Assembly (NCBI GenBank): GCA_964201005.1 | Contig: CAXNCS010000002.1 | Span: 78,773-142,772, forward strand | Reading direction: 5' to 3' | Origin: Myxococcota bacterium | GTDB lineage: Bacteria; Myxococcota_A; UBA9042 | DNA length: 64,000 nt | Part shown: piece by piece, positions 1-64,000 of the stretch | How positions within the stretch are numbered: the stretch's first letter is position 1 | Layout: every line of letters begins with the position of its first letter | Notes under the pieces: generated by a model | Seen by the model: only the letters and a program-made list of their open reading frames with translations | Database searches by the model: none | Told to the model about the DNA's origin: nothing | Program-made: the position numbers and the translations under genes

Positions 1-1
1 T

Positions 2-3000
2 TGCACCAAGGATGCTTGCGACGCCAAGCTGGGCTGCGTCTACACCGCCAACAACGGCGCGCCGTGCGAAGACGGCAACGGCTGCACCCAGGCGGACATC
101 TGCAGCAACAAGATCTGCACGCCCGGCAAGATCAAGCTTTGCAGCGACGGCAACCCGTGCACCTCTGACGCGTGCGATCCCAAGACTGGCGGCTGCGTGT
201 TTAGCGCGAGCCAAGGCTCCTGTTCGGACGGCAACCCGTGCACAATCGGCGACAGCTGCGTGGGCGGCAAGTGCGGCGCGGGCGGCCCCGCCAACTGCAA
301 CGACAACAACCCCTGCACCAATGACAGCTGCGACACCAACTCGGGCTTGTGCGTCGCCCTGCCCAACGCTGCGACTTGCTCCGACGGCAACCTGTGCACC
401 ACCGGCGACTCGTGCAGCGGCGGGCTGTGCAAGGCCGGCATTGGCCTGGAGTGCGACGACAAGAACCCCTGCACCTCAGACAGTTGCAGCCCCAAGACCG
501 GCCAGTGCCTGTTCGCCGCCAACACCCTGCCCTGCAATGACGGCTCGGCTTGCACCGTGGGCGACTTGTGCAAGCTCGGCGTGTGCGGCGGTACGGCAAA
601 GAACTGCGAAGACGGCAACTTGTGTACCACGGACGGCTGCGATGCCAAGACGGGCGCGTGTGCATACGCCAACAACACCGTCGCGTGCGAGGACGGCAAC
701 AGCTGCAGCAAGGGCGACACCTGCAAGGACGGCGCGTGTCAGGCCGGCGTCCAGGCGTGCCCGTGCACCCCGCTGAACGCCAACAGCGTCTGCAATGACA
801 ACAACCCGTGCACCGCTGACGCGTGCTTGACGGGCGTTTGCGTCCACAAGGTCATCGCGGGGATCGCCTGCGAAGACGGCAACCTATGCACGGCGGGTGG
901 CCTGTGCAGCGCGGCCGGTGCGTGCGTGCCCAAGACCGTGGGTTGCGACGACAAGAATTCTTGCACCGTAGACAGCTGCGATAAGGCGACCGGCAAATGC
1001 ACCTTTACGCCGATCAGCGGTGGCTGCGATGACGGCAGCCTCTGCAGCGTTGGCGACGGCTGCGTAGCCGGCAAGTGCATGGGCCAGCTCAAGAATTGCG
1101 ATGACGGCAACGCGTGCACCGCCGACTCCTGCTCGCCGGTGACGGGCAATTGCACGTGGATCAACTTGACCAGCGCGTGCAATGACGGCAATGCCTGCAC
1201 GACGGGCGATGTCTGCAGCGGCGGCAAGTGCACGCCCACGGGCAAGAAGTCCTGCGATGACGGCAATGTATGCACGGCCGACCTGTGCAACCCGAGCACG
1301 GGGCTGTGCACCTCTCTGCCCGTCAGCGGCAGCTGCAGCGACGGCAACGCCTGCACTTCTGGCGATGCGTGCGTGTTGGGCAAGTGCGTGGGCGCGGCGG
1401 CCATCAGCTGCGACGACGGCAACCCCTGCACCAACGACGCGTGCGACAAAGCGACGGGCAAGTGCCTGTACGTCAACAATACCCTGCCCTGCGACGACAA
1501 GAGCCTGTGCACCAAAGGCGACATCTGTGCGGCCGGCAAGTGCGCGGGCGTGAACGCCGTGACCTGCAACGACAACAACAGCTGCACGACCGACGCGTGT
1601 GTCCCCGCGACTGGCAAATGCAGCTTTACCAACAACACGCTGGCCTGCAACGACGGCAAAGCGTGCACCGCCAAGGACATCTGCACGGGCGGCGTCTGCG
1701 CGGGTGTGGCCGTGGTGTGCAATGACAGCAACCCGTGCACCACGGACAGCTGCAACGCCTTGACGGGCACCTGCACCTACGTCAATAACACCGCGACTTG
1801 CGACGACAATAGCCTATGCACCCAGGGCGAGAGCTGCCTGCTGGGCAAGTGCACGCCCAAGACGGTCACCAACTGCAACGACAACAACCCGTGCACCGAC
1901 GACTTGTGCAGCCCGACCACCGGCAAGTGCCTGTTCCAGCCCAACACCGCGAGCTGCAATGACGGCCTGCTGTGCACCACGGGTGACAAGTGCAGCGCCG
2001 GCAAGTGCTTGGGCGCGGCGACCGCGGGCTGCTGCACGTCGAGCCTCAACTGCAACACGACAGCTAACGCTTGCATCGTAGGCACTTGCAGCAGCATCGC
2101 GGGCGGCAAAGGCACGTGTACCTTTGTCAACGCATTGGACGGCAAGGCGTGCACAGACGGCAACGCCTGCACCAGCGCAGACAAGTGCATCAACGGCAGC
2201 TGCGGCGGCGCAGCGGTGGACTGCAACGACAACAATTTGTGCACGACCGACGCTTGCCAGCCCGGCCTTGGCTGCTTTATCACCAACAACACCTTGGCGT
2301 GCAACGATAACAACGCGTGCACCAGCGGAGACACCTGCGCGGCGGGCAAGTGCGTGGCGCTCAGCAAGGTGAACTGCGATGACAAAAACGTTTGCACCGC
2401 CGACTCCTGCGACACGCTCACTGGCAAGTGCAGCAATGCGCCGATCGCGGGCAAGTGCGAAGACGGCAACCTGTGCACCACCGGCGACAGCTGCGCCGCG
2501 GGGACCTGCGCGTCGGGCCTAGTGGTCAATTGCGACGACAAGAACGCTTGCACGGTCGACGCCTGCAGCACGGCGACTGGCCTGTGTGTGTACAAACTGC
2601 TCAGCGGCACGGCCTGCAGCGACGGCAACTTGTGCACGACGATCGACAGCTGCGTCGCTGGCAAGTGCCTCGGCACCACCGCGCCCAACTGCAACGACGG
2701 CAATGTGTGCACCAACGACGCGTGCGACCCGCTCAAAGGCTGCGTCAGCAGCGCCAACAGCGCGCCGTGCGACGACGGAGACAAGTGCACGCTGCTGGAC
2801 ACCTGTGCTCAGGGCCTGTGCAAAGCCGGGGCTGCCAAGAGCTGCGCGGACGGCAACGTGTGCACGGATGACGCCTGCGCGCCGCTGACGGGCACCTGCA
2901 GCTGGAGCAGCAACACCGCGGTGTGCAATGACAAGAATGCGTGCACGCTGAACGATGTCTGCGCCGCGGGCAAGTGCGCGGGCGTGGCCAAGTCCTGCAA

Positions 3001-3631
3001 CGACGCCAATCCCTGCACCGCGGACTCGTGCAACACCTTGACCGGCGCATGCATCAACACGGCGCTATTGGCTGGCGCCTGCGAAGACGGCAACTTGTGC
3101 ACGCTGACCGACCTGTGCATCGCGGGCAAGTGCTCCCCCGGCGCCAAGAAAGTGTGCAATGACAACAATGTGTGCACAACGGACAGCTGTGATGTCGCCA
3201 CGGGCGCCTGCGTGTTTGCCCCGGCGAGCGGCGCGGTCTGCAGCGACGGCAACAACTGCACCACCGGCGACACCTGCGCAAGCGGCAAGTGCACGCCCAA
3301 GGTCACCGTGCCGTGCAATGACGGCAACGCCTGCACCACCGACGCCTGCGACGCCGCGGGCAAGTGCACGTATGTCAACAACACCCTGCCCTGCGAAGAC
3401 GCCAACAAGTGCCTGACCGGAGACAAGTGCTTGGCCGGCAAGTGCGTAGGCGGGCCGACCCCGGTGGTGTGCAATGACGGCTGTTCGTGCACCCTGGACT
3501 CGTGCAATCCGGTCACGGGCTGCGTCAAGACCTTCAACGCGGCGGCCAGCTGCCTCTCGGCCGGCAAGCTAATCAAGTGCAACGCCTTGAATTACCAGAC
3601 GGTCTGCACAGGCTGCGCGGTCCTTCAGTAA
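2..3631 (+). CDS. Giant secreted cysteine-rich repeat protein with its 5' end outside the window (Myxococcus-type disulfide repeat array)
   Basis: Frame 2 is open from nt 2 (CTKDACDAKLGC...) to TAA at 3629-3631. The tracked ORF 197..3631 is only its first internal Met. There are about 25 tandem ~47-aa units with 8 Cys each: [CxDxNxCTxDxC-x3-4-GxC] followed by [CxDGxxCTxGDxCxxGxC]. This resembles the TIGR02232-type repeat. Confidence 0.85.
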   Translation, partial: CTKDACDAKLGCVYTANNGAPCEDGNGCTQADICSNKICTPGKIKLCSDGNPCTSDACDPKTGGCVFSASQGSCSDGNPCTIGDSCVGGKCGAGGPANCNDNNPCTNDSCDTNSGLCVALPNAATCSDGNLCTTGDSCSGGLCKAGIGLECDDKNPCTSDSCSPKTGQCLFAANTLPCNDGSACTVGDLCKLGVCGGTAKNCEDGNLCTTDGCDAKTGACAYANNTVACEDGNSCSKGDTCKDGACQAGVQACPCTPLNANSVCNDNNPCTADACLTGVCVHKVIAGIACEDGNLCTAGGLCSAAGACVPKTVGCDDKNSCTVDSCDKATGKCTFTPISGGCDDGSLCSVGDGCVAGKCMGQLKNCDDGNACTADSCSPVTGNCTWINLTSACNDGNACTTGDVCSGGKCTPTGKKSCDDGNVCTADLCNPSTGLCTSLPVSGSCSDGNACTSGDACVLGKCVGAAAISCDDGNPCTNDACDKATGKCLYVNNTLPCDDKSLCTKGDICAAGKCAGVNAVTCNDNNSCTTDACVPATGKCSFTNNTLACNDGKACTAKDICTGGVCAGVAVVCNDSNPCTTDSCNALTGTCTYVNNTATCDDNSLCTQGESCLLGKCTPKTVTNCNDNNPCTDDLCSPTTGKCLFQPNTASCNDGLLCTTGDKCSAGKCLGAATAGCCTSSLNCNTTANACIVGTCSSIAGGKGTCTFVNALDGKACTDGNACTSADKCINGSCGGAAVDCNDNNLCTTDACQPGLGCFITNNTLACNDNNACTSGDTCAAGKCVALSKVNCDDKNVCTADSCDTLTGKCSNAPIAGKCEDGNLCTTGDSCAAGTCASGLVVNCDDKNACTVDACSTATGLCVYKLLSGTACSDGNLCTTIDSCVAGKCLGTTAPNCNDGNVCTNDACDPLKGCVSSANSAPCDDGDKCTLLDTCAQGLCKAGAAKSCADGNVCTDDACAPLTGTCSWSSNTAVCNDKNACTLNDVCAAGKCAGVAKSCNDANPCTADSCNTLTGACINTALLAGACEDGNLCTLTDLCIAGKCSPGAKKVCNDNNVCTTDSCDVATGACVFAPASGAVCSDGNNCTTGDTCASGKCTPKVTVPCNDGNACTTDACDAAGKCTYVNNTLPCEDANKCLTGDKCLAGKCVGGPTPVVCNDGCSCTLDSCNPVTGCVKTFNAAASCLSAGKLIKCNALNYQTVCTGCAVLQ

Positions 3632-3726
3632 AGATCCTTTCAGAGCATAGGCTTGGCTCAGGCCCCCCGAAGCGCCGCCGCAGGCATGCCGCTGGGCAGT
3701 TGCGATTGGCGCAGGGCGGGCCCATC

Positions 3727-5913
3727 ATGCGCTCGCGGCGACAATTGCCCGGGGGGTCTGCGATGCGGCGACTTTTTGGCGGTGCAACGGGGTGGAGACT
3801 GGCGGCTTTGCTGCTGTCGACCGGGTGTTCCAGCGCGCAACTCGTGAAGCCTTCTGCAGAATTGCCTGTGACCAAGGTGGTGCTGTACCAAAATGGCGTG
3901 GGCTATTTTGAGCGCCGCGGGGTCATCCAGGGCCGCGATCTGGAGCTGCGGGTGCGGCCGGATCAGATCAACGATGTGCTGAAGTCGCTGACGGTGCTGG
4001 ATCTTTCAGGCAGCGTGGCCTCTTCTGTGAGCCTACCGGTAGAGCGCTCGGGCGATGAGGCGGCGGCGAGGCTGCCCAGCGAAGTGCGCCACGCCACCGG
4101 GCTGCAGGGGGTGCTAGGCGTGCTGCGCGGCGCCCAAGTGCAGGTCGAGAGCCGCGACGGCAACCTGTCTGGCAAAGTCGTCGGCGTAGAGAATGGCCAG
4201 ATCCCTGGAGAAAACGGCAAGCTCGAACAGGGCCAAGTGCTCACGCTGCTGAGCGACGACGGCACGCTGATGGCGACGCCAGTGGCCGGGGTGCGCAAAG
4301 TGCTGATCGGCGACAAGGCCCTGGCGGCCGGCCTGCAGCAGTCGATGGACATCGCCCGGCGCGACGGCCAGTGGAAGCCGGTGGGCGTGCAAGTGCGCCT
4401 AGCGGACGACGGCAGCCACGACCTGATTGTCTCTTATATTCATGAAGTTCCGGTGTGGCGGCCGGCCTACCGCGCTTGGGTCGATGGAGACAAGGGCGTG
4501 ACCCTCCAGGGCTGGGCCATCGTCGACAATGTCTCCGGCGAGGCCTGGAAAGACATTGATTTGACGCTCGTTGTCGGCTCGCCTCTGTCTTTCCGCTACA
4601 ACTTGCACGCGCCGCACCGGGTCCCGCGGCCCGATCTGTCGTCGCGCTTGCCGCAGTATGCGGAGGCTCCACCGGAGTCCGATGTCGGCGTCGAGTCGCC
4701 GTCGCCACCACCGCCGCCCTCTGCGCCCATGGCAGAGGCGGAAGAGGCCGGAGCACCTGCGCACGAATACAAGAAAACCCCAGCGGCGGCCCGCAAAAGC
4801 GCCCCTGCGCCCAGGCCGGCGGCCTACGCAGACAAAGCGGCGGAATACGAGCGCGGCCGGTCGTCGGATGAAGTGCGCCGCGAGCAACAACAGCGCCGCG
4901 ATGCCGCCGCCCGCCAAGCTGAGGCGCTGGTCGTGGGCAAGGAAGTCGGCGCACTGTACGCGTATCAGGCGCAAAAGCCTGTGACTGTCCCGGACCGCTC
5001 GGCGGCGCTCATCAACATCGTGTCGCGCAAAATCGATGGCCGCGACGTCTTCCTATTCCGCGAACCGCAGACCAGTCAGGCGCCATTCCGCGCGGTGCTG
5101 TTGCGCAATGGCAAGGAGTCGGCGCTGGAGTCGGGGCCGATTACCCTTTACGTCGATGGGACTTTTGCCGGAGAAGGCTTTATCGGCCGCGTGGGCAAGG
5201 ATGAGACGGCCTTTGTGCCGTACGCGCGAGAAAGCGGATTCTCTCTTCAGATTCAGAGCGATGCGCGCATCGACGAACTGCGCCTCGTTCGCATCACCGG
5301 CGGGCGGATCCACCTGCAGGGCAAGCGCGTGTCGACGCGAACCGTGCGCATTGAGTCCAATCGCGATCAGCCCAGCTTGGCCTATGTGCGCCTGCGCCGG
5401 CAGAACGGCATGGAATTGGTCAATCCGCCCAAGGAGCTGGTCAAGGCCGGCGACGACCTGTTCGTGCCCGTGCTGGTGCCGGCCAAAGGTCAGGCGAGCG
5501 CCGCGCTGGTGGAGCAGACACCGGTGACGATGGTGGAGGCGGGCTTGACCAACCCGGTGATGCAAGCCCTGCGCTACTACCTGCAGAACAGCAAGCCGGA
5601 AGAGGCGATTGCCGGCCCGATCACGGAACTGCTTACCCACCAAGCAGAAATCGAGAATCTGGCGCTGACCATGCAGGGCCTGGCGCAGCAGCGCGACACC
5701 TTGGACCGCGAACAGCAGCGCATTCAAGGCAATCTGGATGCCCTGCCCCCCGGTGCCGTGGCCGCGGATCTGCGCAAGAAGCTGGTGGCGCAGCTCGACG
5801 ATGCCTCGCGAAAGGCCGCCGAGGTCGCCAAGAAGCTGGTAGAGTGCCAAGTGCGGACTGCCGAGCTGCAGGAGCGCATGCGCGTGTTGCTGGCCAAGCT
5901 CGATCTGAAATAG
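3727..5913 (+). CDS. DUF4139/DUF4140 (MuiA-like) family lipoprotein
   Basis: ORF 3487..5913 is trimmed to ATG 3727 (alternative ATG 3763) because the upstream part overlaps the previous gene and is not protein-like. It has a signal peptide with lipobox LLLSTGC and an N-terminal VVLYQNGVGYFERRG... block typical of the family. It also has a Pro/Ala-rich insert and a C-terminal coiled coil. Confidence 0.7.
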   Translation: MRSRRQLPGGSAMRRLFGGATGWRLAALLLSTGCSSAQLVKPSAELPVTKVVLYQNGVGYFERRGVIQGRDLELRVRPDQINDVLKSLTVLDLSGSVASSVSLPVERSGDEAAARLPSEVRHATGLQGVLGVLRGAQVQVESRDGNLSGKVVGVENGQIPGENGKLEQGQVLTLLSDDGTLMATPVAGVRKVLIGDKALAAGLQQSMDIARRDGQWKPVGVQVRLADDGSHDLIVSYIHEVPVWRPAYRAWVDGDKGVTLQGWAIVDNVSGEAWKDIDLTLVVGSPLSFRYNLHAPHRVPRPDLSSRLPQYAEAPPESDVGVESPSPPPPPSAPMAEAEEAGAPAHEYKKTPAAARKSAPAPRPAAYADKAAEYERGRSSDEVRREQQQRRDAAARQAEALVVGKEVGALYAYQAQKPVTVPDRSAALINIVSRKIDGRDVFLFREPQTSQAPFRAVLLRNGKESALESGPITLYVDGTFAGEGFIGRVGKDETAFVPYARESGFSLQIQSDARIDELRLVRITGGRIHLQGKRVSTRTVRIESNRDQPSLAYVRLRRQNGMELVNPPKELVKAGDDLFVPVLVPAKGQASAALVEQTPVTMVEAGLTNPVMQALRYYLQNSKPEEAIAGPITELLTHQAEIENLALTMQGLAQQRDTLDREQQRIQGNLDALPPGAVAADLRKKLVAQLDDASRKAAEVAKKLVECQVRTAELQERMRVLLAKLDLK

Positions 5914-5926
5914 GGGAATTCGCAAG

Positions 5927-7339
5927 ATGCAAATGCTGCTGGGCGCGCTGCTGCTGCTGATGGCGGCGGTAGCGGCGATGATGACGGACAACGCCTCGCT
6001 CATGCTCCTTGCCATGGGCGGCGCACTGGCCATGTACCGGCTGCTCCGCGAATACCGCGTCTTCATTATGGCTTACTCGATTCTGCCGACCATGGCCATC
6101 AGCCTGGATATCGGTTTTGCCACGCCTTTTATCGCGGTGACTCCGCTGGTCGTGCTCGCCTCGCTGATTCACTATCGGGGCAAGTGGAGCGAGCTGCGCG
6201 GGCCGGCTCTCTATTTTGTGCCGCTGCTGCTGCAGGTGGTCTTTTTGGTGGTCGCGGAGCTTGCCACCGACGCGACCATGAACTTTGGCAACATCTTCTC
6301 GCTCTTTGGCGGCATGGTGGTGGCCCTGCTGGTCAACGCGTTGCTGCGCAAGCCGGAGGATCTCCAGTACATTGGCCTCGCCATCGTGTTCAATCTGCTG
6401 ATCTTGGGCGGCAGCGCGATGCTTGGCACGGACTGGACGGCCATGAACGTAGAACAGGTGCGCGTCTCCGGGCTAGCGGGCGAGCCGAACCTGCTGGGGA
6501 TGCACCTGGGGCGCATGATCCCCGTGGCCGTGGCGGTGCTGCTGGAAAAGGGCATGGCGCCTTGGCATCGCGCTGCAGCGGCCGGCGCATCCGCCTTGGG
6601 GTTCCTCAGCGTCCTGGTGTCTGCTTCGCGGACGGGGACGATTGCCGTCGTGGTGGGGCTGCTCAGCATGGCCCTGTTGACCGCCCGTTCGATCCGCCAT
6701 GTGCTGTTCAGCACCGGGGTGCTCATCGCGATTACCTTGGCGGCGATGTACTTGACGCCGGCCTCTTTTCAGACCCGCGTCCTTGAGCCGGCCGGCCTGG
6801 CCCGCGGCGAAGTGCTGGATGTCAACCGCGTAGAGGTGACCTCTGGCCGCTTGGAGCAGTTGCCGATCGCCTTTTCCATGCTTGAGAAAAGCCCGTGGGT
6901 TGGCAACGGCACGGGCGGCTTTGTGGCAGAGAACGCCAATCGCTACGCCGGCACGGCTACAGCGCTGCACAACGCCTACCTGGCGGTGTTTGTGGCGTAC
7001 GGCATCCCGGCGGGCCTGACGTTCGTCTTTGCCATGGCGGCGTCGATCTGGATGGGGATTCGCTACTCGCGCAATTCGCCCCTGCCGCTGATTACGGCGG
7101 CGATCACCGCGGGTGCGGCGGCGACGGCCGTCGGTCTCATTGCCTATCCCGAGTCTTTTCGCAGCTGGGTTTGGCTGCCGATCGTGCTGCCCCACGCCTT
7201 TGCTCGGGTGAACCGCGCGTGGTTCAAGGAACAGCAGCAGGCCAAAGCCGCGGTTGTCCCACCCCAGCCGCCGCAAGACCCGTGGATCAAGCCGATTGGC
7301 CCCGTCCGCCAGTTGCCCAGGCCGCTGCGCCAAGCTTGA
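5927..7339 (+). CDS. O-antigen ligase / Wzy_C family polytopic membrane protein
   Basis: 470-aa multi-TM protein with SASRTGT, HNAYLAVFVAYG and a periplasmic-loop GRLEQ...WVGNGTGGF pattern typical of Wzy_C (WaaL/PglL-type) proteins. It starts 14 nt after the previous stop. Confidence 0.7.
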   Translation: MQMLLGALLLLMAAVAAMMTDNASLMLLAMGGALAMYRLLREYRVFIMAYSILPTMAISLDIGFATPFIAVTPLVVLASLIHYRGKWSELRGPALYFVPLLLQVVFLVVAELATDATMNFGNIFSLFGGMVVALLVNALLRKPEDLQYIGLAIVFNLLILGGSAMLGTDWTAMNVEQVRVSGLAGEPNLLGMHLGRMIPVAVAVLLEKGMAPWHRAAAAGASALGFLSVLVSASRTGTIAVVVGLLSMALLTARSIRHVLFSTGVLIAITLAAMYLTPASFQTRVLEPAGLARGEVLDVNRVEVTSGRLEQLPIAFSMLEKSPWVGNGTGGFVAENANRYAGTATALHNAYLAVFVAYGIPAGLTFVFAMAASIWMGIRYSRNSPLPLITAAITAGAAATAVGLIAYPESFRSWVWLPIVLPHAFARVNRAWFKEQQQAKAAVVPPQPPQDPWIKPIGPVRQLPRPLRQA

Positions 7340-7367
7340 TACAGCCGACAGCTAGACCGCTAGACCG

Positions 7368-8261
7368 CTAACCAGTTGATTCAGCCTGCTTGTTGGCCAG
7401 CCAGCCCGACGACGTGCGGAGCGCTAGCCCTTGCTGCTGAAGATGGACCAAATGCGATTCCAGGGAGCGCAGCGCCAGCGGCCAGGTCATCCGCGGCACG
7501 TCGGCGTAAGCGCTGGGCAATAGGTCTGCCGGCTCCCGCGGCCGGTTCGTCAGGCTCGCCAGGATTCTCGCCTCTCTCTCGCGGCGATGGCGTTGATAAT
7601 AGGCCAGCACCTGGGTTGCATCGCGCAGCACGGGCCCGTGGGCGGGGGCCAACGCCAGGGGCGCCAGGGCCTGCATGCGCTCAAGGCTGGCGAGGTACTG
7701 GCCCATGTCGCCATCGCGCGGGTCGATGAGGATGGTGCCCTGCCCTGCGACCATGTCGCCTGCGACCATCCAGCCGCTCAGCGCCTCGTGCAGAACCAGA
7801 TGCCCCGGCGCATGGCCAGGGGTGTGCAGGGCCCGCCACACCGCGCCGTCTGCGTTGACCGCGACCTCATCGCCTTCCGCGACCTCGCCGGCCACCTCTA
7901 CCCATGCCGGAAGCAACGGCCGAGTCGCCGCGTGGCACCACACGGGCAGGCGCAATTGCCCCGCCAGATCGGCCGCCGCACCGCAGTGATCCAGGTGATG
8001 ATGGCTCAGGAACAGCGCCACAGGCTCTGCACCGGCCTTCCTGGCGGCGTCTACCAGGTGCACGAGTCGCCGCTGGGCCCGGCGGTCGGGCGTGGCTGGG
8101 TCGACCACGACCATGCGCGTCCAGCCGACCAGCCAATGATTCGTCGTCGACGCAGGAGGCAAGGTCGGGGTCGGCAGGGCCAGGGCCACAAGACCTGGGG
8201 CCTCGGCGCGGGCATCGAGGTCGGCCATTGCGTCGGACCACGCCCTTGCGGATTCGCGCAT
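7368..8261 (-). CDS. MBL-fold metallo-hydrolase
   Basis: Carries the HxHxDH motif (LSHHHLDHCG) and a downstream HTPGHAPGH. An alternative start is ATG 8228. Confidence 0.8.
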   Translation of the reverse strand: MRESARAWSDAMADLDARAEAPGLVALALPTPTLPPASTTNHWLVGWTRMVVVDPATPDRRAQRRLVHLVDAARKAGAEPVALFLSHHHLDHCGAAADLAGQLRLPVWCHAATRPLLPAWVEVAGEVAEGDEVAVNADGAVWRALHTPGHAPGHLVLHEALSGWMVAGDMVAGQGTILIDPRDGDMGQYLASLERMQALAPLALAPAHGPVLRDATQVLAYYQRHRREREARILASLTNRPREPADLLPSAYADVPRMTWPLALRSLESHLVHLQQQGLALRTSSGWLANKQAESTG

Positions 8262-8334
8262 CTATCCTCCTGTCGCTCCTAGCTTCTTGCCGTCGGTCTT
8301 GCGGGATCGCCGCGCAGTGAGCACAGTATCGCAG

Positions 8335-11300
8335 ATGATCGCCTCGCTTTGGTACCACGCTCAACCGCACTGCACCCGCTGGGGCGGGCTGTTTTGCGCG
8401 GCGACGGCGCTTGCAGTCCTATTGGCGGCATGCGGACCTGGGCAAACCCCACCAGAGCCCCAACCAGGCGATGCGTACGATCCCGGCCGCTGGTACGGCG
8501 ACGCGGACATCAGCTCTGGCGCTATCCCCAACTGGGACTCGCTGAACTCGGCCGACGCCGTACCCCAAGACATCAATGGACCCGGAACCTCGGTCGCCGC
8601 GGCGATTGCCCTGCCCTGCGGCGGCGCAACCGCAAAACCGGACGGCAGTTGTTGCCCACAGTGGCAGGCCTGGGATCAATGGACCAAGGCCTGCGCCGGG
8701 TTTGCCTTGGGCGAATGCCCCGATGCGCTGACGTGCCGGCCCAAGTGGTGCGCCTCCTGGTCGCCTTCCCCCGGCTGTGACCCCGCGAGCCCAGGCCAAA
8801 ACGGCTGCACCTTGGCACCGCGCGCGTGCACAGCCCTGGAATTACAAGACTCATCCCGGTGCCAGGCGGGTGAATTCGCCGATGGCTCTGCCTGCCGGGC
8901 GGCCGGTGCGGGCGTGCTCTTGCCCGGTGGGGGCGCCGCTGCGACCGATCTGCCCGCCAGCCCATCCCCAGCCCTTGCTGCGCCTGAGCAATTGCGGGTC
9001 GCCGTGCTAGAAGACGGCAGCATGCCCGCGGAATTGGCCCTCTGCCTGGCCGGCGACTCTACCCCGGACAGCTGTGCGGGCTGCGAGGTCAGCCAAGCCC
9101 TGGACCCGAGCGGCACCTGTGCATCGCTGGAGACGTTTCTGCCTGCAGCGTGTCCACCTGGCTTCGCCGTCGATTTGGCCAACGCGCCGAGCTGTGTGGC
9201 GGACCCCGGTGACTGTGCCTCCGACGCCTTTGCCGGCGTACAGGACGGCGATCAGCACTGGTTCGTCGATCCGGCTTACCAAGGCGAGTCGACAGGCAAG
9301 CGCGATGCCCCCTTTGCGACGCTCGCCCAGGCCATCAAAATGGCGGAAGCGGGGTCGACCATCGCCTTAGCGGCTGGCACCCACGCTTTGCCCAAGGGCG
9401 AGACGCAAGTCGCCGCCGGCGTGGTGCTTGTGGGTCGCTGTGCGGCGCTGACATCGCTGCAATTGCCCAGCACCAAAGCCGATACGTCGCTTATCGTGCA
9501 AGGCCTTGTCGAAGGCGTGGCGATTTCAGGCGGCTCGATTCCCTTGGTCGTTCAGAGCGGCGGTACAGCGCGACGGGTCGCGGTCGGCCAGGGAAGTTGG
9601 GCGGCTGTGCGCTGCGGCGGTTGCACCCTGGATCAGGTGATCGTCGGCGGTCCTGGGCGAGGGATCGCCTTTGACCCAGGTGCGGCGACGCTGCATCAGG
9701 TTCGCGTTCACGGCGCGGTCAGCCGCGGCCTAGAGCTGGCCAGCGGGGTCACCTTGGTGTTTGACGATGTCGCGATCAGCGGCACCCTGCCCACGGCCAG
9801 CAGCGGTGGCTACGGCATCCTGGCCAGTGACGGCGCTCAGCTCTCGGGCCGCGGTCTGCGCATCTCGGGGAGCGCCGCCGCGGGGCTGGCCGCCTTCAAC
9901 CCAGGCACCAGCGCCATCCTCAGTTTTGCTGAAATCATCAACACTTCATCGTCCATGCCCAGCGGCGAGGGCGGCCATGGCCTGCTCAGCAGCGGCGGAG
10001 CCCTGGTCTCTCTGAGCCACGGCCGGCTCAAGGGCAACCAGGGCGTTGCCGCGCTATCCTGGGGAAAGGGCTCGCAATTGCAGCTCATCAACACGGCCGT
10101 GCTCCAGACCCTCGCGGCGCCGGACCAAGGCAGCGGCGACGGCGCTCGGGCCCAGAATGGCGGCCACCTCGGGCTGCGCGCGGTCCTTTTGCAGGGCAAC
10201 CGATCGCGAGGCGTTCTCGCCACGGGCTCCGCTTCACAGCTCGACGCCCAGCGCGTGGTCATCTTGGATACCTTGCCGCGCGCCGCCGATCTTCTGCAGG
10301 GCTTTGGCATTCTTGTGGACCAGGGTGCCACAGCCGTGGTCGATGGTGCGCGCCTCCAGGGCAACCGCAGCGCCGCAGCGCTGGTCAGCGGCAAAGGCAG
10401 CCAGCTGACGCTGCAGCACGCCGTCCTGGTCGACACCCTTGCGCGCGCCTCCGACAACGCCGCCGGTTACGGCATCGAAGTGGCCAGCGGCGGCCGTGCG
10501 ATCGTCCAGATGGTCCACGTGGCCCAAGCGCGGACGGCGGCCATGGTGGTGACGGGCCTGGGCTCGCAGGCAGAAATCGACCAGGCGTGGCTCACGGAGA
10601 CGCTGCCGCGCGCCAGCGATGCTCGTTTTGGCCGCGGCCTGGTGGTCGCCAGTTCGGCGAGCGTCTCCATCAGCGGTCTTGGGGTTTTCGCGGCCCGCGA
10701 TGTCGGTATAAGTGTCACCGAAGCCGCAGTCAGCGCTCAGGATGTGTGGATTAGCCATCCCGCGGGCACTGGCGATGGGCTGGGCCGCGGCCTGGAGGTC
10801 ACCGAGGGCGGCAGCGCCAACGTGCGCCAGCTGCGCCTGAGCGGGCACCTGAACGTGGCGCTGTCCGCCGCGGGCACTGGCACGTCCGCCGAGATCGCCA
10901 ACCTGATCATCGACACCGCGCTGCCGCTCAAGGGTGCGACCAAAGGCGCTGCGGTTCAGGTGAGCGCCCAGGCCAGGGTCGCGTTGCGCGGCTTCCGCCT
11001 GGACAATTTCAGCCTCCCCGGGCTTTTTGTAACCGACGCTGGCACCCGTCTGGATGCCATGGACGGCCAGTTGGACAGCCCTGCGTTGCCCGAGGCGCAG
11101 CGGTCCTTTGGCGCCGTCGCCGTGGGCGGAGCGACGCTGACGCTGACAGGCGCGGCCGTGCGCCATTGTCGCGGCGCCGGAATCCTGGCAGACCGCGCCA
11201 AGGTCGAGCTCAACGGCGTCGTCGTCAGCGACACCACCCCCCTGGCAAACGGCAGCGGCGGAGCAGGCTTGCACGCCCACCTGGGCCACGCCCTCCTGTG

Positions 11301-11712
11301 GGGAAGCCAGCTCACCGCCAACCGCGGCGCTGCCTTGGCCGCCTTGGGCTCGCAGGTCGAACTGCACCGCTGCGCTGCAACCGCAACCTTGCCGTTGGCC
11401 ATGGCGGGCCCCATCGACACGGCCGACGGCGTGATTCTGATCGACGGCTTGGAGTCGCGCCTCAAGGATGTGATCATCGCCGGCCACCCGCGCGCAGGCT
11501 TGGTCGTGCAGGGCGGGTCGCTCCTGGCGATCGGCCTTGGGCTCCACAGCAATGGCTTTGCGTGGTGCGTGCAGGGCTTGGCCCAGTTGGTCACCAACAC
11601 CGCGGTGCTCATGGGCAACTTGCAGAATGTCTGGACCGGCCCAGCGTTGCCGTGGAATTCTCCGCCCCTCGCGCCCGCAATGGCCGGCCCCAGCGAAGCC
11701 TGGTCGCCCTGA
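8335..11712 (+). CDS. Large lipoprotein with a Cys-rich head and right-handed parallel beta-helix repeats
   Basis: The start is ATG 8335; the ORF opens at 8287. The lipobox is VLLAAC. A ~300-aa Cys/Pro-rich head is followed by ~45-50-aa periodic G/A/V/L repeats (GKGSQLxL...TLPRAxD...GxGIxV) typical of PbH1 beta-helix proteins. Confidence 0.7.
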   Translation: MIASLWYHAQPHCTRWGGLFCAATALAVLLAACGPGQTPPEPQPGDAYDPGRWYGDADISSGAIPNWDSLNSADAVPQDINGPGTSVAAAIALPCGGATAKPDGSCCPQWQAWDQWTKACAGFALGECPDALTCRPKWCASWSPSPGCDPASPGQNGCTLAPRACTALELQDSSRCQAGEFADGSACRAAGAGVLLPGGGAAATDLPASPSPALAAPEQLRVAVLEDGSMPAELALCLAGDSTPDSCAGCEVSQALDPSGTCASLETFLPAACPPGFAVDLANAPSCVADPGDCASDAFAGVQDGDQHWFVDPAYQGESTGKRDAPFATLAQAIKMAEAGSTIALAAGTHALPKGETQVAAGVVLVGRCAALTSLQLPSTKADTSLIVQGLVEGVAISGGSIPLVVQSGGTARRVAVGQGSWAAVRCGGCTLDQVIVGGPGRGIAFDPGAATLHQVRVHGAVSRGLELASGVTLVFDDVAISGTLPTASSGGYGILASDGAQLSGRGLRISGSAAAGLAAFNPGTSAILSFAEIINTSSSMPSGEGGHGLLSSGGALVSLSHGRLKGNQGVAALSWGKGSQLQLINTAVLQTLAAPDQGSGDGARAQNGGHLGLRAVLLQGNRSRGVLATGSASQLDAQRVVILDTLPRAADLLQGFGILVDQGATAVVDGARLQGNRSAAALVSGKGSQLTLQHAVLVDTLARASDNAAGYGIEVASGGRAIVQMVHVAQARTAAMVVTGLGSQAEIDQAWLTETLPRASDARFGRGLVVASSASVSISGLGVFAARDVGISVTEAAVSAQDVWISHPAGTGDGLGRGLEVTEGGSANVRQLRLSGHLNVALSAAGTGTSAEIANLIIDTALPLKGATKGAAVQVSAQARVALRGFRLDNFSLPGLFVTDAGTRLDAMDGQLDSPALPEAQRSFGAVAVGGATLTLTGAAVRHCRGAGILADRAKVELNGVVVSDTTPLANGSGGAGLHAHLGHALLWGSQLTANRGAALAALGSQVELHRCAATATLPLAMAGPIDTADGVILIDGLESRLKDVIIAGHPRAGLVVQGGSLLAIGLGLHSNGFAWCVQGLAQLVTNTAVLMGNLQNVWTGPALPWNSPPLAPAMAGPSEAWSP

Positions 11713-11750
11713 CGCGGAACGGCCTCAAGGCCCATTCAGCCAGGCGACTC

Positions 11751-11780
11751 TTGACATAACCGCCGCTGACTCCGTACACT
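11751..11780 (+). promoter_or_regulatory. Candidate sigma-70 promoter for rpmB
   Basis: Perfect -35 TTGACA (11751-11756), an 18-nt spacer, then -10 TACACT (11775-11780). This implies a ~200-nt leader. Confidence 0.45.
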
Positions 11781-11993
11781 TGCGGCCCCGTTGCGGATGC
11801 TTCTTGCCCCGCAGCCAGAGCCGGGCCTGTGCCGGCTCGCCGAATCCAGTGACGCGGCCAGTCTACCTCTGGTCGCGAGAGTTCCCTGGCCCCTGTTGCC
11901 CTGACCCTCTTTCCCTGGCCCCTGACTTTTTGGGGTGTCCTTCGATGGACGCCTTGCGGTCAAGACCCTCAGCCGACCCTTTGGAGCGATCTC

Positions 11994-12251
11994 ATGTCCC
12001 GCATTTGCACCATCACCGGTAAGCGCCCGCTGGTCGGCAACCGGGTGAGCCACTCGAACGCCAAAACCAAGATGCGTCAGTTGCCCAACCTGCAGTACAA
12101 GCGCCTGTGGGTGCCTGAGCTGACCCAGTTCGTCCGCGTCCGTCTGTCGACCCGCGCGCTGCGCAGCATCGCCAAGCTGGGCTTCGTCAACTTCTGCCAG
12201 AAGAACGGCATCGACATCGTCGCCATCGACGCTGAGACCGTGCTCAACTAG
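11994..12251 (+). CDS. rpmB: 50S ribosomal protein L28
   Basis: MSRICTITGKRPLVGNRVSHSNAKTKMRQLPNLQ... is the canonical L28 N-terminus. A GGAG sits 7 nt upstream of the ATG. Confidence 0.95.
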   Translation: MSRICTITGKRPLVGNRVSHSNAKTKMRQLPNLQYKRLWVPELTQFVRVRLSTRALRSIAKLGFVNFCQKNGIDIVAIDAETVLN

Positions 12252-12299
12252 GCCGCAAACAACCATCGGGATGGCGGTGTTCGCGCTGCCCTCCCGCTG

Positions 12300-12339
12300 A
12301 CGGCGATCCTGCTCACGCGGGGTCGCCGTTTTGGTTTTT
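12300..12339 (+). terminator. Candidate Rho-independent terminator after rpmB
   Basis: Stem ACGGCGA (12300-12306) pairs with TCGCCGT (12323-12329) and is followed by TTTGGTTTTT. The loop is long (16 nt), so confidence is moderate. Confidence 0.5.
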
Positions 12340-12485
12340 CCCGCGCATTTGGCCGGCCGCTCGGCGTTCTGCCGCCACCCGCCGCGACAGCCCGAGCACC
12401 ACGGCAGGCGCTCCCCTCCACAGGTGGCACAGCGGCGCGGCGCAGGTTTTAGGCTGACTCGGGTGCTTAGCGTGCCGACAAACGG

Positions 12486-14414
12486 CTACATGCTGCCCGT
12501 GATGACGCCCCAGGCGATCAGCGCCACCGCCATCAGGGTCTCGCCGGCGATCAGGCCAGAGCTGACCACCACGGTAAAGCGTTCGGCCAGCTGCGGCTTG
12601 AGCTTTTCGAACAGCCAAGCCAGGCAAGCGCCAATGAACATTGAGAAACTGCTGGTGAATCCCACCGTCATCGCGATGCCCACCCCAGAGACGGACGGCA
12701 TCCACTTTCGCACTTTGGCCGGCACAAGCTTCTCCAGCACCGCAAGCGAAGCGCCGATGCCCGCGGCCCAAAGGATCGCAGAGAGCTTGTGCGACTCCAT
12801 GTTGCCAATGCCCTTAGAGAGCAGTTCCGCAACTTTAGCCCAGACCATCGCCGCTGGGGCCGGCCACTTTTCGCCGCCGAGCTCTGAGGGATCGACCAGG
12901 TAGACATAGCCCAGCGAGGCAAACACCGCGCCGACAAACACGCCCGCCACCTGCGCCAACACCTGATAGCGCGGCCGCGCGCCCACCAGGTAGCCGGCCT
13001 TCATGTCCGTCAGCAGGTCGCCCGCGTGCGAGGCAGCTCCGGCCGTCACGTTGGCGGCGAGCAAGTTCGCATTGATCTGCCCGCTCATCACGCCGCCGAA
13101 CACCAGCTGCGTCACTTTACCCATGGATCCAACGGGATTTGTATCCGTCTCGCCCAGCGAGCGCGCGGCGACAAAGGCCAGGATCAGCGACAACAGCACC
13201 GCCAAGATGCCCCACTGCACCGGAATGTCGAACCACGCGGCCTGCAGGTAGACACACGCGCTGCCCGCGACGGCCAGGCCGATAAAGAACCAGGACATCG
13301 GCACTTCAACCCCGGCCAGGCGCGGATCGGTCGTGTCGTCCTTGGCGCCGCCCAGGGTCTTTTTGAAGCCGGCGATCATCGAGGGGGCCTGCATCGCCAA
13401 GGCGACCAGCGAGTGCGTGACCATCAGCGAGACCCCGGGCCACAGCGTCCAAGCGTTGATGGTGCTGTACGGGATGTGGTCGTGACCACAGATGCCGCCG
13501 GGCTTGAGCTTGCCGCAGTCGATAAAGCCTTGGTCCAACAGCCAATCCGCCAGGAACCACCGCGAAGCGAGGCCGGCCAGGAACATCCAGAACGTGACGC
13601 GCACGCCCATCAGCGCGCCGGCGCCGATCATCACCAGCGACGGCTCAAAGGCCACCGTGCGAAGCGCCAGCGGCTTGCCAAACACCGCGAGCTTGTCTGG
13701 CAGGAGCTTGAGGCCCTCGCGGACAAACGCCAGGCTGGCGCCCAGCAGGCCACCCAGAGCCAGCGCCGTGCCCTTGACCGTGCCCTCGCCCCCCGCGGCG
13801 TGCAGACTGCTCAGGGTCTCGGCGGCGGCAATCCCAGAAGGAAAGCGCAAGCGCTCTTGATTGATAAGCTTTCTCTTGACCGGAATCGCCGCAACGATGC
13901 CCAGCAGAGAGATGGCCGTGACCCAGACGATGATCTGCGTCAGAGACAAAGAGAACTTGCTAACCATGAACAGCGCCGGAATCGCCGACACCAAGCCCGC
14001 CGACGACATGTACCCCGCGGCCGAAGCGGCGGTCTGCATGGTGTTGTTTTCCAGCAGCGTAAAGTGCTTTTCCGGCGTGGTGCCAAAGATCTTCTCGATC
14101 ACCGAAAAGAGCGTGAACGCGAGCACGGCGGCGGTAATCGCCACGCCCAGGCCCCAGCCGATTTTCAGGCCCACGTACAGGTTGGAGATCGACATCACGC
14201 CGCCCAGCACGCAGCCGGTCAGCACGGCGCGGACGGTCAATTGCCGTTGCTTATCACCTTGGTAGATGTGATCGAGCCAGTAGCGGTCGTGCTCGTGAAC
14301 GGGGGCATCGTCGGCGGGCGGCGGAGGCACCACGGCGGCGTCGATGGGCGCGCCGGCCACGGCCTGGGGCGTCAACTCATGGGGATGCGGCTGCGGATCG
14401 CGATTCTGGGGCAT
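12486..14414 (-). CDS. OPT-family oligopeptide transporter
   Basis: ORF 12486..14618 is trimmed to ATG 14414 (MPQNRDPQ...). It is a multi-TM protein with OPT-like blocks (NPVGSMGKVTQLVFGG, SSGLIAGE). Confidence 0.8.
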   Translation of the reverse strand: MPQNRDPQPHPHELTPQAVAGAPIDAAVVPPPPADDAPVHEHDRYWLDHIYQGDKQRQLTVRAVLTGCVLGGVMSISNLYVGLKIGWGLGVAITAAVLAFTLFSVIEKIFGTTPEKHFTLLENNTMQTAASAAGYMSSAGLVSAIPALFMVSKFSLSLTQIIVWVTAISLLGIVAAIPVKRKLINQERLRFPSGIAAAETLSSLHAAGGEGTVKGTALALGGLLGASLAFVREGLKLLPDKLAVFGKPLALRTVAFEPSLVMIGAGALMGVRVTFWMFLAGLASRWFLADWLLDQGFIDCGKLKPGGICGHDHIPYSTINAWTLWPGVSLMVTHSLVALAMQAPSMIAGFKKTLGGAKDDTTDPRLAGVEVPMSWFFIGLAVAGSACVYLQAAWFDIPVQWGILAVLLSLILAFVAARSLGETDTNPVGSMGKVTQLVFGGVMSGQINANLLAANVTAGAASHAGDLLTDMKAGYLVGARPRYQVLAQVAGVFVGAVFASLGYVYLVDPSELGGEKWPAPAAMVWAKVAELLSKGIGNMESHKLSAILWAAGIGASLAVLEKLVPAKVRKWMPSVSGVGIAMTVGFTSSFSMFIGACLAWLFEKLKPQLAERFTVVVSSGLIAGETLMAVALIAWGVITGSM

Positions 14415-14595
14415 GAATACCTCGGGTGAGGTGTTTGTAGCACGGCTCTGGCGAGTTCGCACCCCCATGTACGGCGGCGACGGAACTGGGCCCACCCCGT
14501 CAGATTCCAAGTGCTTGGCGGCGATAGCGTGACAGCCACGGGGGTCGGCGCTACATTGTCCAGCCTTTGCGGGCCGCGCCCCGCCCGGAAGTGCT

Positions 14596-15999
14596 ATGGC
14601 CAAAGCCAAATCCGCCAAATCCGCCGCGCACCTGGCCCTCCCTGGCGCGGAGCCCGTCGATCCGGCAGACCGCTATATCCAGTGGCTGCAGCGCGCACCG
14701 ACCCCGCACCACGCCGTCCAAGCGGTGGTGGCCCGGCTGGCGCAAGCAGGCTTTGCAGAATGGAATTACGCCGCGCGGCTGGAAGTGGTCCCGGGCCAGA
14801 GGCGCTACGTCATTCATCCCGATGGCAAAAGCGTCATCGCCGTGGTGGTGGGCGAGCGCTCGCCGATTCGCGCCGGCTATTCGCTGGTGGGCGCCCACAC
14901 GGACAGTCCCGACCTGCGGCTGCGCCTCAATCCGCTGTCGCAGGGCTCGGGCGTCACTCAGCTGACCACCCAGTTCCACGGCGGGCTGATCCGCCGCTCC
15001 TGGCTCGATCGGCCCCTGGCGCTGGCCGGCGCGGTGTACCAGACCCTGCGGGACAAAACCGGTCGGCCGCGGCTCCACGAGCTGACGGGCCTGCCCATCG
15101 TCACCCGCCGGCTGGTGCACCTGGATGAACCCATGGCGATTATTCCGGATTTGGCCATCCACCTCGACCGCGAGAAGAACGACAAAGGGGCGATCAACCC
15201 GCAGACCATGCTCAACGCCATTGTGGCGAGCGGCGACGGCGATCCGCAGACGGTGCTGGCCCAGCTCGCCCACCGCGCCGGGGTCGATTTTGCCGATCTG
15301 GACGGTTTTGACCTGCACTTTGTCAGCGCCCAGGCGCCGCAGCGGGTCGGCTTGGACCGCTCCTTGGTCACCGGCTCGCGCCACGACGATCTGGCGATGG
15401 TTTGGTGTGCCCTGGAGGGCCTGGTGGAGTCGCTGGACGTCCCCGGGGCCAACAGCGTGCGCACCCGCGTGGCGGCGTTCTTTGACGCGGAAGAGACCGG
15501 CTCGCTGACTTCCTCCGGCGCTTCCTCCAGTTTTCTGCGCGACGTGCTTCTGCGCGTGGCCCGGCAACACCCAGACAGCGACAGCCGCGACGATGCCGAG
15601 CAGGCCTTTGCCCACAGCTTCTGCATCAGCGCCGACATGGCCCACGCCGTGCACCCCAACTACGCCGATTTGCACGACAAGAACCACGCACCGCGCATCA
15701 ATCAGGGCCCCGTGCTCAAGGCGAACGCGAGCGATCGCTACGCCACCACCGGCGAGACGGGGGCGATTTTTGCCGCGCTGTGCGAAGCCGCAGAAGTGCA
15801 GATGCAGGACTACGTGGTCAAACAGGATATGGCCTGCGGTACCACGATTGGCCCCATCACTTCGGCGCAATTGGCCGCGCGGGTGGTCGATGTCGGCCTG
15901 CCCATGTGGGCCATGCATTCAACTGCGGAGACGTGCGGCGCGGCCGACCTAGCGGCGATGGTCCAGGTCATGAAGGTGTATTACGCCGGCAAGGCCTGA
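14596..15999 (+). CDS. M18-family aspartyl aminopeptidase
   Basis: Carries the LVGAHTDSPDLRL motif and the overall M18 pattern. It is divergent from the OPT transporter. Confidence 0.85.
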   Translation: MAKAKSAKSAAHLALPGAEPVDPADRYIQWLQRAPTPHHAVQAVVARLAQAGFAEWNYAARLEVVPGQRRYVIHPDGKSVIAVVVGERSPIRAGYSLVGAHTDSPDLRLRLNPLSQGSGVTQLTTQFHGGLIRRSWLDRPLALAGAVYQTLRDKTGRPRLHELTGLPIVTRRLVHLDEPMAIIPDLAIHLDREKNDKGAINPQTMLNAIVASGDGDPQTVLAQLAHRAGVDFADLDGFDLHFVSAQAPQRVGLDRSLVTGSRHDDLAMVWCALEGLVESLDVPGANSVRTRVAAFFDAEETGSLTSSGASSSFLRDVLLRVARQHPDSDSRDDAEQAFAHSFCISADMAHAVHPNYADLHDKNHAPRINQGPVLKANASDRYATTGETGAIFAALCEAAEVQMQDYVVKQDMACGTTIGPITSAQLAARVVDVGLPMWAMHSTAETCGAADLAAMVQVMKVYYAGKA

Positions 16000-16026
16000 T
16001 CTTTACTGCTTTATTCCTGGAGACTC

Positions 16027-16923
16027 ATGCTCGCTTCCATTCACTGGGACATCAATCCGATCCTGCTCGACCTCGGGCCTTTGCAGATCCGCTACTACGG
16101 CGTGCTGTTCGCCGCGACGATCTACACGGGCTTTGCGGTGTGGCGGCGCCAAGCGCTCAAGAACGGCGAATCTGTGGATTTTGCCGAACAATTTCTCTGG
16201 TGGGGCGTATTGGCTGTCGTCGGAGGCGCGCGGCTGGGCCACGTCTTCTTTTACGAATACAAGACATACCTGGCAAATCCCATAGAGATCATCAAGTTCT
16301 GGAAGGGCGGCCTGGCCTCTCACGGCGCTACCGTGGGCCTCATCCTGGCGCTCTGGCTTTTTGCCCGCAAGCACCGCAAGACCTGGGCGCGCGTGGCGGA
16401 CTACTTGGCCCCGGCCATCGCCATCGCCGCTGGTGGGGTGCGCTTGGGGAACTTCTTCAACTCGGAGATCGTCGGGCGCGTGACCGACGTGCCCTGGGGT
16501 GTCGAATTTGTCCGCTATTGCCGCATGGAGCACATGGCGGTGTGCCAGCCGCGCCATCCCAGCCAGTTTTACGAATTCCTCATGGGTTTGACGACTTATG
16601 CGCTGCTCACCTTCCTGGAAAAGAAGGACGTGCGCCGCGCCGGCTCCGGCTTTTTTGCCGGGGTGTTCATGATCGCCTACTTTGGCCAGCGGTTCTTCCT
16701 AGAGAACTTTAAGGAATTTCAGGACGAACAGCTGCGCACAGAGGGCTTTCTGGGCACGATCGAGCAGGCCCTGGGCCATGCCTTTACCACCGGCCAGTAT
16801 CTGAGCCTGCCGTTGGTGTTGTTTGGCGCGATCCTGGTGTACCGCGCTCTGCAGCAGCCCAAGGAGGCCTTCCCCATCCCCGTGCCCACGCCGGACCCCT
16901 ACAAAGCGCCGCAAAAGGCTTAA
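16027..16923 (+). CDS. lgt: Prolipoprotein diacylglyceryl transferase
   Basis: Shows the YGVLFA, GGLASHGATVG and RLGNFFNSEIVGRVTDVPWGVEF blocks characteristic of Lgt. Confidence 0.9.
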   Translation: MLASIHWDINPILLDLGPLQIRYYGVLFAATIYTGFAVWRRQALKNGESVDFAEQFLWWGVLAVVGGARLGHVFFYEYKTYLANPIEIIKFWKGGLASHGATVGLILALWLFARKHRKTWARVADYLAPAIAIAAGGVRLGNFFNSEIVGRVTDVPWGVEFVRYCRMEHMAVCQPRHPSQFYEFLMGLTTYALLTFLEKKDVRRAGSGFFAGVFMIAYFGQRFFLENFKEFQDEQLRTEGFLGTIEQALGHAFTTGQYLSLPLVLFGAILVYRALQQPKEAFPIPVPTPDPYKAPQKA

Positions 16924-16938
16924 CCGCAGAGGAATCCC

Positions 16939-17691
16939 ATGCAGTGGAAGCCCTTGGATCAGCTGGAGCGCGGGCAGCTGGCGCGGATTGAAGTGCTGCT
17001 GACCGATATCGACGGCACCATGACCCGCCGCGGCCGCATCCCCGCCGAGGTGGTGGAGTGGCTGCCGCGTCTGGCCGAGGCCGGCGTGGAGGTGCTGCCG
17101 TGCACCGGGCGTTCAGCTGGCGAATTGCTGGGTTTGGTGCGGTACTTGCCCGGCATCGAGCGCGGGATCGCAGAAAACGGCGGAATTCTGGTGGTGCCTG
17201 ATGAGCCGCTGGTGCCGCTGCGCCCCCTGGTGGATCGCGCGCAACTCAGCAAAGCAGCAAGCGAACTGGGCAAGCGCCACGCCTGGCAGCTGGCCCCGTG
17301 CTCGTTTGCCCGCCTGACCGACCAGGCCTGGGAGCGCGCCGGTCGCGGCGAAGACGAACTGCACGACCTGCGCGAAGCCGCGGAGGGCATGGGCCTGCAG
17401 CTCACCTGGTCGAGCGTGCACATTCACATGACGCTAGCGCCGCCAGACAAGGGGGCGGGCGCCCTGCAAGTGCTTGCCCAGGATGGCATTTCTCCGGTCA
17501 ATGCCGCGTCAATCGGCGATGCCCCCAATGACGAAGGCCTGTGGGTCGCGGGGCGCTTTGGCCTGCAGGTGGGCACGTCGGATGCGGAAAAGGTCTGGCC
17601 GCTGCTGCGACATAAGCCGGCGGTGCGCGTCGGTCGTTCCGCAGACGGCTGGATCGAATTGGCCCGCGCCTTGATCGACGCGCGAGGCTAG
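16939..17691 (+). CDS. HAD-IIB (Cof-type) family hydrolase
   Basis: DxDGT motif (LLTDIDGTMT), a TGRS motif II and a C-terminal GDAPND motif. Confidence 0.75.
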   Translation: MQWKPLDQLERGQLARIEVLLTDIDGTMTRRGRIPAEVVEWLPRLAEAGVEVLPCTGRSAGELLGLVRYLPGIERGIAENGGILVVPDEPLVPLRPLVDRAQLSKAASELGKRHAWQLAPCSFARLTDQAWERAGRGEDELHDLREAAEGMGLQLTWSSVHIHMTLAPPDKGAGALQVLAQDGISPVNAASIGDAPNDEGLWVAGRFGLQVGTSDAEKVWPLLRHKPAVRVGRSADGWIELARALIDARG

Positions 17692-17746
17692 CCTCAGCAG
17701 AAACCTATGGCAGCGCTGGGCAATTCTGGCGCAGAGCGAGACGACG

Positions 17747-18412
17747 ATGGCCCTGCCCTTTGGACTCAAGCTGCCCGCCCGTGCCGCCGTGGGCCTGGAA
17801 ACGGCCAAAGCCGCCGTGAGCGCCCTGGCGATGGAGTCGCTGCCCATCGTCTCGGAGAAGCTGGCCGGCGCCCAAGGCCTGTATCTAGAACTGCGCGGCT
17901 TGCCGCAAAAACCTCTGAAAGATTGGGCCAAAAACCTGGGACCTGCGGGCACTGCGCGGATGCTCAGGGCGATCAACGTGTGGCCGCCGTTTGTCGGCGC
18001 GGGCATCCGGGTGAGCGAGGTAGCGGACGATCTGTCGCGGCTGCGCGTAGAAATGGGCCTCTATCCGTGGAACCGCAACTGGGTGGGCACGCAATACGGC
18101 GGTTCGCTCTACTCGATGACCGATCCGTTTGCGATGATCATGCTGATGACGCGCCTGGGGCCGGGCTATGTGGTGTGGGACAAAGCCGCGTCGATCCAGT
18201 ACCGCAAACCGGGCAAAGGCGCCGTCTCCGCAGAGATCGAGCTGAGCGAATACCAGGTTGAAGCGATCCGCCGCGAGGCCGATGAGCTGGGCAAAAGCGA
18301 GCCGACCTTTGACATCGCGATCTTGGGCCAGGACGGCGAAGTGGTGGCGCTGGTGCATCGGCGCTTGTCGGTGCGGCGCAAGGGCCATCCGGCGGCCAAG
18401 AAGCGCCGGTGA
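17747..18412 (+). CDS. Hotdog-fold thioesterase-like protein (DUF4442/YiiD_C-like)
   Basis: The PWNRNWVGTQYGGSLYSMTDPF block resembles DUF4442 proteins. The family call is from memory only. Confidence 0.5.
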   Translation: MALPFGLKLPARAAVGLETAKAAVSALAMESLPIVSEKLAGAQGLYLELRGLPQKPLKDWAKNLGPAGTARMLRAINVWPPFVGAGIRVSEVADDLSRLRVEMGLYPWNRNWVGTQYGGSLYSMTDPFAMIMLMTRLGPGYVVWDKAASIQYRKPGKGAVSAEIELSEYQVEAIRREADELGKSEPTFDIAILGQDGEVVALVHRRLSVRRKGHPAAKKRR

Positions 18413-18424
18413 CTCACACCTAGC

Positions 18425-20350
18425 TCAGGGTAATTCCACAGGATCTTTGCGACGCTGCCGGGCGCGCAGGGCAAAAGCGATCGCCTGCACCGCCGCCGGC
18501 GTAACTCCGGGGATCCGCCCTGCCTGGCCCAGCGTCTCCGGGGCCACCCGCTGCAGCTTTTCTTGGGCCTCGGCCGACAGACCACCCACCCGCGTATAGT
18601 CAAAATCCCCTGGAATCAGCCATTGATCGTGGCGATTGGTCCGATCCAGCCGGCGTTTTTCGCGCTCGATATAGCCGGTGTAGCGCGACTCGGTGATCAG
18701 CTCTAGCTGGTCTTCGTCGTTCAGCGCGCAGCTGGGTCCGCTGCGCAGATCCTCGGGCAGCCACGGGTCCAGGTGCGGCCACTCGGCTCCAGCGCGGCAC
18801 AACAGCTGCGCCAGCGTCGCCGTGGTCTGAAGAGCCCCTGCGCCCATCGCCTCTACCAACGGGATATGCTCGCGCGTCGGCCGCACCACCGTCTGCGCCA
18901 GCACTTCGCGGGCCCGCTCCATGCGCCGCAGCCGATCTTGCACGGCCTGCCACTGAGTGTCGCCGACAAGGCCCAAGTCGCGGCCCAGGCTACTCAGACG
19001 CAAATCTGCGTTGCTACAGCGCAATTCCAGGCGATGCTCGGCGCGCGAAGTGAACATGCGATAGGGCTCGGCGTTGCCCTGGGTGACCAAATCGTCCACC
19101 AGCACGCCCAGATAGGCTTGGTCGCGGCCAAACACCACCGGCGGCCGTTGCGAGAGCCGCGCGACCGCGTTGAGCCCGGCGATCAGTCCCTGGGCCGCCG
19201 CCTCCTCATAGCCCGAGGTGCCGTTGACCTGCCCGGCCAGGTACAGCCCCGGCAGTTGCGGCAGCATCAGGTCGCGGCCCAGCTGGCGGGCGTCGATGGC
19301 GTCATACTCCACCGCATAGCCAAACCGAATAATTTCAGCGCGCTCCAGCCCGGCAATGCTGCGGACCATCTGCACCTGCACATCGGCGGGCAGCGAGGTC
19401 GAAAGGCCGCTGACATACACCTCTTGGGTGTGCCAGCCTTCGCGCTCCAAGAACAGGTAGTGGCGCTCGTGATGGGCAAACCGCACCACTTTGTCTTCGA
19501 TCGACGGACAGTAGCGAGGCCCGCGGCCTTCGATCACCCCGGCGAACATCGGCGACTGGCCCAGGTTATCGCGGATGATCTGGTGGGTCTGCGGCGTCGT
19601 ATACGCCACGTGGCAGGGCATCTGCGGCAACCGCACGCCGCTTGAGCGACGCGACATCGCCGGCGCCGGCACCAGCCCAGGGTCCGCCTCTAAGCGGCTG
19701 TAATCGATACTGCGGCGGTCGATGCGCGGGCAGGTCCCGGTCTTGTGGCGCAGCGTGGTCACCCCCAGCTCGCGCATTTGCCCGCCCAAGCCCTGCGACG
19801 CCGCATCGCCGGCCCGCCCGCCCGCTTGGCTGCGAAGGCCGGTGTGCAGCACGGCATCCAGAAAGGTTCCAGCCGTAAGAATGACTACTTCTGCCGCGTA
19901 GCTCAAACCCGTGCTTGTCTCTACGCCCCCCAACTGCTTGCCATCCAGCAGCAATCGCGCCACATCGCCCTGTTTGACCTGCAGGTGCGGCTGGTTCTCC
20001 ACGGCCTCGCGCATCGCCGTGGCGTAGGCCAGCTTGTCGCACTGGGCCCGCAGCGCCCGCACCGCCGGTCCGCGGGAGTCGTTGAGCCACTTGGACTGCA
20101 CGCTGGAGGCGTCGCTGGCCACCGCCATCTGCCCGCCCAAGGCGTCGATCTCGGCCACCAAGTGCGACTTGCCGACGCCGCCGATAGACGGGTTGCAAGA
20201 CATCCAGCCGACGCGGTCGACGTTTTGAGTCAGCAAAAGCGTTTCTATGCCGCAGCGGGCACAGGCCAGTGCCGCCTCACAGCCAGCGTGCCCGCCGCCG
20301 ACGACGATGACGCGCCAGGGCCCGCGGTAGAAGACGGGAGCAGAGGCCAT
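18425..20350 (-). CDS. mnmG: tRNA uridine 5-carboxymethylaminomethyl modification enzyme MnmG (GidA)
   Basis: ORF trimmed to ATG 20350 (MASAPVFYRGPWRVIVVGGGHAGCEAALA...). It has the FAD-binding GGGHAG motif and full-length GidA-like sequence. Confidence 0.93.
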   Translation of the reverse strand: MASAPVFYRGPWRVIVVGGGHAGCEAALACARCGIETLLLTQNVDRVGWMSCNPSIGGVGKSHLVAEIDALGGQMAVASDASSVQSKWLNDSRGPAVRALRAQCDKLAYATAMREAVENQPHLQVKQGDVARLLLDGKQLGGVETSTGLSYAAEVVILTAGTFLDAVLHTGLRSQAGGRAGDAASQGLGGQMRELGVTTLRHKTGTCPRIDRRSIDYSRLEADPGLVPAPAMSRRSSGVRLPQMPCHVAYTTPQTHQIIRDNLGQSPMFAGVIEGRGPRYCPSIEDKVVRFAHHERHYLFLEREGWHTQEVYVSGLSTSLPADVQVQMVRSIAGLERAEIIRFGYAVEYDAIDARQLGRDLMLPQLPGLYLAGQVNGTSGYEEAAAQGLIAGLNAVARLSQRPPVVFGRDQAYLGVLVDDLVTQGNAEPYRMFTSRAEHRLELRCSNADLRLSSLGRDLGLVGDTQWQAVQDRLRRMERAREVLAQTVVRPTREHIPLVEAMGAGALQTTATLAQLLCRAGAEWPHLDPWLPEDLRSGPSCALNDEDQLELITESRYTGYIEREKRRLDRTNRHDQWLIPGDFDYTRVGGLSAEAQEKLQRVAPETLGQAGRIPGVTPAAVQAIAFALRARQRRKDPVELP

Positions 20351-20357
20351 CAAAATC

Positions 20358-21347
20358 CTAAGGCGCGGTCGGCGTATCCGAGGGCTTGCTCGGCTTCTCT
20401 TTGGCCGGCGCCGAATCTTTGGCCGGGACCGCTGGCTCGGCGCCCTTGCCGGCGTCCTCAACGGACTTGCCAGCCGCGCCGACGCCTTCCTTGCAGCGCG
20501 CGGCAGACGTCGCCAGCAGGTCGCGCGCTTGCTTGGCCGCCGGCACCTTGGGCAGATCGCTCAACACATACTTGAGCACTTTCTGGGCATTGGCGCAGCG
20601 TCCCTGCAACTCCAGCACCTTGGCGATCTCAATGAGTGCCTGCCCGACCACCGGCACCGGCTTGCCGGCCAAGCTGTCGTGTACGGCCTGCAGAATGCGC
20701 GTCGCATCGCTAAACCGCTGTTCCTGCACGGCAATTTTGGCCAAAACCAAACCGCACTGCCCGGCGGGCTCGGTATTGGCAAAGCGCTTCTGGCACTCGG
20801 CCGCGACCGCCGCAGCCGTTCTGACCTCGCCTTCCTGGAGCTTGGCGTCGGCCAGCTTGGCAAAACCATCGGCATCGCCCGGCAAATCCGCGGGCAGGGC
20901 CAGGATATTGATGCCCGCCCGGTCGCGCAGATCGGCGATCAGCTGGTCCAGGCGCCGCCGCACATCGCCAACCAGCACCGCCGCGCCGCCGCCGGTCTTT
21001 TCCACTGTGTCCAGGCGGTTAATCACGACCTCAAGCTCGCCGCGCAGCTTGGCCAGGCGCGTCTCGTAGTCGGCCAGCTTGGCCCCGGATCGCGCCAGGC
21101 TCTCTCGCAGTTGGCCGTTGGACTCCTCTACCTGCCCTGCCAAGGTCTGCAGACGCTTAGTTTCGCGTTCCGCATTGGACAGATAGCCGGCGTGGGCTTT
21201 CTCAACCTTGGCGAGCCGCCCTTCGACATCCTCCACCTGCGCACGAGTGGCCAAGCAGCCGCTCAGCAGCAGAGGCAGGGCCAAGGTCGTCGCCCCGAGC
21301 AGAGCCATAGGGCTGCGGCGCCCCGCCCATTGCAGCCGGCTCATCAC
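20358..21347 (-). CDS. YbgF/CpoB-like Tol-Pal lipoprotein (coiled coil + TPR)
   Basis: Lipobox LLLSGC, an N-terminal coiled coil and a C-terminal TPR-like region. Its start (GTG 21347 or ATG 21344) overlaps the pal stop codon. Confidence 0.6.
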   Translation of the reverse strand: MMSRLQWAGRRSPMALLGATTLALPLLLSGCLATRAQVEDVEGRLAKVEKAHAGYLSNAERETKRLQTLAGQVEESNGQLRESLARSGAKLADYETRLAKLRGELEVVINRLDTVEKTGGGAAVLVGDVRRRLDQLIADLRDRAGINILALPADLPGDADGFAKLADAKLQEGEVRTAAAVAAECQKRFANTEPAGQCGLVLAKIAVQEQRFSDATRILQAVHDSLAGKPVPVVGQALIEIAKVLELQGRCANAQKVLKYVLSDLPKVPAAKQARDLLATSAARCKEGVGAAGKSVEDAGKGAEPAVPAKDSAPAKEKPSKPSDTPTAP

Positions 21348-22183
21348 TTCTCCGAGACCTTGAATTCGGCGCGGCGGTTCTTGCCCCAGCAGTCTTCGCT
21401 CTCTTCGCTGCAGAGCGGCTTGGTCTTGCCGTAGGACATGGTCTTGACCTTGACCTTGGGCAGCGACGACTGCAGGAAGTCCTTGACGACTTTGGCGCGC
21501 TTGGTGCCGAGCTCCATGTTGTACGCGTCGGTGCCGCGCTCGTCGCAGTGGCCCTCAACCGTGATGGCCGCAACCGGCTTTTCCTTAAAGCACTTGAGGT
21601 TGGCGGACAGGCCGTTCTGGGCGCTGTCGGTCAAGCTGTACTCGTTAAAGGAAAAGTAGATCGGCGCAAATCCGCACTGGCCGGCGGCGTCCAGGCAGCG
21701 GCCGTCTTTGCACTTGAGGCCCGCGCCGCAATCGCCGTCCGCCTTGCAGCCACTGGCGTCACCGGTGAGGTTGCCCTCCGGGGCTTTGCAGGCGCCCGCG
21801 GCGCACTTCTGGCCAGCGGGGCAGTCCGTGTCCGCGGCGCATTGAGCCACGCACTTGTTGCCCGCCGTGTCGCATTTTTGGCCCGCGCCGCAGTCGAGGT
21901 TGCTGCTGCAGCAATCTGCCTTGCGTCCGCAGCCGCCGGCCTGGCAGGTCACGCACTTGTCCGTGTCGGCGCCGGGGCAGTGGCTGTCCGTGCGGCACTG
22001 GGCGCACTTGTTGTCCAGGCAGAATTCGCCTTTGGACTTACAGTGTTCGTCGTTGTTGCAGTTGGGATAGGAGGGACCACAGCCCGTGGCGAGGGCCAGC
22101 AGCAGTGCCGCCACGGCCCACAGCGCTCCAGAAAGGCGCGGCAATAGCGATTGGCTTGGGACACGGCTTGGGCAGGTATTCAT
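21344..22183 (-). CDS. pal: Peptidoglycan-associated lipoprotein (OmpA-family) with a long Cys-rich stalk
   Basis: Trimmed to ATG 22183. The lipobox is LALATGC. About two dozen Cys lie in the ~150 aa between the lipid anchor and the OmpA_C domain (FSFNEYSL...EGHCDERGTDAYNMELGTKRA...NRRAEF). Confidence 0.85.
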   Translation of the reverse strand: MNTCPSRVPSQSLLPRLSGALWAVAALLLALATGCGPSYPNCNNDEHCKSKGEFCLDNKCAQCRTDSHCPGADTDKCVTCQAGGCGRKADCCSSNLDCGAGQKCDTAGNKCVAQCAADTDCPAGQKCAAGACKAPEGNLTGDASGCKADGDCGAGLKCKDGRCLDAAGQCGFAPIYFSFNEYSLTDSAQNGLSANLKCFKEKPVAAITVEGHCDERGTDAYNMELGTKRAKVVKDFLQSSLPKVKVKTMSYGKTKPLCSEESEDCWGKNRRAEFKVSEK

Positions 22184-22427
22184 CGGCTGGCCTCTGGCGC
22201 AACACGGGCGCTCGGAGAAATCAAGGTAGGACGTTGGCACGGGCTGTCAGGACCCTGGGCGTCAAAGCCGCGCGGGTTCCCAACGGGGGGGGCAGTGGCC
22301 GCCCGCACAGGTCAACGCCCGCGCCATCAGCGAATTCGCCATCGGCGCGGACGTGACCCTGCGGACCGTGCTGTGGTGATCCGCCGGAGCGGAGCCACCT
22401 GGGAACCGATTGCGCGGCGAAACGCAA

Positions 22428-22679
22428 TTACTTGCAGCGGTTGGCGCGGCAGCGGAGCGCCGGGTTGCCGCAGTCGTCGTCCTTGTTGCAGCACTCGGCG
22501 CCAAACACGTTCTGGCAGCTGCCGGAAACGCACTTGCCGCAGGGGCCCGCGCTGGCGCACTGGTCGTCGCTGGTGCAGCCGGCCGTCGGGGCCGGGGTTT
22601 CCTTAGCCGGAGCCGAGGAGCAGCCCGTAGCGAGCGCGGCAACGACCAGGGCGAAAGCGGCAAACAAGCTCTTCTTCAT
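22428..22679 (-). CDS. Small (83-aa) cysteine-knot lipoprotein
   Basis: A GGAGG Shine-Dalgarno sits 6 nt upstream of the ATG. The signal peptide has lipobox ALATGC. The mature ~60 aa contain 11 Cys in C-x3-D-x-C...C motifs like the Pal stalk. Confidence 0.75.
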   Translation of the reverse strand: MKKSLFAAFALVVAALATGCSSAPAKETPAPTAGCTSDDQCASAGPCGKCVSGSCQNVFGAECCNKDDDCGNPALRCRANRCK

Positions 22680-22734
22680 CAGGAACCTCCGGGAAATGCG
22701 GAATCAGGCAGAGGGAATTAAGCAGGTCTTGGTG

Positions 22735-22748
22735 GAGCTGATCAGCTC
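22735..22748. repeat. Perfect 14-bp palindrome GAGCTGATCAGCTC in a divergent promoter region
   Basis: Read directly from the sequence. It lies 56 nt upstream of the ATG of the 22428..22679 gene. Confidence 0.9.
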
Positions 22749-22929
22749 GGTCACGCAAGGCTGTTTGGGTAGGAGCGGCCGGCCAAAATCGAGTCCGCCC
22801 TACCGGTTGTAGTCGGTCTTGTACCGTCAGCGTCGCTGTATTGTCAACGAGCAGCCAGAACAGCTTACATTCCGAAGACGTATGCAGTGACACCCGGCTA
22901 ATCCGCCGCGGAGCTGCATAGGACGCCGC

Positions 22930-22958
22930 TTGACGAACCCTTGGCACAGCCGTAGGTT
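22930..22958 (+). promoter_or_regulatory. Candidate sigma-70 promoter for the usp gene
   Basis: TTGACG (22930-22935), a 17-nt spacer, then TAGGTT (22953-22958). This would put the transcription start at about 22965, favouring the downstream GTG 23006 start. Confidence 0.3.
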
Positions 22959-22963
22959 CTGCT

Positions 22964-23932
22964 TTGACGACCGCAAGACAGATCGCCGGTCGCGCTGAGG
23001 CCCCCGTGTTCGATCACATCGTGCTTTTGACGGATTTGACCGAAGTCACCCGCTTGGCCTTCAAGCCGCTGGCGGTGACTGCTCAGGCCCTGGGCTCGCG
23101 CATCACGATTTTCCACGCTTTTCGCGGGTCGAGCGAGCTGTTCTACCTCGACGGAGAGGCGGCGCGCATGCGCCAAGTGATTGACGACGCCGATCGCCAG
23201 CGGGCGATGCCTACGCTGCTGTCGTACCAGCAAGATCTGGCGGCGCTGGGCGTGCATGCCGAGATCGTGGCGCGGGTGGGGTCTACCTTTGAGCTCGCGG
23301 TGGACGTGCTGGACGAGCTGGGTGCAGACCTGGCCGTGGTCGCGACCGAGGGCCAGCACGAATTCACTGGGCGCGTGCTAGGTTCGCCGACAGCGCGGCT
23401 GATTCGCGACGCCCGAGTACCGGTGCTGTCGGTCAACGAGCGCTTTGCGTCGCGCATGGACGCTTGGTCCGGGTTTGGCCGCATCGTCCACCCGATCGAT
23501 TTCTCGGACGACGAGTGGCAGCCCCTGCTGCGCGCGGCCGAGGATTTTGCCAGCGAGCTCGGCGGCCGCTTAGAGGTGGTCGACGTGGTGCAGCCCGGCC
23601 AGTCGCAGACGCTGGCGACCCCAGAGGGCGACATTTTTCTGCCCAAAGACATGCAGTACCAGATTCGCGCGCGCATGCAGGCCCGCCTGTCCAATGCCGC
23701 CCACCAGATCACCCGTGTGCCGGCGTTTTGGCAGTTGATCGAGGACAACAAGCCGGGATCGGGCATCATGAGCTACGTCGATCGCGTGGGCGCGGACGCC
23801 ATCGTGGTGCCTGCAATTGGCCGCGATCAGGTGCGCAATACCGTTTTGGGCTCCATGGCGGAGCACGTGATCAAGCACGCCCGCTGCCCGGTGCTGACCA
23901 CCCGTCCAGAATGGCAAAAGACCCGCGCGTGA
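22964..23932 (+). CDS. Universal stress protein with tandem Usp domains
   Basis: Two UspA-like halves (FDHIVLLTDL..., RIVHPIDFSDD... ending GSMAEHVIKHARCPVLT). The TTG 22964 start is uncertain. GTG 23006 is preceded by GAGG at 5-nt spacing and gives a typical Usp N-terminus. Confidence 0.75.
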   Translation: MTTARQIAGRAEAPVFDHIVLLTDLTEVTRLAFKPLAVTAQALGSRITIFHAFRGSSELFYLDGEAARMRQVIDDADRQRAMPTLLSYQQDLAALGVHAEIVARVGSTFELAVDVLDELGADLAVVATEGQHEFTGRVLGSPTARLIRDARVPVLSVNERFASRMDAWSGFGRIVHPIDFSDDEWQPLLRAAEDFASELGGRLEVVDVVQPGQSQTLATPEGDIFLPKDMQYQIRARMQARLSNAAHQITRVPAFWQLIEDNKPGSGIMSYVDRVGADAIVVPAIGRDQVRNTVLGSMAEHVIKHARCPVLTTRPEWQKTRA

Positions 23933-23956
23933 GATCGGCGCCAGACCGAGGACGCA

Positions 23957-25312
23957 GTGGGCCAAACAAAGCGAAATAGTGCGACTGCGCCTGGCCTTTT
24001 TGACCAGACACCGCGCGCCCCCTTGGCAGAGCGGATGCGGCCCCGCCAGCTGGATGAGGTCGTGGGCCAGCAGGCGTGGCTGGGGCCAGAGGGCTTTATT
24101 CGCCAGGCTTTGCAAGCTGATCGCCTGCCCTCGCTGCTGCTCTGGGGGCCGCCGGGCGTGGGCAAGACGACCTTGGCGCGACTGGTCGCCCGCCACAGCC
24201 AGGCGCGATTTGCCGCCCTCTCTGCGGTGCTGGACGGCGTGCAGCAGCTGCGCGATCTGGTGGCTGAGGCCCAGGCCGCCGGGCGGAGAGGTGAGAGAAC
24301 CGTCTGCTTTGTCGACGAAATTCACCGCTGGGGCCGGGCGCAACAAGACGCGCTGTTGCCGCACGTTGAGGCAGGCACGGTCACGCTGATCGGCGCAACA
24401 ACCGAGAATCCCGGGCATTCCTTGACCGCAGCTCTGCTCAGCCGCTGTGTGCTGGTGGTGTTGGAGCCCCTGGGGCCGGCGGCGATCGAGGAGTTGCTGC
24501 GGCGCTCCCTGGACGATCCAAGGGGGTACGGCGGAAGCGGCCTTCAGATCACCGCCGAGGCGCTGCACCGCTTAGTCGCTCAAGCCGATGGCGATGCCCG
24601 CCGCGCGCTCACGCTGCTGGAGGCCTCTGCCGAGCCGCTGCTCGAACAATGTAGCCGCGACGCGCAGTTGACGCCGATCATCGACGCCGAACTGTTGGCG
24701 CGAACGCCGCTGCGCAAGGGGCCTCGCTACGATCGCGCGGGCGACGAGCACTACCAAGTGGTCTCTGCGTTCATCAAATCGCTGCGCGGCTCTGATCCGG
24801 ATGCGGCGCTGTACTGGCTGGCGCGGATGCTGGAAGCCGGCGAGGACCCGCGGTTTATCTGCCGGCGCCTCGTGATTTTTGCCGCTGAAGACGTGTCCAA
24901 CGCCGACCCGCAGGGGCTGCAGGTGGCGATGGCCGCGGCGCAGGGCCACGAGCTTTGCGGCCTGCCGGAATCGCGGCTGATGATGGCCCAGGCGACCACG
25001 TACTTGGCCTGCGCCCCCAAGTCCAAGGCGAGCTATTTGGGCCTGGGCCTTGCACAAAAGGCGGTCGAGCGCTTTGGCACCCTGCCCGTCCCCGATCATC
25101 TGCGCAACGCCTCGAGCTCCGTGGGCCGCGATCTGGGATGGGGCGAGGACTATCGCGATCCCCATGCGAGCGGCGGCTTCAACGCCCAGCGCTACCTGCC
25201 TGATGCGCTGCAACATGCCGAATTCTATACGCCCACCCGCAACGGCGCCGAAGCGCGGGCGGCGGATAGGCTTGCGGTCTGGCGAAAGCTGCGCGAAGAC
25301 GGCGGCTCCTAA
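23957..25312 (+). CDS. rarA: Replication-associated recombination protein A (AAA+ ATPase RarA/MgsA)
   Basis: Walker A GPPGVGKTT, Walker B FVDEIHRW and the MgsA_C block SAFIKSLRGSDPDAALYWLARMLEAGEDPRFI. Confidence 0.92.
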   Translation: MGQTKRNSATAPGLFDQTPRAPLAERMRPRQLDEVVGQQAWLGPEGFIRQALQADRLPSLLLWGPPGVGKTTLARLVARHSQARFAALSAVLDGVQQLRDLVAEAQAAGRRGERTVCFVDEIHRWGRAQQDALLPHVEAGTVTLIGATTENPGHSLTAALLSRCVLVVLEPLGPAAIEELLRRSLDDPRGYGGSGLQITAEALHRLVAQADGDARRALTLLEASAEPLLEQCSRDAQLTPIIDAELLARTPLRKGPRYDRAGDEHYQVVSAFIKSLRGSDPDAALYWLARMLEAGEDPRFICRRLVIFAAEDVSNADPQGLQVAMAAAQGHELCGLPESRLMMAQATTYLACAPKSKASYLGLGLAQKAVERFGTLPVPDHLRNASSSVGRDLGWGEDYRDPHASGGFNAQRYLPDALQHAEFYTPTRNGAEARAADRLAVWRKLREDGGS

Positions 25313-25542
25313 CCAGTCCACGTGGCCGACAGGGGTGCCTTGATTCGCCGCGCGGTTGCTCTTACCCTGTAGGGCCCTGCAGAACTGGTGTCCCTCTCTA
25401 TTGCAGAGAAACTCCCGCGCTGCCCGGACAATTCGCGCCCAATAGTTGCCCTGCCCAGCCCAGCCTAATCCAGCCAGGCCAAGTCCAGTCAAGACCTGCC
25501 GCGCCCAGCCTGGGTCGGTTGCCATCGAGGAGCCCTTTGAAA

Positions 25543-27579
25543 ATGTTCACTGATCGCACCCAGCATTCGACCCCTCGCCCGCGCCTGAACCGCTGGTTGG
25601 CCATTGCCGCCGCTACGGCCATGGCTGCGTCCGCGACCTCTGCGTGCAAGCGGAGCAGTGCGGAGAAGATTTCTGCTGCGGCCGCCGCGGCTTTTGACGC
25701 GCCCGAGCGCGGCGCTTTGGCCCCCAAGGTAGAAGTGCTCGCCTTCATCGACTTTGAGTGCCCGTACACCCGCGGCAACGCCAAGGCTCTGCTGGAGATG
25801 GCGGATAAGCACAAGGATTCCGTGCGGGTGCGCTTCTTGCACCTGCCGATGAGCGAGCACCCGGGCGCGGTCCTGGCCGCTCGCGGCGCCGTGGCAGCGC
25901 ACAAGCAGAAGGCCTTCTTCAAATTCTATGAAAGCATGATGGAATCCAAGTCGGTGGGCCGCGAGGCGATGCTGGCCTGGGCCGACAAAGCCGGCATCGA
26001 CGCTAAGAAATTCGCCGCCGATCTCGACAGCCCGGAGTCGGCCAAGCTGGTTCAGCGCGATCTGGGCCTGGCCAAGACCTTTGGCGCCACCGGCACGCCG
26101 TCGTTCCTGATCAACGGCGCGCTCTACCTTGGCGTGCAGCCGGCTGAATTCTGGGAGAAAAAGATCACTGAAGAGAAGTCCCGCGCCGATGCCCTGCTGG
26201 CGGCAGGCACGCCGTCCGTATCGCTCATGAAGGCGGTGATCGGCGCCGCCAACCCGGGCAAGGCTCCGGATTACATCAAGTACGTCATTGAAGGCCAGCA
26301 GCCGCCGGAAGTGGCTCTGCCGACGCCGGCGACCCGCACCTCGGGCGTGGAAGCGGCGCAGATTCAGCCGGCGGGCGCGGGCGGCGCGGCGGTGCAGCTG
26401 GGCAATCCGGCGACGTCGACGGCCGCAAGCGAAGCGGCGATCTGGCGCGTGCAGATTCGCCAGGATGATCCGCGGCTGGGTCCGGACAGTGCCCTGGTGA
26501 CGGTGGTCATCTTTGAAGACATGGAGTGCCCGTATTGCGCCAAGATGCAGCCGGTGCTGCGCAAAATGGTCGACGACTATCAGGGCAAGCTGAGGGTGGT
26601 GTTCAAGCACAACCCGGGAACGACCCACGCCAACGCCTTTGCCGCCGCGGAGGCGCTCGAAGCCGCACGCACCCAGGGCAAATTCTGGGAAATGCACGAT
26701 TACCTGCTGACCCACCAAAAGAATCTGGACGCGGCCGGTCTGAGCGCCGCAGCCGAAGCGGCCAAGCTGGACAAGGCCCAGTACGCGACGGCTTTGGCGG
26801 CCCACGGTGCTAAGGCGCGCATTGAGGCCGATATGGAGCAGGCCCTGGCCCTCTCCGCCCGCGGCACGCCCATTCTGTTCATCAACGGCAAGAAGCTGAC
26901 CGGGGCCCGCGATGAAGCGATCCTCAAGCCGCTGATCGACGCCGAAGTCCTGGCGGCCCAGGCCATGGTGCGCGGCGGTGTGGCACCCGACAAAGTGTTT
27001 GAAGCCATCACGGCCAAGGGCCTGCTGTTGGAGTCCCTGGCGCCAGAGGCCAAGACCATCGCCCTGCCGCCCACGGCGCCGAGCCGCGGTGGCGCCGGTG
27101 CGTCCATTGAGATCGTGGCGTTCCAGGACTTCCAGTGCCCCTTCTCGGCGCGGCTTGACCCGCACCTGCGCGAACTGGAAGCCGAAATGCCCGGTCGCTT
27201 GAAGATCACCTGGGTGGACTTCCCGCTCGACAAGATTCACCCCCTGGCCAAGAAGTTTGCCGAGGCCGGCCAGGAAGCCCAGGCCCAGGGCAAGTTCTGG
27301 GAATTCCACAAAGCGGTCATGGACAACAATGACAAGCTCGATGAGACGCTGATCATGGAGCGCGCCAAGCTGGCCGGCCTAGACCTCAAGAAGCTCAAGG
27401 CCGCGCTCGACGACGGCCGCCATGCCGCTGCGGTCGATGCCCACGGCAAACTCGGCGGCGAGCTGGGTGTGCGCGGAACGCCGACGGTGTTTATCAACGG
27501 CCACTTGTTCATGCCGCAGACCGGCTTCTCCGCCAACACCTTCCGGGTGGCGATCAAGCGGCTGCTCGGCGGCGATTGA
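25543..27579 (+). CDS. Secreted protein (probable lipoprotein) with three tandem DsbA/thioredoxin-fold domains
   Basis: ATG 25543 follows a GAGGAG. The signal peptide ends ATSAC. The three DsbA-like modules have active-site positions CPYT (25759-25770), CPYC (26527-26538) and CPFS (27136-27147). Each is followed by a GTPxxxING-type cis-Pro loop region. Confidence 0.8.
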   Translation: MFTDRTQHSTPRPRLNRWLAIAAATAMAASATSACKRSSAEKISAAAAAAFDAPERGALAPKVEVLAFIDFECPYTRGNAKALLEMADKHKDSVRVRFLHLPMSEHPGAVLAARGAVAAHKQKAFFKFYESMMESKSVGREAMLAWADKAGIDAKKFAADLDSPESAKLVQRDLGLAKTFGATGTPSFLINGALYLGVQPAEFWEKKITEEKSRADALLAAGTPSVSLMKAVIGAANPGKAPDYIKYVIEGQQPPEVALPTPATRTSGVEAAQIQPAGAGGAAVQLGNPATSTAASEAAIWRVQIRQDDPRLGPDSALVTVVIFEDMECPYCAKMQPVLRKMVDDYQGKLRVVFKHNPGTTHANAFAAAEALEAARTQGKFWEMHDYLLTHQKNLDAAGLSAAAEAAKLDKAQYATALAAHGAKARIEADMEQALALSARGTPILFINGKKLTGARDEAILKPLIDAEVLAAQAMVRGGVAPDKVFEAITAKGLLLESLAPEAKTIALPPTAPSRGGAGASIEIVAFQDFQCPFSARLDPHLRELEAEMPGRLKITWVDFPLDKIHPLAKKFAEAGQEAQAQGKFWEFHKAVMDNNDKLDETLIMERAKLAGLDLKKLKAALDDGRHAAAVDAHGKLGGELGVRGTPTVFINGHLFMPQTGFSANTFRVAIKRLLGGD

Positions 27580-27587
27580 GGTCGCCC

Positions 27588-29516
27588 ATGGGCTTGCAAC
27601 GGCCTTCGCCAGCATCGAACCGCGAGCGGAGATCGCTGGCGTGGGCGGCGGCGGCGGCGATCGCGGCCCCTTTGATCGCCGGCATGGCCCCGCAAGAGGC
27701 CTGCGGCCAGCCAAATGCCGCGCCCGCGGTTGCGGCGATGGCTACGCCGGTGCGCTTGGTGATGGATCTGGAGTGCCCGCACAGCCGCAAAGCTTGGCCG
27801 CTGTACAGGGATGCGGTTCAGAGCCACGGCATTGAGCTCCTGATCCACCACTTGCCGGTGTCGCGGCACCCCCAGGCGCGCAACTCTGCGCTGGCGGCGC
27901 TGGCGGCGCGGGCCCAGGGTCGCGAGCTCGCGTACATCGATGCCCTGCTGCAAGAGCCCGGGCTAGATGACGGCGCAATAAGCGCGGCCGCAGGCAAAAT
28001 TGCCATAGACCTCGAGCGCTTTGCCAAAGACCGCGCCGATCCTCGGCTGGGCCAAGCCCTCGACCGCGAGCGCCAGGCGGCGCTGGCCTTTGGCGTACAG
28101 GCCACCCCTTCGGCGCTGATCGCCGGCCGCGGTTTAGGTGGCGTGCCCGCCCCCGAAGGATTGCACCGCCAGCTGGTGCAAGCGCGCTACCGGCTCGGCC
28201 GGGTGGCCCAACCCTTGCCCGTTGGGGCCGACACCGAACGCGCGGCCATGGCGCTAGCCCAGCCAGAATTCCTTGAGGCCTTTGATAACTTGCGTCAGGC
28301 CCGCTTTGGCGATGCTCTGGGTGGGCGTCGCGCCGGCATGCTGGGAACGCTGTACCGCGTCGATGTCGAACCCGATGAGCAGTGCCTAGGGCCGGCCCAG
28401 GCCGCGATCACCGCGGTGGTCTACGTCGATCCCGCGCAGGCGTGGACCGTGCGCCAGCTCGGCCAGCTGCGCCGCTGGCAGGCCCAAACCGCGGCGAGCC
28501 GCTTGGTCGTGCGCGTCCTGCCGGCGCCCGATAGTGGTTCCCAGCGGTTGGCGCTGATGTGGACCGCATTGGCGCCGAATTCGACTGGGCGATGCGCGAC
28601 GGCCTTGGCGTCCTTGCCGGAGAGCGCCGCTTGGCGCCAAGACGATCTGATGGCGGCCGCGACGGCGATAGGCGGCGGCACAGACCGGCAGGCCCAACGC
28701 CTCGATCGACCGGAGTTGACCTCGGCTTTGCACAGCGTCGTGTCTGGCGCGCGGCACATTGATGCCAGCGCTGGTGCGGTATTTGTTAACGGCCACCGCT
28801 GGTTAGGTAGCGTCACAGACAGAGAATGGATCAAAGCCGCGGAGTCAACTCGCTCGCCTCTGGCTAGCGCTGGCTCGCCCGACCACGCGTATCAGCAACG
28901 GATTCGCCACGGCCGGTGGCGCCAGGAGGCCGAGCTCGATCTGCAGGAGCCGCTGGCCTTGGGCGATCTGTCGCGCCTGGCCACTGTTGGCACTGGATCG
29001 ACAGAAATCCTTGTGCTGATGGACTTTTCTAGCCCTGCGTCGCGGGCAGCATGGCACATGCTCCGCCGCTGGATCGCGCCCGGGCCGCTTGCGAGCCGGC
29101 TGTTTGTTGCGGCCCTGCCAGAGAGGCGCGCGACCCAGCAGGATCTGAACCAAGCCCTGCTAGCGGCCTCTGCGCTCGCCAGGACGGCCGCGGCAGTCAC
29201 CGCCCTATTCGACCTGCCGACCGCCGAACCCAAGGCCCCAGGGGGCAGCCAGGCCGCCTGGTGGGCCAAAGCGCTGGGTGTCGCGCCGGAGCAGTGGCGC
29301 AGCGCTCTGCAGTCCGCCGCCGTCGCCGAAGTCCGCGAGCGGCTGCGCTGGGTGCAGCGCCAGACCGATTGGGGTGAGGAGCCGGTGATCTTCCTGGCCG
29401 GTCGGTTGTACACTGGGCCCCTAGACGAAGCGAGGCTCGAGCGGGCCCTGCGCTTCGCCGTTCGCACTGCGCAAGCTGAGCTGCCGCCAGTGCGCGTCGC
29501 CCAGGAGGCTCCGTGA
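27588..29516 (+). CDS. Paralogous triple DsbA-like-fold protein with degenerate active sites
   Basis: It starts 9 nt after the previous stop and has a signal peptide. Three modules align by eye to the upstream gene, but the active-site positions read CPHS (27774-27785), DPAQ and SSPAS. Confidence 0.6.
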   Translation: MGLQRPSPASNRERRSLAWAAAAAIAAPLIAGMAPQEACGQPNAAPAVAAMATPVRLVMDLECPHSRKAWPLYRDAVQSHGIELLIHHLPVSRHPQARNSALAALAARAQGRELAYIDALLQEPGLDDGAISAAAGKIAIDLERFAKDRADPRLGQALDRERQAALAFGVQATPSALIAGRGLGGVPAPEGLHRQLVQARYRLGRVAQPLPVGADTERAAMALAQPEFLEAFDNLRQARFGDALGGRRAGMLGTLYRVDVEPDEQCLGPAQAAITAVVYVDPAQAWTVRQLGQLRRWQAQTAASRLVVRVLPAPDSGSQRLALMWTALAPNSTGRCATALASLPESAAWRQDDLMAAATAIGGGTDRQAQRLDRPELTSALHSVVSGARHIDASAGAVFVNGHRWLGSVTDREWIKAAESTRSPLASAGSPDHAYQQRIRHGRWRQEAELDLQEPLALGDLSRLATVGTGSTEILVLMDFSSPASRAAWHMLRRWIAPGPLASRLFVAALPERRATQQDLNQALLAASALARTAAAVTALFDLPTAEPKAPGGSQAAWWAKALGVAPEQWRSALQSAAVAEVRERLRWVQRQTDWGEEPVIFLAGRLYTGPLDEARLERALRFAVRTAQAELPPVRVAQEAP

Positions 29517-29953
29517 GCATGGTGTTCGTAGAGACGTTGCGCGGCAGCTACTTTGAGGTCGACCAGCCGGACGTCACGCGCATTTGCGAAGTCGCCGTCC
29601 ATGTGCGCCTCAAGCGGCCGAGCGGTTGGCAGGACGTGATTGAAGCCGAGATGACCGGCACCGCGACCTTTGAGAAGCTGGCCACCCAACAGCCTATTCG
29701 CGGCACGTTGCGCGTCCAATTGCGCCGCCCGCGCCACGTGACCTATGCCTTTGAAGTGCAAGGAGACAACGGTCAGACCCTGCACTTTAGCGGCGCCAAG
29801 CATCCCAGCCTGATGCGGCCGATCTACGCCGCGACCACTCTGTGGGGCACCCTGTCTCAGGCTGATCGCCCCAAAGCCATGGTCCGCTTGCACTTTGACC
29901 TGCGCCGCGACTTAGTGGCGTTTGTTCAGAGTCTGCGCCGCCCGGCGGACTGA
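29513..29953 (+). CDS. Hypothetical protein, translationally coupled to the upstream gene
   Basis: GTG 29513 overlaps the upstream TGA (GTGA); the alternative is ATG 29519. The composition is protein-like with no signal peptide. I recognise no family. Confidence 0.5.
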   Translation: MSMVFVETLRGSYFEVDQPDVTRICEVAVHVRLKRPSGWQDVIEAEMTGTATFEKLATQQPIRGTLRVQLRRPRHVTYAFEVQGDNGQTLHFSGAKHPSLMRPIYAATTLWGTLSQADRPKAMVRLHFDLRRDLVAFVQSLRRPAD

Positions 29954-30036
29954 TCCACCCCGTCGCGTCCCCGCGGTCTTTTCAGTCGCCCCTGACATGG
30001 CAGGCGGCGCGACCCGCGAAACACTCGGAGCCCGCA

Positions 30037-31269
30037 ATGACCTTTGCCCCTTCGCAACGCGGCCTTACTGCCCCGGCTTCGCCGATCCGCCGCCTTACAC
30101 CGTATGCCGACAGCGCCAAGCAGCGCGGCGTGCAAGTCCTGCACCTCAACATCGGCCAACCCGACGTAGCTACCCCGCGCAGCGTGCTGGACGCCTATCA
30201 CAATTTTGACGAGAAAGTGCTGGCGTACGGCGCGTCTGAGGGCAGCCTGGCCTACCGCCAAGCGCTCGCGGATTACTACAACGGCCTAGGCGCCGCCGCG
30301 GGGGGCCCGGCCATTGCGGCCTCCGACGTGGTGGTGACCACGGGCGGCTCTGAGGCCCTGCTCTTTGCCATTGCCGCGACCTGCGATCCGGGCGATGAGC
30401 TCCTGGTCTCTGAGCCTTACTATCCAAACTACTTGGGCTTTGCCCATCTTCTGGCCGTGAATGTCCGGCCCGTCACCACATTTGGCGACCAGGGATTCGC
30501 CCTGACGGCGGGGCAAATCGAGGCGGCGCTGACCCCCAAGACCCGGGCGATTGTGCTGTCGAGCCCCGGCAACCCCACGGGCGCGGTGCTGTCGTCTGCG
30601 GAACTGCGGCAGATCGGCCAATTGTGTAAAGATCGCGGGCTATTCTTTATCTGCGATGAGGTCTATCGCGACTTTGTCTACGACGATGAGGTCCGCGAGG
30701 GTGGCCTGACCTCGCCCAGCCTCTTGGCCCAGCCCGGTTTTGAACAGTGCGCCATCGTTGTCGATTCCGTGTCCAAGCGCTATTCCGCCTGTGGAGCGCG
30801 GGTCGGTTGTATGGTGACGCGCAATCCGCAGATCCGCGCCGCCGTGATCAAGTTTGCCCAGGCGCGCCTGTCTCCTCCGGTGGTAGACATGCTAGCGGCC
30901 CAAGCGGCACTGAGCACGCCTGCCGCGGAACTAGCTGCGGTGACGCAAGAATACCGGCGCCGCCGCGACGCCCTGGTGGCCGGTCTGAACACCATCCCCG
31001 GGGTGTCCGCGCGCACGCCGCAGGGCGCCTTTTACCTTGTGGTGCAGCTGCCCGTGGACGACGCCGAGCGCTTCTGCATGTACTTGCTCAACGATTTCAA
31101 CGTTGATGGCGCGACTGTGATGCTCGCGCCGGCCGACGGATTTTACGCCACTGCCGGCCTGGGCAAGCAAGAGGTGCGCGCGGCCTACGTGCTGGAAGAG
31201 CCCAAGCTGCGGCAAGCCTGTGACATTTTGCGGGCGGCCTTGGCGGCTTATCCCGGCAAGCGTCCCTAG
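30037..31269 (+). CDS. Class I/II pyridoxal-phosphate-dependent aminotransferase
   Basis: SVSKRYSACGARVG PLP-lysine motif, a GNPTG block and GGAG upstream of the ATG. Confidence 0.88.
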   Translation: MTFAPSQRGLTAPASPIRRLTPYADSAKQRGVQVLHLNIGQPDVATPRSVLDAYHNFDEKVLAYGASEGSLAYRQALADYYNGLGAAAGGPAIAASDVVVTTGGSEALLFAIAATCDPGDELLVSEPYYPNYLGFAHLLAVNVRPVTTFGDQGFALTAGQIEAALTPKTRAIVLSSPGNPTGAVLSSAELRQIGQLCKDRGLFFICDEVYRDFVYDDEVREGGLTSPSLLAQPGFEQCAIVVDSVSKRYSACGARVGCMVTRNPQIRAAVIKFAQARLSPPVVDMLAAQAALSTPAAELAAVTQEYRRRRDALVAGLNTIPGVSARTPQGAFYLVVQLPVDDAERFCMYLLNDFNVDGATVMLAPADGFYATAGLGKQEVRAAYVLEEPKLRQACDILRAALAAYPGKRP

Positions 31270-31347
31270 TTTCAGCCAAGCGCCGAGCGGGCGAGTCGAT
31301 CGCTCCACCACTTTGGAACACACGCCTTCTGCGGTGCGAACTGGCCT

Positions 31348-32127
31348 CTAGCGCTTGGCTTCTTGCTGGGCTTCTTGCTGGGCTTCTTGCTGGGCTAACT
31401 GTTGGGCTTCCTTGGCCTCTTTGCGCTTCTTCCACGCGTACTTGAGCCCGGCGCCCACGCCGATCACCACGATCACCGCCAAGATGCCCTGCTCGCTCCG
31501 CTGAGCGTACTTGATGACATCTTGAATTTGCTCACCAAAATACCAGGACGAGAGCACGAGCGCCGGCACGGACAGCAGCGCCGCGAGGCCGTCAAAGAAC
31601 AGAAAAGTGCGCAGGCGAATGCCCAACGTGCCGCTGGTAAAAAACACCACCGAGCGCAGGCCGGGCATAAAGCGGGCCGAGAACAGCACTTGCGGGCCCT
31701 TTGCCTGGAGGAATTCCGTGGCCTTTTCGCGGCGACCGCTGCCCAGGATGCTGCGAAATGGCGCGCGGTGCATCAGCTTTCCGCCCAAGCGCGCCCCTAG
31801 GGTGAACATCGTCGCGTCGCCAATCACCACGCCGGCCATACCGATGATCACCGCCAGGGCCACGAGCATGCGCCCATCGCCGTAATGCCCGTCTACGTTC
31901 AGGAAATACGTCATATAGCCGACGGCGACCAGGGTGATGTCCTCTGGAATCGGCAGACCAAAACCGCAGAGCAGCAAAATGCCAAAGGCCAGCGCCCACA
32001 CGGAGTACAGGTCGATGCCGCTCAACCAGGCCGTCATCGTGGCAAAATCCGGCAGGATGGCGCCCATCAGCGGCAGGGCGGCCGCGGTGTGACTGAGCCA
32101 ACTATTTGCACTCATTAGAGCTTCCAT
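31348..32127 (-). CDS. DedA/SNARE-associated family membrane protein
   Basis: GFGLPIPEDITLVAVGYM motif and a multi-TM profile. The start is ATG 32127 or 32115. The C-terminal tail is AQQLAQQEAQQEAQQEAKR. Confidence 0.75.
   Translation of the reverse strand: MEALMSANSWLSHTAAALPLMGAILPDFATMTAWLSGIDLYSVWALAFGILLLCGFGLPIPEDITLVAVGYMTYFLNVDGHYGDGRMLVALAVIIGMAGVVIGDATMFTLGARLGGKLMHRAPFRSILGSGRREKATEFLQAKGPQVLFSARFMPGLRSVVFFTSGTLGIRLRTFLFFDGLAALLSVPALVLSSWYFGEQIQDVIKYAQRSEQGILAVIVVIGVGAGLKYAWKKRKEAKEAQQLAQQEAQQEAQQEAKR
31357..31392 (-). repeat. Perfect 3 x 12-bp tandem repeat (GGCTTCTTGCTG) encoding (QQEA)3 in the DedA tail
   Basis: Read directly from the sequence. Confidence 0.9.
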
Positions 32128-32214
32128 CGCTGCGCTCCCAGTCCTGATCCCGGCGTGGCGACCCTGCGGCAAACGCCGAACCGTGCTGCGGCCCCGTGGC
32201 CTGCCCTGAATCGG

Positions 32215-32949
32215 CTACTTGCCAAGGCGCGCCTTGATTTTCCGCGCCGCCTTGCGCGCCCAACTGCGGATGAACGCCGGCTGCGAGAGATTAAACAACC
32301 CGCCCACCTTGCTCAAGAACTGCGCATCTTCAATGGTTCCCACGTCACCGAGCAGATCGATCGCCGCATCCAAGTGGTGGGGGGCTTGGTAGTCGGCCAG
32401 GCGGCGCAGGCTCGGCAGGTATTGCCCGGGCGGCTGCCGGCGCAGGCTATCCGCGGCGGCGAGTCGAACATAACTATCCGGATCCAAAAGGCCTTCCATG
32501 AGCACGCTGATCACGTCATCGCCGGAAAAGGCCTGCAGGGCGCGGGTGGCGCGCATCCGCACGGTCCAGTGCCCCGCCGCGGCCGAGGCGAGCAGCAGAT
32601 CGCGAGCGCGCTGATCCTCCGGCCAACCTTCTAAGCCGCCCACCGCGGAAGCCCTGACGCGCTCTTGCGGATCTTGGCCCAGCAGCAGCAGCCTCTCCAG
32701 CGCTGCGGCCCCCAAGAAAGCCGCCAGGGCATCTGCAGCCAACTCGCGCAGCACTTCGTCTTCGCTTTGCGACAGGTCGATGAGACGTTGCTCCAGATCG
32801 GCGATCTGCTGGCGACGCTCGGCAAAATCGCCAGGCCGCTGATTGGTATGCGTGTCCGGGCTCAACCAGCGCACAAGCCGGCGCAAGCCGTTGGCCACTA
32901 GGTCGGGGTCGGTCATGGCCAGGTCGCGGTGAATCAAAACGGCGGACAT
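32215..32949 (-). CDS. HEAT-repeat protein
   Basis: Trimmed to ATG 32949 because the longer ORF would overlap the divergent thioesterase gene. Repeated ...RVRASAV..L / ..VRMRATRAL / DSYVRLAAADSL HEAT-like helices. Confidence 0.65.
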   Translation of the reverse strand: MSAVLIHRDLAMTDPDLVANGLRRLVRWLSPDTHTNQRPGDFAERRQQIADLEQRLIDLSQSEDEVLRELAADALAAFLGAAALERLLLLGQDPQERVRASAVGGLEGWPEDQRARDLLLASAAAGHWTVRMRATRALQAFSGDDVISVLMEGLLDPDSYVRLAAADSLRRQPPGQYLPSLRRLADYQAPHHLDAAIDLLGDVGTIEDAQFLSKVGGLFNLSQPAFIRSWARKAARKIKARLGK

Positions 32950-33042
32950 GGGGGCCTCGCGGGAGGGTCGAGCACCGGGCAGATACCCCACCTTGGGGCG
33001 TCTGTCTAGCGCAGCAAAGTGGTTCAAGGTAGGCTTTGGGCC

Positions 33043-33525
33043 ATGAGCGAGCTCTCCCTTCCCGAACGCCACCCAGACGAATCTGCGACCACCATGACGG
33101 AGCTGGTCTTGCCCCAGCACACCAACACGGTGGGGACGTGCTTTGGCGGGGTCATCTTGTCCTGGATCGACATCGCTGCGGGGATCTGCGCGGGACGCCA
33201 TGCTCGCTCAACCGCCGTCACTGTGGCCTTTGACGACGTCCACTTCATCACCCCGGTGCGCCTCGGCGACATTCTCAATATCACCGCCAGGCTCTGTCAT
33301 GTGGGCAGGACGTCGATGGAAATCCGCGTCGATGTGTGGCGCGAGCGCTACGACGAGGCCCGCGAACACGCCAACACCGCGTACGTGGTGTTTGTTTCCG
33401 TGGACGACGCCGGCCAGCCGCGCCCCGTGCCGGGCATGGTGCTGGACAACGACACCGACCGCCTGCGAAACGAACAGGCCCGCGAACGCCGCCAATTGCG
33501 CATGAGCAAGGCCCACCGCCGGTAG
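33043..33525 (+). CDS. Acyl-CoA thioesterase (YciA-like hotdog fold)
   Basis: MTELVLPQHTNTVGTCFGGVILSWIDIAAG is typical of YciA/Acot-type thioesterases. Confidence 0.8.
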   Translation: MSELSLPERHPDESATTMTELVLPQHTNTVGTCFGGVILSWIDIAAGICAGRHARSTAVTVAFDDVHFITPVRLGDILNITARLCHVGRTSMEIRVDVWRERYDEAREHANTAYVVFVSVDDAGQPRPVPGMVLDNDTDRLRNEQARERRQLRMSKAHRR

Positions 33526-33537
33526 GCTCCACATGCG

Positions 33538-35322
33538 CTACCGCGGCGCGTCTGCCTCCAAGCCGCGAAAGAACCGCCGACCGCCGACCGCGTCCTTGCG
33601 CGAGATGCTAAAAGGCACTCGCAGGGGCCCGCATTCTGGGCAAGTGGTGCTGTATTGGCACTCAAACGAATAGCTGCCGGGCTCCAGCTTGAGCATCGCC
33701 ACGCCGGGGAAGTCCCGCCCGCGAAAGATCAGGTGGGCCGACGGCGGCACGCACGACAGCTGAACGTCGATGAGCACGACATCGAGCGGCTCAGGCTGCG
33801 GCAGTTCCAACCGCGAGACATTCTCTGGCGGCAGTTTGCTGGCCGTGCGCGGCTCCCCCGCCAAGCGCTTAGACGTGCGGCCGTTGCCCTCTGGCTTGAC
33901 CTGCACGGTCAGGGGCGCGTCGATGGCCAGCTCCGGCGTCGGCGCCCCTGAGGGCTCCACAGCGGCCTCTGCGGGCACGGTCTGCAGCGGCGGCTTGGCC
34001 TCGGGGAGCGCAGCGGGCGGCGTCTCTGCCCAGCGCGGCGATCGCCCCGGCAGCGGCGTGGGCACCCCGCGGGCCGGACCGGCCTTGAGCTTGGGTTGAT
34101 CGCGCCAGGCCTGGTTCATCGACCAGCCGATCCCGGCCACCAGCAGCAGCGCCGCCGCGATCCAACTGACGCGGATCAGGCGTTTGCGCCGGCGACTGCG
34201 CGAAGTCAGTGCACTCAGGGCCTTTTTGGGCGGATCAGACTCAGGATCGACGGCGAGGGCGCGGTTAAAGGCGTCGATCGCCAGGGCCAGCTGGCCGGCC
34301 GCGGCAAGTCGGCTGCCCTCGTCCGTCCAATAGCGCACTACTCCGGGCTTGAGATCGTATTGAAAGACCTCTGGTTGCTGCAGAAAGCGCGGCAGCAACG
34401 TGGTCACATCGCTGATGCGGAACTGGCGCAAGTAGCCCTGCAGGGCCGTCTGCAAGTCCACGGCGGTGGCGTAGCGGTCGGCTTTGTGCCGGGCCATGCA
34501 CTGCAGGATGATCGCCTCAAATTGGCGGTCCACCTGGGCGTTGTAGCGGCTGGGCGGCTCAAATTGCCCTTCCAGGATCTGGCGAAACAGCGCGTGGGCA
34601 TTGGCCGCGGCAAAGGGCAGCCGCCGCGTCACCAAGAAGTAGAGCACAATGCCAAAGGCAAAAATGTCGGCGCGCACGTCGATCTCTTCGCCCTCGATCT
34701 GCTCTGGCGCCATGTGCGCAGGCGAACCGACGATCGCCCCGGTCGCCGTCATGCCCTCCATGTCGACCGCGGTGGCGATGCCAAAGTCCATCAGCTTGAT
34801 CTGGCCGTCCCGCGAAATCATCAAGTTATCCGGCTTGATGTCGCGGTGCACGATCCCCGCGGCGTGGGCGTGGGACAGCGCACCGGCAATCGCATAGCCG
34901 ATCAGCGCGGCGGCCTGCGGCATAAACGGGCCGTGGGCGGCGGTATAGGCAGACACGGTCTCGCCGTGGACAAACTCGGTGACAATGAACGAGGTTTCGT
35001 CGCCACTGACCGAAAAATCGTAGACGTCGACGATGTTGGGGTGCTTGAGCCGGGCGATATTCTGCGCCTCGCGGCTAAAGCGGTGGCGGGCATCCTTGCG
35101 CGCGGCGAGGTGCGGATGCATGACCTTGACGGCGACGTCGCGCTTGAGCTGCAGGTCGACGGCGCGATACACCGTGGCCATGCCGCCGTCGCCGACGCGC
35201 TCCATCAATTCATAGCGTTGGCCCAGAATCTCTGCCACGCCACCTCGCCCTGTGCGACCGCCCTTGGGGCCCCCACGGCCCCGGCTCAGACGATCACCTC
35301 TGCCCGCCGGCGCGCCCTCCAC
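33538..35322 (-). CDS. Hanks-type Ser/Thr protein kinase with a TM segment and extracytoplasmic C-terminal domain
   Basis: GDGGMATVYRA glycine loop, VAVKV, HRDIKPDN, DFG and APE motifs. A TM helix (WIAAALLLVAGIGW) is followed by a Pro-rich linker and a ~110-aa Cys-containing beta-rich tail. The start is uncertain: ATG 35322 or GTG 35238. Confidence 0.85.
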   Translation of the reverse strand: MEGAPAGRGDRLSRGRGGPKGGRTGRGGVAEILGQRYELMERVGDGGMATVYRAVDLQLKRDVAVKVMHPHLAARKDARHRFSREAQNIARLKHPNIVDVYDFSVSGDETSFIVTEFVHGETVSAYTAAHGPFMPQAAALIGYAIAGALSHAHAAGIVHRDIKPDNLMISRDGQIKLMDFGIATAVDMEGMTATGAIVGSPAHMAPEQIEGEEIDVRADIFAFGIVLYFLVTRRLPFAAANAHALFRQILEGQFEPPSRYNAQVDRQFEAIILQCMARHKADRYATAVDLQTALQGYLRQFRISDVTTLLPRFLQQPEVFQYDLKPGVVRYWTDEGSRLAAAGQLALAIDAFNRALAVDPESDPPKKALSALTSRSRRRKRLIRVSWIAAALLLVAGIGWSMNQAWRDQPKLKAGPARGVPTPLPGRSPRWAETPPAALPEAKPPLQTVPAEAAVEPSGAPTPELAIDAPLTVQVKPEGNGRTSKRLAGEPRTASKLPPENVSRLELPQPEPLDVVLIDVQLSCVPPSAHLIFRGRDFPGVAMLKLEPGSYSFECQYSTTCPECGPLRVPFSISRKDAVGGRRFFRGLEADAPR

Positions 35323-35575
35323 TCCCTGCGGAGCTGCGGCTTGACGCCACGGACCGCGGTTGGACGCCTGCGAGAAGCCGGCGATTCAAGCGCGAACGGC
35401 CGGGCAGCGCAAGGCTCAGTCTATTGCCACGGCACCGTTGCGCCACGCGGGTCGGCAATTCGACCTCAAGACCCTGGGCCGCGGCCCGCTGAGCCGAGAA
35501 CTGCACGCGCGGCCTACCACAGCGTACGGCTTGGCGCTGAGGGGTACGGGCTTGAACCCTTGAAGCCGCAGGCGA

Positions 35576-38500
35576 TCAAGCGCCGTGAGCTGCCTCATCC
35601 GCGGTCATGTGGCATTTCTTATACTTTTGGCCGCTGCCGCACCAGCACGGATCGTTGCGGCCGATCTTGGGGCGATCGCGGCGGAACGTCTCGGGCTTGG
35701 CGTGATCGCCGGCCGGTTCTGCCAAGGCCGCAAAGGACTCGTCGTCGGCCAGTTCAGGCGGCAACGCGGCTTGGGCGGCCGCCTGGGTGCGCTGCTGCGT
35801 CGCCGCGGCCGATTGCACCGGTTCCACCGCGCCGGCACCGTTAGCCGCGGCTACCGCGACCGACTTGCGCGCCGCATAAGCCTGCACCGCCGCAGAAGCT
35901 TTCTGCTGCATCCGCTCCGCGCGCTTCTGCAGCTGGGCGATCTTCTCCGGGGCCATTTGCGCCAGCTGGGCCTGCATCTGGGCCTGCATTTGCGCTTGGA
36001 TCGCCTCCATGCGCGCTTGGGCCGCCTCTGGGCCCTCGTGCTCGACCGCTTGATCGTGCAGGCTGGCGGTCTCGTGCTGCTCCTGCATCGCCTGGCGGGC
36101 CTTGGCGCGGCGCAACTCAGCCTGCTTGCGCAACTGCTCCACTTCCGCCGCGGATTTGACCTCGACCTGGAACATCTGCTCGACCAGCTGGATCTCAATG
36201 CGCTCGATCATCTGCTTGAACAGCTCATAGCCCTGCTTCTTGTAGATGAGCTTGGGATCCTTTTGCGCGTAAGCCTCTAGATACACGCCTTCTTTGAGGC
36301 CATCCATGATGCGCAGGTGCTCGCGCCAGTGGGTGTCGATGCCGCGCAGATACGCTTCGCGCTCGTAGTAGACCCACTGCTGCTCGGCCTGCTCCTTGGC
36401 CGCCGCTTCGCCCTCCGCGGACTCGTCGTGATCCATCGTGTGCAGAATCTGATCGACCAGCCGCTCGCGCCGCTCCGTGTACTCGCGCGCCAGGTGCTTC
36501 TCAATGCTGCGCTGCAGGGTCTCAAAGTCGCGCGGCACATCGGTCAGGTCGATGTCTTCCTTGAACAATTGGTCCAGCTCATCTTCCAGGTCCTCGAGCT
36601 TCCAATCGAGCGCGTTGGTCCCCTGCGGGCAGAAGCGGTCGACCAGGCGGAACACCACCTCGCTCAGCGCGCCCTGCACAAGGTCCGCGGTGGTTTGCGC
36701 CGACAACACCTTGCGCCGCAGCGCGTAGATCGCCTTGCGCTGCAGGTTCATCACGTCGTCGTACTCGAGCACGTTCTTGCGCGAGTCAAAGTGCTGACCT
36801 TCCAAGCGCTTTTGCGCGTCGCCGATGGCGTTGGTCACCGAGCTGGCGATGATCGGCTCGTCTTCCGGAATGCGCAGAAACTCCATGATCTTGCGGACGC
36901 GATCGCCGCCAAAGATGCGCATGAGGTCGTCGTCCAGCGACAGATAGAACTGCGACTCGCCCGGATCGCCCTGACGGCCCGCGCGGCCGCGCAGCTGGTT
37001 GTCGATGCGCCGCGACTCATGGCGCTCGGTGCCCAGGATCAGCAAGCCACCGGCAGCCAAGACCTTTTGCTTCTCTTCTGCGCACTGCACCTTGAGCCGG
37101 GCCAGCGCTTCCACGTACTGGGGATCGTGCTCGTCAAAAGCTTCGTGGACACGGCCGCCGCCAAAAACCTCTGAGCGGGCCAACAATTCCGGATTGCCGC
37201 CGAGCAGAATGTCCGTGCCGCGACCCGCCATGTTGGTCGAGATGGTCACCGCGCCGAGCCGACCGGCCTGGGCGACGATATCGGCCTCGCGGGCGTGCTG
37301 CTTGGCATTGAGAACGTTATGCGGAATGCCCACTTCCTTGAGCAGGTCGGCGAGGAACTCGGATTTTTCGACCGAGATGGTGCCCACCAGGACCGGCTGG
37401 CCCTTCTCATTGGCTTCCTTAATGTGCTCAATAACTTGCTTGAACTTGGCCCTCTCGGTCTTGTAGACCACGTCTTCGTGATCGACGCGCTGGATATTGC
37501 GGTTGGTCGGGATCACCAGGCAGTCCAGCTTGTAGATGTTGCTGAACTCCTCCGCCTCGGTCTCCGCGGTGCCGGTCATGCCGCAGAGCTTCTCGTACAT
37601 ACGGAAATAGTTCTGGAAAGTCACCGTCGCCAGGGTCTGCGACTCCTCTTGGACCTTGACGCCTTCCTTCGCCTCAATCGCCTGGTGAATGCCGTCCGAC
37701 CAGCGCCGACCGGGCATCTTGCGGCCGGTGTGCTCGTCAATGATGACGATTTTGCCCTCTTCGATCAGGTAGTTGACCCCAAAGCGGAACAGCGTATGGG
37801 CCTTGAGCGCCGCGTGGATGTAGTGCACCCAGTGCATGTGCTCGGCGTCGTAGAGGTTGCCGATCTTCAGCCGCGCCTCGACCTTGTCTACCCCCGACTC
37901 CGTCAGCGACACAGAATGGGCTTTCTCATCGGTGATGTAGTCGAGATCGCGCTTGAGGAAAGCCACGATCGCATTGGCGCGGATGTACGGCTCGGTGGTG
38001 TCTTCGCCGCGGCCGGAGATGATGAGCGGGGTGCGCGCTTCGTCGATGAGGATCGAGTCCACTTCGTCGACGATCGCAAAGTGCAGCAGCTTGTCGGCCT
38101 TGGCGTCGTGGGCGGTGGGCAGGTAGCGGTGCACGTACTCGTCAAGCGAATACTTCATGTTATCGCGGAGATAATCGAAGCCCAGCTCGTTGTTCTGGCC
38201 ATAGGTGATGTCCGACATGTAGGCGCCGCGGCGCTTCCACTCGTCGACATTGGTGGTGACCACGCCGGTCGACAGGCCCAAGAAGCCGTAGACCTTGCCC
38301 ATCCACTCGCCGTCGCGTTGGGCGAGGTAATCGTTGACCGTGACGACGTGAACCCCTTTGCCGGTCAAGGCGTTGAGGTACGCCGGCAGGGTCGCCACCA
38401 AGGTCTTGCCTTCGCCGGTGCGCATTTCCGAGATGGTCCCGCGGTGCAGCGCGATACCGCCGATCATCTGCACGTCGTAGTGGCGCTGGCCCAGGGTGCG

Positions 38501-38728
38501 CCAAGCCGCTTCGCGGGTGACGGCAAACGCCTCTGGCAAAATGTCATCCAGCGTGGCGCCGCGAGAGAGTTTTTCCTTAAAGGTCGCGGTCATGGCGCGC
38601 AAGGCGTCATCGTCCATCGCCTTAAAGCGCGGCTCCAGGGCCCCGATCTGCTCGACCACCGGGCGGATTTTCTTGAGTTCGCGCTCGTTCTTGGTGCCGA
38701 ACGCTTTGGCCAGGAGCTTTTGCCACAT
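35576..38728 (-). CDS. secA: Preprotein translocase ATPase SecA with an extended C-terminal linker
   Basis: Canonical SecA N-terminus ([20 protein letters not shown]), DEAD-like motor motifs and the C-terminal zinc-binding [13 protein letters not shown]. Confidence 0.97.
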
Positions 38729-38896
38729 GGAGATTCCTAAAGGTAGTCGCAGACGGGGAGCCGCATTGCGGAACGCAATAGGGTAGGATCGGAGACGCAG
38801 GTCCGCAAGGTGCTGGGCCGCGCCCTTGCCACAGCCTCCCTGAAGTCAGTACCGTTACCAGCAAAGACCCCTCAGAACCGCGCCAAGGAATAGCCC

Positions 38897-41800
38897 ATGC
38901 TTCACAACCGCTTGACCTCGACGCAGCTGCCCGGGGGGCACAGGTCTCCGCCCATCGCGGGCATTGCGCTGCGCCGACACCGCGCGCTGGGGCTCGCGCT
39001 GACCAGTTTGGTAGCGACCATGATCAGCGGCTGCGAGCTCTTGGGGATCGGCGACGAGCCGCCCAAGAAAGACACAGCGGTCGTCGATCCCTGTGATCTG
39101 GAACCGTATCTGGAGGGCTGTCCGTGCTTTGACGACCCGGCCCAGGATTTTTGCCCCGACCCGTGCTCGCTGGAACCCCCGGCGGCGCAGTGTGTCGATG
39201 GTGCGGGCGGCGATGCGCTGCAAGATGGCGCCGATACAGCGGATACTGCCGCGGATGCCAAGCCCGACACCAAGCCGGATGTGAAGCCCGATACCAAGGA
39301 TGGCGGCGGCCAAGATGGAGACCTGGGCCCAGAGGTGTCGATCGACGCTGAGGAAACCGCGGATGCAGACGACGCTGCGGACCCGGATCAGGCCGACGGC
39401 GAGGTAGAAGAAGACGCCCAGGTGGTCGACGTGCCGGCCGACCTCGGCGACGGCGGCGGTGGCGCGGACAGTTTTGACGCCAGTGTCGATCTGGGCCCCA
39501 CGCCGCTGCCCGACACGTGGATCCTCAGCGATGGCGCGGTGATCGCCGTGCCTCCAGAGGCGCAGTGGGACACCTGGCAGGGCGACGGCGGCGACACCGG
39601 CAAGAACGGCGGCGCGCTCTACTTGCCCGACGGCCTGGTGATCCCGGTGGCCGGCCCAGGCGACGGCTGCCAAAGCGACGGCGAATGCGTGGGACCGCCC
39701 AAGAACTGCCAGGCCTTGGTGTGCCTAGCCGCCAAAGCTGGAGGAGCAAAAACCTGCCAGTACGCACCCTTGCAGGAGGGCCTGGCCTGCAGCGACGGCA
39801 ATGCCTGCACCGACGGCGACAGCTGCCAGGCCGGCGAGTGCAAGGGCTGGGCCAAGATCTGCGCCGACAAGGACTCCAACCTCTGCACCATCAGCAGCTG
39901 CGATCCCAGCAAGGGCTGCGTGGTGACCAACGCGGCCAACGACACGCCGTGCAACGACGGCAACAGCTGCACCGACGCAGACAGCTGCTTTTACGGCAAG
40001 TGCAAGCCGGGATCGGTCAACAAGTGCGAGTGCACCAAGACCTCTGACTGCCTGGCTTTTGACGACGGCAACCTGTGCAACGGCGAGGTCAAGTGCATCG
40101 CCGGCACCTGCATGACCGACAGCAACAGCGTGCAATGGTTTGACAAAGTCGCCAACCTGCTCTGCGATCCCAGCGGCGACAAGCCGTGCGTGACCAACCT
40201 CTGCAACCCCAAGAACGGCCAGTGCCAAATGACGCCCAGCCCCGCGGCGAGCGCCTGCAGCGACGGCGACGCCTGCACCCTGGGCGACGGCTGCCAGGGC
40301 GGCCAGTGCCTCCCCAGCGGCGGCCCGCGCAGTTGCGATGACAAAAATCTATGCACGACAGACAGTTGCGACTCCAAGAAGGGCTGCCTGCACAAGCCCG
40401 CGACCTACCTGTGCGACGACGGCGATCCCTGCACCAGCGGCGATTTGTGCAGCGGCGGACAGTGCAAAGGCGAGCCGCAAAGCAGCTGCAGCTGCGCGAA
40501 CGATGGCGACTGCGCCGGCAAGAACGATGCCAACTTGTGCAACGGCCAGCTCAAATGCGTCCAGGGCAGCTGCCGAATTGACCCGGCCACCGTGGTGACC
40601 TGCGCCGACGGCGGAGCGTGCGCCAGCTCAAGCTGCGACACTGCCACAGGAAAGTGCAGTACAACCCATGTTCAAGCGGGCCTACCGTGCCAGGATGGCA
40701 GCGCGTGCACCCAGGCCGACCAGTGCGACGGCCAGGGCGCGTGCAAGGGCAAGATCGCCACGGTGTGTGACGACGGCAACCCGTGCACGGCTGACGCCTG
40801 TTCCGCGGTCAACGGCTGCGTCAGCGCGATCACCAGTGGCGCTTGCGACGACGGCGACGCCTGCAGCGCTGCAGATGTCTGCGCGAACGGCCAGTGCCAG
40901 CCCGGGGCCAATGTGTGCGCGTGCAGCAAGGACGACGACTGCGCCAAGGTGGGCGGGCTCGACAAGTGCAAGGGCCTGTGGACCTGCGACACGGCCAACG
41001 GCAGCTGCGAGTACGATCCCTCCAAGGCAGTCAAGTGCAGCGGCGACGGAAAAAATCCTTGCACGATAACGGCTTGCCAGCCAAGCACCGGCCAGTGCGC
41101 CAGCAGCAGCTTGGCCAAAGATACCCCCTGCGACGACGGCTTGTACTGCACGGTCTTGGACCGCTGCGGCCCCGGCGGTTGCTCAGGCGACGCCAATCCC
41201 TGCAGCGACGGCTTGGCCTGCACGGCGGACAGCTGCAAAGAGGACGCGCCGACCACCGCCGAAGCGTGCACCCACGACGCCGCCGTCTTGGAGAAACTGC
41301 CCTGCAGCGACGGTTCGCTCTGCACCAGCGGCGACGCGTGTGTCAGCGGCTATTGTGTCGGCACACCGGGGAGTTGCGATGACAAGAACCCGTGCACCGT
41401 GGACGCCTGCGACATGCTGCTCGGCTGCACCTACTTGGCGGCGGAGAAGGCCACCGCGTGCAGCGACGGCAACGCGTGCACCGGCGACCCCGCCAAAGGC
41501 TCGACTTTTGTTCAGGACGGCTGTGACGGCTTTGGCAAGTGCGCCGCCGGCGAGGCCAAAGTGTGCGGCTCGGACAATCCGTGCGTAGAAATTCCGTGCA
41601 ATCCCACGGCTGTAGACGTTCAGCCGGGCACGCCCTTGGGCTGCGAGCAAAAGAAGCTGCTGGACGGCAAGAGCTGCGACGACGGCAACGCCTGTACCAA
41701 CAATGACTTGTGCCAGGTCGGCCTGTGTGCACCGGGCACGGAGACCTCCTGCGACGACGGCAACAGCTGCACCACCGACGGCTGCGAGGCCAAGAGCGGC

Positions 41801-44302
41801 TGCAGCCACGCGAATTCGACGGCGCCGTGCAGCGATCAGGACCCCTGCACGGACAAGGATGCGTGCAACGGCGGCGCCTGCAAAGGCGTTCCTGCCACCT
41901 GCGACGACGAAAACGTCTGCACGGCGGATAGTTGCGATCCCAAGGCCGGCCTGGTGGATGGCTGCGTCCACAAGGCGGCCCAGGGCGATTGTGGCAACTT
42001 TGCCGCCTGTTCCAGCGCCGACGTGCCGCAGTGCGCCTTTAAGGCCGGCCACTTGGTCATCAGCGAAGTCTATGTAGGCGTGCCCGGGGACCCGAGCGAT
42101 GACTGGGTAGAGATCCACAATCCGACCAATCAGTTCGCCAAGCTCGATGAGCTGCAGCTGGAGGCGAGGCCGGTCGACGCGGAGGTCAAAGCGGCGTGGA
42201 AGGTGTTGGCCAAAGGCAAGTCCGGGGTGCTGCTGGCGCCCAAGGGCTATGCGCTGTTTGCGGCGAGCGCGGTGCTCCAAGGCGGCGTGGTGGCGGACAC
42301 GGTGGCGGCCGAGCTGAACCTGGCCCTGCCGCTGAGCAATCCGCCCGGAACCGCCGACTGCTTTGTCGACAGCCTGCGCCACCTGCAGCTGCGCCTGCGC
42401 GATCCGCTCCACCAGCTGGAGCACGACCGCCTCGCCTGGGATGACGGCCAAGCCCAGAGCCTGCCTAAGGAATTGCAGCCGGTGGACGCAAGTGCCGAGC
42501 TGTGGCCGGCGTTTACCTCCATTGAGCGCAAAGCCAGCGGATCGTCCGACGTCAACTCCATGTACCCCCACAAAGCCGAGTGGTTGGCCGGCAATGCCGA
42601 GGACAGCGGCGTGGACAGCGACGACTTCTTGGTGCGGTGGTGGCCGGAGCCGCAGTCGCAAGCCAGTGGCAAGTTTGAGCCAGCGTGTGGCGGACTTTGC
42701 CCCTTGACCAAGATCTGCAACTTTAAGGTTGGTGCCGATACCTGCGTAGACGATGGCGAATGCAAGTCTTTTGGCGCCAGCGCGGCGGCAGCGTGTGGCC
42801 CGGGCAAGGTCTGCGGCGCCGGCCTGTCTCAATGCCTGGCCGATCCCCAGGGAACCGTGGTGATCAGCGAGGTTTTCTTTGGCGACAGCGGCGAGCAATT
42901 TGTCGAGCTGTACAACGCCTCGGCCAAGACCATCGGCGTGGGTGGCTGGAAGCTGCAGCGAAAAAACCCAGAGAATGAGCAGTACTTGCCGTGGATCAAC
43001 ACCTTGGCGACCCTGCCCGCAGGTACGGTGCTGCCGGCCAAGCGCTATTTGCTCATCGGCACGCAGCAGTGGGCCCGCACCCACGGCCAGACCGACGTGG
43101 TCGTGCCGGTCGCGATGGTGGATCAGGGCGGCGGCGCGCTGCGGCTGTGGGATCCGGCGAGCGACGCAGAGGTCGACCTGCTAGGTTGGGGCAACGCCAA
43201 GGCTTTTTCCAACGCCTCGACCGGCGGCATCTACAAAGCGGCCGCGGCGCCCAAGCTGGGGCAATCGCTGGAGCGCAAGGCCAAGTCGGCCTCGACCAGC
43301 GGCAGCATGAGCCCCGGGGGCGGCGACGATCTGCAGGGCAATGGCGCCGATACCTCCAATGACGGTGCGGACTTTGTGATCAACGACCCGTCGCCCCAGA
43401 CCTTTGGCGCAGCGGTGTTTGAGCCGGCTTGCGGCGGCAGTTGCGCGGCGGGCCTGGTGTGCAACTACCTGATTGGCGGGGGTCAGGCCTGTGTCGACCC
43501 GCTGTGCGGCGTGCCTTGCGACCTGGGGCTGGGCTGCAACCCGGTCAGCGGCGTGTGCGATCTGCGGCTGCTGGTGGCAGAGGTGGCCACGGACGGCCTG
43601 CAGGCCAAGGACCAGAACGGCGTGGCGATGTCGCCGGCCAACAACGAGTATGTGGTGCTGTATAATCCGTCGCCTAGCTCGATCATGCTGAGCAAAGTCG
43701 AGACGATCGGCGGCATCAAGACCACCACAGACGCGCTGATCTTGCAGGCCCAAGCCCTGGCGAGCACGAGCTGGGGCAAGCTGACCGACAACGATCTCAA
43801 GAAATTGCCTCTGAGCGGCAGTGTCGCCCCCTATTCCTACTACCTGGTGGCCCCTCCGTCCCACGATGCCTCGTTGCCCCTGCCCGACTACGTCAGCGCG
43901 ACTCCATTTGGCCTGGACGGCAACGTCGGCGCCGTGCGCATTGCCCGCCTCAACGGCACCTACCCCTGGGGCAGCGGCGAGCTGGACCGCGTGGCGTGGG
44001 GTGCGGCCAAGGCCAAAGACGGCGAAGGGAAAACCGCTGTAGAACCGCAGGTCTCCAAGACATGCGCTACGGGACAGGGCGGCGCAATCCGGCGTTTGGC
44101 CCAGGTTGGCAGCGCAGTACAGATCGCCGACCCGTTTAGCGGCGCCTTCTATGCGGGCGCAGGGCGCGACACCAACGACAATGGCGCCGACTGGGTGCGG
44201 GTGCCTCAGCGCCGGCCTCGTTCGCAAAAGTGCAGCCAGCCTGAGGATATTGGCGCCGGCAAGCCGTTCTGCGCGGGCTACCCCTTGGCGCAGCGGCCTT
44301 GA
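38897..44302 (+). CDS. Giant (1801-aa) lipoprotein: acidic tether, mixed Cys-rich modules, three lamin-tail (LTD) domains
   Basis: The lipobox is MISGC. A D/P/K-rich tether is followed by CxDGNxCT repeats interleaved with three ~40-aa CxC...DC...LCNG..KC modules. Three LTD-like modules sit at about 42050-42650, 42850-43400 and 43565-44215 (e.g. VVISEVFFGDSGEQFVELYNASAKTIGVGGWKL). They are separated by FEPACGG Cys linkers. Confidence 0.85.
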   Translation: MLHNRLTSTQLPGGHRSPPIAGIALRRHRALGLALTSLVATMISGCELLGIGDEPPKKDTAVVDPCDLEPYLEGCPCFDDPAQDFCPDPCSLEPPAAQCVDGAGGDALQDGADTADTAADAKPDTKPDVKPDTKDGGGQDGDLGPEVSIDAEETADADDAADPDQADGEVEEDAQVVDVPADLGDGGGGADSFDASVDLGPTPLPDTWILSDGAVIAVPPEAQWDTWQGDGGDTGKNGGALYLPDGLVIPVAGPGDGCQSDGECVGPPKNCQALVCLAAKAGGAKTCQYAPLQEGLACSDGNACTDGDSCQAGECKGWAKICADKDSNLCTISSCDPSKGCVVTNAANDTPCNDGNSCTDADSCFYGKCKPGSVNKCECTKTSDCLAFDDGNLCNGEVKCIAGTCMTDSNSVQWFDKVANLLCDPSGDKPCVTNLCNPKNGQCQMTPSPAASACSDGDACTLGDGCQGGQCLPSGGPRSCDDKNLCTTDSCDSKKGCLHKPATYLCDDGDPCTSGDLCSGGQCKGEPQSSCSCANDGDCAGKNDANLCNGQLKCVQGSCRIDPATVVTCADGGACASSSCDTATGKCSTTHVQAGLPCQDGSACTQADQCDGQGACKGKIATVCDDGNPCTADACSAVNGCVSAITSGACDDGDACSAADVCANGQCQPGANVCACSKDDDCAKVGGLDKCKGLWTCDTANGSCEYDPSKAVKCSGDGKNPCTITACQPSTGQCASSSLAKDTPCDDGLYCTVLDRCGPGGCSGDANPCSDGLACTADSCKEDAPTTAEACTHDAAVLEKLPCSDGSLCTSGDACVSGYCVGTPGSCDDKNPCTVDACDMLLGCTYLAAEKATACSDGNACTGDPAKGSTFVQDGCDGFGKCAAGEAKVCGSDNPCVEIPCNPTAVDVQPGTPLGCEQKKLLDGKSCDDGNACTNNDLCQVGLCAPGTETSCDDGNSCTTDGCEAKSGCSHANSTAPCSDQDPCTDKDACNGGACKGVPATCDDENVCTADSCDPKAGLVDGCVHKAAQGDCGNFAACSSADVPQCAFKAGHLVISEVYVGVPGDPSDDWVEIHNPTNQFAKLDELQLEARPVDAEVKAAWKVLAKGKSGVLLAPKGYALFAASAVLQGGVVADTVAAELNLALPLSNPPGTADCFVDSLRHLQLRLRDPLHQLEHDRLAWDDGQAQSLPKELQPVDASAELWPAFTSIERKASGSSDVNSMYPHKAEWLAGNAEDSGVDSDDFLVRWWPEPQSQASGKFEPACGGLCPLTKICNFKVGADTCVDDGECKSFGASAAAACGPGKVCGAGLSQCLADPQGTVVISEVFFGDSGEQFVELYNASAKTIGVGGWKLQRKNPENEQYLPWINTLATLPAGTVLPAKRYLLIGTQQWARTHGQTDVVVPVAMVDQGGGALRLWDPASDAEVDLLGWGNAKAFSNASTGGIYKAAAAPKLGQSLERKAKSASTSGSMSPGGGDDLQGNGADTSNDGADFVINDPSPQTFGAAVFEPACGGSCAAGLVCNYLIGGGQACVDPLCGVPCDLGLGCNPVSGVCDLRLLVAEVATDGLQAKDQNGVAMSPANNEYVVLYNPSPSSIMLSKVETIGGIKTTTDALILQAQALASTSWGKLTDNDLKKLPLSGSVAPYSYYLVAPPSHDASLPLPDYVSATPFGLDGNVGAVRIARLNGTYPWGSGELDRVAWGAAKAKDGEGKTAVEPQVSKTCATGQGGAIRRLAQVGSAVQIADPFSGAFYAGAGRDTNDNGADWVRVPQRRPRSQKCSQPEDIGAGKPFCAGYPLAQRP

Positions 44303-44416
44303 TCTGCGGGTCTGGCGAACGGCGTTGAAGCGGAGGCGGATGCCCGCTACTCTGGATAGGCGGCGCGTTGCGCGGGGAGCGGCGCGTTGGGTTTTTGGTC
44401 GATTGGGGGAGTCATC

Positions 44417-47400
44417 ATGGATTTCAAGGGTAAAGCCCAGGGCGCAAGCCGGACTCGCTGGGCGACAGCTGCCAGGGCCATCGGCCTCGCAGCGGCGCTG
44501 ACACTGCTGGGACTCGCAGGCGCCTGCTCCACCCCTTCTGGCGGCGGCGGCGGCGGCTACTGGGATCCCGATGCGGTCTGGGACAGTTACGTCGGCGACC
44601 TTGCCCCAAGCGATCTGACGAGCAGCGATCAGCTGTCGGCCGACCAGCTGGCCAGCGACGGCACACTGGCCGACGGCACCTCTGGCAGCGACACGGCCGC
44701 GGGGGACACCGCCAGTGTCGACAGCGGCTGCAGCAAGCCGGCCGATTGCGACGACGGCGAGCCCTGTACCACCGACAATTGCAGCGCAGGCAAGTGCAGC
44801 CACAGCGCCGTGGCCGGCTGCGTCAAGTCGGCGACCCCCTGCGACAGCAAAAACCCATGCAGCAGTGGTGTTTGCGACAGCCAGTCCCGCAGCTGCGTGG
44901 CGTGCCTCCAGGGCAGCGACTGCGGCGGCGGCAAGACCTGCGTGGCCAAGCAGTGCGTGGCGGCGCCGCCGTGCAAGTCCGACGTGGAGTGCAAGGCCAG
45001 CAAGCAGGTGTGCGACAAGGGCCTTGGGGCGTGCGTAGACTGCACCGTGCCGGGCGACTGCGGCGGCGGCTTTGCCTGCGTGCAAAACAAGTGCTTTGCC
45101 GCCAAATCCTGTGGCAGCAGCAAGGATTGCGACAAGGTGTGCGACCTGGAGCTGGGCTACTGTGTCGAATGCCTGAGCGCCGACGACTGCCCCATCGGCC
45201 AGATGTGCAACGCCTCGAGACAATGCAAACCGGTAGTGTGCAGCAACAACAGCTGCGGCGCCGGGCAGAGCTTCTTTGTCTGTGCACCAGGCGGGGCGGG
45301 CTATCAGGCGGGGGTGAATTGCGAGGACAGCAACCCATGCACGGACAGCAGCTGCTCGCCAGAGAAGGGCTGCGTCACCAAATACAACGTCAAGACCTGC
45401 AGCGACGGCGACGCGTGCACGACGGGCGATGCCTGCGGCGCGGGGCTGTGCAGCGGTAGCTCGATCAACTGCAACGACAATAATCCGTGCACCAGCGACA
45501 CCTGTAGCGCCAAAAGCGGCTGCGTCTACAGCGCGCTCAACGGCAGCTGCGACGACGGCAACCCTTGCACGGAAGGCGATTTTTGTGCGTCCAAAGTGTG
45601 CAAGGGCAGCCCCAAGAACTGCGACGACGGCAATCCGTGCACCGCCGACACCTGCAACGGCCAGATCGGCTGCACCAACACGCCCAACAGCGCGCCGTGC
45701 AACGACAATAACCAGTGCACCCAGAGCGACATGTGCAGCGGCGGCAGCTGTCAGGGCGCGCCGATCAAGTGCGACGACGGCAACCCTTGCACAACCGACA
45801 ACTGCGATGCGTTTAGCGGGTGCGTCTCCAGCAATAACAGCAGCTTGTGCGACGATGGCAATGCTTGCACCGTGGGCGACAGCTGCGCTTTTGGCTTCTG
45901 CAACCCCGGCACGGCCAAAAACTGCAGCGACGGCAACCCGTGCACCAACGACAGCTGCAGCGGCGGCACCTGCAAGTACGCCCCTAACTCCGTGGGGTGC
46001 AATGACAATAACCCCTGCACCACCGGGGATTTCTGCAGCAACAGCTCTTGCCAGGCCGGCACCGGGGCGGCCAACTGCGACGACGGCAACAGCTGCACCG
46101 ATGACAGCTGCGTGGCCAATGTAGGCTGCAAGAATGCCGCGAATACTGCCACTTGCAACGACTCGAATGCGTGTACCAGCGCGGATACCTGCGGCGCTGG
46201 CAGCTGCAAGGGCGGCGCGGCGGTCGTGTGCGATGACAAGGATGGCTGCACCGCCGATACCTGCGCGCCCACCACCGGCTGCAAGGCCACCGCCGACACG
46301 GCCAAGTGCGACGACAAAAATCTATGCACGACAGACAGTTGCTCATCTCCCGACGGCACATGTGGCCATGTCGCACTGGCAGGCTGCTGCACCGCGACCG
46401 CCGATTGCGACGACAAGGACCCTTGCACGGACGACTATTGCGCTGGCAACAGCTGTGTTCACAAGAACAACGGCTCGTGCTGCAAGGTAGACGGCGACTG
46501 CAGTGACGGCAGCTTGTGCACCGGCGATACCTGCGTCGATGGCAAGTGCAAGTTCAGCACTTTGCCGTCGCCCGCCACGCCCACCTATGAAGTCGATTGG
46601 GAGAATCCGGGCGATTACGAGGGCTGGGTGGCCAATCCGGCGGTCTCTGGCTTGGGCTGGAGCCAGGCGAGCGGGCTGGGCGCGTCCAGCGGCGCCGGGG
46701 CCCTCAAGTTTGGCCTGACCGCGGGCGGTTCCTTCGCCGCCATCACCGGCGCGGTGAGCTCACAGGTCTTGGGCCCCAAGTTCAAGGTCCCGCTGGGCGG
46801 CGGCACGGCGATGACCTTTGCCTGGAAGCAGATGTTCACTGGGGTCAGCTTGTCGACCTACCCGCCGATCAAGGTGGAGATCTTGACCGGGACGAAGATC
46901 TGGACCGCCTACACCGGCTACTACACGACCAGCACGGCGTTTACCCCCGTCACCGTTGATCTGAGCCCCTTTGGCGGCCAGGACGTGCAAGTTCGCCTCA
47001 AGGGCACCGTCTACGGCAACACCACCACAAAGGCCGCGGGGACGGGGATCTTGCTGGACGCGCTCAAGGTTCAGTGGAGCTGCACCGGCGCCAAGACCTG
47101 CACCGCGGACAGCAGTTGCGCCAATACCGTGGGCTGTTCTGAAGGCCTCTGCGTCGCCGGCAAGTGTTCCTATAGCTACAAGTGCTGTGCGGCGGCGGCG
47201 GACTGCAACGACGGCATTTCCTGCACCACCGACACCTGCGCCACGGACAAGTGCCAACACACCAAAGCCGCGGGCTGCTGTACGTCAGATGCGGGCTGCA
47301 GCGACGGCTTGACCTGCACCATGGACAGCTGTGGTGCGGATAACAAGTGCAAATTCCTATCCATCGCCGACTGTTGCACCGCGGACAGCCAATGCAACGA

Positions 47401-48088
47401 CGGCAGCACCTGCACCGTCGACAGCTGCAAGGCCGGTAAGTGCGTGTACACGGACACGTGCTGCAAGTCGGACGCCGAGTGCAACGACAACGATGACAAG
47501 TGCACCACCGACAAATGCGTAGCCGGCAAGTGCACTTATGCGTCCACTGGCCAGCCGGGCTGCTGCCTGCCGGAGCTGTACAAGGAGAGCTTTGACGGCA
47601 CGGGCTTGACCGGCTGGACCCTGACCAACAGCGCTGGGGCGGCCAAGGGCTGGCAAGTGTGGAAGACGCCCAGCATCGCCGCCAAAAGCGCGCCCGCGGT
47701 GCTGTATTACGGCGACCCGTTGGTGAAGAACTTTGACTTTGGCGGCGTGGCCAACAGCGGCACGGCGACTTCTGCGACCGTGACAGTGCCCGCGGCCAGC
47801 GCCAAGCCGGTGCTCAAATTCTGGGTCTACAAGGACTCGGAGATGGGCGGCGGCAGCTACGATCGCCTGGACCTGTATGTCGTGAAAGCGGGCGTGCAGA
47901 GCGTGTTGCTGACCGAGGCGTCCTCGACCTATACCGCCCAAGCGTGGAAGGAGGTCTCGGTCGAGCTCGGCGGTTATGCCGGACAAACCCTGCAGATTCG
48001 CTTCTCCTTTGCCACGGGCGACTCGGTCGGCAATAGCGGGCTTGGCGTGCTGATCGACGACGTGCGCCTGACCCAGACTTGCCTGTAA
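44417..48088 (+). CDS. Giant (~1223-aa) Cys-rich lipoprotein/secreted protein with two jelly-roll (MAM / choice-of-anchor-J-like) modules
   Basis: ATG 44417 follows GGGGAG. The signal peptide ends LAGAC and is followed by a G6 run. Short 4-Cys knots, CxDGNxCT repeats and five CC-bracketed ~34-aa modules (about 47170-47570) follow. Two Cys-poor beta-rich modules lie at about 46585-47085 and 47575-48085 (GWTLTNSAGAAKGWQVW...LIDDVRL). Confidence 0.85.
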   Translation: MDFKGKAQGASRTRWATAARAIGLAAALTLLGLAGACSTPSGGGGGGYWDPDAVWDSYVGDLAPSDLTSSDQLSADQLASDGTLADGTSGSDTAAGDTASVDSGCSKPADCDDGEPCTTDNCSAGKCSHSAVAGCVKSATPCDSKNPCSSGVCDSQSRSCVACLQGSDCGGGKTCVAKQCVAAPPCKSDVECKASKQVCDKGLGACVDCTVPGDCGGGFACVQNKCFAAKSCGSSKDCDKVCDLELGYCVECLSADDCPIGQMCNASRQCKPVVCSNNSCGAGQSFFVCAPGGAGYQAGVNCEDSNPCTDSSCSPEKGCVTKYNVKTCSDGDACTTGDACGAGLCSGSSINCNDNNPCTSDTCSAKSGCVYSALNGSCDDGNPCTEGDFCASKVCKGSPKNCDDGNPCTADTCNGQIGCTNTPNSAPCNDNNQCTQSDMCSGGSCQGAPIKCDDGNPCTTDNCDAFSGCVSSNNSSLCDDGNACTVGDSCAFGFCNPGTAKNCSDGNPCTNDSCSGGTCKYAPNSVGCNDNNPCTTGDFCSNSSCQAGTGAANCDDGNSCTDDSCVANVGCKNAANTATCNDSNACTSADTCGAGSCKGGAAVVCDDKDGCTADTCAPTTGCKATADTAKCDDKNLCTTDSCSSPDGTCGHVALAGCCTATADCDDKDPCTDDYCAGNSCVHKNNGSCCKVDGDCSDGSLCTGDTCVDGKCKFSTLPSPATPTYEVDWENPGDYEGWVANPAVSGLGWSQASGLGASSGAGALKFGLTAGGSFAAITGAVSSQVLGPKFKVPLGGGTAMTFAWKQMFTGVSLSTYPPIKVEILTGTKIWTAYTGYYTTSTAFTPVTVDLSPFGGQDVQVRLKGTVYGNTTTKAAGTGILLDALKVQWSCTGAKTCTADSSCANTVGCSEGLCVAGKCSYSYKCCAAAADCNDGISCTTDTCATDKCQHTKAAGCCTSDAGCSDGLTCTMDSCGADNKCKFLSIADCCTADSQCNDGSTCTVDSCKAGKCVYTDTCCKSDAECNDNDDKCTTDKCVAGKCTYASTGQPGCCLPELYKESFDGTGLTGWTLTNSAGAAKGWQVWKTPSIAAKSAPAVLYYGDPLVKNFDFGGVANSGTATSATVTVPAASAKPVLKFWVYKDSEMGGGSYDRLDLYVVKAGVQSVLLTEASSTYTAQAWKEVSVELGGYAGQTLQIRFSFATGDSVGNSGLGVLIDDVRLTQTCL

Positions 48089-48168
48089 GCTCAACTCGCC
48101 ACTTGGCGCTTTTTCACAGTGGCGAAGGCGACAGCAGCGACCGGTGCGGCTAGACTGAGCCGAGCGGC

Positions 48169-49575
48169 GTGCGCCGCGCTGTCGTGACCATGACGAACAA
48201 CCCCTTGCGGTTTCAACGGATCTGCGCAACTCGCCTGCACATCGGGTTCACCGCTGGGGCCCTTGCTCTCTTGGCGAGCGCTGCACCGGCCCAGGCCCAA
48301 GCAGATGGCCCTTGGAGCCCTGCCAAAGCCTGGAGCGAAGCGCAACGCCTGAGTCCACAGCTGCGCGCCGCCGACGCCACCGCAGACGCCGCCAAGGCCC
48401 GCATCGACATCGCCCGCATCCCGCAGATTCCAACCGCGGCGATCGAAGCGACCCACAGCGAATCCACGGCCAACTTTGTCGCGCGTCCCGGCTCGGTGCC
48501 CAAGAGCTTTTCTTCCACCGGATCGACCTTTTCTCTGGAACCCTTTGGATTTTGGCATGCTGGGGCGAGTAGCCGCTGGACCTTTGCCGATTTTGGCCGC
48601 ACCAGCGCATCTGTGAACGCCGCCGACCACGCCGCCCAAGCCGCCGGGGCCGATGCCCGCAGCATCCGCAGGCAGGTGTGGTTGCAGGTGATGAGCGCCT
48701 ACCAGCTTGTGTTGACTGCAGAAGCTGGCGTGGTGACAGCCAAGGAGACCCGCGATCAATCGGCCCAGCGCCGCGAATTGGCCAAGAGCCGGGTCGAAGC
48801 TCGGGTCCGGCCGCCGCTGGATCTGGCGCGGGCGGAGAGCGACCTCGCCTCTGCCGAAGTAGCGGTTTTGCGTGGAGAAGAGCAGGTCAGGGCCGCGAGA
48901 ATTGCCCTGGCTGTGGCCATTGGCCTGACCCAAGCCGTCGCCGGACCGCTGGCGCCGCTGAGCCTGCCGGATGCAGAACTGACGGACGAGCGCCTGCAAT
49001 CCGCCGAGGCCTTGGACAAATGGACCGACAGCGCCGCTGCCGAGAGGCCGGAGATCGTCGGCCTGGCCCAGCGCCATCAGGCCGCCTTGGCAGAGCTGGC
49101 AGTGGTGCAAAAGACCGCCAATCCAAGCCTTTATCTTGGGGCATCTGCCACCTTGGCCGGCACCCAATTGGCGGCGATGGCTTTCAACCTGGGGCTCACG
49201 GCTGGCGTGACTTGGCCGATCTCCGGGATGTGGCTGGCGAGCCCGCAGATCGCCGAAGTGCGCGCGCGGATCCGCGCCTTGGACGGCCAGGAACAGAGCT
49301 TGCGCCTGAGTGTGCGCGGTGAACTGGATGCCGCGCGGACAGCCGTCGCCCAAGCGCGCAAGCGCCGCCCTGCCCTTGCGACCCTGCAGCAATTTGCCAA
49401 TCAGGCCTATGAACAGGCCAAAGTCCGCTACACCGCTGGCGCTTCGACGATGACCGAGGTGATCGACGCCGCTTCAGCGGTCAGCCAAGCGCGCCTGCAG
49501 CTGCTCCAAGCCGACTTGGATGAGGCGCTGGGCGTGGCGCGTTGGTGGGCGGCGATGGGCAGGCTGCCTGAATGA
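48169..49575 (+). CDS. TolC/OEP-family outer-membrane channel protein
   Basis: A signal peptide ending APAQAQ is followed by two-fold repeated helical OEP-like sequence (...RVEARVRPPLDLARAESDLASAEVAVL... / ...YTAGASTMTEVIDAASAVSQARLQLLQA...). The start is GTG 48169 or ATG 48190. Confidence 0.7.
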   Translation: MRRAVVTMTNNPLRFQRICATRLHIGFTAGALALLASAAPAQAQADGPWSPAKAWSEAQRLSPQLRAADATADAAKARIDIARIPQIPTAAIEATHSESTANFVARPGSVPKSFSSTGSTFSLEPFGFWHAGASSRWTFADFGRTSASVNAADHAAQAAGADARSIRRQVWLQVMSAYQLVLTAEAGVVTAKETRDQSAQRRELAKSRVEARVRPPLDLARAESDLASAEVAVLRGEEQVRAARIALAVAIGLTQAVAGPLAPLSLPDAELTDERLQSAEALDKWTDSAAAERPEIVGLAQRHQAALAELAVVQKTANPSLYLGASATLAGTQLAAMAFNLGLTAGVTWPISGMWLASPQIAEVRARIRALDGQEQSLRLSVRGELDAARTAVAQARKRRPALATLQQFANQAYEQAKVRYTAGASTMTEVIDAASAVSQARLQLLQADLDEALGVARWWAAMGRLPE

Positions 49576-49590
49576 TCCGCCAAGCTGAAC

Positions 49591-52191
49591 TCAGAAATCC
49601 GCAGAAAGCTTGAACGATCCGCTGCGCCCTGGCACCACCACTTCTACGGCAAGCACGCGGCCGGCACCCACAATGTACTGGTCCTGCTCGGCAAACTTGG
49701 CCCGCAGCTGCACTTGGCACTGGTGCTCGCAGGCGGCTGGAGCCTTGTCCGTAAAGAGGGCGACGGCAAACCAGCCGGGCAGCACCGCGGCGATCAAGGC
49801 TTCGCTCGACTGAATGTCCACCTGCAGCGGATGCACGCGCGGGGTCTCGTCGTCGCCCGCCACAGGGTCGATGGCGAAGGCCGCAAGCCCCTTGTCCGTC
49901 GGCAGAATCACCAGCTGGGTGCCCTGAAAACTCCAGTGACCCACCAGCCAATCGGCCGAGCGGAGCTTGGGCATCACGCCGCGGATCTTGAGGTCCGGGG
50001 TGGCACCTGCAGGCAACTCATAGCGAATTTCAGCACTTGACTTCTTGGGCACCAGCATTCGCTCGTCGCGCCCGGTGCCGACATCAAAGATCACCGTCAG
50101 GTCGCGCGGGCTGCTGTTGCGCAATTCGACCTTGATGGGCGTGGTCTTGTCCGAGCTGCCGCGTTCGGCGCCGCTGACCCGGCCGCTGATCGCCGCTCCG
50201 TCTTCAGCCCTCTTGCGCAATACTTCATCGATCGCCTGCAGTTGCACGTCCACCAGCCGCGAACCGGGGTGCTGACTCCACACTTTGGCGATCGCCTCCA
50301 GATTGGCCTCGGGCTCCAACGCGCGTTTGTCGAGCGCCATCTCGCGGCGCACCGGTCGCACCAGCCCCAAGCGCGGCACGCTGGCCGCCGTATCGCAGCC
50401 GTAGCGGTACTGCAGCACCAGGCCCACTTTGCTGCGCAACGGCGAGCTCTGCGGTGTGCACGGCCCCTTCCACACGCCGCTCGCGGTACCGCCTGCGTCC
50501 AGCAGCTTGGCGAGGCGCGTCGACCCCACCCGCACGTCCACCAGGGCCGGCTGCTTGGTCGGATTCTTGAGCGTCCAGGCCACTGAAACCTCGCGGGGCA
50601 GCATGTGGCGGGCCATCGTCGCCGAAGCCTCGTCCAGGTCGCGCCTCACCTGCGCAGCATCCACCGCTGCGGCGAATTCCACCTCATCGTCAGACACCTG
50701 CGGCTGATCCGTCGTCAGCCAAGCCTGGGGCCGGGCGCGCGCCGCCTTCTGGAGCCGGGCAAACGCCTTGTCGTTCTCCGCGCCGTCGGGCGCCTGGGCC
50801 AGGTAGTCGAGCCACGCCGCTTCACCGCCGTCCTTGGCGGCACTCTCAAACTTCGCCGGCCAATCGGCCGCGGCCGCCTTGCCTTTGTCCTTCTTGCGCG
50901 CCGCCTCCTGAGCGCGTTCCTCCGCTAGCTGGCGCGCTTCCTCGTCTTTCTTCGCCTCGGCGGCCTTTTTCGCTTCGGCTTCCTTCTTGGCCTCGGCGTC
51001 TTTCTTGGCCTCCGCTTCCTTCTTAGCTTCGGCGTCCTTCTTGGCCTCGGCATCCTTCTTGGCCTCGGCGTCCTTCTTGGCCTCGGCGTCCTTCTTGGCG
51101 TCCGCGTCCTTTTTGGCTTCGGCGTCCTTCTTGGCCTCCGCGTCTTTGTTGGCTTCTGCGGCCTTTTTTGCGTCCACGTCCTTCTTGGCGTCCGCGACTC
51201 GCTTGGCCTCCGCGTCTTTGTTGGCTTCTGCGGCCTTCTTCGCGTCCACGTCCTTCTTGGCGTCCGCGACTCGCTTGGCCTCCGCCTCCTTCTTTGCTTC
51301 CGCCTCCTTCTTGGCCTTGGCCTCTGCGTCCTTCTTGGCCTTGGCGTCGGCTTCTTTCTTGACGTCCGCGTCCTTCTTGGCCGAGATTTTTCCCGTCGCT
51401 TCGGCGAGCTTGCGAGCCTTTTCTTCAGCGGACTTGCGGGCTTTCTCTAGCTCAGCCTCCTTCTTGCGCCGCTCCAAGTCCGCAGCTTCCGCCTGCTTGC
51501 GCGCCTTGGCCGCCTCCACCTCCAGGCGCTTGTGATCGCGCTCGGCTTCTTCGACCTCTTTGCGCACCTTGTCGGCCTCCGCCTCCTTCTTTTTGCGCTC
51601 TTTCTCCTCCGCCTCGGCGGCAGCGCGAGCGGCTTTCTCTTTCTCAGCCGCCGCTGCCCTTTCCGCGCGGTCTTTCTCTGCCGCAGAAGCGCGCTCAGAC
51701 TCGCGGCGGACCCGTTCAGCCTCCGCGGCGCGGGTCTTTTCCGATTTGGCGGCGTTGGCCGCGTCTACAGCGTCATCGGCCCGCGGGGTGCGCACGCACT
51801 TGCCCACCCACTGAAAGTCGCGGCCATCGCCTTCGCCGGGCACGCCTTTGCGGCTGGGGTTGTCGACGCGCTCTTCTCGCACCTCCGCCACCGCATCGCA
51901 GCCGTAGCGCGCCGCCGAGTCGAGCAGCTGCTCTTCTGCCGGGCCCTGCGGCGTGCTTTGGCGGGTGGTCCGCAAGCGCAATTCCCCAAGCACTACAGAG
52001 GGCTGCGGCAAGTCCGCCACCTTGCCCGCCATGGCAATCGCCGCGCTCGAGGGCAGTGCGCCGTAGCGCCCCGTGCCCAGCGCCCGGTCAAATTGCACCG
52101 TCGATCCACAGCCGCTGACCAGGAGGGCCACCAAGCCCGCGTGGGCCCAGGGCAATTGCCAGGAGGAGCGATGGTCTTGGCGGTTCTGCAT
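49591..52191 (-). CDS. 866-aa lipoprotein with a ~290-aa E/K/A/D-rich charged helical spacer
   Basis: The lipobox is LLVSGC. A ~115-aa N-domain is followed by a charged low-complexity region (aa ~146-437, nt ~50881-51756) dominated by (KKDAEA)n. A ~430-aa C-terminal globular region follows. Confidence 0.8.
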   Translation of the reverse strand: MQNRQDHRSSWQLPWAHAGLVALLVSGCGSTVQFDRALGTGRYGALPSSAAIAMAGKVADLPQPSVVLGELRLRTTRQSTPQGPAEEQLLDSAARYGCDAVAEVREERVDNPSRKGVPGEGDGRDFQWVGKCVRTPRADDAVDAANAAKSEKTRAAEAERVRRESERASAAEKDRAERAAAAEKEKAARAAAEAEEKERKKKEAEADKVRKEVEEAERDHKRLEVEAAKARKQAEAADLERRKKEAELEKARKSAEEKARKLAEATGKISAKKDADVKKEADAKAKKDAEAKAKKEAEAKKEAEAKRVADAKKDVDAKKAAEANKDAEAKRVADAKKDVDAKKAAEANKDAEAKKDAEAKKDADAKKDAEAKKDAEAKKDAEAKKDAEAKKEAEAKKDAEAKKEAEAKKAAEAKKDEEARQLAEERAQEAARKKDKGKAAAADWPAKFESAAKDGGEAAWLDYLAQAPDGAENDKAFARLQKAARARPQAWLTTDQPQVSDDEVEFAAAVDAAQVRRDLDEASATMARHMLPREVSVAWTLKNPTKQPALVDVRVGSTRLAKLLDAGGTASGVWKGPCTPQSSPLRSKVGLVLQYRYGCDTAASVPRLGLVRPVRREMALDKRALEPEANLEAIAKVWSQHPGSRLVDVQLQAIDEVLRKRAEDGAAISGRVSGAERGSSDKTTPIKVELRNSSPRDLTVIFDVGTGRDERMLVPKKSSAEIRYELPAGATPDLKIRGVMPKLRSADWLVGHWSFQGTQLVILPTDKGLAAFAIDPVAGDDETPRVHPLQVDIQSSEALIAAVLPGWFAVALFTDKAPAACEHQCQVQLRAKFAEQDQYIVGAGRVLAVEVVVPGRSGSFKLSADF
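50941..51385 (-). repeat. In-frame tandem array of ~18-bp units (GGCCTCGGCGTCCTTCTT, encoding KKDAEA)
   Basis: About two dozen consecutive imperfect units read directly. All are in frame within CDS 49591..52191. Confidence 0.9.
51133..51276 (-). repeat. 72-bp tandem duplication (2 copies, 2 mismatches) inside the charged-repeat region
   Basis: Copy 1 spans 51133-51204 and copy 2 spans 51205-51276. They differ only in GCCTTTTTTGCG versus GCCTTCTTCGCG. Each encodes AKRVADAKKDVDAKKAAEANKDAE. Confidence 0.9.
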
Positions 52192-52326
52192 GGCGATGTC
52201 TCCGGTGGAGCGCTGGTCGCCCCATCGCGCCGCAGCATAGCGAAGAAAGCCGCGGCTGCGAATTGGCGAATGCCTGTGGCGGTGAGGATGCCGTTCAGGG
52301 GGATGCGCTCTGCGCGGCCGTCACCG

Positions 52327-54669
52327 TCACCCGCGGACGCGCTCGACCTTGGACACGCCCCGCAACCGCGACAGATCGGCGATCACTTTGTTGAGCTGGC
52401 GCACATCCACCACATGGACCACAAAGTCGTTGATCGCCCTGCGTCCATCGATCACCCGACAATTGGCCGACTGGATGTCGATGCCGCTCTCCGCGAACCT
52501 CTGAGACATGGCCGCCAGCAACCCCGCGGCATTCTCCGTATATACGCGGATCGTCGCCATGGCGGTGTTGCCGTTTTGGTTGTTCCAGTCGCACTCAATG
52601 CGCCGCAGCGGGTCGGCGTCCAGCACCTTGGAGCAGCCGCGCTGGTGCACGGTAATGCCGCGGCCGCGTGTGACCACGCCGATCACCTGATCGCCCGGCA
52701 CCGGCGCACAGCACTTGCCAAACCGCACCATGACGTCGTCTTCACCCCCCACGATGATCGACGCCGCCTCCTTTTTGGGCTTGCGTTTGCGCTTGGAGTC
52801 CTCAACGACCGGCTTGGGCTCAGCCGGCGTGGCATCCGGAAACAGCTGTTTGACGACCTTCTCCGGCTCGACCTTGCCAAAACCCACGGCGACAGCCAGA
52901 TCGTCCCACAGCGACACGCCAAACCAGGCGAGCACCTCGGGCATCCGCTCGTGTTCCTGGGCGCGGTGCAGGCTGCACTTGACGCGGCGAAAGGCCTTTT
53001 CCAGCACGTCCAGGCCGACTTCCAGGGCACGAGTCCGCTGCTCAGCGTGAACAAACGCGCGGATCTTGTTCTTGGCCCGCGCGGTTGAGACAAACTCCAG
53101 CCAGTCCTGATTGGGCTTGGCGTCCGCGCGCGTCAAGATATCGACAATATTGCCGTTGCGCAGGGGATAGCGCAGCGGCACCATCACCCCGTCTACCTTG
53201 GCACCCACGCAGCGATCGCCGACTTTGGTGTGAATCGCATAGGCAAAATCCACAGGCGTCGCCCCGCGCGGCAGCACCTTGACGTCGCCCTTGGGGGTAA
53301 AGGTGTAGACCTCGTCGTTGAACAGGTCGACCTTCATCGTGTCCAGGAACTCGTCAGAATCCTTAACGCCCGTGTGCCATTCCAGCAGCTGCTTGAGCCA
53401 GGTAAAGCGCTCCTCATCGCGCAGAGAGATGGACTCGCCGCGCTCCTTGTAGCGCCAGTGGGCCGACACGCCTTCTTCCGCAAGCCGGTGCATTTCCTGA
53501 GTGCGAATCTGCACTTCAATGCGCTCTGTGTGCGGACCAATCACCGACGTGTGCAGCGACTGATAGCGATTTGCCTTGGGCAGCGCGATATAGTCCTTGA
53601 ACCGCCCGGGAATCGGCTTGTAGCGCGAGTGCACGGCGCCCAGGGCCTGGTAGCACTCCTTGACATCGTCAACCAGCACGCGAAACCCTTGAACATCATA
53701 GATCTGTTCGTAGGGGATCTTGCCGTTCTCCATCTTGCGCCAGATGCCAAACAGGTGCTTGGGCCGGCCGTACACCGTCGCATGGCCCAGGCCCTCGCGC
53801 TCCATCAGCTCGCGCAACTCCTGCACCACTTCATTGACGTAGGTCTGCCGCTCGCTCTGGCGCAGGCCGATCTGCCGGGCCAGGCCACTGTACTCCTCTT
53901 GGTAAAGATGGCGGAAACACAGGTCTTCTAGCTGCGCCTTCATCCAGCCAATGCCCAGGCGGTTGGCCAGCGGCGCGTAAATCTCGATGGTCTCTTGGGC
54001 AATGCGCTTTTGGCTGTCCGGCTTCATGTGCTGAAGCGTGGTCATGTTGTGCAGGCGGTCGGCCAGCTTGATCAGCAACACCCGGATGTCCTTGGACATC
54101 GCCACGAGCATTTTGCGAAAATTCTCAGCCTGTTTGTGCTGCTGGCTGGAGAACTTGATCTGATCGAGCTTGGTGACCCCGTCAACGATCTGACCGATCT
54201 CCGGGCTGAAGCGCCGGCTAATTTCCTCAATCGAAACGTGGGTATCTTCGGCCACGTCGTGCAGCAGCCCAGAGCAGATGCTGGCCGAATCCAGGCGCAA
54301 CCGCGTCAGCAGCAGCGCCACCGCCACGGGATGGGCAAAATACGGCTCGCCGCTCTTGCGCACCTGGCCCATGTGGCTGCGGGCGGCAAAGGAATAAGCC
54401 CGCTTGACCATGACAAAATCGGCATCCGGCAGGTAGCTGCGCAGGGTCGCCACCAGCTCATCTGCGGTCGGCACGCCATCGATGACCAGGGGCTCGTACA
54501 GCGGATCGTCGACGGCATAACTGGCCGGCAAAGGCTGCGCCTTGGTGCGCGCTTTCTCCACGACAGGCGGCACAATAGCGGGCAGCACAGCAGCGGGCGG
54601 CACAGGCACGGGCGCCAAAGCGGGCGCTGGAGCGGGCTGACCTTGGTGGGAATCACTGCCCTGGGTCAT
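52327..54669 (-). CDS. rel: Bifunctional (p)ppGpp synthetase/hydrolase (RelA/SpoT family)
   Basis: Trimmed to ATG 54669. It has the HD hydrolase motif (HPVAVA...LLHDVAEDT), a synthetase block (RPKHLFGIWRKM...YDVQGFRVLV) and TGS and ACT regions. It also has a ~70-aa Pro/Ala-rich N-extension. Confidence 0.93.
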   Translation of the reverse strand: MTQGSDSHQGQPAPAPALAPVPVPPAAVLPAIVPPVVEKARTKAQPLPASYAVDDPLYEPLVIDGVPTADELVATLRSYLPDADFVMVKRAYSFAARSHMGQVRKSGEPYFAHPVAVALLLTRLRLDSASICSGLLHDVAEDTHVSIEEISRRFSPEIGQIVDGVTKLDQIKFSSQQHKQAENFRKMLVAMSKDIRVLLIKLADRLHNMTTLQHMKPDSQKRIAQETIEIYAPLANRLGIGWMKAQLEDLCFRHLYQEEYSGLARQIGLRQSERQTYVNEVVQELRELMEREGLGHATVYGRPKHLFGIWRKMENGKIPYEQIYDVQGFRVLVDDVKECYQALGAVHSRYKPIPGRFKDYIALPKANRYQSLHTSVIGPHTERIEVQIRTQEMHRLAEEGVSAHWRYKERGESISLRDEERFTWLKQLLEWHTGVKDSDEFLDTMKVDLFNDEVYTFTPKGDVKVLPRGATPVDFAYAIHTKVGDRCVGAKVDGVMVPLRYPLRNGNIVDILTRADAKPNQDWLEFVSTARAKNKIRAFVHAEQRTRALEVGLDVLEKAFRRVKCSLHRAQEHERMPEVLAWFGVSLWDDLAVAVGFGKVEPEKVVKQLFPDATPAEPKPVVEDSKRKRKPKKEAASIIVGGEDDVMVRFGKCCAPVPGDQVIGVVTRGRGITVHQRGCSKVLDADPLRRIECDWNNQNGNTAMATIRVYTENAAGLLAAMSQRFAESGIDIQSANCRVIDGRRAINDFVVHVVDVRQLNKVIADLSRLRGVSKVERVRG

Positions 54670-55005
54670 GGGTTTACTGCCTCCGGGACGGGGCGAAATG
54701 CGCAAAGGAGCTCATCAACACGCGGCACAAGCGCTTGAAGTCGGCCGCGCTGGAGCGGCAACGCAACCGCGAACGCCCGGCGATCAGCTTGCATGCGATC
54801 GCCGCTACTGTCACCATTTTCGCCGTTCGAATGGCTACCGCCCCCATCCCTGGGGACAACTTCTTCAGTGTAGCGCATCCTCGGACGGTGTGCGCGCGTC
54901 CTACCTTCCCGAGCGACACGATCGCTCTGCTCTTGGGCGGCGCTGATGCCGCGGCCTCCGAGCCCTCTGAACGTTCCCTGACCTCGTCCGATTGGAGCCT
55001 TGCCC

Positions 55006-55653
55006 ATGTTGACTGAACGCCTGTCCGTACTCTTTGACCAAGTTGGCGCCGAGTGGGTGCTGTGGCTGCTCTTGGGGCTTGCCGTGGTGTCGATCGCCCT
55101 GGCCATCGAGCGGATCTTGTTCCTGTGGCAGAACCAGGTGCCGGTAGCGACCCTGCAGATCGATCTGCTCAAGGCGCTGGACAAAGGCCAAGCTGAGGCT
55201 CTGCAAGTGCTTTCTCGCTACAAAGGCATGGAAGCCGTGGTGGCAGCGGCGGGCGTGCGGGAAATGCACCGCGGCGTCGAGGCCGTCACGGAAGTCATGG
55301 CGGCGACCATGGCCACAGAGAAGAAGCGCTACGAGAAGTATCTGATCTTCCTGAGCTCCTTGGGTGCCAACGCGCCGTTCATCGGTCTGCTGGGCACGGT
55401 GATCGGCATCTTGGGGGCCTTTGCCGCCCTCAAGCAGCAGGTGGGCGCTGGCGGTTCGCGGCAGGCGCTGATCATGGGCTCGATTTCTGAGGCGTTGGTG
55501 GCCACCGCCGTGGGTCTGTTTGTGGCGATTCCCTCTGTGGTTTCCTACAACACCTTCCGCACCCGGGTAAAACGCGCCACCACGGACACGGAAGCGCTCT
55601 CGGCCATCGTTCTGGCGCACCTGCACACCATCGAACACGAGAAAAACAAGTAA
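55006..55653 (+). CDS. MotA/TolQ/ExbB proton-channel protein
   Basis: ATG 55006 sits 8 nt after GGAG. It has three TM segments and the LGANAPFIGLLGTVIGI...SEALVATAVGLFVAIP signature. Confidence 0.88.
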   Translation: MLTERLSVLFDQVGAEWVLWLLLGLAVVSIALAIERILFLWQNQVPVATLQIDLLKALDKGQAEALQVLSRYKGMEAVVAAAGVREMHRGVEAVTEVMAATMATEKKRYEKYLIFLSSLGANAPFIGLLGTVIGILGAFAALKQQVGAGGSRQALIMGSISEALVATAVGLFVAIPSVVSYNTFRTRVKRATTDTEALSAIVLAHLHTIEHEKNK

Positions 55654-55688
55654 AACTAGCCAATTAGCCCCAGAAACGGGAGGCCCGC

Positions 55689-56114
55689 ATGGCCGGCAAA
55701 GTCAGTGACGACGACGACGTCCTCTCAGAGATCAATGTAACGCCGCTGGTAGATATCATGCTGGTGTTGCTGATCATTTTCATGCTCACCAATGAAGAAG
55801 TCAGCGAAAAGATGAAGAAGGCCCAGATCGACATCGACCTGCCCAAGGCGGCGTCGGCCGAGATGAAGCCGAGCAAGCCGCTGTCGATCGTGATCTCCAA
55901 GGACGGCAAGCTGTTTCTCAACGGCACGCCGCTCAGCGAGGCCGAGCTCAGCACGGAGGCCAAGAAGGCCGCGGCGGAGAATCCGGGCGTCGAGGCGATT
56001 CTTTCGGCCGACAAGCGCGTGAGCCACGGTGAGGTCGTGCGGATCATCGATCAGGTGCGCCAGGCCAACGTGGAGAAGGTCGCGATTAACACCAAAGAGC
56101 AAGAGATCGAGTAG
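55689..56114 (+). CDS. ExbD/TolR biopolymer transport protein
   Basis: INVTPLVDIMLVLLIIFM N-terminal TM and ExbD-fold periplasmic domain. A GGGAGG Shine-Dalgarno is present. Confidence 0.88.
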   Translation: MAGKVSDDDDVLSEINVTPLVDIMLVLLIIFMLTNEEVSEKMKKAQIDIDLPKAASAEMKPSKPLSIVISKDGKLFLNGTPLSEAELSTEAKKAAAENPGVEAILSADKRVSHGEVVRIIDQVRQANVEKVAINTKEQEIE

Positions 56115-56123
56115 GTCAACCAC

Positions 56124-56939
56124 GTGGATCGCAACCTCACCATTGGCATTACTGCCTCCTTGCTGATCCACGCCGTGGTCGCCCTTTGGGTGCGCGATAT
56201 GGAGACGCAGCCGCGCATCGTCGAACCACCTGAAAAGAAAGCGGTGCGCACGGTGCAGGAGCAGATCATTCTGCCCAAGCCCAAGCCCAAGCCGCCCGAG
56301 GAGAAGCCCCCAGAGGTCAAGCCGCCTGAGACTGCCCCGACCCCAACGCCGCAGCAGGAGGCCAAGCCGCAGGCCGCGCCCAAGCGCACACCGCAGCCCA
56401 AGAGCGACCAGCCCGCGCCCAAGACGCCGCCGCCGCCGAGCAATGAACCGCCGCCGCTGGTGCTGTCTAAGACCTATGGCGGAGGCGGTGATGACGGCGT
56501 GGCCGTGCAGAGCGGCAAGGAAGATGTGCTTGGCGATCCAGGGATTGAAGCCAATGAGGAGAATGTGCGCCGGCGGCCCCAGCCGGAGGTGACGAGCGAT
56601 CAGGGCGGCCAAGGCAGCGACAGCCAAGGGGATACCCAGCCCAAAGAGCCGCGCAAGATTGAGATTCTCCAGGCGCGCCCGCGGGAGTCCTGCGACAAGT
56701 TCATTCAATGGCCGGACGGCGCCGAGTCGGGCGGGCGGGTGATTGAGGTCACGCTCCAGCTGGAGATCGGCGACGACGGCGACATCCGCAAGGTCAAGAT
56801 TCTGCGCGGCGCGGGCGAACCGTTTGACAGCGAGGCGATGCGCGACATTCGCCGCTGCCCGTTCTCTGCCGGCAGCCGCGACGGCAAGCCCACCAGCAGC
56901 AAGATCGCCTTTGTGGTAGTCTTTAAGCCGCGATCGTAG
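56124..56939 (+). CDS. TonB/TolA-like energy transducer (Pro/Lys-rich spacer + TonB_C-like domain)
   Basis: An N-terminal TM is followed by PKPKPKPPEEKPPEVKPPE... spacer. The C-terminal ~80 aa have a TonB_C pattern (GRVIEVTLQLEIGDDGDIRKVKILRGAGEPFDSEAMRDI...). The start is GTG. Confidence 0.7.
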   Translation: MDRNLTIGITASLLIHAVVALWVRDMETQPRIVEPPEKKAVRTVQEQIILPKPKPKPPEEKPPEVKPPETAPTPTPQQEAKPQAAPKRTPQPKSDQPAPKTPPPPSNEPPPLVLSKTYGGGGDDGVAVQSGKEDVLGDPGIEANEENVRRRPQPEVTSDQGGQGSDSQGDTQPKEPRKIEILQARPRESCDKFIQWPDGAESGGRVIEVTLQLEIGDDGDIRKVKILRGAGEPFDSEAMRDIRRCPFSAGSRDGKPTSSKIAFVVVFKPRS

Positions 56940-56945
56940 GAAGCG

Positions 56946-58238
56946 ATGAGGATGTCTATGCGCAACAACACCTTGGCCCGGACGACTCGGTGGACTCCTG
57001 TCGCGGTCGTGGCCCTGGCGATGGTCCTGGGCGGCTGTGGGGAGGATTTTACCCCTCAGTCTGTCGTCAATAAGATCCGGGTGTTGGGCGTGCGCGCCTC
57101 GCCTCCAGAGCTGCAGTTTGCCGGGGACACCCAGCTGGAGCCGCTCGTGGCCGGCTTTGAAGCTAACGCCAAGCTCTGCTACGCCTGGGCTTACTGCCCC
57201 TTTGCGTGGTCCAAAGACGGCAACTTCAAGTGCATCGATCCGGAGTTGCAGATCGACCTGGGCCAAGACCCTAGCGCCACGGTCAACTTGGGTCACGTGT
57301 TCGCTTCGCTGCAGAACGCCGGAAAAGTCTTTGACAAACTTGGGCTCAACCCGCCCGCCGGCACCAGCACGGCCAATGTCCAGGCCGACCTGAGCTGCAG
57401 CCCCAGCGGCAAAGCGCCCGGCGGCCCCGGCGGCGTGGGCTTCTCCAGCGCCGGAGATCTGCCTGAAAGCTATGTGCTTTTCCAGATCACTGAGGCATCG
57501 GTCTACGGCGGCACCTGCCCGACCACCTCCGCGGCCGCGCTGGCCAAGCCGTGCACCGATCGCGATCGCTGCATTGCCGGCTTCAAGCGCCTAGGCCTTG
57601 CGCCTATGCCCAGCACCTGCGGGGCGTTTGACCCGGTGGCCGAGCCCGGTTGCGCCAAGGAGGCGGCCCTGTGCCCCAACTCGCTGGTCTGCGGCTGCGA
57701 CGGCAAGAACTACAACAACGACTGCGCCCGCGTCGCCGCCAAGGTGGCCAAGGCCTATGACGGCGAGTGCCGCAGCGCCAACCTGTCTCCCAGCGCCCCC
57801 GGAATCGGCTTGCGTTTGCCGGCCATTGACGGCACCGCCGCCGCCAAGGGCATCGATTGGCCCGCGGACGCCACCCCGGTCATCGCGGAAGGGTCGGCGA
57901 TTCAGCTCTGGCCGCGGTTCCTGGCCTCGGACAAGCAGGTGATCGGCCCGTCGACCGATCCGTCCAACCCCAAGCCGGTGGTAGAAGAGCTGGTCTATTC
58001 GTGGTTTACCGACTCCGGGCGCTTTGAGAAGCTCAAGACCGTCGATGAATTCCCAGAGAATACCTTTACCGCCCCGACCTTGGCCTCCAACCAGAGCGAG
58101 GCGCTCGTGCCGCTGTGGCTGGTGGTGCGCGATGGCCGCAACGGCACGGAGTGGACCAAGAGGCAAATGATCGTCAAGAAGGGCGTCAAGATGGCCAAGA
58201 ATCCGCTCTGCGCGCTCGGCGTTTCGGGCTGCCCGTAG
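56946..58238 (+). CDS. 430-aa lipoprotein with an embedded Kazal-type domain
   Basis: The lipobox is MVLGGC. A Kazal-like core CPNSLVCGCDGKNYNNDCARVAAKVAKAYDGEC lies at about nt 57660-57770. I do not recognise the rest. Confidence 0.7.
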   Translation: MRMSMRNNTLARTTRWTPVAVVALAMVLGGCGEDFTPQSVVNKIRVLGVRASPPELQFAGDTQLEPLVAGFEANAKLCYAWAYCPFAWSKDGNFKCIDPELQIDLGQDPSATVNLGHVFASLQNAGKVFDKLGLNPPAGTSTANVQADLSCSPSGKAPGGPGGVGFSSAGDLPESYVLFQITEASVYGGTCPTTSAAALAKPCTDRDRCIAGFKRLGLAPMPSTCGAFDPVAEPGCAKEAALCPNSLVCGCDGKNYNNDCARVAAKVAKAYDGECRSANLSPSAPGIGLRLPAIDGTAAAKGIDWPADATPVIAEGSAIQLWPRFLASDKQVIGPSTDPSNPKPVVEELVYSWFTDSGRFEKLKTVDEFPENTFTAPTLASNQSEALVPLWLVVRDGRNGTEWTKRQMIVKKGVKMAKNPLCALGVSGCP

Positions 58239-58273
58239 CGTCTGACATCCAAGAGTCTCGCAGCTGCTATCGC

Positions 58274-58303
58274 TGAGACCGCGGTGAGACCGACCTGAGA
58301 GCG
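58274..58303 (+). promoter_or_regulatory. Three 8-bp direct repeats TGAGA(C/G)CG phased exactly 11 bp apart (candidate enhancer/UAS)
   Basis: TGAGACCG starts at 58274 and at 58285, and TGAGAGCG at 58296. The block lies 63-92 nt upstream of the sigma-54 -24 element. Confidence 0.4.
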
Positions 58304-58365
58304 AATTCGCCGGGCAATGCGCCAGCAACCGCCTGTAGTTGCTAACATTCCTCGCCAACCTGCGC

Positions 58366-58381
58366 TGGCACGGCCCTTGCA
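58366..58381 (+). promoter_or_regulatory. Sigma-54 (RpoN) promoter, -24/-12 elements
   Basis: TGGCACGGCCCTTGCA matches the consensus TGGCACG-N4-TTGCW at every specified position. It lies 41 nt upstream of GTG 58422 and before a GGGAGGGAGG Shine-Dalgarno. Confidence 0.7.
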
Positions 58382-58421
58382 CCTACGCCGGCCATCCCTG
58401 CTGGTGCGGGAGGGAGGCGGC

Positions 58422-59012
58422 GTGAAATTCCCAATGCTTTGGACGGTGGGCGCAATTCTCTGGCTGTGCGGGGCGAGCGCCCAAGCTGTGGAGCCACCGC
58501 GGCCGCGGCCCTGTGCGATGCCCGAGCTAAATGGCGACGAAGTCTTGCAGGCGCTTCGGCAATTGTCCAAACCTATGGCGCTGTTGCCTGCGACACCTTC
58601 GCGCTGGACCGCGTTGGTTCCTCAGCAGGTGGGCCTGACGCTGCACGACGGCGAGCGCGCGAGTCTGGGGTGGACCGAGACCTTGACGGGCAGCACCGAT
58701 CGCTGGACCCAGTACGCCGCGTGGGGCGTGTCCGTGCGCTTCTCTTGGGAGCTCAAGGAGTTATTCCGCCCTGCCCCGTCGGTTGTGCAGCCGACACCGG
58801 AGCAACGGCTCCAATGGGCACTGCACACGGAGTCGCTGGCGCAGCGCTTGGGCCAGTCCCTGCGGCAGCTGCGCAAAGCCCAGGCGCTGGCGGCGACCAC
58901 GGTGCTCGGGGATCCCCTTTGCAGCGAGGCCCAGGCGGACGCAGAAGCCGCGCTGCTGGTGCTGATCGCCGTGCAGTCCACAGCCCGTTCGCCGAGCGTG
59001 GTGGGCCGTTGA
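58422..59012 (+). CDS. Hypothetical secreted protein (~196 aa)
   Basis: GTG 58422 sits 4 nt after GGGAGGGAGG; the alternative is ATG 58434. It has a signal peptide (ILWLCGASAQA). I recognise no family. Confidence 0.55.
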   Translation: MKFPMLWTVGAILWLCGASAQAVEPPRPRPCAMPELNGDEVLQALRQLSKPMALLPATPSRWTALVPQQVGLTLHDGERASLGWTETLTGSTDRWTQYAAWGVSVRFSWELKELFRPAPSVVQPTPEQRLQWALHTESLAQRLGQSLRQLRKAQALAATTVLGDPLCSEAQADAEAALLVLIAVQSTARSPSVVGR

Positions 59013-59027
59013 CCGCAGCCCAAGGAC

Positions 59028-60104
59028 TTACAGCGACTGCTGATCCTGGGCAAGCAGCGCTGCGCGCTCGTGGGCCAAAAGCGCCTGCACCACGTCGCCT
59101 AGATTGCCCTGCATGACCTGATCCAGGTTGTACAAGGTCAGGCCAACACGGTGATCCGTCAGGCGATTCTGTGGAAAGTTATAGGTGCGGATGCGCTCTG
59201 AGCGATCGCCGGAACCGACCTGCTCTTTGCGATTGGCGGCCTGAACGTCGTGGATCTGCTGCTGCTGGGCGTCAAATAGCTTGGCGCGCAACTGCATCAT
59301 GGCGCGGGCTTTGTTCTTGAGCTGGCTGCGCTCGTCCTGGCACTGCACGACCACGCCGGTGGGCAAGTGCGTGATGCGCACAGCAGAATCGGTCCGATTA
59401 ACGTGCTGGCCACCGGCGCCACCGGCGCGATAGGTGTCGATGCGGAGGTCGCCGTCGCGGATGTCCACTTCTACGTCATCGACCTCCGGCAGCACCGCCA
59501 CCGTGCACGCCGAAGTGTGGATGCGCCCTTGCGATTCGGTCGACGGAATTCGCTGGACCCGGTGGGTGCCGGACTCGTGCTTGAACAGGGCAAAGGCCTT
59601 CACCCCTTGAATGAAGATGACGACTTCCTTGAACCCGCCGATCTCGGTGTCGTTGGCCGACATCACCTCGACCTTGAGGCCGCGCGTCTCGGCAAATCGC
59701 GTGTACATCCGCAGAAGATCGGCAGAAAACAGCCCAGCTTCGTCACCGCCGGTGCCCGCGCGGATTTCGACGATGCAGTTGTCGTCGTCGCGCGGATCGC
59801 GAGGCACCATGAGCTCGCGCAGCTCGCCGGCCACGGTGTCGCGCTCTTTGGCCAGCTGCTGCTGCTCTTCGCGGGCCATCTCCTTGAGATCGGGGTCGGT
59901 TTCCGCCGCCTCAAGCTCGCGGGCCTCCAACAACTGCTTCTCCAGCGACTGCCAGCGCCGATACGACTCGACCAGCGGCTCGATCTTGGCCCGCTCGCGC
60001 ATGAGCTTGACGGACTTCTCCGGATCCGCAGCAATTTCATTGGTGGCGAGCGCGTCCGACAGTTCGTCGTAGCGGTAGGTCAGCGGCAAGAGGCGGTCAA
60101 ACAT
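59028..60104 (-). CDS. prfA: Peptide chain release factor 1
   Basis: GGQ motif (AGGAGGQHVNRTDSAVRITHLPTG) and the RF1-type PST tripeptide (RIPSTESQGRIHTS). Confidence 0.95.
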   Translation of the reverse strand: MFDRLLPLTYRYDELSDALATNEIAADPEKSVKLMRERAKIEPLVESYRRWQSLEKQLLEARELEAAETDPDLKEMAREEQQQLAKERDTVAGELRELMVPRDPRDDDNCIVEIRAGTGGDEAGLFSADLLRMYTRFAETRGLKVEVMSANDTEIGGFKEVVIFIQGVKAFALFKHESGTHRVQRIPSTESQGRIHTSACTVAVLPEVDDVEVDIRDGDLRIDTYRAGGAGGQHVNRTDSAVRITHLPTGVVVQCQDERSQLKNKARAMMQLRAKLFDAQQQQIHDVQAANRKEQVGSGDRSERIRTYNFPQNRLTDHRVGLTLYNLDQVMQGNLGDVVQALLAHERAALLAQDQQSL

Positions 60105-60311
60105 GGTTCCCTAAGCGGAGCCCGCAGGCGGCGGGGGCCCGGTAGTATCAGTCAATTTTGCACAGAGGTCGATGCTTCTTCTCAGGCGCTGAGGTGTCGA
60201 AGGACTGCAGGAGGGACTCTGCGGTCAATTCGGCCCCAAGCCCATGGCTGTGCTGTGGAATCCCCACTGCCGGGTCTCACCGCGCGAACGACTCAGGTTG
60301 GGGAGTTGGCC

Positions 60312-61439
60312 CTAAGCCGCGAGCGCCACGGGCTGAAGCGGAGCGCTGGTGCCGGCGACAAAGTCGCTGTAATTGGCAAAGATCACCGGCTCCTGGTTGC
60401 CCTCTGGCAGAGGCTGGCCTTCGCCAATGGCCTTTTCGCGCCGCAGGGTCATCTGCAGGGCCACCAGGGCGATTTCAAGCTGGCTGTCGTCCGGCTCTTT
60501 GGTGGTGATCAGCTGCATCTTGAGACCGGGCCAGGTAAAGCCTTTGACGATCAGGTTATCCGGGTAGCGCGCGGACAGCCGGGTCATCTCATAGGCGATG
60601 CCGGCCACCGGAAACATCAGCGGCAGCTTTACAAACACGTAGGCCAGCTGGTTGAGCCATTTCTTGTCGCTGATCTCTGGCAGCAGAGGAAAGATCAGGG
60701 AAAACAGGATGATCGATGTCACCACGGTGATGAGCAGGAAGCTCGTGCCGCAGCGCGGGTGCAAGGTGGTGAACGTGCGGGCGTTGGGCACGGTCAGCGG
60801 CAGGCCCTTCTCATAGCAGTAGATGCTCTTGTGCTCGGCGCCGTGGTATTGAAATACCCTTTGGATATCTGGCATTCGCGAGATGAGCGCCATGTAGCCG
60901 ATGAGCACGGCGATCTTGACGAGCCCGTCCACCACCTGAAATCCCAGGTCTTTGCCCGAGGCGAGCGAGGCGTTGCCCAAGAGGTGGCCGGCCGCCCAAG
61001 TCAAGAAGTGGGGCAGCGCGGCGAACAGCGCAAAACCAAAGGCCACAGAGAAGGCGATGGTGCCGGCGATGGCCCACTGCGACATGCCCTCGCTCTCTGC
61101 CGGCTTGGCGGACGCAGCGGCGCCCCCAACCCCAGCCGCGCCGGCTTGCTTGGCGTCCTTGGCGGAATTCTCGGGTTCTTCTAGGAACTTGGACGCCTCA
61201 TCTGCGGAGAAGGTCAGGGCCTTGACGCCGTTGTGCATCGACTCAAACAGCACCACCGCGCCGCGGAGAAACGGCTTGCGCAGCCAGCGGGCCTTGTCCC
61301 AAATCGAGATCCAGCGGTCTTCTTTGACCACGATCTCGCCATTGGGCCGCCTTACGGCGATCGCCAGCGAGTGCGGCGAGCGCATCATCACGCCCTCCAA
61401 GATCGCTTGGCCGCCCACGCTCATCGGTCCTTCTGCCAT
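60312..61439 (-). CDS. DUF1385-family membrane protein
   Basis: GGQAILEGVMMRSPH... N-terminus and the HGAEHKSI motif typical of DUF1385. It sits upstream of prfA, as is common for this family, and carries an Ala/Gly/Lys-rich insert. Confidence 0.75.
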   Translation of the reverse strand: MAEGPMSVGGQAILEGVMMRSPHSLAIAVRRPNGEIVVKEDRWISIWDKARWLRKPFLRGAVVLFESMHNGVKALTFSADEASKFLEEPENSAKDAKQAGAAGVGGAAASAKPAESEGMSQWAIAGTIAFSVAFGFALFAALPHFLTWAAGHLLGNASLASGKDLGFQVVDGLVKIAVLIGYMALISRMPDIQRVFQYHGAEHKSIYCYEKGLPLTVPNARTFTTLHPRCGTSFLLITVVTSIILFSLIFPLLPEISDKKWLNQLAYVFVKLPLMFPVAGIAYEMTRLSARYPDNLIVKGFTWPGLKMQLITTKEPDDSQLEIALVALQMTLRREKAIGEGQPLPEGNQEPVIFANYSDFVAGTSAPLQPVALAA

Positions 61440-61692
61440 ACCTGTGCTCCGCTACGCGCTTTTTGCGGTCAAGACCGCCGGGTTTGGGCTGCGCACCCCA
61501 GCCAAAGAGGCCGCGGCGGAGCATAATGCGCCAGGATAGCGCTTTGTTCCGCCCGGCGCCATGATCATCGGCTCCAACTCCGGCCCGGCGATGCAGAACA
61601 CACCGCGCCACGCCGTGACAGAGAGAGAGCTCCGTGGCACCTTAGGCGGTCGTGGGCGCCCCTGACTGCCGCTTTGCGCCCCGGGAGACTCC

Positions 61693-62370
61693 GTGACTGC
61701 CACCCCTGCTGCTGCCGCCCTGTCCCTGCCGCCGCTGCCACCCTTGGCCAATCCCGCTGAGGTGTTGGCGGCGATCGACGCCCTCCCCGCCGGCGCGTGG
61801 TTGGCCACGGACGCCGATGAAACGCTCTGGGCCGCCGATGTAGGCGATGAGCTTGTGCGCCTAGCTGCGGCGGGCGGCGGGCCTTATGCCGTCGGTTCGG
61901 CCGATTTTGCCTGGTACGCCAAGGAGATGAGCGAGGGCGACTACGCCGGTGCTTGCCGCTTTGCCGCGCAGCTGCTTTCCACGGTGGACGCCGAGGCTGT
62001 GCGAGTCGCCCTGGAGCCCGTGCTAGCCCAAGTTCGCTGCCGCGGATGGCTGATCAGGGCTTTGGCCAGGGCCTCTGCGCGCGGCGTACACGTGGCGATT
62101 GTGTCTGCTTCTCCGCGGCTTGTGGTGCAGTGGGCTTGTGCAGTGCATGGTTTGGAGACGGCTCAGGTCATCGGCATTGAGGTCAGCGGCAGCGGGGTGC
62201 GCGAGCCGGCGCCGGTCGGCTTTGGCAAGGTCGCGGCGTGGCTGGAGCTGGGCCTGGCCCAACCACAGCTTGCGCTTGGTGATTCGCGCTGGGATGCCCC
62301 GCTGCTGGCGATGGCGCGCCACGGCTTCCTGCTCGCCAAAGCCAGCGCGGACCACTGGGACGTGCTGTGA
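61693..62370 (+). CDS. HAD-IB family hydrolase
   Basis: DxDxT motif (LATDADETLW), a VSASP motif II and a late GDSRWD motif. The start is GTG. Confidence 0.65.
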   Translation: MTATPAAAALSLPPLPPLANPAEVLAAIDALPAGAWLATDADETLWAADVGDELVRLAAAGGGPYAVGSADFAWYAKEMSEGDYAGACRFAAQLLSTVDAEAVRVALEPVLAQVRCRGWLIRALARASARGVHVAIVSASPRLVVQWACAVHGLETAQVIGIEVSGSGVREPAPVGFGKVAAWLELGLAQPQLALGDSRWDAPLLAMARHGFLLAKASADHWDVL

Positions 62371-62429
62371 CCTCCGATCCGCCTCCCCTGCCTTCAAGCC
62401 GCGGCGCGCGCCTCCGCTTGGGCGCTTCT

Positions 62430-63203
62430 ATGGCGGTGCGCGGGCTGACTTTCCCGTTGCTGCACAAAGATGTCTTCCTGATGTGCCTGCTGGTCTTGGC
62501 CGTCTACGCGGCGATCTGGCTGGGTCTTTTGGGCCTGGCCGCCCGCTGGGATCAGGCCGCCGTGCAGTGGCTGACCGGCGATCTGCAGGCCCCCCAAGGC
62601 GGCGCGTGGTGGCGGGGGGCTCTGACGGCGATCGCCCGCGGCGCAGCGTACGTGCTGACTTGGGCCGCGGCGATTCTGGCCGCCTCTCTGCTGGCCCTGC
62701 CGCTGTGCGGGCCCCTGCTTTCGCTTCTGGCCGATCGGGTCGAGGCGCGCGCCGCCGGTCAGACCGGTCCTCTGCCCGCGTGGACCACGCTAGTGGCTGA
62801 AATGGGCCGAGGCGCGGTGCGCAGCGCGATGCTGGCTCTGCTTTTGGCGATCGGCAGCGCCTTGATCTGGCTGGTCGGCGCCGCGGTGGGGGCGCTGATC
62901 CCGCCGCTGGGCGGTCTTTGGACGCTGTTGGCCGGAGGCGCCTGGCAGGCCCTGGGGGCGGCGACCATGACCGCCAGTTTCGCCCTGGAGAATCAGCGCA
63001 CTCCTCTGGCGGAGCAGCTGGCCACCCTGCAGCGCCACCGCGCGATTTGGCTGGGCTTTGGCGCCCTGGCCCTGCCGCTGTGCTGGTTGCCCCTAGGGGT
63101 GCCGTTTGCCGTGACCGGAGCGACCCTGCTGGTGCTGCGCCTGCACGCCGCGGGTGAATTGCGCTTGCCGGCGCGCGACGGCCTGCCGCGGCCTATCTTC
63201 TAG
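62430..63203 (+). CDS. EI24/CysZ-like membrane protein
   Basis: Trimmed to ATG 62430. It is a four-or-more-TM protein with EI24-like topology. The family call is tentative. Confidence 0.5.
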   Translation: MAVRGLTFPLLHKDVFLMCLLVLAVYAAIWLGLLGLAARWDQAAVQWLTGDLQAPQGGAWWRGALTAIARGAAYVLTWAAAILAASLLALPLCGPLLSLLADRVEARAAGQTGPLPAWTTLVAEMGRGAVRSAMLALLLAIGSALIWLVGAAVGALIPPLGGLWTLLAGGAWQALGAATMTASFALENQRTPLAEQLATLQRHRAIWLGFGALALPLCWLPLGVPFAVTGATLLVLRLHAAGELRLPARDGLPRPIF

Positions 63204-63277
63204 TTATTGCCCGGGCCCTTCCGCCCAAGCACCACCCGGCGGTTGCCTTCCGCCGCGTGGAAGGTATGCTGCCGACG

Positions 63278-64000
63278 ATGACGCCTCAGCCCCCGCCTCT
63301 GCCGTTCGATCGCGTGCCTGCCGCAGCGCTATTGCGCGAAGTGCTGGCCAAGGAACTCCTTCTGATCACTGGTAAAGGTGGGGTTGGCAAGTCGACGACC
63401 GCCCAAGTGCTGGCGCGGCTCGCTTCCCGCCAGGGCAAGAAGGTGCTGCTGATTGAGCTCGAGTCTGTGTCGCGGGCCGGGCCGCTGTTTGGCGCGCCGT
63501 CCGTGGGCCCTGAGCCGCGCGAAGTAGCCCCCAAGCTGTGGCTGGCCGCCCTGGATACCATGGATTCGCTGCGCTATTTTGCCGTGCAGCAGCTCAAGAT
63601 AGAGGCGTTGGTGAACCTGGCCCTGCGCAACCGCGCGGTGGAGGGGTTTTTTCAGGCCGTCCCCGCGGTCAAGCCGATGCTGTTTCTCTACCACGTCTGG
63701 CGCATCCTGGATGATCACGGCCCGCGCGGCGATCGGCGCTGGGATCTGATCATCTGCGACCTGCCGACCAGCGGCTTCGTCCAGGGCATGTACCAGATTC
63801 CCTTGACTTTGCAGCAGACTTTCCGCGCAGGCCCGGTCCACGGCTACGGCAAGGCCATGGGGGATCTGCTGTTGGACCGCCAGCGCACCGGCCTGCTTTT
63901 GGTCACGCTGCCGGAAGAAATGCCCGTGGTCGAGACGCTGGAGCTGCGCAACGCCCTGGAACAACAGCATCATGTCCAGCCTGTGGCGGTGCTGGTCAAC
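63278..64000 (+). CDS. ArsA/GET3-type P-loop ATPase, 3' end outside the window
   Basis: This is not in the ORF track because there is no stop codon in the window. Frame 2 is open from ATG 63278 to the window end. It has the deviant Walker A LLITGKGGVGKSTTAQ, then DLIICDLPTSG and LLLVTLPEEMPV blocks. Confidence 0.8.
   Translation, partial: MTPQPPPLPFDRVPAAALLREVLAKELLLITGKGGVGKSTTAQVLARLASRQGKKVLLIELESVSRAGPLFGAPSVGPEPREVAPKLWLAALDTMDSLRYFAVQQLKIEALVNLALRNRAVEGFFQAVPAVKPMLFLYHVWRILDDHGPRGDRRWDLIICDLPTSGFVQGMYQIPLTLQQTFRAGPVHGYGKAMGDLLLDRQRTGLLLVTLPEEMPVVETLELRNALEQQHHVQPVAVLVN

Follow-up and report, generated by a model that had tools for sequence, protein, structure and literature searches.

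Closely packed envelope genes of a freshwater Myxococcota genome, flanked by secA and relA, probably evolve gene by gene

The DNA analysed here, a 64-kb window from a freshwater Myxococcota MAG, contains four closely packed genes flanked by secA and relA: two encoding very large Cys-rich lipoproteins, P1 (38897..44302, + strand, 1801 aa) and P2 (44417..48088, +, 1223 aa from ATG), a TolC-family (OEP) gene on the same strand, and a gene on the opposite strand for a third lipoprotein, P4 (49591..52191, −, 866 aa). P1 and P2 are separated by 114 nt and P2 and OEP by 80 nt (101 nt counted from the OEP ATG), and OEP and P4 converge with their stop codons 15 nt apart. These four ORFs, with their coordinates, orientations and gaps, are as given in an initial annotation of the locus, which had also recognised export signals on all four products: lipoboxes on P1, P2 and P4, and a Sec-type signal on OEP. 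Pfam-level annotation of the window identifies the flanking genes as housekeeping functions (SecA, RelA/SpoT and ExbBD/TonB_C).

The block had been described as an island. Its GC content (0.63-0.68) is the same as that of its flanks, tRNA and Rfam scans of the window returned no matches, and Pfam scans of the window ORFs found no integrase or transposase; on these grounds we rejected a mobile or horizontally acquired element. Scans of the same ORFs with Pfam across the 64 kb detected no ABC, MFP or RND family, as the initial annotation had noted, and the adjacent MFP gene plus ABC, RND or MFS pump that would mark a tripartite efflux or type I secretion locus was absent from the window. RTX repeats, autotransporter domains, T9SS signals and CTERM tags were likewise without a match in the four proteins (Pfam, NCBIfam). 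In the P1-P2 gap, a pattern scan, in itself weak evidence, picked out a terminator-like GC hairpin with a T-run (44361..44389, +); it was dropped as a terminator candidate, its stability being no better than that of shuffled sequences (z 0.42), and its 5' arm and T-run are degraded in a 94%-identical relative (L007). The P2-OEP gap showed no canonical terminator, and a sigma-70 consensus scan yielded nothing useful.

P1 starts with a signal peptide and lipobox (38897..39034, +; MISGC, Cys46), read by pattern matching of the translation, and continues into an acidic low-complexity segment (aa 47-250; 39035..39646, +) that has the composition of a tether, with 12-18 D/E per 50 aa across aa 51-200 and Cys confined to aa 66-99. 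The putative stalk that follows (aa 255-1047; 39659..42037, +) contains 5-9 Cys per 50 aa and six stretches matching the Dicty_CTDC repeat (PF00526, 76.6 bits against a gathering threshold of 27). Beyond the stalk lie lamin-tail domains (LTD, PF00932; 81.6 bits, gathering threshold 34.3), of which three had been proposed and three can be supported. Pfam recognises the first (42044..42631, +; 28.1 bits, E 2.7e-6 for the excised segment) and the second (aa 1317-1432; 42845..43192, +; 51.8 bits). The third (43562..44206, +) is diverged, carries an insertion and reaches only E 0.05 with Pfam; it is recognised purely by its pairwise similarity to the second copy (BLASTP, E 6e-6 across 141 aa). A PDB sequence search with the LTD region gave no match. 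A protein identical to P1 is recorded at NCBI, and other sources call it a 'hypothetical protein'. Among described proteins, P1 recalls ExeM of Shewanella, likewise a secreted or envelope-bound bacterial protein with lamin-tail domains, whose role has not been elucidated according to the ExeM study (PMC6085458). Unlike that nuclease, P1 showed no catalytic domain, nuclease or otherwise, in Pfam.

P2 is preceded by a ribosome-binding site (GGGGGAG) upstream of the ATG at 44417; an alternative TTG start at 44387 would extend it to 1233 aa. Behind its lipobox (a LAGAC37 sequence pattern) lies a second putative Cys-rich stalk (aa 105-712; 44729..46552, +), delimited by composition and by seven Dicty_CTDC stretches (88 bits, threshold 27). 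Two jelly-roll modules follow, as had been proposed. Module 2 (47570..48085, +) is of choice-of-anchor J/MAM-like type, matching NF038128 (choice_anch_J) at P2 1065-1227 with 44.2 bits against a cut-off of 30, and Pfam MAM with E 1.1e-5. Module 1 (aa 722-890; 46580..47086, +) is silent in Pfam and was recognised through its homology to module 2 (hhalign probability 95.8%, E 7.5e-9). The C-terminal half of P2 had no match in a PDB sequence search.

Both proteins are richer in Cys than the 'roughly a hundred' residues each that had been estimated: P1 contains 141 (7.8%) and P2 135 (11.0%). All 135 Cys of P2 are invariant across five orthologs (62-93% identity), and when the lipobox Cys is set aside, even numbers are left in both P1 (140) and P2 (134). 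This invariance and these even counts suggest that the Cys of P1 and P2 form structural disulfides. Regular expressions separate at least five Cys-module patterns in the two proteins, consistent with the 'at least four' kinds claimed for them; family-level support extends to the Dicty_CTDC type only. The lipobox, as read from sequence patterns, is conserved among orthologs of P1, P2 and P4. The same window also encodes other Cys-rich envelope proteins, among them the product of ORF 2-3631 with 188 Cys and an OmpA protein with 31 Cys, as well as two DsbA-domain genes, one of which holds several DsbA copies. P1 and P2 are thus two of many such proteins.

The OEP reading frame extends from a GTG (48169-49575, +, 468 aa), but the start kept among relatives is the ATG at 48190, which yields the 461 aa found in most cluster members and to which we correct the gene model (48190..49575, +). 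Most of these cluster members are named 'outer membrane protein TolC'. Two PF02321 stretches (E 2.5e-37) and a length of 461-468 aa are as expected of an outer membrane factor, and the predicted signal is of Sec type, ending in AQAQA and, as read from the sequence, lacking a lipobox, which sets the protein apart from the NodT/OprM class. With its two OEP repeats, ~460 aa and Sec signal, OEP resembles E. coli TolC and Pseudomonas OprN, the only solved structures related to it by sequence (OprN being the closest, E 2e-6). It is, however, very divergent from them, scoring far under the cut-offs of TIGR01844 (type_I_sec_TolC; 56.9 bits against 225.15) and TIGR01845 (NodT; 52.3 against 210.05), and only about six relatives at ≥40% identity were found in 5.8 billion proteins. 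Alignment of the upstream intergenic regions, the only source of this feature, revealed a −35/−10-like footprint (48128..48156, +; GCGACA, 17 nt, TAGACT) that is unchanged in all five sequences aligned, which come from genomes with an OEP of ~70% identity, although adjacent columns vary. We infer that this footprint is a promoter, and its conservation argues for OEP having its own transcription unit. A tolC locus without a pump is not unusual; E. coli tolC is also unlinked to the genes of its pumps.

P4 belongs to a small uncharacterised family without a Pfam entry. An exhaustive HMMER search of 1.84 billion proteins recovered 30 cluster representatives; a word-indexed search for homologs of the P4 C-terminus gave just two matches, and a metagenome scan with a 7-sequence P4 alignment only two loci. 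Exact look-up of P4 came back empty because the length of its internal repeat varies between assemblies, the total length being 866, 836 or 870 aa. Behind the lipobox (an LVSGC28 sequence pattern), AF2 models an N-terminal globular domain beside the lipid anchor (aa 28-135; 51787..52110, −; pLDDT 92.8), in which, besides the lipobox Cys, Cys 98 and Cys 132 are invariant in the family. The best PDB matches of this model in Foldseek are Francisella FvfA (5evf) and RcsF, with TM 0.39-0.52 and probabilities of 0.87-0.99 at weak E values (6e-3 to 7e-2); for RcsF, probabilities of 0.87-0.91 accompany E values of 0.04-0.07, and Pfam gives no RcsF match. By its model, its invariant Cys and its position beside the anchor, the domain may be RcsF/FvfA-like. 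The following segment (aa ~140-440; 50872..51774, −), A/E/K/D-rich by composition and predicted to be a helical spacer, includes an 18-nt × 21 tandem repeat (50939-51317, TRF). Such an A/E/K-rich helix resembles in composition the periplasm-spanning domain II of TolA; P4 differs from TolA in that a lipobox replaces the transmembrane anchor, and it has no TolA or TonB_C match in Pfam. A C-terminal domain of 420 aa (aa 441-866; 49594..50871, −), additional to anything in RcsF or FvfA, is modelled by AF2 as a helical subdomain plus β-sandwiches (pLDDT 87.6, pTM 0.80); Foldseek found no specific PDB fold match for it, the whole-domain model giving generic Ig-like matches with TM of at most 0.15. 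The family is marked by the motifs VVFDVGTGRDERLLV and LPRLRSxDWLVGxW. Matches to MSCRAMM Sdr/Clf (NCBIfam), and of P4 to Plasmodium_HRP (Pfam), lay far under cut-off and were discarded as low-complexity artefacts.

The genomic neighbourhoods of homologs show how these genes are inherited. The complete four-gene set was found only in L007, and since this relative is 94% identical, its gene order is uninformative. In a clade at ~70% identity (L003, L006 and L008), the P2→OEP pair alone is retained; a co-oriented P2 homolog lies 80-170 nt ahead of OEP in these three genomes and L007, and the pair persists at ~63% P2 and ~70% OEP identity. RelA is 91% identical among the genomes that share it. 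In the ~70% clade, OEP and P4 are separated by a gene for a 1217-aa CBM96/Dicty_CTDC protein, which the window lacks. Most relatives are represented by short metagenomic contigs, so that neighbours are judged within the contig ends, a limit that covers the presence of P1 upstream of P2 in L003, L006 and L008.

Beyond this clade, the four genes occur apart. P1 homologs (54% and 40% identity; L049 and L050) lack the other genes and neighbour IS21 or ABC-F genes. P4 homologs (53% and 42%) are likewise without the other three genes nearby: one setting places the gene next to fadAB and a CBM96 gene, and in L046 it adjoins an unrelated TetR-OEP-MFP-RND operon. A P4 homolog is followed by the CBM96 gene in both L008 and L047, and L047 contains no OEP or P2 homolog, its sole similarity to P1 or P2 being the Cys repeats of the CBM96 protein. 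The partner of P4 in relatives is a secreted CBM96 protein and not TolC. Outside the clade, OEP has its nearest relative at 40% identity, in a setting between genes for a Wzx flippase and a glycosyltransferase and with no P2 homolog within the 12-kb contig. A further 37 TolC loci, 28-38% identical and almost all myxococcotal, have no homolog of P1, P2 or P4 nearby, and one of them (L009) has MFP and RND genes. A genome scan with the OEP alignment yielded for the most part TolC paralogs of 28-34% identity with unrelated neighbours, RND operons for example; not being orthologs, they were used solely as negative controls.

Together, these results lead us to conclude, with moderate confidence, that these cell-envelope genes, in the region flanked by secA and relA, form a variable patch whose members evolve independently, and not one machine. 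Under this reading, P1 and P2 would each be exported by Sec, lipidated at the N-terminal Cys and folded oxidatively in the periplasm. Beyond the anchor, an acidic flexible tether would lead into ~600-800 aa of Dicty_CTDC-type disulfide-knot repeats acting as a rigid stalk, with β-sandwich heads at the far end: three lamin-tail domains in P1 and two MAM/choice-of-anchor-J jelly rolls in P2. We know of no ligand for LTD or choice-of-anchor-J domains; the target of the heads would most likely be a polymer or a partner surface, with glycan, eDNA, matrix and prey as examples. OEP would be a stand-alone channel, probably with its own promoter, that works with efflux or type I pumps whose genes lie elsewhere. 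P4 would have an RcsF/FvfA-like head at the anchor, then a charged helix of ~290 aa, which would measure about 40 nm if helical throughout, and lastly a β-sandwich tail, and is probably an envelope-spanning or projecting tether.

The design proposed for P1 and P2, independent lipid-anchored stalk-and-head binding proteins, resembles that of TraA of Myxococcus xanthus, likewise a Myxococcota envelope protein in which a Cys-rich repeat stalk is proposed to present a β-sandwich binding head, but the anchor is at the opposite end. In TraA, the outer-membrane-exchange receptor, the PA14 head is N-terminal and the MYXO-CTERM anchor C-terminal, and the partner is the OmpA-like TraB; in P1 and P2 the anchor is the N-terminal lipobox, the LTD or MAM-like heads are at the C-terminus, and the proteins are 2-3 times as long. 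Searches of P1 and P2 with Pfam and NCBIfam gave no match to PA14, TIGR04201 or MYXO-CTERM, and the hydrophobic Arg-rich tail is absent from their C-termini. The Cys-rich tandem repeats of TraA were proposed to form a rigid stalk and resemble Pfam00526, the Dictyostelium repeat (PMC3325183). Dictyostelium matrix and prespore proteins share this repeat family with P1 and P2, which match it above the Pfam threshold. P1 and P2 differ from these proteins in their bacterial host, in being lipoproteins and in having the repeats joined to LTD and choice-of-anchor-J modules.

An alternative that we consider unlikely keeps P1 and P2 inside the periplasm, where, tethered to the outer membrane at its inner leaflet, they would serve as envelope scaffolds or bind periplasmic polymers. 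Their only sorting mark is the N-terminal lipobox, disulfide-rich folding takes place in the periplasm, and DsbA-domain genes are nearby. Set against this, each protein is 120-180 kDa, a size from which we infer rod-like repeats far exceeding the width of the periplasm, and extracellular proteins are the typical setting of their LTD, MAM/choice-of-anchor-J and Dicty_CTDC modules; choice-of-anchor J is described in NCBIfam through its surface anchors, and Cys-rich proteins associate with the extracellular matrix (PMC3325183). The surface reading has its own counter-point, in that a folded, disulfide-rich protein of this mass must cross the outer membrane, and no surface-lipoprotein export route for P1 or P2 was identified here.

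The persistent adjacency of P2 and OEP could reflect function beyond recent common ancestry, a counter-point to the view that the genes are separate. If it did, P2 might be coupled to the channel by docking, capping or channel-aided release, with P1 and P4 as bystanders, and the conservation of the pair in four relatives at ~63%/~70% identity is what recommends this idea. It appears improbable to us: with RelA 91% identical, these genomes are related closely enough for neutral synteny to be expected, the contig of the 40% OEP relative carries no P2 homolog, and the intergenic footprint suggests separate promoters. Also counting against it, no case is known to us in which TolC acts on lipoproteins exported by Sec. 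A compound proposal, in which P2 and TolC form a real module whose channel displays, releases or docks P2 and, separately, the P4 family is a new envelope-spanning tether or sensor, strikes us as very improbable; its first part, if true, would give the TolC scaffold a new role in surface-lipoprotein biology.

The initial annotation went further and took all four genes as one outward-facing binding apparatus, in which OEP and P4 would assemble with, export or anchor P1 and P2. The part of this proposal concerning P1 and P2 stands, as both look like secreted, lipid-anchored, disulfide-stapled binders. The single apparatus is not supported, because the genes travel separately in related genomes, and we regard it as highly improbable. 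Tight packing, a common envelope destination and the identical gene order in L007 speak for it, but that order comes from a 94% identical genome, and co-localisation in relatives, chosen beforehand as the observation that could refute the apparatus, largely breaks down outside it: every more distant homolog of P1, P4 or OEP is without the other members, and another gene separates OEP and P4 in the ~70% clade. The conserved promoter-like footprint, moreover, belongs to OEP. TolC channels receive unfolded substrates from inner-membrane pumps, and P1 and P2, with Sec/lipobox signals and ~135-140 disulfide-forming Cys, are unlike such substrates. It had also been remarked that no characterised system has this composition, which is true, mainly because there is apparently no system. 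Lastly, the notion that the TolC-like channel next door secretes P1 and P2 as type I substrates, suggested by the adjacency of the genes, is essentially refuted by their lipoprotein signals, the lack of RTX/HemolysinCabind repeats and of a recognisable C-terminal secretion signal, and the absence of an ABC or MFP gene in the 64 kb.

If the genes are indeed separate, the locus has little importance as a system, and close spacing of envelope genes in a MAG cannot be taken as evidence for a machine. P1 and P2 would instead be two large additions to the poorly studied Cys-rich repeat surface proteins of Myxococcota. Two by-products of the analysis may prove more useful: the P4 family is small, well delimited and confidently modelled, with an architecture that suggests a molecular spacer or sensor, and disulfide-stapled envelope proteins are a heavy investment of this lineage, which has multi-DsbA genes nearby. 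These two points could inform studies of how freshwater Myxococcota that are uncultured make contact with prey or matrix.

All four open reading frames (ORFs) proposed in the initial annotation were reproduced, together with their intergenic gaps: P1 (38897-44302, + strand, 1801 aa), P2 (44417-48088, +, 1223 aa counted from an ATG preceded by a GGGGGAG ribosome-binding site), the TolC-family gene OEP (48169/48190-49575, +) and P4 (49591-52191, -, 866 aa). P1 and P2 are 114 nt apart, P2 and OEP 80 nt apart, and the convergent OEP and P4 stops lie 15 nt from each other. Read directly from the sequence, the predicted signal peptides of P1, P2 and P4 end in lipoboxes (ISGC46, AGAC37 and VSGC28, respectively) and that of the TolC-family protein is of Sec type and lacks a lipobox, in line with the annotation. 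The block is flanked by housekeeping genes, with a Ser/Thr kinase and SecA (divergent from P1) upstream and RelA/SpoT, ExbB, ExbD, a TonB_C protein, RF-1 and a DUF1385 protein downstream. GC content is flat across it and scans returned no tRNA or Rfam match, so that neither base composition nor signs of mobility qualify it as an island.

Comparison with related loci, mostly short contigs, favors reading the four as envelope genes that are independent of one another and share a variable patch, an account we consider fairly probable. The P2 homolog-OEP pair is retained in a clade at ~70% identity (L003, L006 and L008, the last a Lake Erken 'Myxococcales' MAG and the second closest species-representative genome). 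This adjacency might be functional, but RelA shares 91% identity among these genomes, so that neutral synteny is expected between such close relatives. Beyond the clade, the nearest OEP relative (P0006, 40% identity) has as neighbors a Wzx-type flippase, a glycosyltransferase and a COLFI-domain protein, and no P1, P2 or P4 homolog is found around it. A functional P2-OEP module thus appears improbable. At that locus (L004 3132-9778) the OEP relative lies directly upstream of the Polysacc_synt (Wzx-type) flippase and glycosyltransferase, and the nearby bacterial protein matches the fibrillar-collagen C-terminal (COLFI) domain at E 4e-10. A genome scan turned up another 37 TolC loci, at 28-38% identity and almost all in Myxococcota; these are paralogs whose neighbors are unrelated, such as the MFP, two RND pumps and two-component system at L009.

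The gene convergent on OEP in the ~70% clade encodes a 1217-aa secreted CBM96 and Dicty_CTDC protein with a large C-terminal region (L008 4153-7806, -; L003 5391-7232, -; L006 5351-7195, -), after which a P4 homolog and RelA come in L008. Nothing in the window corresponds to its non-repeat parts, so the 15-nt gap between OEP and P4 is the place from which the CBM96 gene is missing. In L047, a 53% P4 homolog has fadAB on one side and the CBM96 gene (~11499-15098, +) on the other, and neither an OEP nor a P2 homolog occurs within 10 kb of it; the sole similarity to P1 or P2 there is the Cys repeats of the CBM96 protein itself. This protein, whose gene follows the P4 homolog in relatives, is ~1200 aa long and 58% identical between L008 and L047; it has three Dicty_CTDC repeats and a MopE-like motif, and its C-terminal ~600 aa are unannotated. 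A 42% P4 homolog (L046) adjoins a TetR-OEP-MFP-RND operon, whose OEP gave no BLASTP match to any window protein. P1 homologs over the triple lamin-tail domain (LTD) region (54% and 40% identity) adjoin IS21 genes or an ABC-F gene, with the other three families not found nearby. At L049 (5753-9809) a small ORF, a Dicty_CTDC fragment, and an IS21-type IstA/IstB pair come after the 54% homolog, an arrangement that hints that giant Cys-rich genes lie in rearranging regions. Judged gene by gene, the persisting units are P2-OEP (shallow) and P4-CBM96 (deeper), rather than a four-gene block.

The single four-gene surface apparatus initially proposed is slightly less probable still than the P2-OEP module. 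Co-localisation in relatives was the refuting test set by the initial annotation: apart from the identical contig in ENA (L001), the complete set in unchanged order is present only in the closest species-representative genome (L007, a Lake Mendota Myxococcota MAG), where synteny carries no information at 94% identity, and the block is broken up in the remaining relatives, with distant homologs of P1, P4 and OEP found without the other members.

Pfam matched P1 to LTD (81.6 bits) and Dicty_CTDC (76.6 bits), and P2 to Dicty_CTDC (88 bits). When excised P1 segments were scanned separately, LTD2 scored 51.8 bits and LTD1 28.1 bits; LTD3 was marginal (E 0.05) and aligned colinearly to LTD2 (E 6e-6), so that 'three lamin-tail domains' is a fair description. 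The two jelly rolls ascribed to P2 were likewise recovered, one as an NCBIfam choice-of-anchor J domain (residues 1065-1227, 44.2 bits, cut-off 30) and the other as a Pfam-silent module (722-890) homologous to it by hhalign of ortholog alignments (95.8% probability, E 7.5e-9). Regexes told apart at least five Cys-module patterns, where the annotation gave at least four kinds of disulfide module, with family support for the Dicty_CTDC type only. Both proteins are indeed Cys-rich; the estimate of roughly a hundred Cys each was too low (141 in P1, 135 in P2). Beyond the lipobox Cys, even numbers are left (140 and 134), and all 135 P2 Cys columns are invariant across five orthologs (62-93% identity), the signature of structural disulfides. 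Pfam and NCBIfam scans of the four proteins matched no RTX, autotransporter, T9SS or PEP-CTERM signal, upholding for them the absences noted earlier, and no MYXO-CTERM signal either.

The best reading of P1 and P2 is as separate binding proteins, each with a lipid anchor, a stalk and a head, and with a putative surface location; the binding role proposed for them thus stands, and the joint system does not, as relatives show the four genes without lasting linkage. A similar design has been proposed for TraA of Myxococcus xanthus, in which the Cys-rich repeats, noted to resemble Pfam00526, were suggested to act as a stiff stalk that holds out a lectin-like head (PMC3325183). P1 and P2, however, are anchored at the opposite end, and neither matched PA14, TIGR04201 or MYXO-CTERM in the Pfam and NCBIfam scans; we therefore rejected membership in the TraA family. 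The role of bacterial LTDs is not settled even for the studied nuclease ExeM (PMC6085458).

Nor are P1 and P2 exceptional for the host genome, as further Cys-rich proteins in the window show. A truncated ORF of 1209 aa, running off the window start (2-3631, +), is a third giant within the same 64 kb; it contains 19 Dicty_CTDC stretches (E 6.6e-108), and Cys accounts for 188 of its residues (15.6%). An OmpA-family protein (21344-22246, -; 300 aa, 31 Cys, 10.3%) has a weak DUF7107 match in its N-terminal half; its pairing of a Cys-rich module with an OmpA domain is reminiscent of TraB-type partners to Cys-rich receptors. Upstream of the block lie lgt (16000-16923) and two adjacent DsbA/thioredoxin-like-domain genes (25270-27579, +, whose 769-aa product has at least 3-4 DsbA-like copies; 27576-29516, +), a pair that could be dedicated oxidative-folding machinery for the many Cys-rich envelope proteins; secA abuts P1. 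Downstream (55000-58238, +), the TolQRA-like ExbB, ExbD and TonB_C trio is followed not by a TolB-like gene but by a 430-aa lipoprotein with 17 Cys, whose sole family resemblance is a Kazal-like motif below threshold (E 0.032), and then a 164-aa ORF with no match.

The TolC-family protein contains two OEP repeats (Pfam, E 2.5e-37), and most members of its 90% cluster are 461 aa long and named 'outer membrane protein TolC'. An ORF-by-ORF scan of the rest of the 64-kb window found no MFP, ABC or RND gene, as the initial annotation had stated. In E. coli, tolC also stands alone, with its pumps encoded elsewhere; the orphan state is thus no anomaly, and the gene may most simply be a stand-alone channel serving pumps encoded elsewhere. 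In TolC-dependent routes substrates are handed over by inner-membrane pumps, a path that does not suit lipoproteins exported by Sec and oxidised in the periplasm. Across five genomes, two elements between P2 and OEP are invariant while the sequence around them varies: an arrangement of GCGACA, 17 nt and TAGACT (window 48128-48156), and GACCATG (ATG at 48190). We infer from this conservation a putative sigma-70-type promoter and a probable true start at ATG 48190, which gives 461 aa and fits the calls of that length in the cluster. The deposited 468-aa call starts at GTG 48169, within the conserved stretch that runs from the putative promoter to the ATG, and, if the promoter reading is right, at or before the transcription start. 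A hairpin and T-run in the P1-P2 gap were discounted, being no more stable than shuffles and degraded in L007.

Lastly, P4 had no credible Pfam match. Its family alignment shows a shared architecture of a lipobox, a ~105-aa N-domain with invariant Cys residues, an A/E/K/D-rich region whose length varies and, at the C-terminus, a domain of ~420 aa marked by the motifs VVFDVGTGRDERLLV and LPRLRSxDWLVGxW. The helix region of the window copy carries an 18-nt x 21 tandem repeat (50939-51317). The copy number of this AEAKKD array differs among assemblies of near-identical genomes, reflecting either a true polymorphism in length or a collapsed assembly; P4 is 866 aa in the window, 836 aa in L001 (11423-13933) and 870 aa in L007 (11423-14035). 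As a continuous helix, a ~290-aa stretch would be ~40 nm long. The N-domain model is confident (pLDDT 92.8), with Francisella lipoprotein FvfA and E. coli RcsF as best PDB matches (TM 0.39-0.52, weak E-values); the C-terminal model (pLDDT 87.6), also confident, combines a helical subdomain with beta-sandwiches and has no specific fold match. C-terminal homologs are rare, with 30 cluster representatives among 1.84 billion proteins searched. P4 belongs to one small uncharacterised lipoprotein family.

Follow-up and report, generated by a model that had tools for sequence, protein, structure and literature searches.

Lamin-tail domains (LTDs) occur in bacteria as accessory modules of extracytoplasmic hydrolases, and a membrane-directing or a DNA-binding role has been proposed for them. 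Fusions of LTDs to extracellular nucleases and to DNA-uptake proteins are recurrent. The only bacterial LTD protein with experimental data that we found in the literature is ExeM of Shewanella oneidensis, which carries a single N-terminal LTD together with OB-like and EEP nuclease domains; ExeM without its LTD is less active as a nuclease in vitro, and in vivo it can do without the domain (PMC6085458). Tandem LTDs in bacteria were already reported in 2004 by Mans et al., who, as cited in the ExeM paper (PMC6085458), also proposed that LTDs direct proteins to membranes. Our search of the literature found none on LTDs in Myxococcota.

Here we analyzed a gene encoding a protein with three LTDs, P0001, located in a 64,000-nucleotide stretch of DNA (the window) from an uncultured freshwater (lake) Myxococcota bacterium. 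A preliminary description of this DNA took bacterial LTDs to be single accessory modules for the most part, a view contradicted by the tandem LTDs of Mans et al., as far as they are quoted in PMC6085458, and by multi-LTD proteins of the same genome and of Rufibacter. At least five further proteins with 2 to 4 LTDs are encoded in this genome, which is 69% complete, and a Rufibacter protein gave four full-length matches, over about 190 aa each, to the second LTD of P0001 (E 3e-21 to 6e-14).

P0001 resembles the tandem-LTD bacterial proteins grouped in PF00932 in fold, in sequence family, in the tandem arrangement of its LTDs and in its extracytoplasmic character, but its LTDs lie C-terminal to a Dicty_CTDC stalk and are spaced by 8-Cys mini-modules. 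In our homologue search the combination of stalk, LTDs and mini-modules was found in only one Myxococcota family. The nearest homologues outside this family are Pedobacter gliding-motility-associated/T9SS proteins combining LTDs with EEP (PF03372). These and Rufibacter roseus P0028, named 'cadherin-like beta sandwich domain-containing protein', carry the same extended LTD subtype of about 190 aa. The Bacteroidota proteins have 3 to 4 LTD copies each, with the ERKA...GN.D...DF...PQ C-terminal part seen in P0001. However, they possess catalytic EEP (PF03372) and/or T9SS sorting domains and no Cys-rich stalk, whereas P0001 has no enzyme domain and its anchor is a predicted lipobox. With the ExeM/NucH nucleases P0001 shares export, association with the envelope and the use of the LTD as an accessory module, but it lacks the nuclease and OB domains.

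Gene organization

According to the open reading frame list and its translation, an ORF at 38897..44302 of the forward strand encodes the 1801-aa P0001, and a Shine-Dalgarno-like AAGGAA lies directly upstream of its ATG. The following features were delineated:

38897..44302, + strand: whole gene of P0001, LTD-stalk lipoprotein (Pfam LTD 81.6 bits, Dicty_CTDC 76.6 bits)
38897..39034, + strand: signal peptide with lipobox ISGC and predicted lipidated Cys46 (sequence reading and homologue N-termini)
39035..39667, + strand: acidic low-complexity tether, aa 47-257, net charge -46 (composition)
39668..42034, + strand: Cys-rich stalk, aa 258-1046, 114 Cys (PF00526, Cys positions)
42044..42673, + strand: LTD module 1, aa 1050-1259 (PF00932, hhalign, AF2 beta-sandwich)
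42674..42844, + strand: linker 1, 8-Cys mini-module FEPACGGLC..., aa 1260-1316 (Cys positions, hhalign)
42845..43417, + strand: LTD module 2, the canonical copy, aa 1317-1507 (PF00932 above cut-off)
43418..43564, + strand: linker 2, 8-Cys mini-module FEPACGGSC..., aa 1508-1556 (Cys positions, hhalign)
43565..44221, + strand: LTD module 3, divergent, with an inserted beta-hairpin, aa 1557-1775 (hhalign, AF2, Foldseek)
44222..44299, + strand: basic C-terminal tail with conserved Cys pair C1779/C1792 and terminal QxP (family consensus)
44361..44389, + strand: terminator-like hairpin followed by T5, 59 nt 3' of the stop codon (consensus scan)

The last of these is a weak call because such sites are no commoner in the region than in shuffled sequence.

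P0001 is a Sec-exported, predicted lipoprotein with its lipobox at Cys46. Its N-terminus shows an RRHR n-region, the hydrophobic stretch LGLALTSLVATM and then ISGC, in agreement with the lipobox pattern [LVI][ASTVI][GAS]C ending a signal peptide. In each of the 22 homologues inspected the N-terminus has a hydrophobic stretch that runs into a Cys, and 16 of them match the lipobox pattern searched. The tether that follows had no match in Pfam. In the stalk, PF00526 (Dicty_CTDC) scored 76.6 bits over 7 stretches of P0001, well past its gathering threshold of 27 bits; the repeats are of the type CxDGNxCTxxDxCxxGxC and their cysteines are nearly invariant among 23 sequences. The full-length homologues, of 1614-1941 aa, carry the same Pfam pair of LTD and Dicty_CTDC. 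At the other end of the protein, the family consensus of the tail reads KCxxPxxxxxxPxCxxxxxxQxP. No NCBIfam model matched the 1801-aa protein, and Pfam and NCBIfam searches of its full length revealed no catalytic domain, including no EEP or thermonuclease nuclease domain, and no OB-like, OB or HhH domain.

The LTD modules and their linkers

Near the starts of the three modules stand LVISEV (aa 1053, nt 42053), VVISEV (aa 1321, nt 42857) and LLVAEV (aa 1558, nt 43568), and toward their ends the motifs DFLVR (aa 1243), DFVIN (aa 1492) and DWVRV (aa 1765). PF00932 gave 81.6 bits on the whole of P0001, in 2 stretches, clearly above its gathering threshold of 34.3 bits. Taken alone, module 2 scored 51.8 bits and covered profile positions 4-108 of 109, while module 1 (28.1 bits, E 2.7e-6) and module 3 (only 14.4 bits, E 0.049) fell under the cut-off. 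Nevertheless, comparison by BLASTP related module 1 to module 2 (E 5e-13), module 2 to module 3 (E 1e-5) and module 1 to module 3 (E 2e-3), and hhalign of sub-alignments from 23 family members gave probabilities of 100% (E 1.7e-42), 99.6% (E 1.4e-23) and 99.4% (E 5.3e-21) for the same three pairs. The similarity among the three repeats is thus far beyond chance, and these alignments make modules 1 and 3 homologues of module 2, which scores above the threshold. Judged by their sequence, the three belong to the 'extended' bacterial LTD subtype of about 190 aa, whose C-terminal part, ...S(I/L)ERKA...ST..SM...GN..D(T/S)..(D/N)..DF...P.PQ, is common to the Bacteroidota multi-LTD proteins. The distinct sequence of each module is maintained family-wide.

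Concerning the fold, a sequence search of the PDB with the trio returned just a marginal lamin A/C match (E 0.21), so a comparison of structures was needed; it was made on predicted models of the trio and of module 3 alone. The AF2 model of the trio (aa 1041-1801, 761 aa) had a pLDDT of 85.3 and a pTM of 0.80, and that of module 3 reached 88.7 and 0.89. The top Foldseek matches of the trio model in the PDB were all lamin Ig-folds (2lll, 3gef, 3jt0 and 1ifr, TM(target) 0.68-0.76), and module 3 alone matched lamin A/C 3gef (TM(target) 0.66, probability 1.00) and lamin B1 as well; over both models the top matches had TM(target) values of 0.62-0.76 at probability 1.00. On the predicted models, then, the three modules are homologous Ig-like beta-sandwiches of the lamin-tail type. 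The Ig-fold tails of lamins A/C and B1/B2 (1IFR, 3GEF, 3JT0, 2LLL) are the best structural matches at an identity of only 10-23%; unlike them, the P0001 modules have long loops and a C-terminal extension of about 75 aa, and the cellular setting is entirely different.

These results support the main proposal of the preliminary description, namely three LTDs at the C-terminus of a Cys-rich lipoprotein. Its coordinates and motifs match the translation of ORF 38897..44302, and Pfam, hhalign and the predicted fold agree on the three domains. The PF00932 match it suggested looking for is significant, the predicted fold does resemble the lamin Ig-fold in Foldseek, and the lipoprotein assignment agrees with the basic n-region and hydrophobic stretch before ISGC, with homologues alike. 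The module length of about 190 aa holds for module 2 (191 aa) and is only approximate for modules 1 (210 aa) and 3 (about 220-245 aa).

The modules are separated by two linkers, both opening with FEPACGG (nt 42674, aa 1260, in linker 1; nt 43418, aa 1508, in linker 2). Each has 8 Cys, all of them invariant in 29 linker sequences of the family, and hhalign related the two linkers to each other with a probability of 98.8% (E 5e-17). Their AF2 pLDDT values were about 62-70 for linker 1 and about 86-93 for linker 2. No Pfam match at E <= 10 was obtained for the P0001 linkers, and the linker profile showed only weak similarities, to the CREMP eggshell module (PDB 9pgb, E 0.0047) and to Opy2 (13 of 29 members, best E 0.0035). 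The Cys-knot label that the preliminary description gave to these linkers gains no support from such matches, nor do they disprove it.

Distribution and genomic context

The P0001 gene is present in 9 of the 11 genomes of the genus (counting that of the window) and in 11 of 14 genomes from other genera of the family, nearly always as one copy per genome, and it was found in none of 16 genomes from other families of the class. Its inheritance is vertical, and as a single-copy gene it is confined to one family of uncultured Myxococcota. In some family members the alignment stops at about residue 560 of the 761 in the query and covers modules 1 and 2. The gene is under purifying selection: dN/dS is about 0.08 in the LTDs and <=0.02 in the linkers (0.017 in linker 1), and linker 2 has zero amino-acid changes with respect to a 96% relative.

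Among 10 related loci the recurring neighbours are a divergently transcribed secA, a Ser/Thr kinase gene, a gene for a HEAT-repeat protein and a downstream ABC-F ATPase gene; none is an evident functional partner of P0001, and none of the genes conserved beside it is a competence, pilus or nuclease gene. The window and the 96% relative are the only loci in which a giant gene, P0002, and a TolC-like gene adjoin the LTD gene. For this reason we rejected the idea of a functional island containing the LTD gene, whose recurring neighbours have no evident functional link with it.

Possible role of the LTD trio

The order of parts in P0001 is an acidic tether of about 210 aa, a disulfide-rich stalk of about 790 aa, LTD, 8-Cys mini-module, LTD, 8-Cys mini-module, LTD and a short basic tail. 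Since the lipid anchor is N-terminal, we infer that a long, oxidatively folded stalk would hold the LTD trio at its distal end. There it would most likely form a non-enzymatic head, an adhesin or receptor, for an extracellular polymer or for the envelope of another cell; judged from the domain order, the multivalent distal binding head of the preliminary description would be plausible. A lipoprotein anchored at Cys46 whose Dicty_CTDC stalk presents the LTD trio as a non-enzymatic binding head is probably, on balance, the best overall explanation of the protein. Several observations speak against it: ExeM can do without its LTD in vivo, in the 10 related loci the recurring neighbours point to neither a ligand nor a pathway, module 3 misses the Pfam threshold on sequence alone, and the alignment of some family members covers modules 1 and 2 only.

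In other bacterial surface proteins Ig-like sandwiches are often spacers. The LTDs of P0001 could likewise be passive Ig-like elements that lengthen or cap the stalk, any binding being left to the Cys-rich repeats or to the 8-Cys mini-modules. The linkers are indeed more conserved than the LTDs (dN/dS <=0.02 versus 0.08), and a pTM of 0.80 across 761 aa hints at a rigid arrangement in the model. However, the motifs SIERKA, GN..D...DF and PxPQ lie outside the hydrophobic core and are common to the LTDs attached to EEP domains in Bacteroidota, so a shared functional role fits better than filler; moreover, each module keeps its own conserved sequence throughout the family. We consider a pure spacer function unlikely for these reasons.

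Most lipoproteins of the proteobacterial type face the periplasm. P0001 might accordingly be a periplasm-facing lipoprotein, for instance an envelope scaffold, with the LTDs contacting peptidoglycan or the membrane from inside, and the membrane-directing role proposed by Mans et al., as cited in the ExeM paper, would be in line with this. Yet with its roughly 1750 residues, 141 Cys, EGF-like/Dicty-type repeats and acidic tether P0001 resembles extracellular matrix or surface proteins, and TSP3, EGF and laminin-G modules, which are typical of exposed proteins, are found in other LTD proteins of this genome. Neither argument is decisive; still, we regard a periplasmic location as rather improbable.

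The least probable alternative, quite doubtful in our judgement, is that by analogy with ExeM/NucH and ComEC-like LTDs P0001 would be a nuclease-less receptor whose LTD trio captures extracellular DNA: the recurrent fusion of LTDs to extracellular nucleases and DNA-uptake proteins, the EEP domains (PF03372) of the nearest Pedobacter multi-LTD proteins and the neutral to basic module 3 and tail (pI 8.4) favour it, but modules 1 and 2 are acidic (pI about 4.8; family median 4.8), the net charge of the whole protein is about -120, OB, HhH and nuclease domains are missing from P0001, no competence, pilus or nuclease neighbour is conserved in the 10 related loci and the literature holds no direct demonstration of DNA binding by a bacterial LTD. 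The acidity of modules 1 and 2, which argues against simple electrostatic DNA binding, led us to set aside a DNA receptor as lead explanation.

Returning to the binding head, a more specific form of it would be a putative lineage-specific surface appendage in which a rigid, disulfide-stapled stalk bears a fixed, specialised LTD trio, every module being conserved as a paralogue of its own and the high pTM suggesting that the head may be compact. Such a head would be a dedicated receptor whose target might be, for example, a matrix polymer or the envelope of prey. We hold this to be a long shot; if true, it would provide the first defined ligand and a non-enzymatic role for bacterial LTDs. A claim of novelty based on the tandem LTDs fails, as the design is common in bacteria and relatives are already auto-annotated; family member P0011, for instance, has been named "lamin tail domain-containing protein" by NCBI. 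Since tandem LTDs are widespread, the neighbours are uninformative and the databases recognise the family, the protein would not surprise a specialist, and as it stands the result has limited weight: a large surface-type protein has received its correct domain annotation. It does show that in one clade of uncultured lake Myxococcota a stalk lipoprotein with three LTDs at its tip is maintained in single copy, and a search for the ligands of prokaryotic LTDs could find a handy construct in a stable LTD trio that has no enzyme domain and is confidently modelled.

Other LTD proteins of the same genome

The multi-LTD proteins encoded on contigs C10, C14 and C40 of this genome are, like P0001, large and exported, with 2 to 4 LTDs interleaved with Cys-rich modules. 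They differ in that these modules are DUF4215, TSP3 and EGF instead of Dicty_CTDC and in that all their LTDs are above the Pfam cut-off, and they are not orthologous to the P0001 gene. Laminin-G modules, besides TSP3 and EGF, also occur among the other LTD proteins of the genome.

Organization of the LTD gene

The gene for the lamin tail domain (LTD) protein is preceded immediately by an AAGGAA motif 5' of its ATG and lies in a window of about 65% GC along its whole length, free of any compositional break. The gene and the regions of its product are as follows.

38897..44302, + strand: LTD-protein gene, a single long ORF of 1801 aa with the modules and linkers in its 3' third
aa 47-257: acidic low-complexity stretch, net charge -46
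aa 258-1046: cysteine-rich region (stalk), 114 Cys, Pfam Dicty_CTDC repeats at 76.6 bits
aa 1047-1801: the part pointed out in the preliminary description, with three modules (M1, M2 and M3) and two linkers
aa 1776-1801 (44222-44299, + strand): basic C-terminal tail; conserved Cys pair, terminal QxP

The N-terminus, ...RRHRALGLALTSLVATMISGC, shows a basic n-region and then a hydrophobic core that leads to a lipobox; lipidation is predicted at Cys46. In each of the 22 family members inspected, a hydrophobic stretch at the N-terminus closes on a cysteine; 16 of them match the lipobox pattern searched and the remainder carry close variants, e.g. GPGC and SSGC. The C-terminal tail (family consensus KCxxPxxxxxxPxCxxxxxxQxP) has no hydrophobic segment and matches no known sorting signal. 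No catalytic domain was found in the protein with Pfam or NCBIfam.

Identity of the three modules

The motifs quoted earlier were all located where described: the module starts LVISEV, VVISEV and LLVAEV at aa 1053, 1321 and 1558, the linker motif FEPACGG at aa 1260 and 1508, and DFLVR, DFVIN and DWVRV close to the module ends. M1 and M2 span 210 and 191 aa and M3 about 220-245 aa. BLASTP relates the modules to one another (M1-M2, E 5e-13; M2-M3, E 1e-5; M1-M3, E 2e-3), as does hhalign with sub-alignments taken from the 23-sequence family alignment; the repetition lies far beyond chance.

Profile-profile comparison of modules and linkers (hhalign)
M1-M2: probability 100%, E 1.7e-42
M2-M3: probability 99.6%, E 1.4e-23
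M1-M3: probability 99.4%, E 5.3e-21
linker 1-linker 2: probability 98.8%, E 5e-17

In Pfam, the whole protein scored 81.6 bits with the LTD model PF00932, against a gathering score of 34.3. The modules scanned alone gave the following.

M1: 28.1 bits, E 2.7e-6, significant yet under the cut-off
M2: 51.8 bits, profile positions 4-108 of 109
M3: 14.4 bits, E 0.049, by itself not significant

The case for M3 therefore rests on the profile-profile link and on structure. An AlphaFold2 model of aa 1041-1801, built from the family alignment, reached a mean pLDDT of 85.3 and a pTM of 0.80, and its top Foldseek matches in the PDB were lamin Ig-fold domains, namely 2lll, 3gef, 3jt0 and 1ifr (target-normalised TM 0.68-0.76, probability 1.00). 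A plain PDB sequence search almost misses this link, with lamin A/C at E 0.21. Folded alone, M3 gave a pLDDT of 88.7 and a pTM of 0.89, and its best matches were first 4q1z (Bacteroides DUF4876) and then the lamin A/C and B1 Ig-folds, with TM(target) of 0.62-0.67 and probability about 1.00. All three modules are thus predicted to be LTD-type sandwiches, M3 being a divergent copy that carries an inserted hairpin, and the proposed assignment of three LTDs is supported by PF00932 on the whole protein, hhalign and AlphaFold2/Foldseek. The 4q1z entry is Bacteroides thetaiotaomicron BT_1938, which M3 (43565-44221) matches at E 1.2e-3 over 312 aligned columns; the modelled fold hints at LTD-like sandwiches in DUF4876.

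The Pfam model has 109 positions versus about 190 aa in the modules. M2 aligns over its full length with four separate modules of one Rufibacter roseus protein (E 3e-21 to 6e-14), including the C-terminal part S(I/L)ERKA..ST..SM..GG.D...GNG.D(S/T)..N..DF(V/I)...P.PQ, so the 'D(F/W)V...P' ending marks the end of an extended bacterial LTD subtype. This bacterial subtype is widespread, and the ending is no peculiarity of the LTD protein.

The 8-Cys linkers

Each linker carries eight cysteines in the consensus YEPACxGTCxxGxVCNxxxGxxxCVDxxCxxxCGxGxxCNxxTGxC, all eight invariant in 29 family sequences, and the linkers are the most conserved portion of aa 1047-1801. Compared with a relative at 96% identity, linker 1 differs by a single amino acid and linker 2 by none, despite a dS of 0.46-0.52. 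The two copies matched no Pfam family, and the linker profile resembles, only weakly, a module of a cysteine-rich eggshell membrane protein (PDB 9pgb, E 0.0047) and, in 13 of 29 members, Opy2 (best E 0.0035). 'Cys-knot' is therefore a tentative label for the linkers, which may equally be stacked disulfide hairpins.

Other multi-LTD proteins

The view that bacterial LTDs are mostly single modules, and that a tandem is novel, is contradicted by Mans et al., who, as quoted in a paper on ExeM, a Shewanella oneidensis extracellular nuclease (PMC6085458), had already reported tandem LTDs in bacteria, and by multi-LTD proteins of the same genome and of Bacteroidota. The window's own genome (2.7 Mb, 69% complete) has 20 LTD matches; among them are at least five further large proteins, whose LTDs number 4, 4, 4, 2 and 2 and are mixed with modules of the types DUF4215, thrombospondin type 3, EGF and laminin-G:

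contig C40 (L013), 2034-5516, 5600-9226 and 9312-12635: three adjacent, co-oriented multi-LTD genes, which look like a paralogue cluster
contig C10 (L011), 2499-6653: multi-LTD protein
contig C14 (L012), 2347-6930: multi-LTD protein

The Bacteroidota proteins carry three to four copies of the same extended module, there beside EEP phosphoesterase and T9SS domains. The multi-LTD design is not unusual; what is specific here is that one protein unites a lipobox anchor, a Dicty_CTDC stalk, three LTDs and 8-Cys linkers.

Distribution and selection

A word-indexed protein search returned 24 clusters that share both Pfam families (LTD and Dicty_CTDC), 1128-1941 aa long (23 within 1614-1941 aa) and 33-96% identical in the C-terminal region. 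NCBI already lists one of them as 'lamin tail domain-containing protein [Deltaproteobacteria bacterium]'. The carriers are recorded as Myxococcota, Myxococcales or 'Deltaproteobacteria' MAGs, and that of the 96% relative has an isolate name ('ME2015-07-30...', 'Rohwer_bin') resembling a lake time-series sample. Whole-genome searches found the gene, nearly always single-copy, in 9 of 11 genomes of the genus (the window's own counted), 11 of 14 from other genera of the family and none of 16 from other families of the class. It is a lineage-restricted architecture of known modules, already auto-annotated in databases. In four more-distant members the alignment stops near residue 560 of the 761-residue query; M3 may be more variable or replaced in these members. 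Against the 96% relative, dN/dS is about 0.08 per LTD module, 0.09 in the stalk and 0.88 in the signal peptide; the gene is functional, under purifying selection and not hypervariable.

Possible role

We infer that the lipid-anchored stalk would hold out the three LTDs as a binding head without enzymatic activity. The LTD trio is distal to the anchor. It is unlikely that its LTDs are passive spacer modules. The cysteine-rich region must fold in an oxidising compartment. A periplasm-facing scaffold seems quite improbable. For the ligand, ExeM is the sole bacterial LTD with experimental data that we found in the literature. According to the ExeM paper, ExeM without the LTD degrades DNA more slowly in vitro with hardly any effect in vivo, and its authors weigh the domain as membrane-directing or directly part of nucleolysis (PMC6085458). 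Other papers take LTD DNA binding for granted by analogy with lamins. M1 and M2 are acidic family-wide (median pI 4.8), and M3 together with the tail ranges from neutral to basic (pI 8.4 in this protein, 6.5 as the family median); because of this we place a ligand of polysaccharide, envelope or protein nature ahead of naked DNA, a weakly founded order. An extracellular-DNA receptor is the least probable of the rival readings.

Genomic neighbourhood

The features flanking the LTD gene are:

35576..38728, opposite strand: secA, upstream
44361-44389, + strand: terminator-like hairpin then T5, 59 nt past the LTD-gene stop, between the two giant genes
44387..48088, + strand: gene of P0002, a second Cys-rich giant (1233 aa), downstream

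The hairpin is a weak call, such sites being no commoner than in shuffled sequence. In P0002, Dicty_CTDC repeats score 88 bits over 11 stretches; two choice-of-anchor J domains (NF038128) reach 44.2 bits, and there is a weak match to an InhA-like MAM domain. On one side, relatives keep the divergent secA together with genes for a Ser/Thr kinase and a HEAT-repeat protein; directly downstream there is often an ABC-F ATPase gene (loci including L015, L016, L017, L020 and L022). No functional connection of these neighbours to the LTD protein is evident, and no conserved partner pointing to a ligand or pathway was seen in the neighbourhoods compared. The window has no ABC-F gene anywhere; its LTD gene is followed by a block that comprises P0002, a TolC-like gene and the gene of an 866-aa lipoprotein (44303-54705). 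Of the loci compared, the window and the 96% relative alone have this block beside the LTD gene. The arrangement suggests a lineage-specific event, either an insertion or a rearrangement, downstream of the LTD gene.
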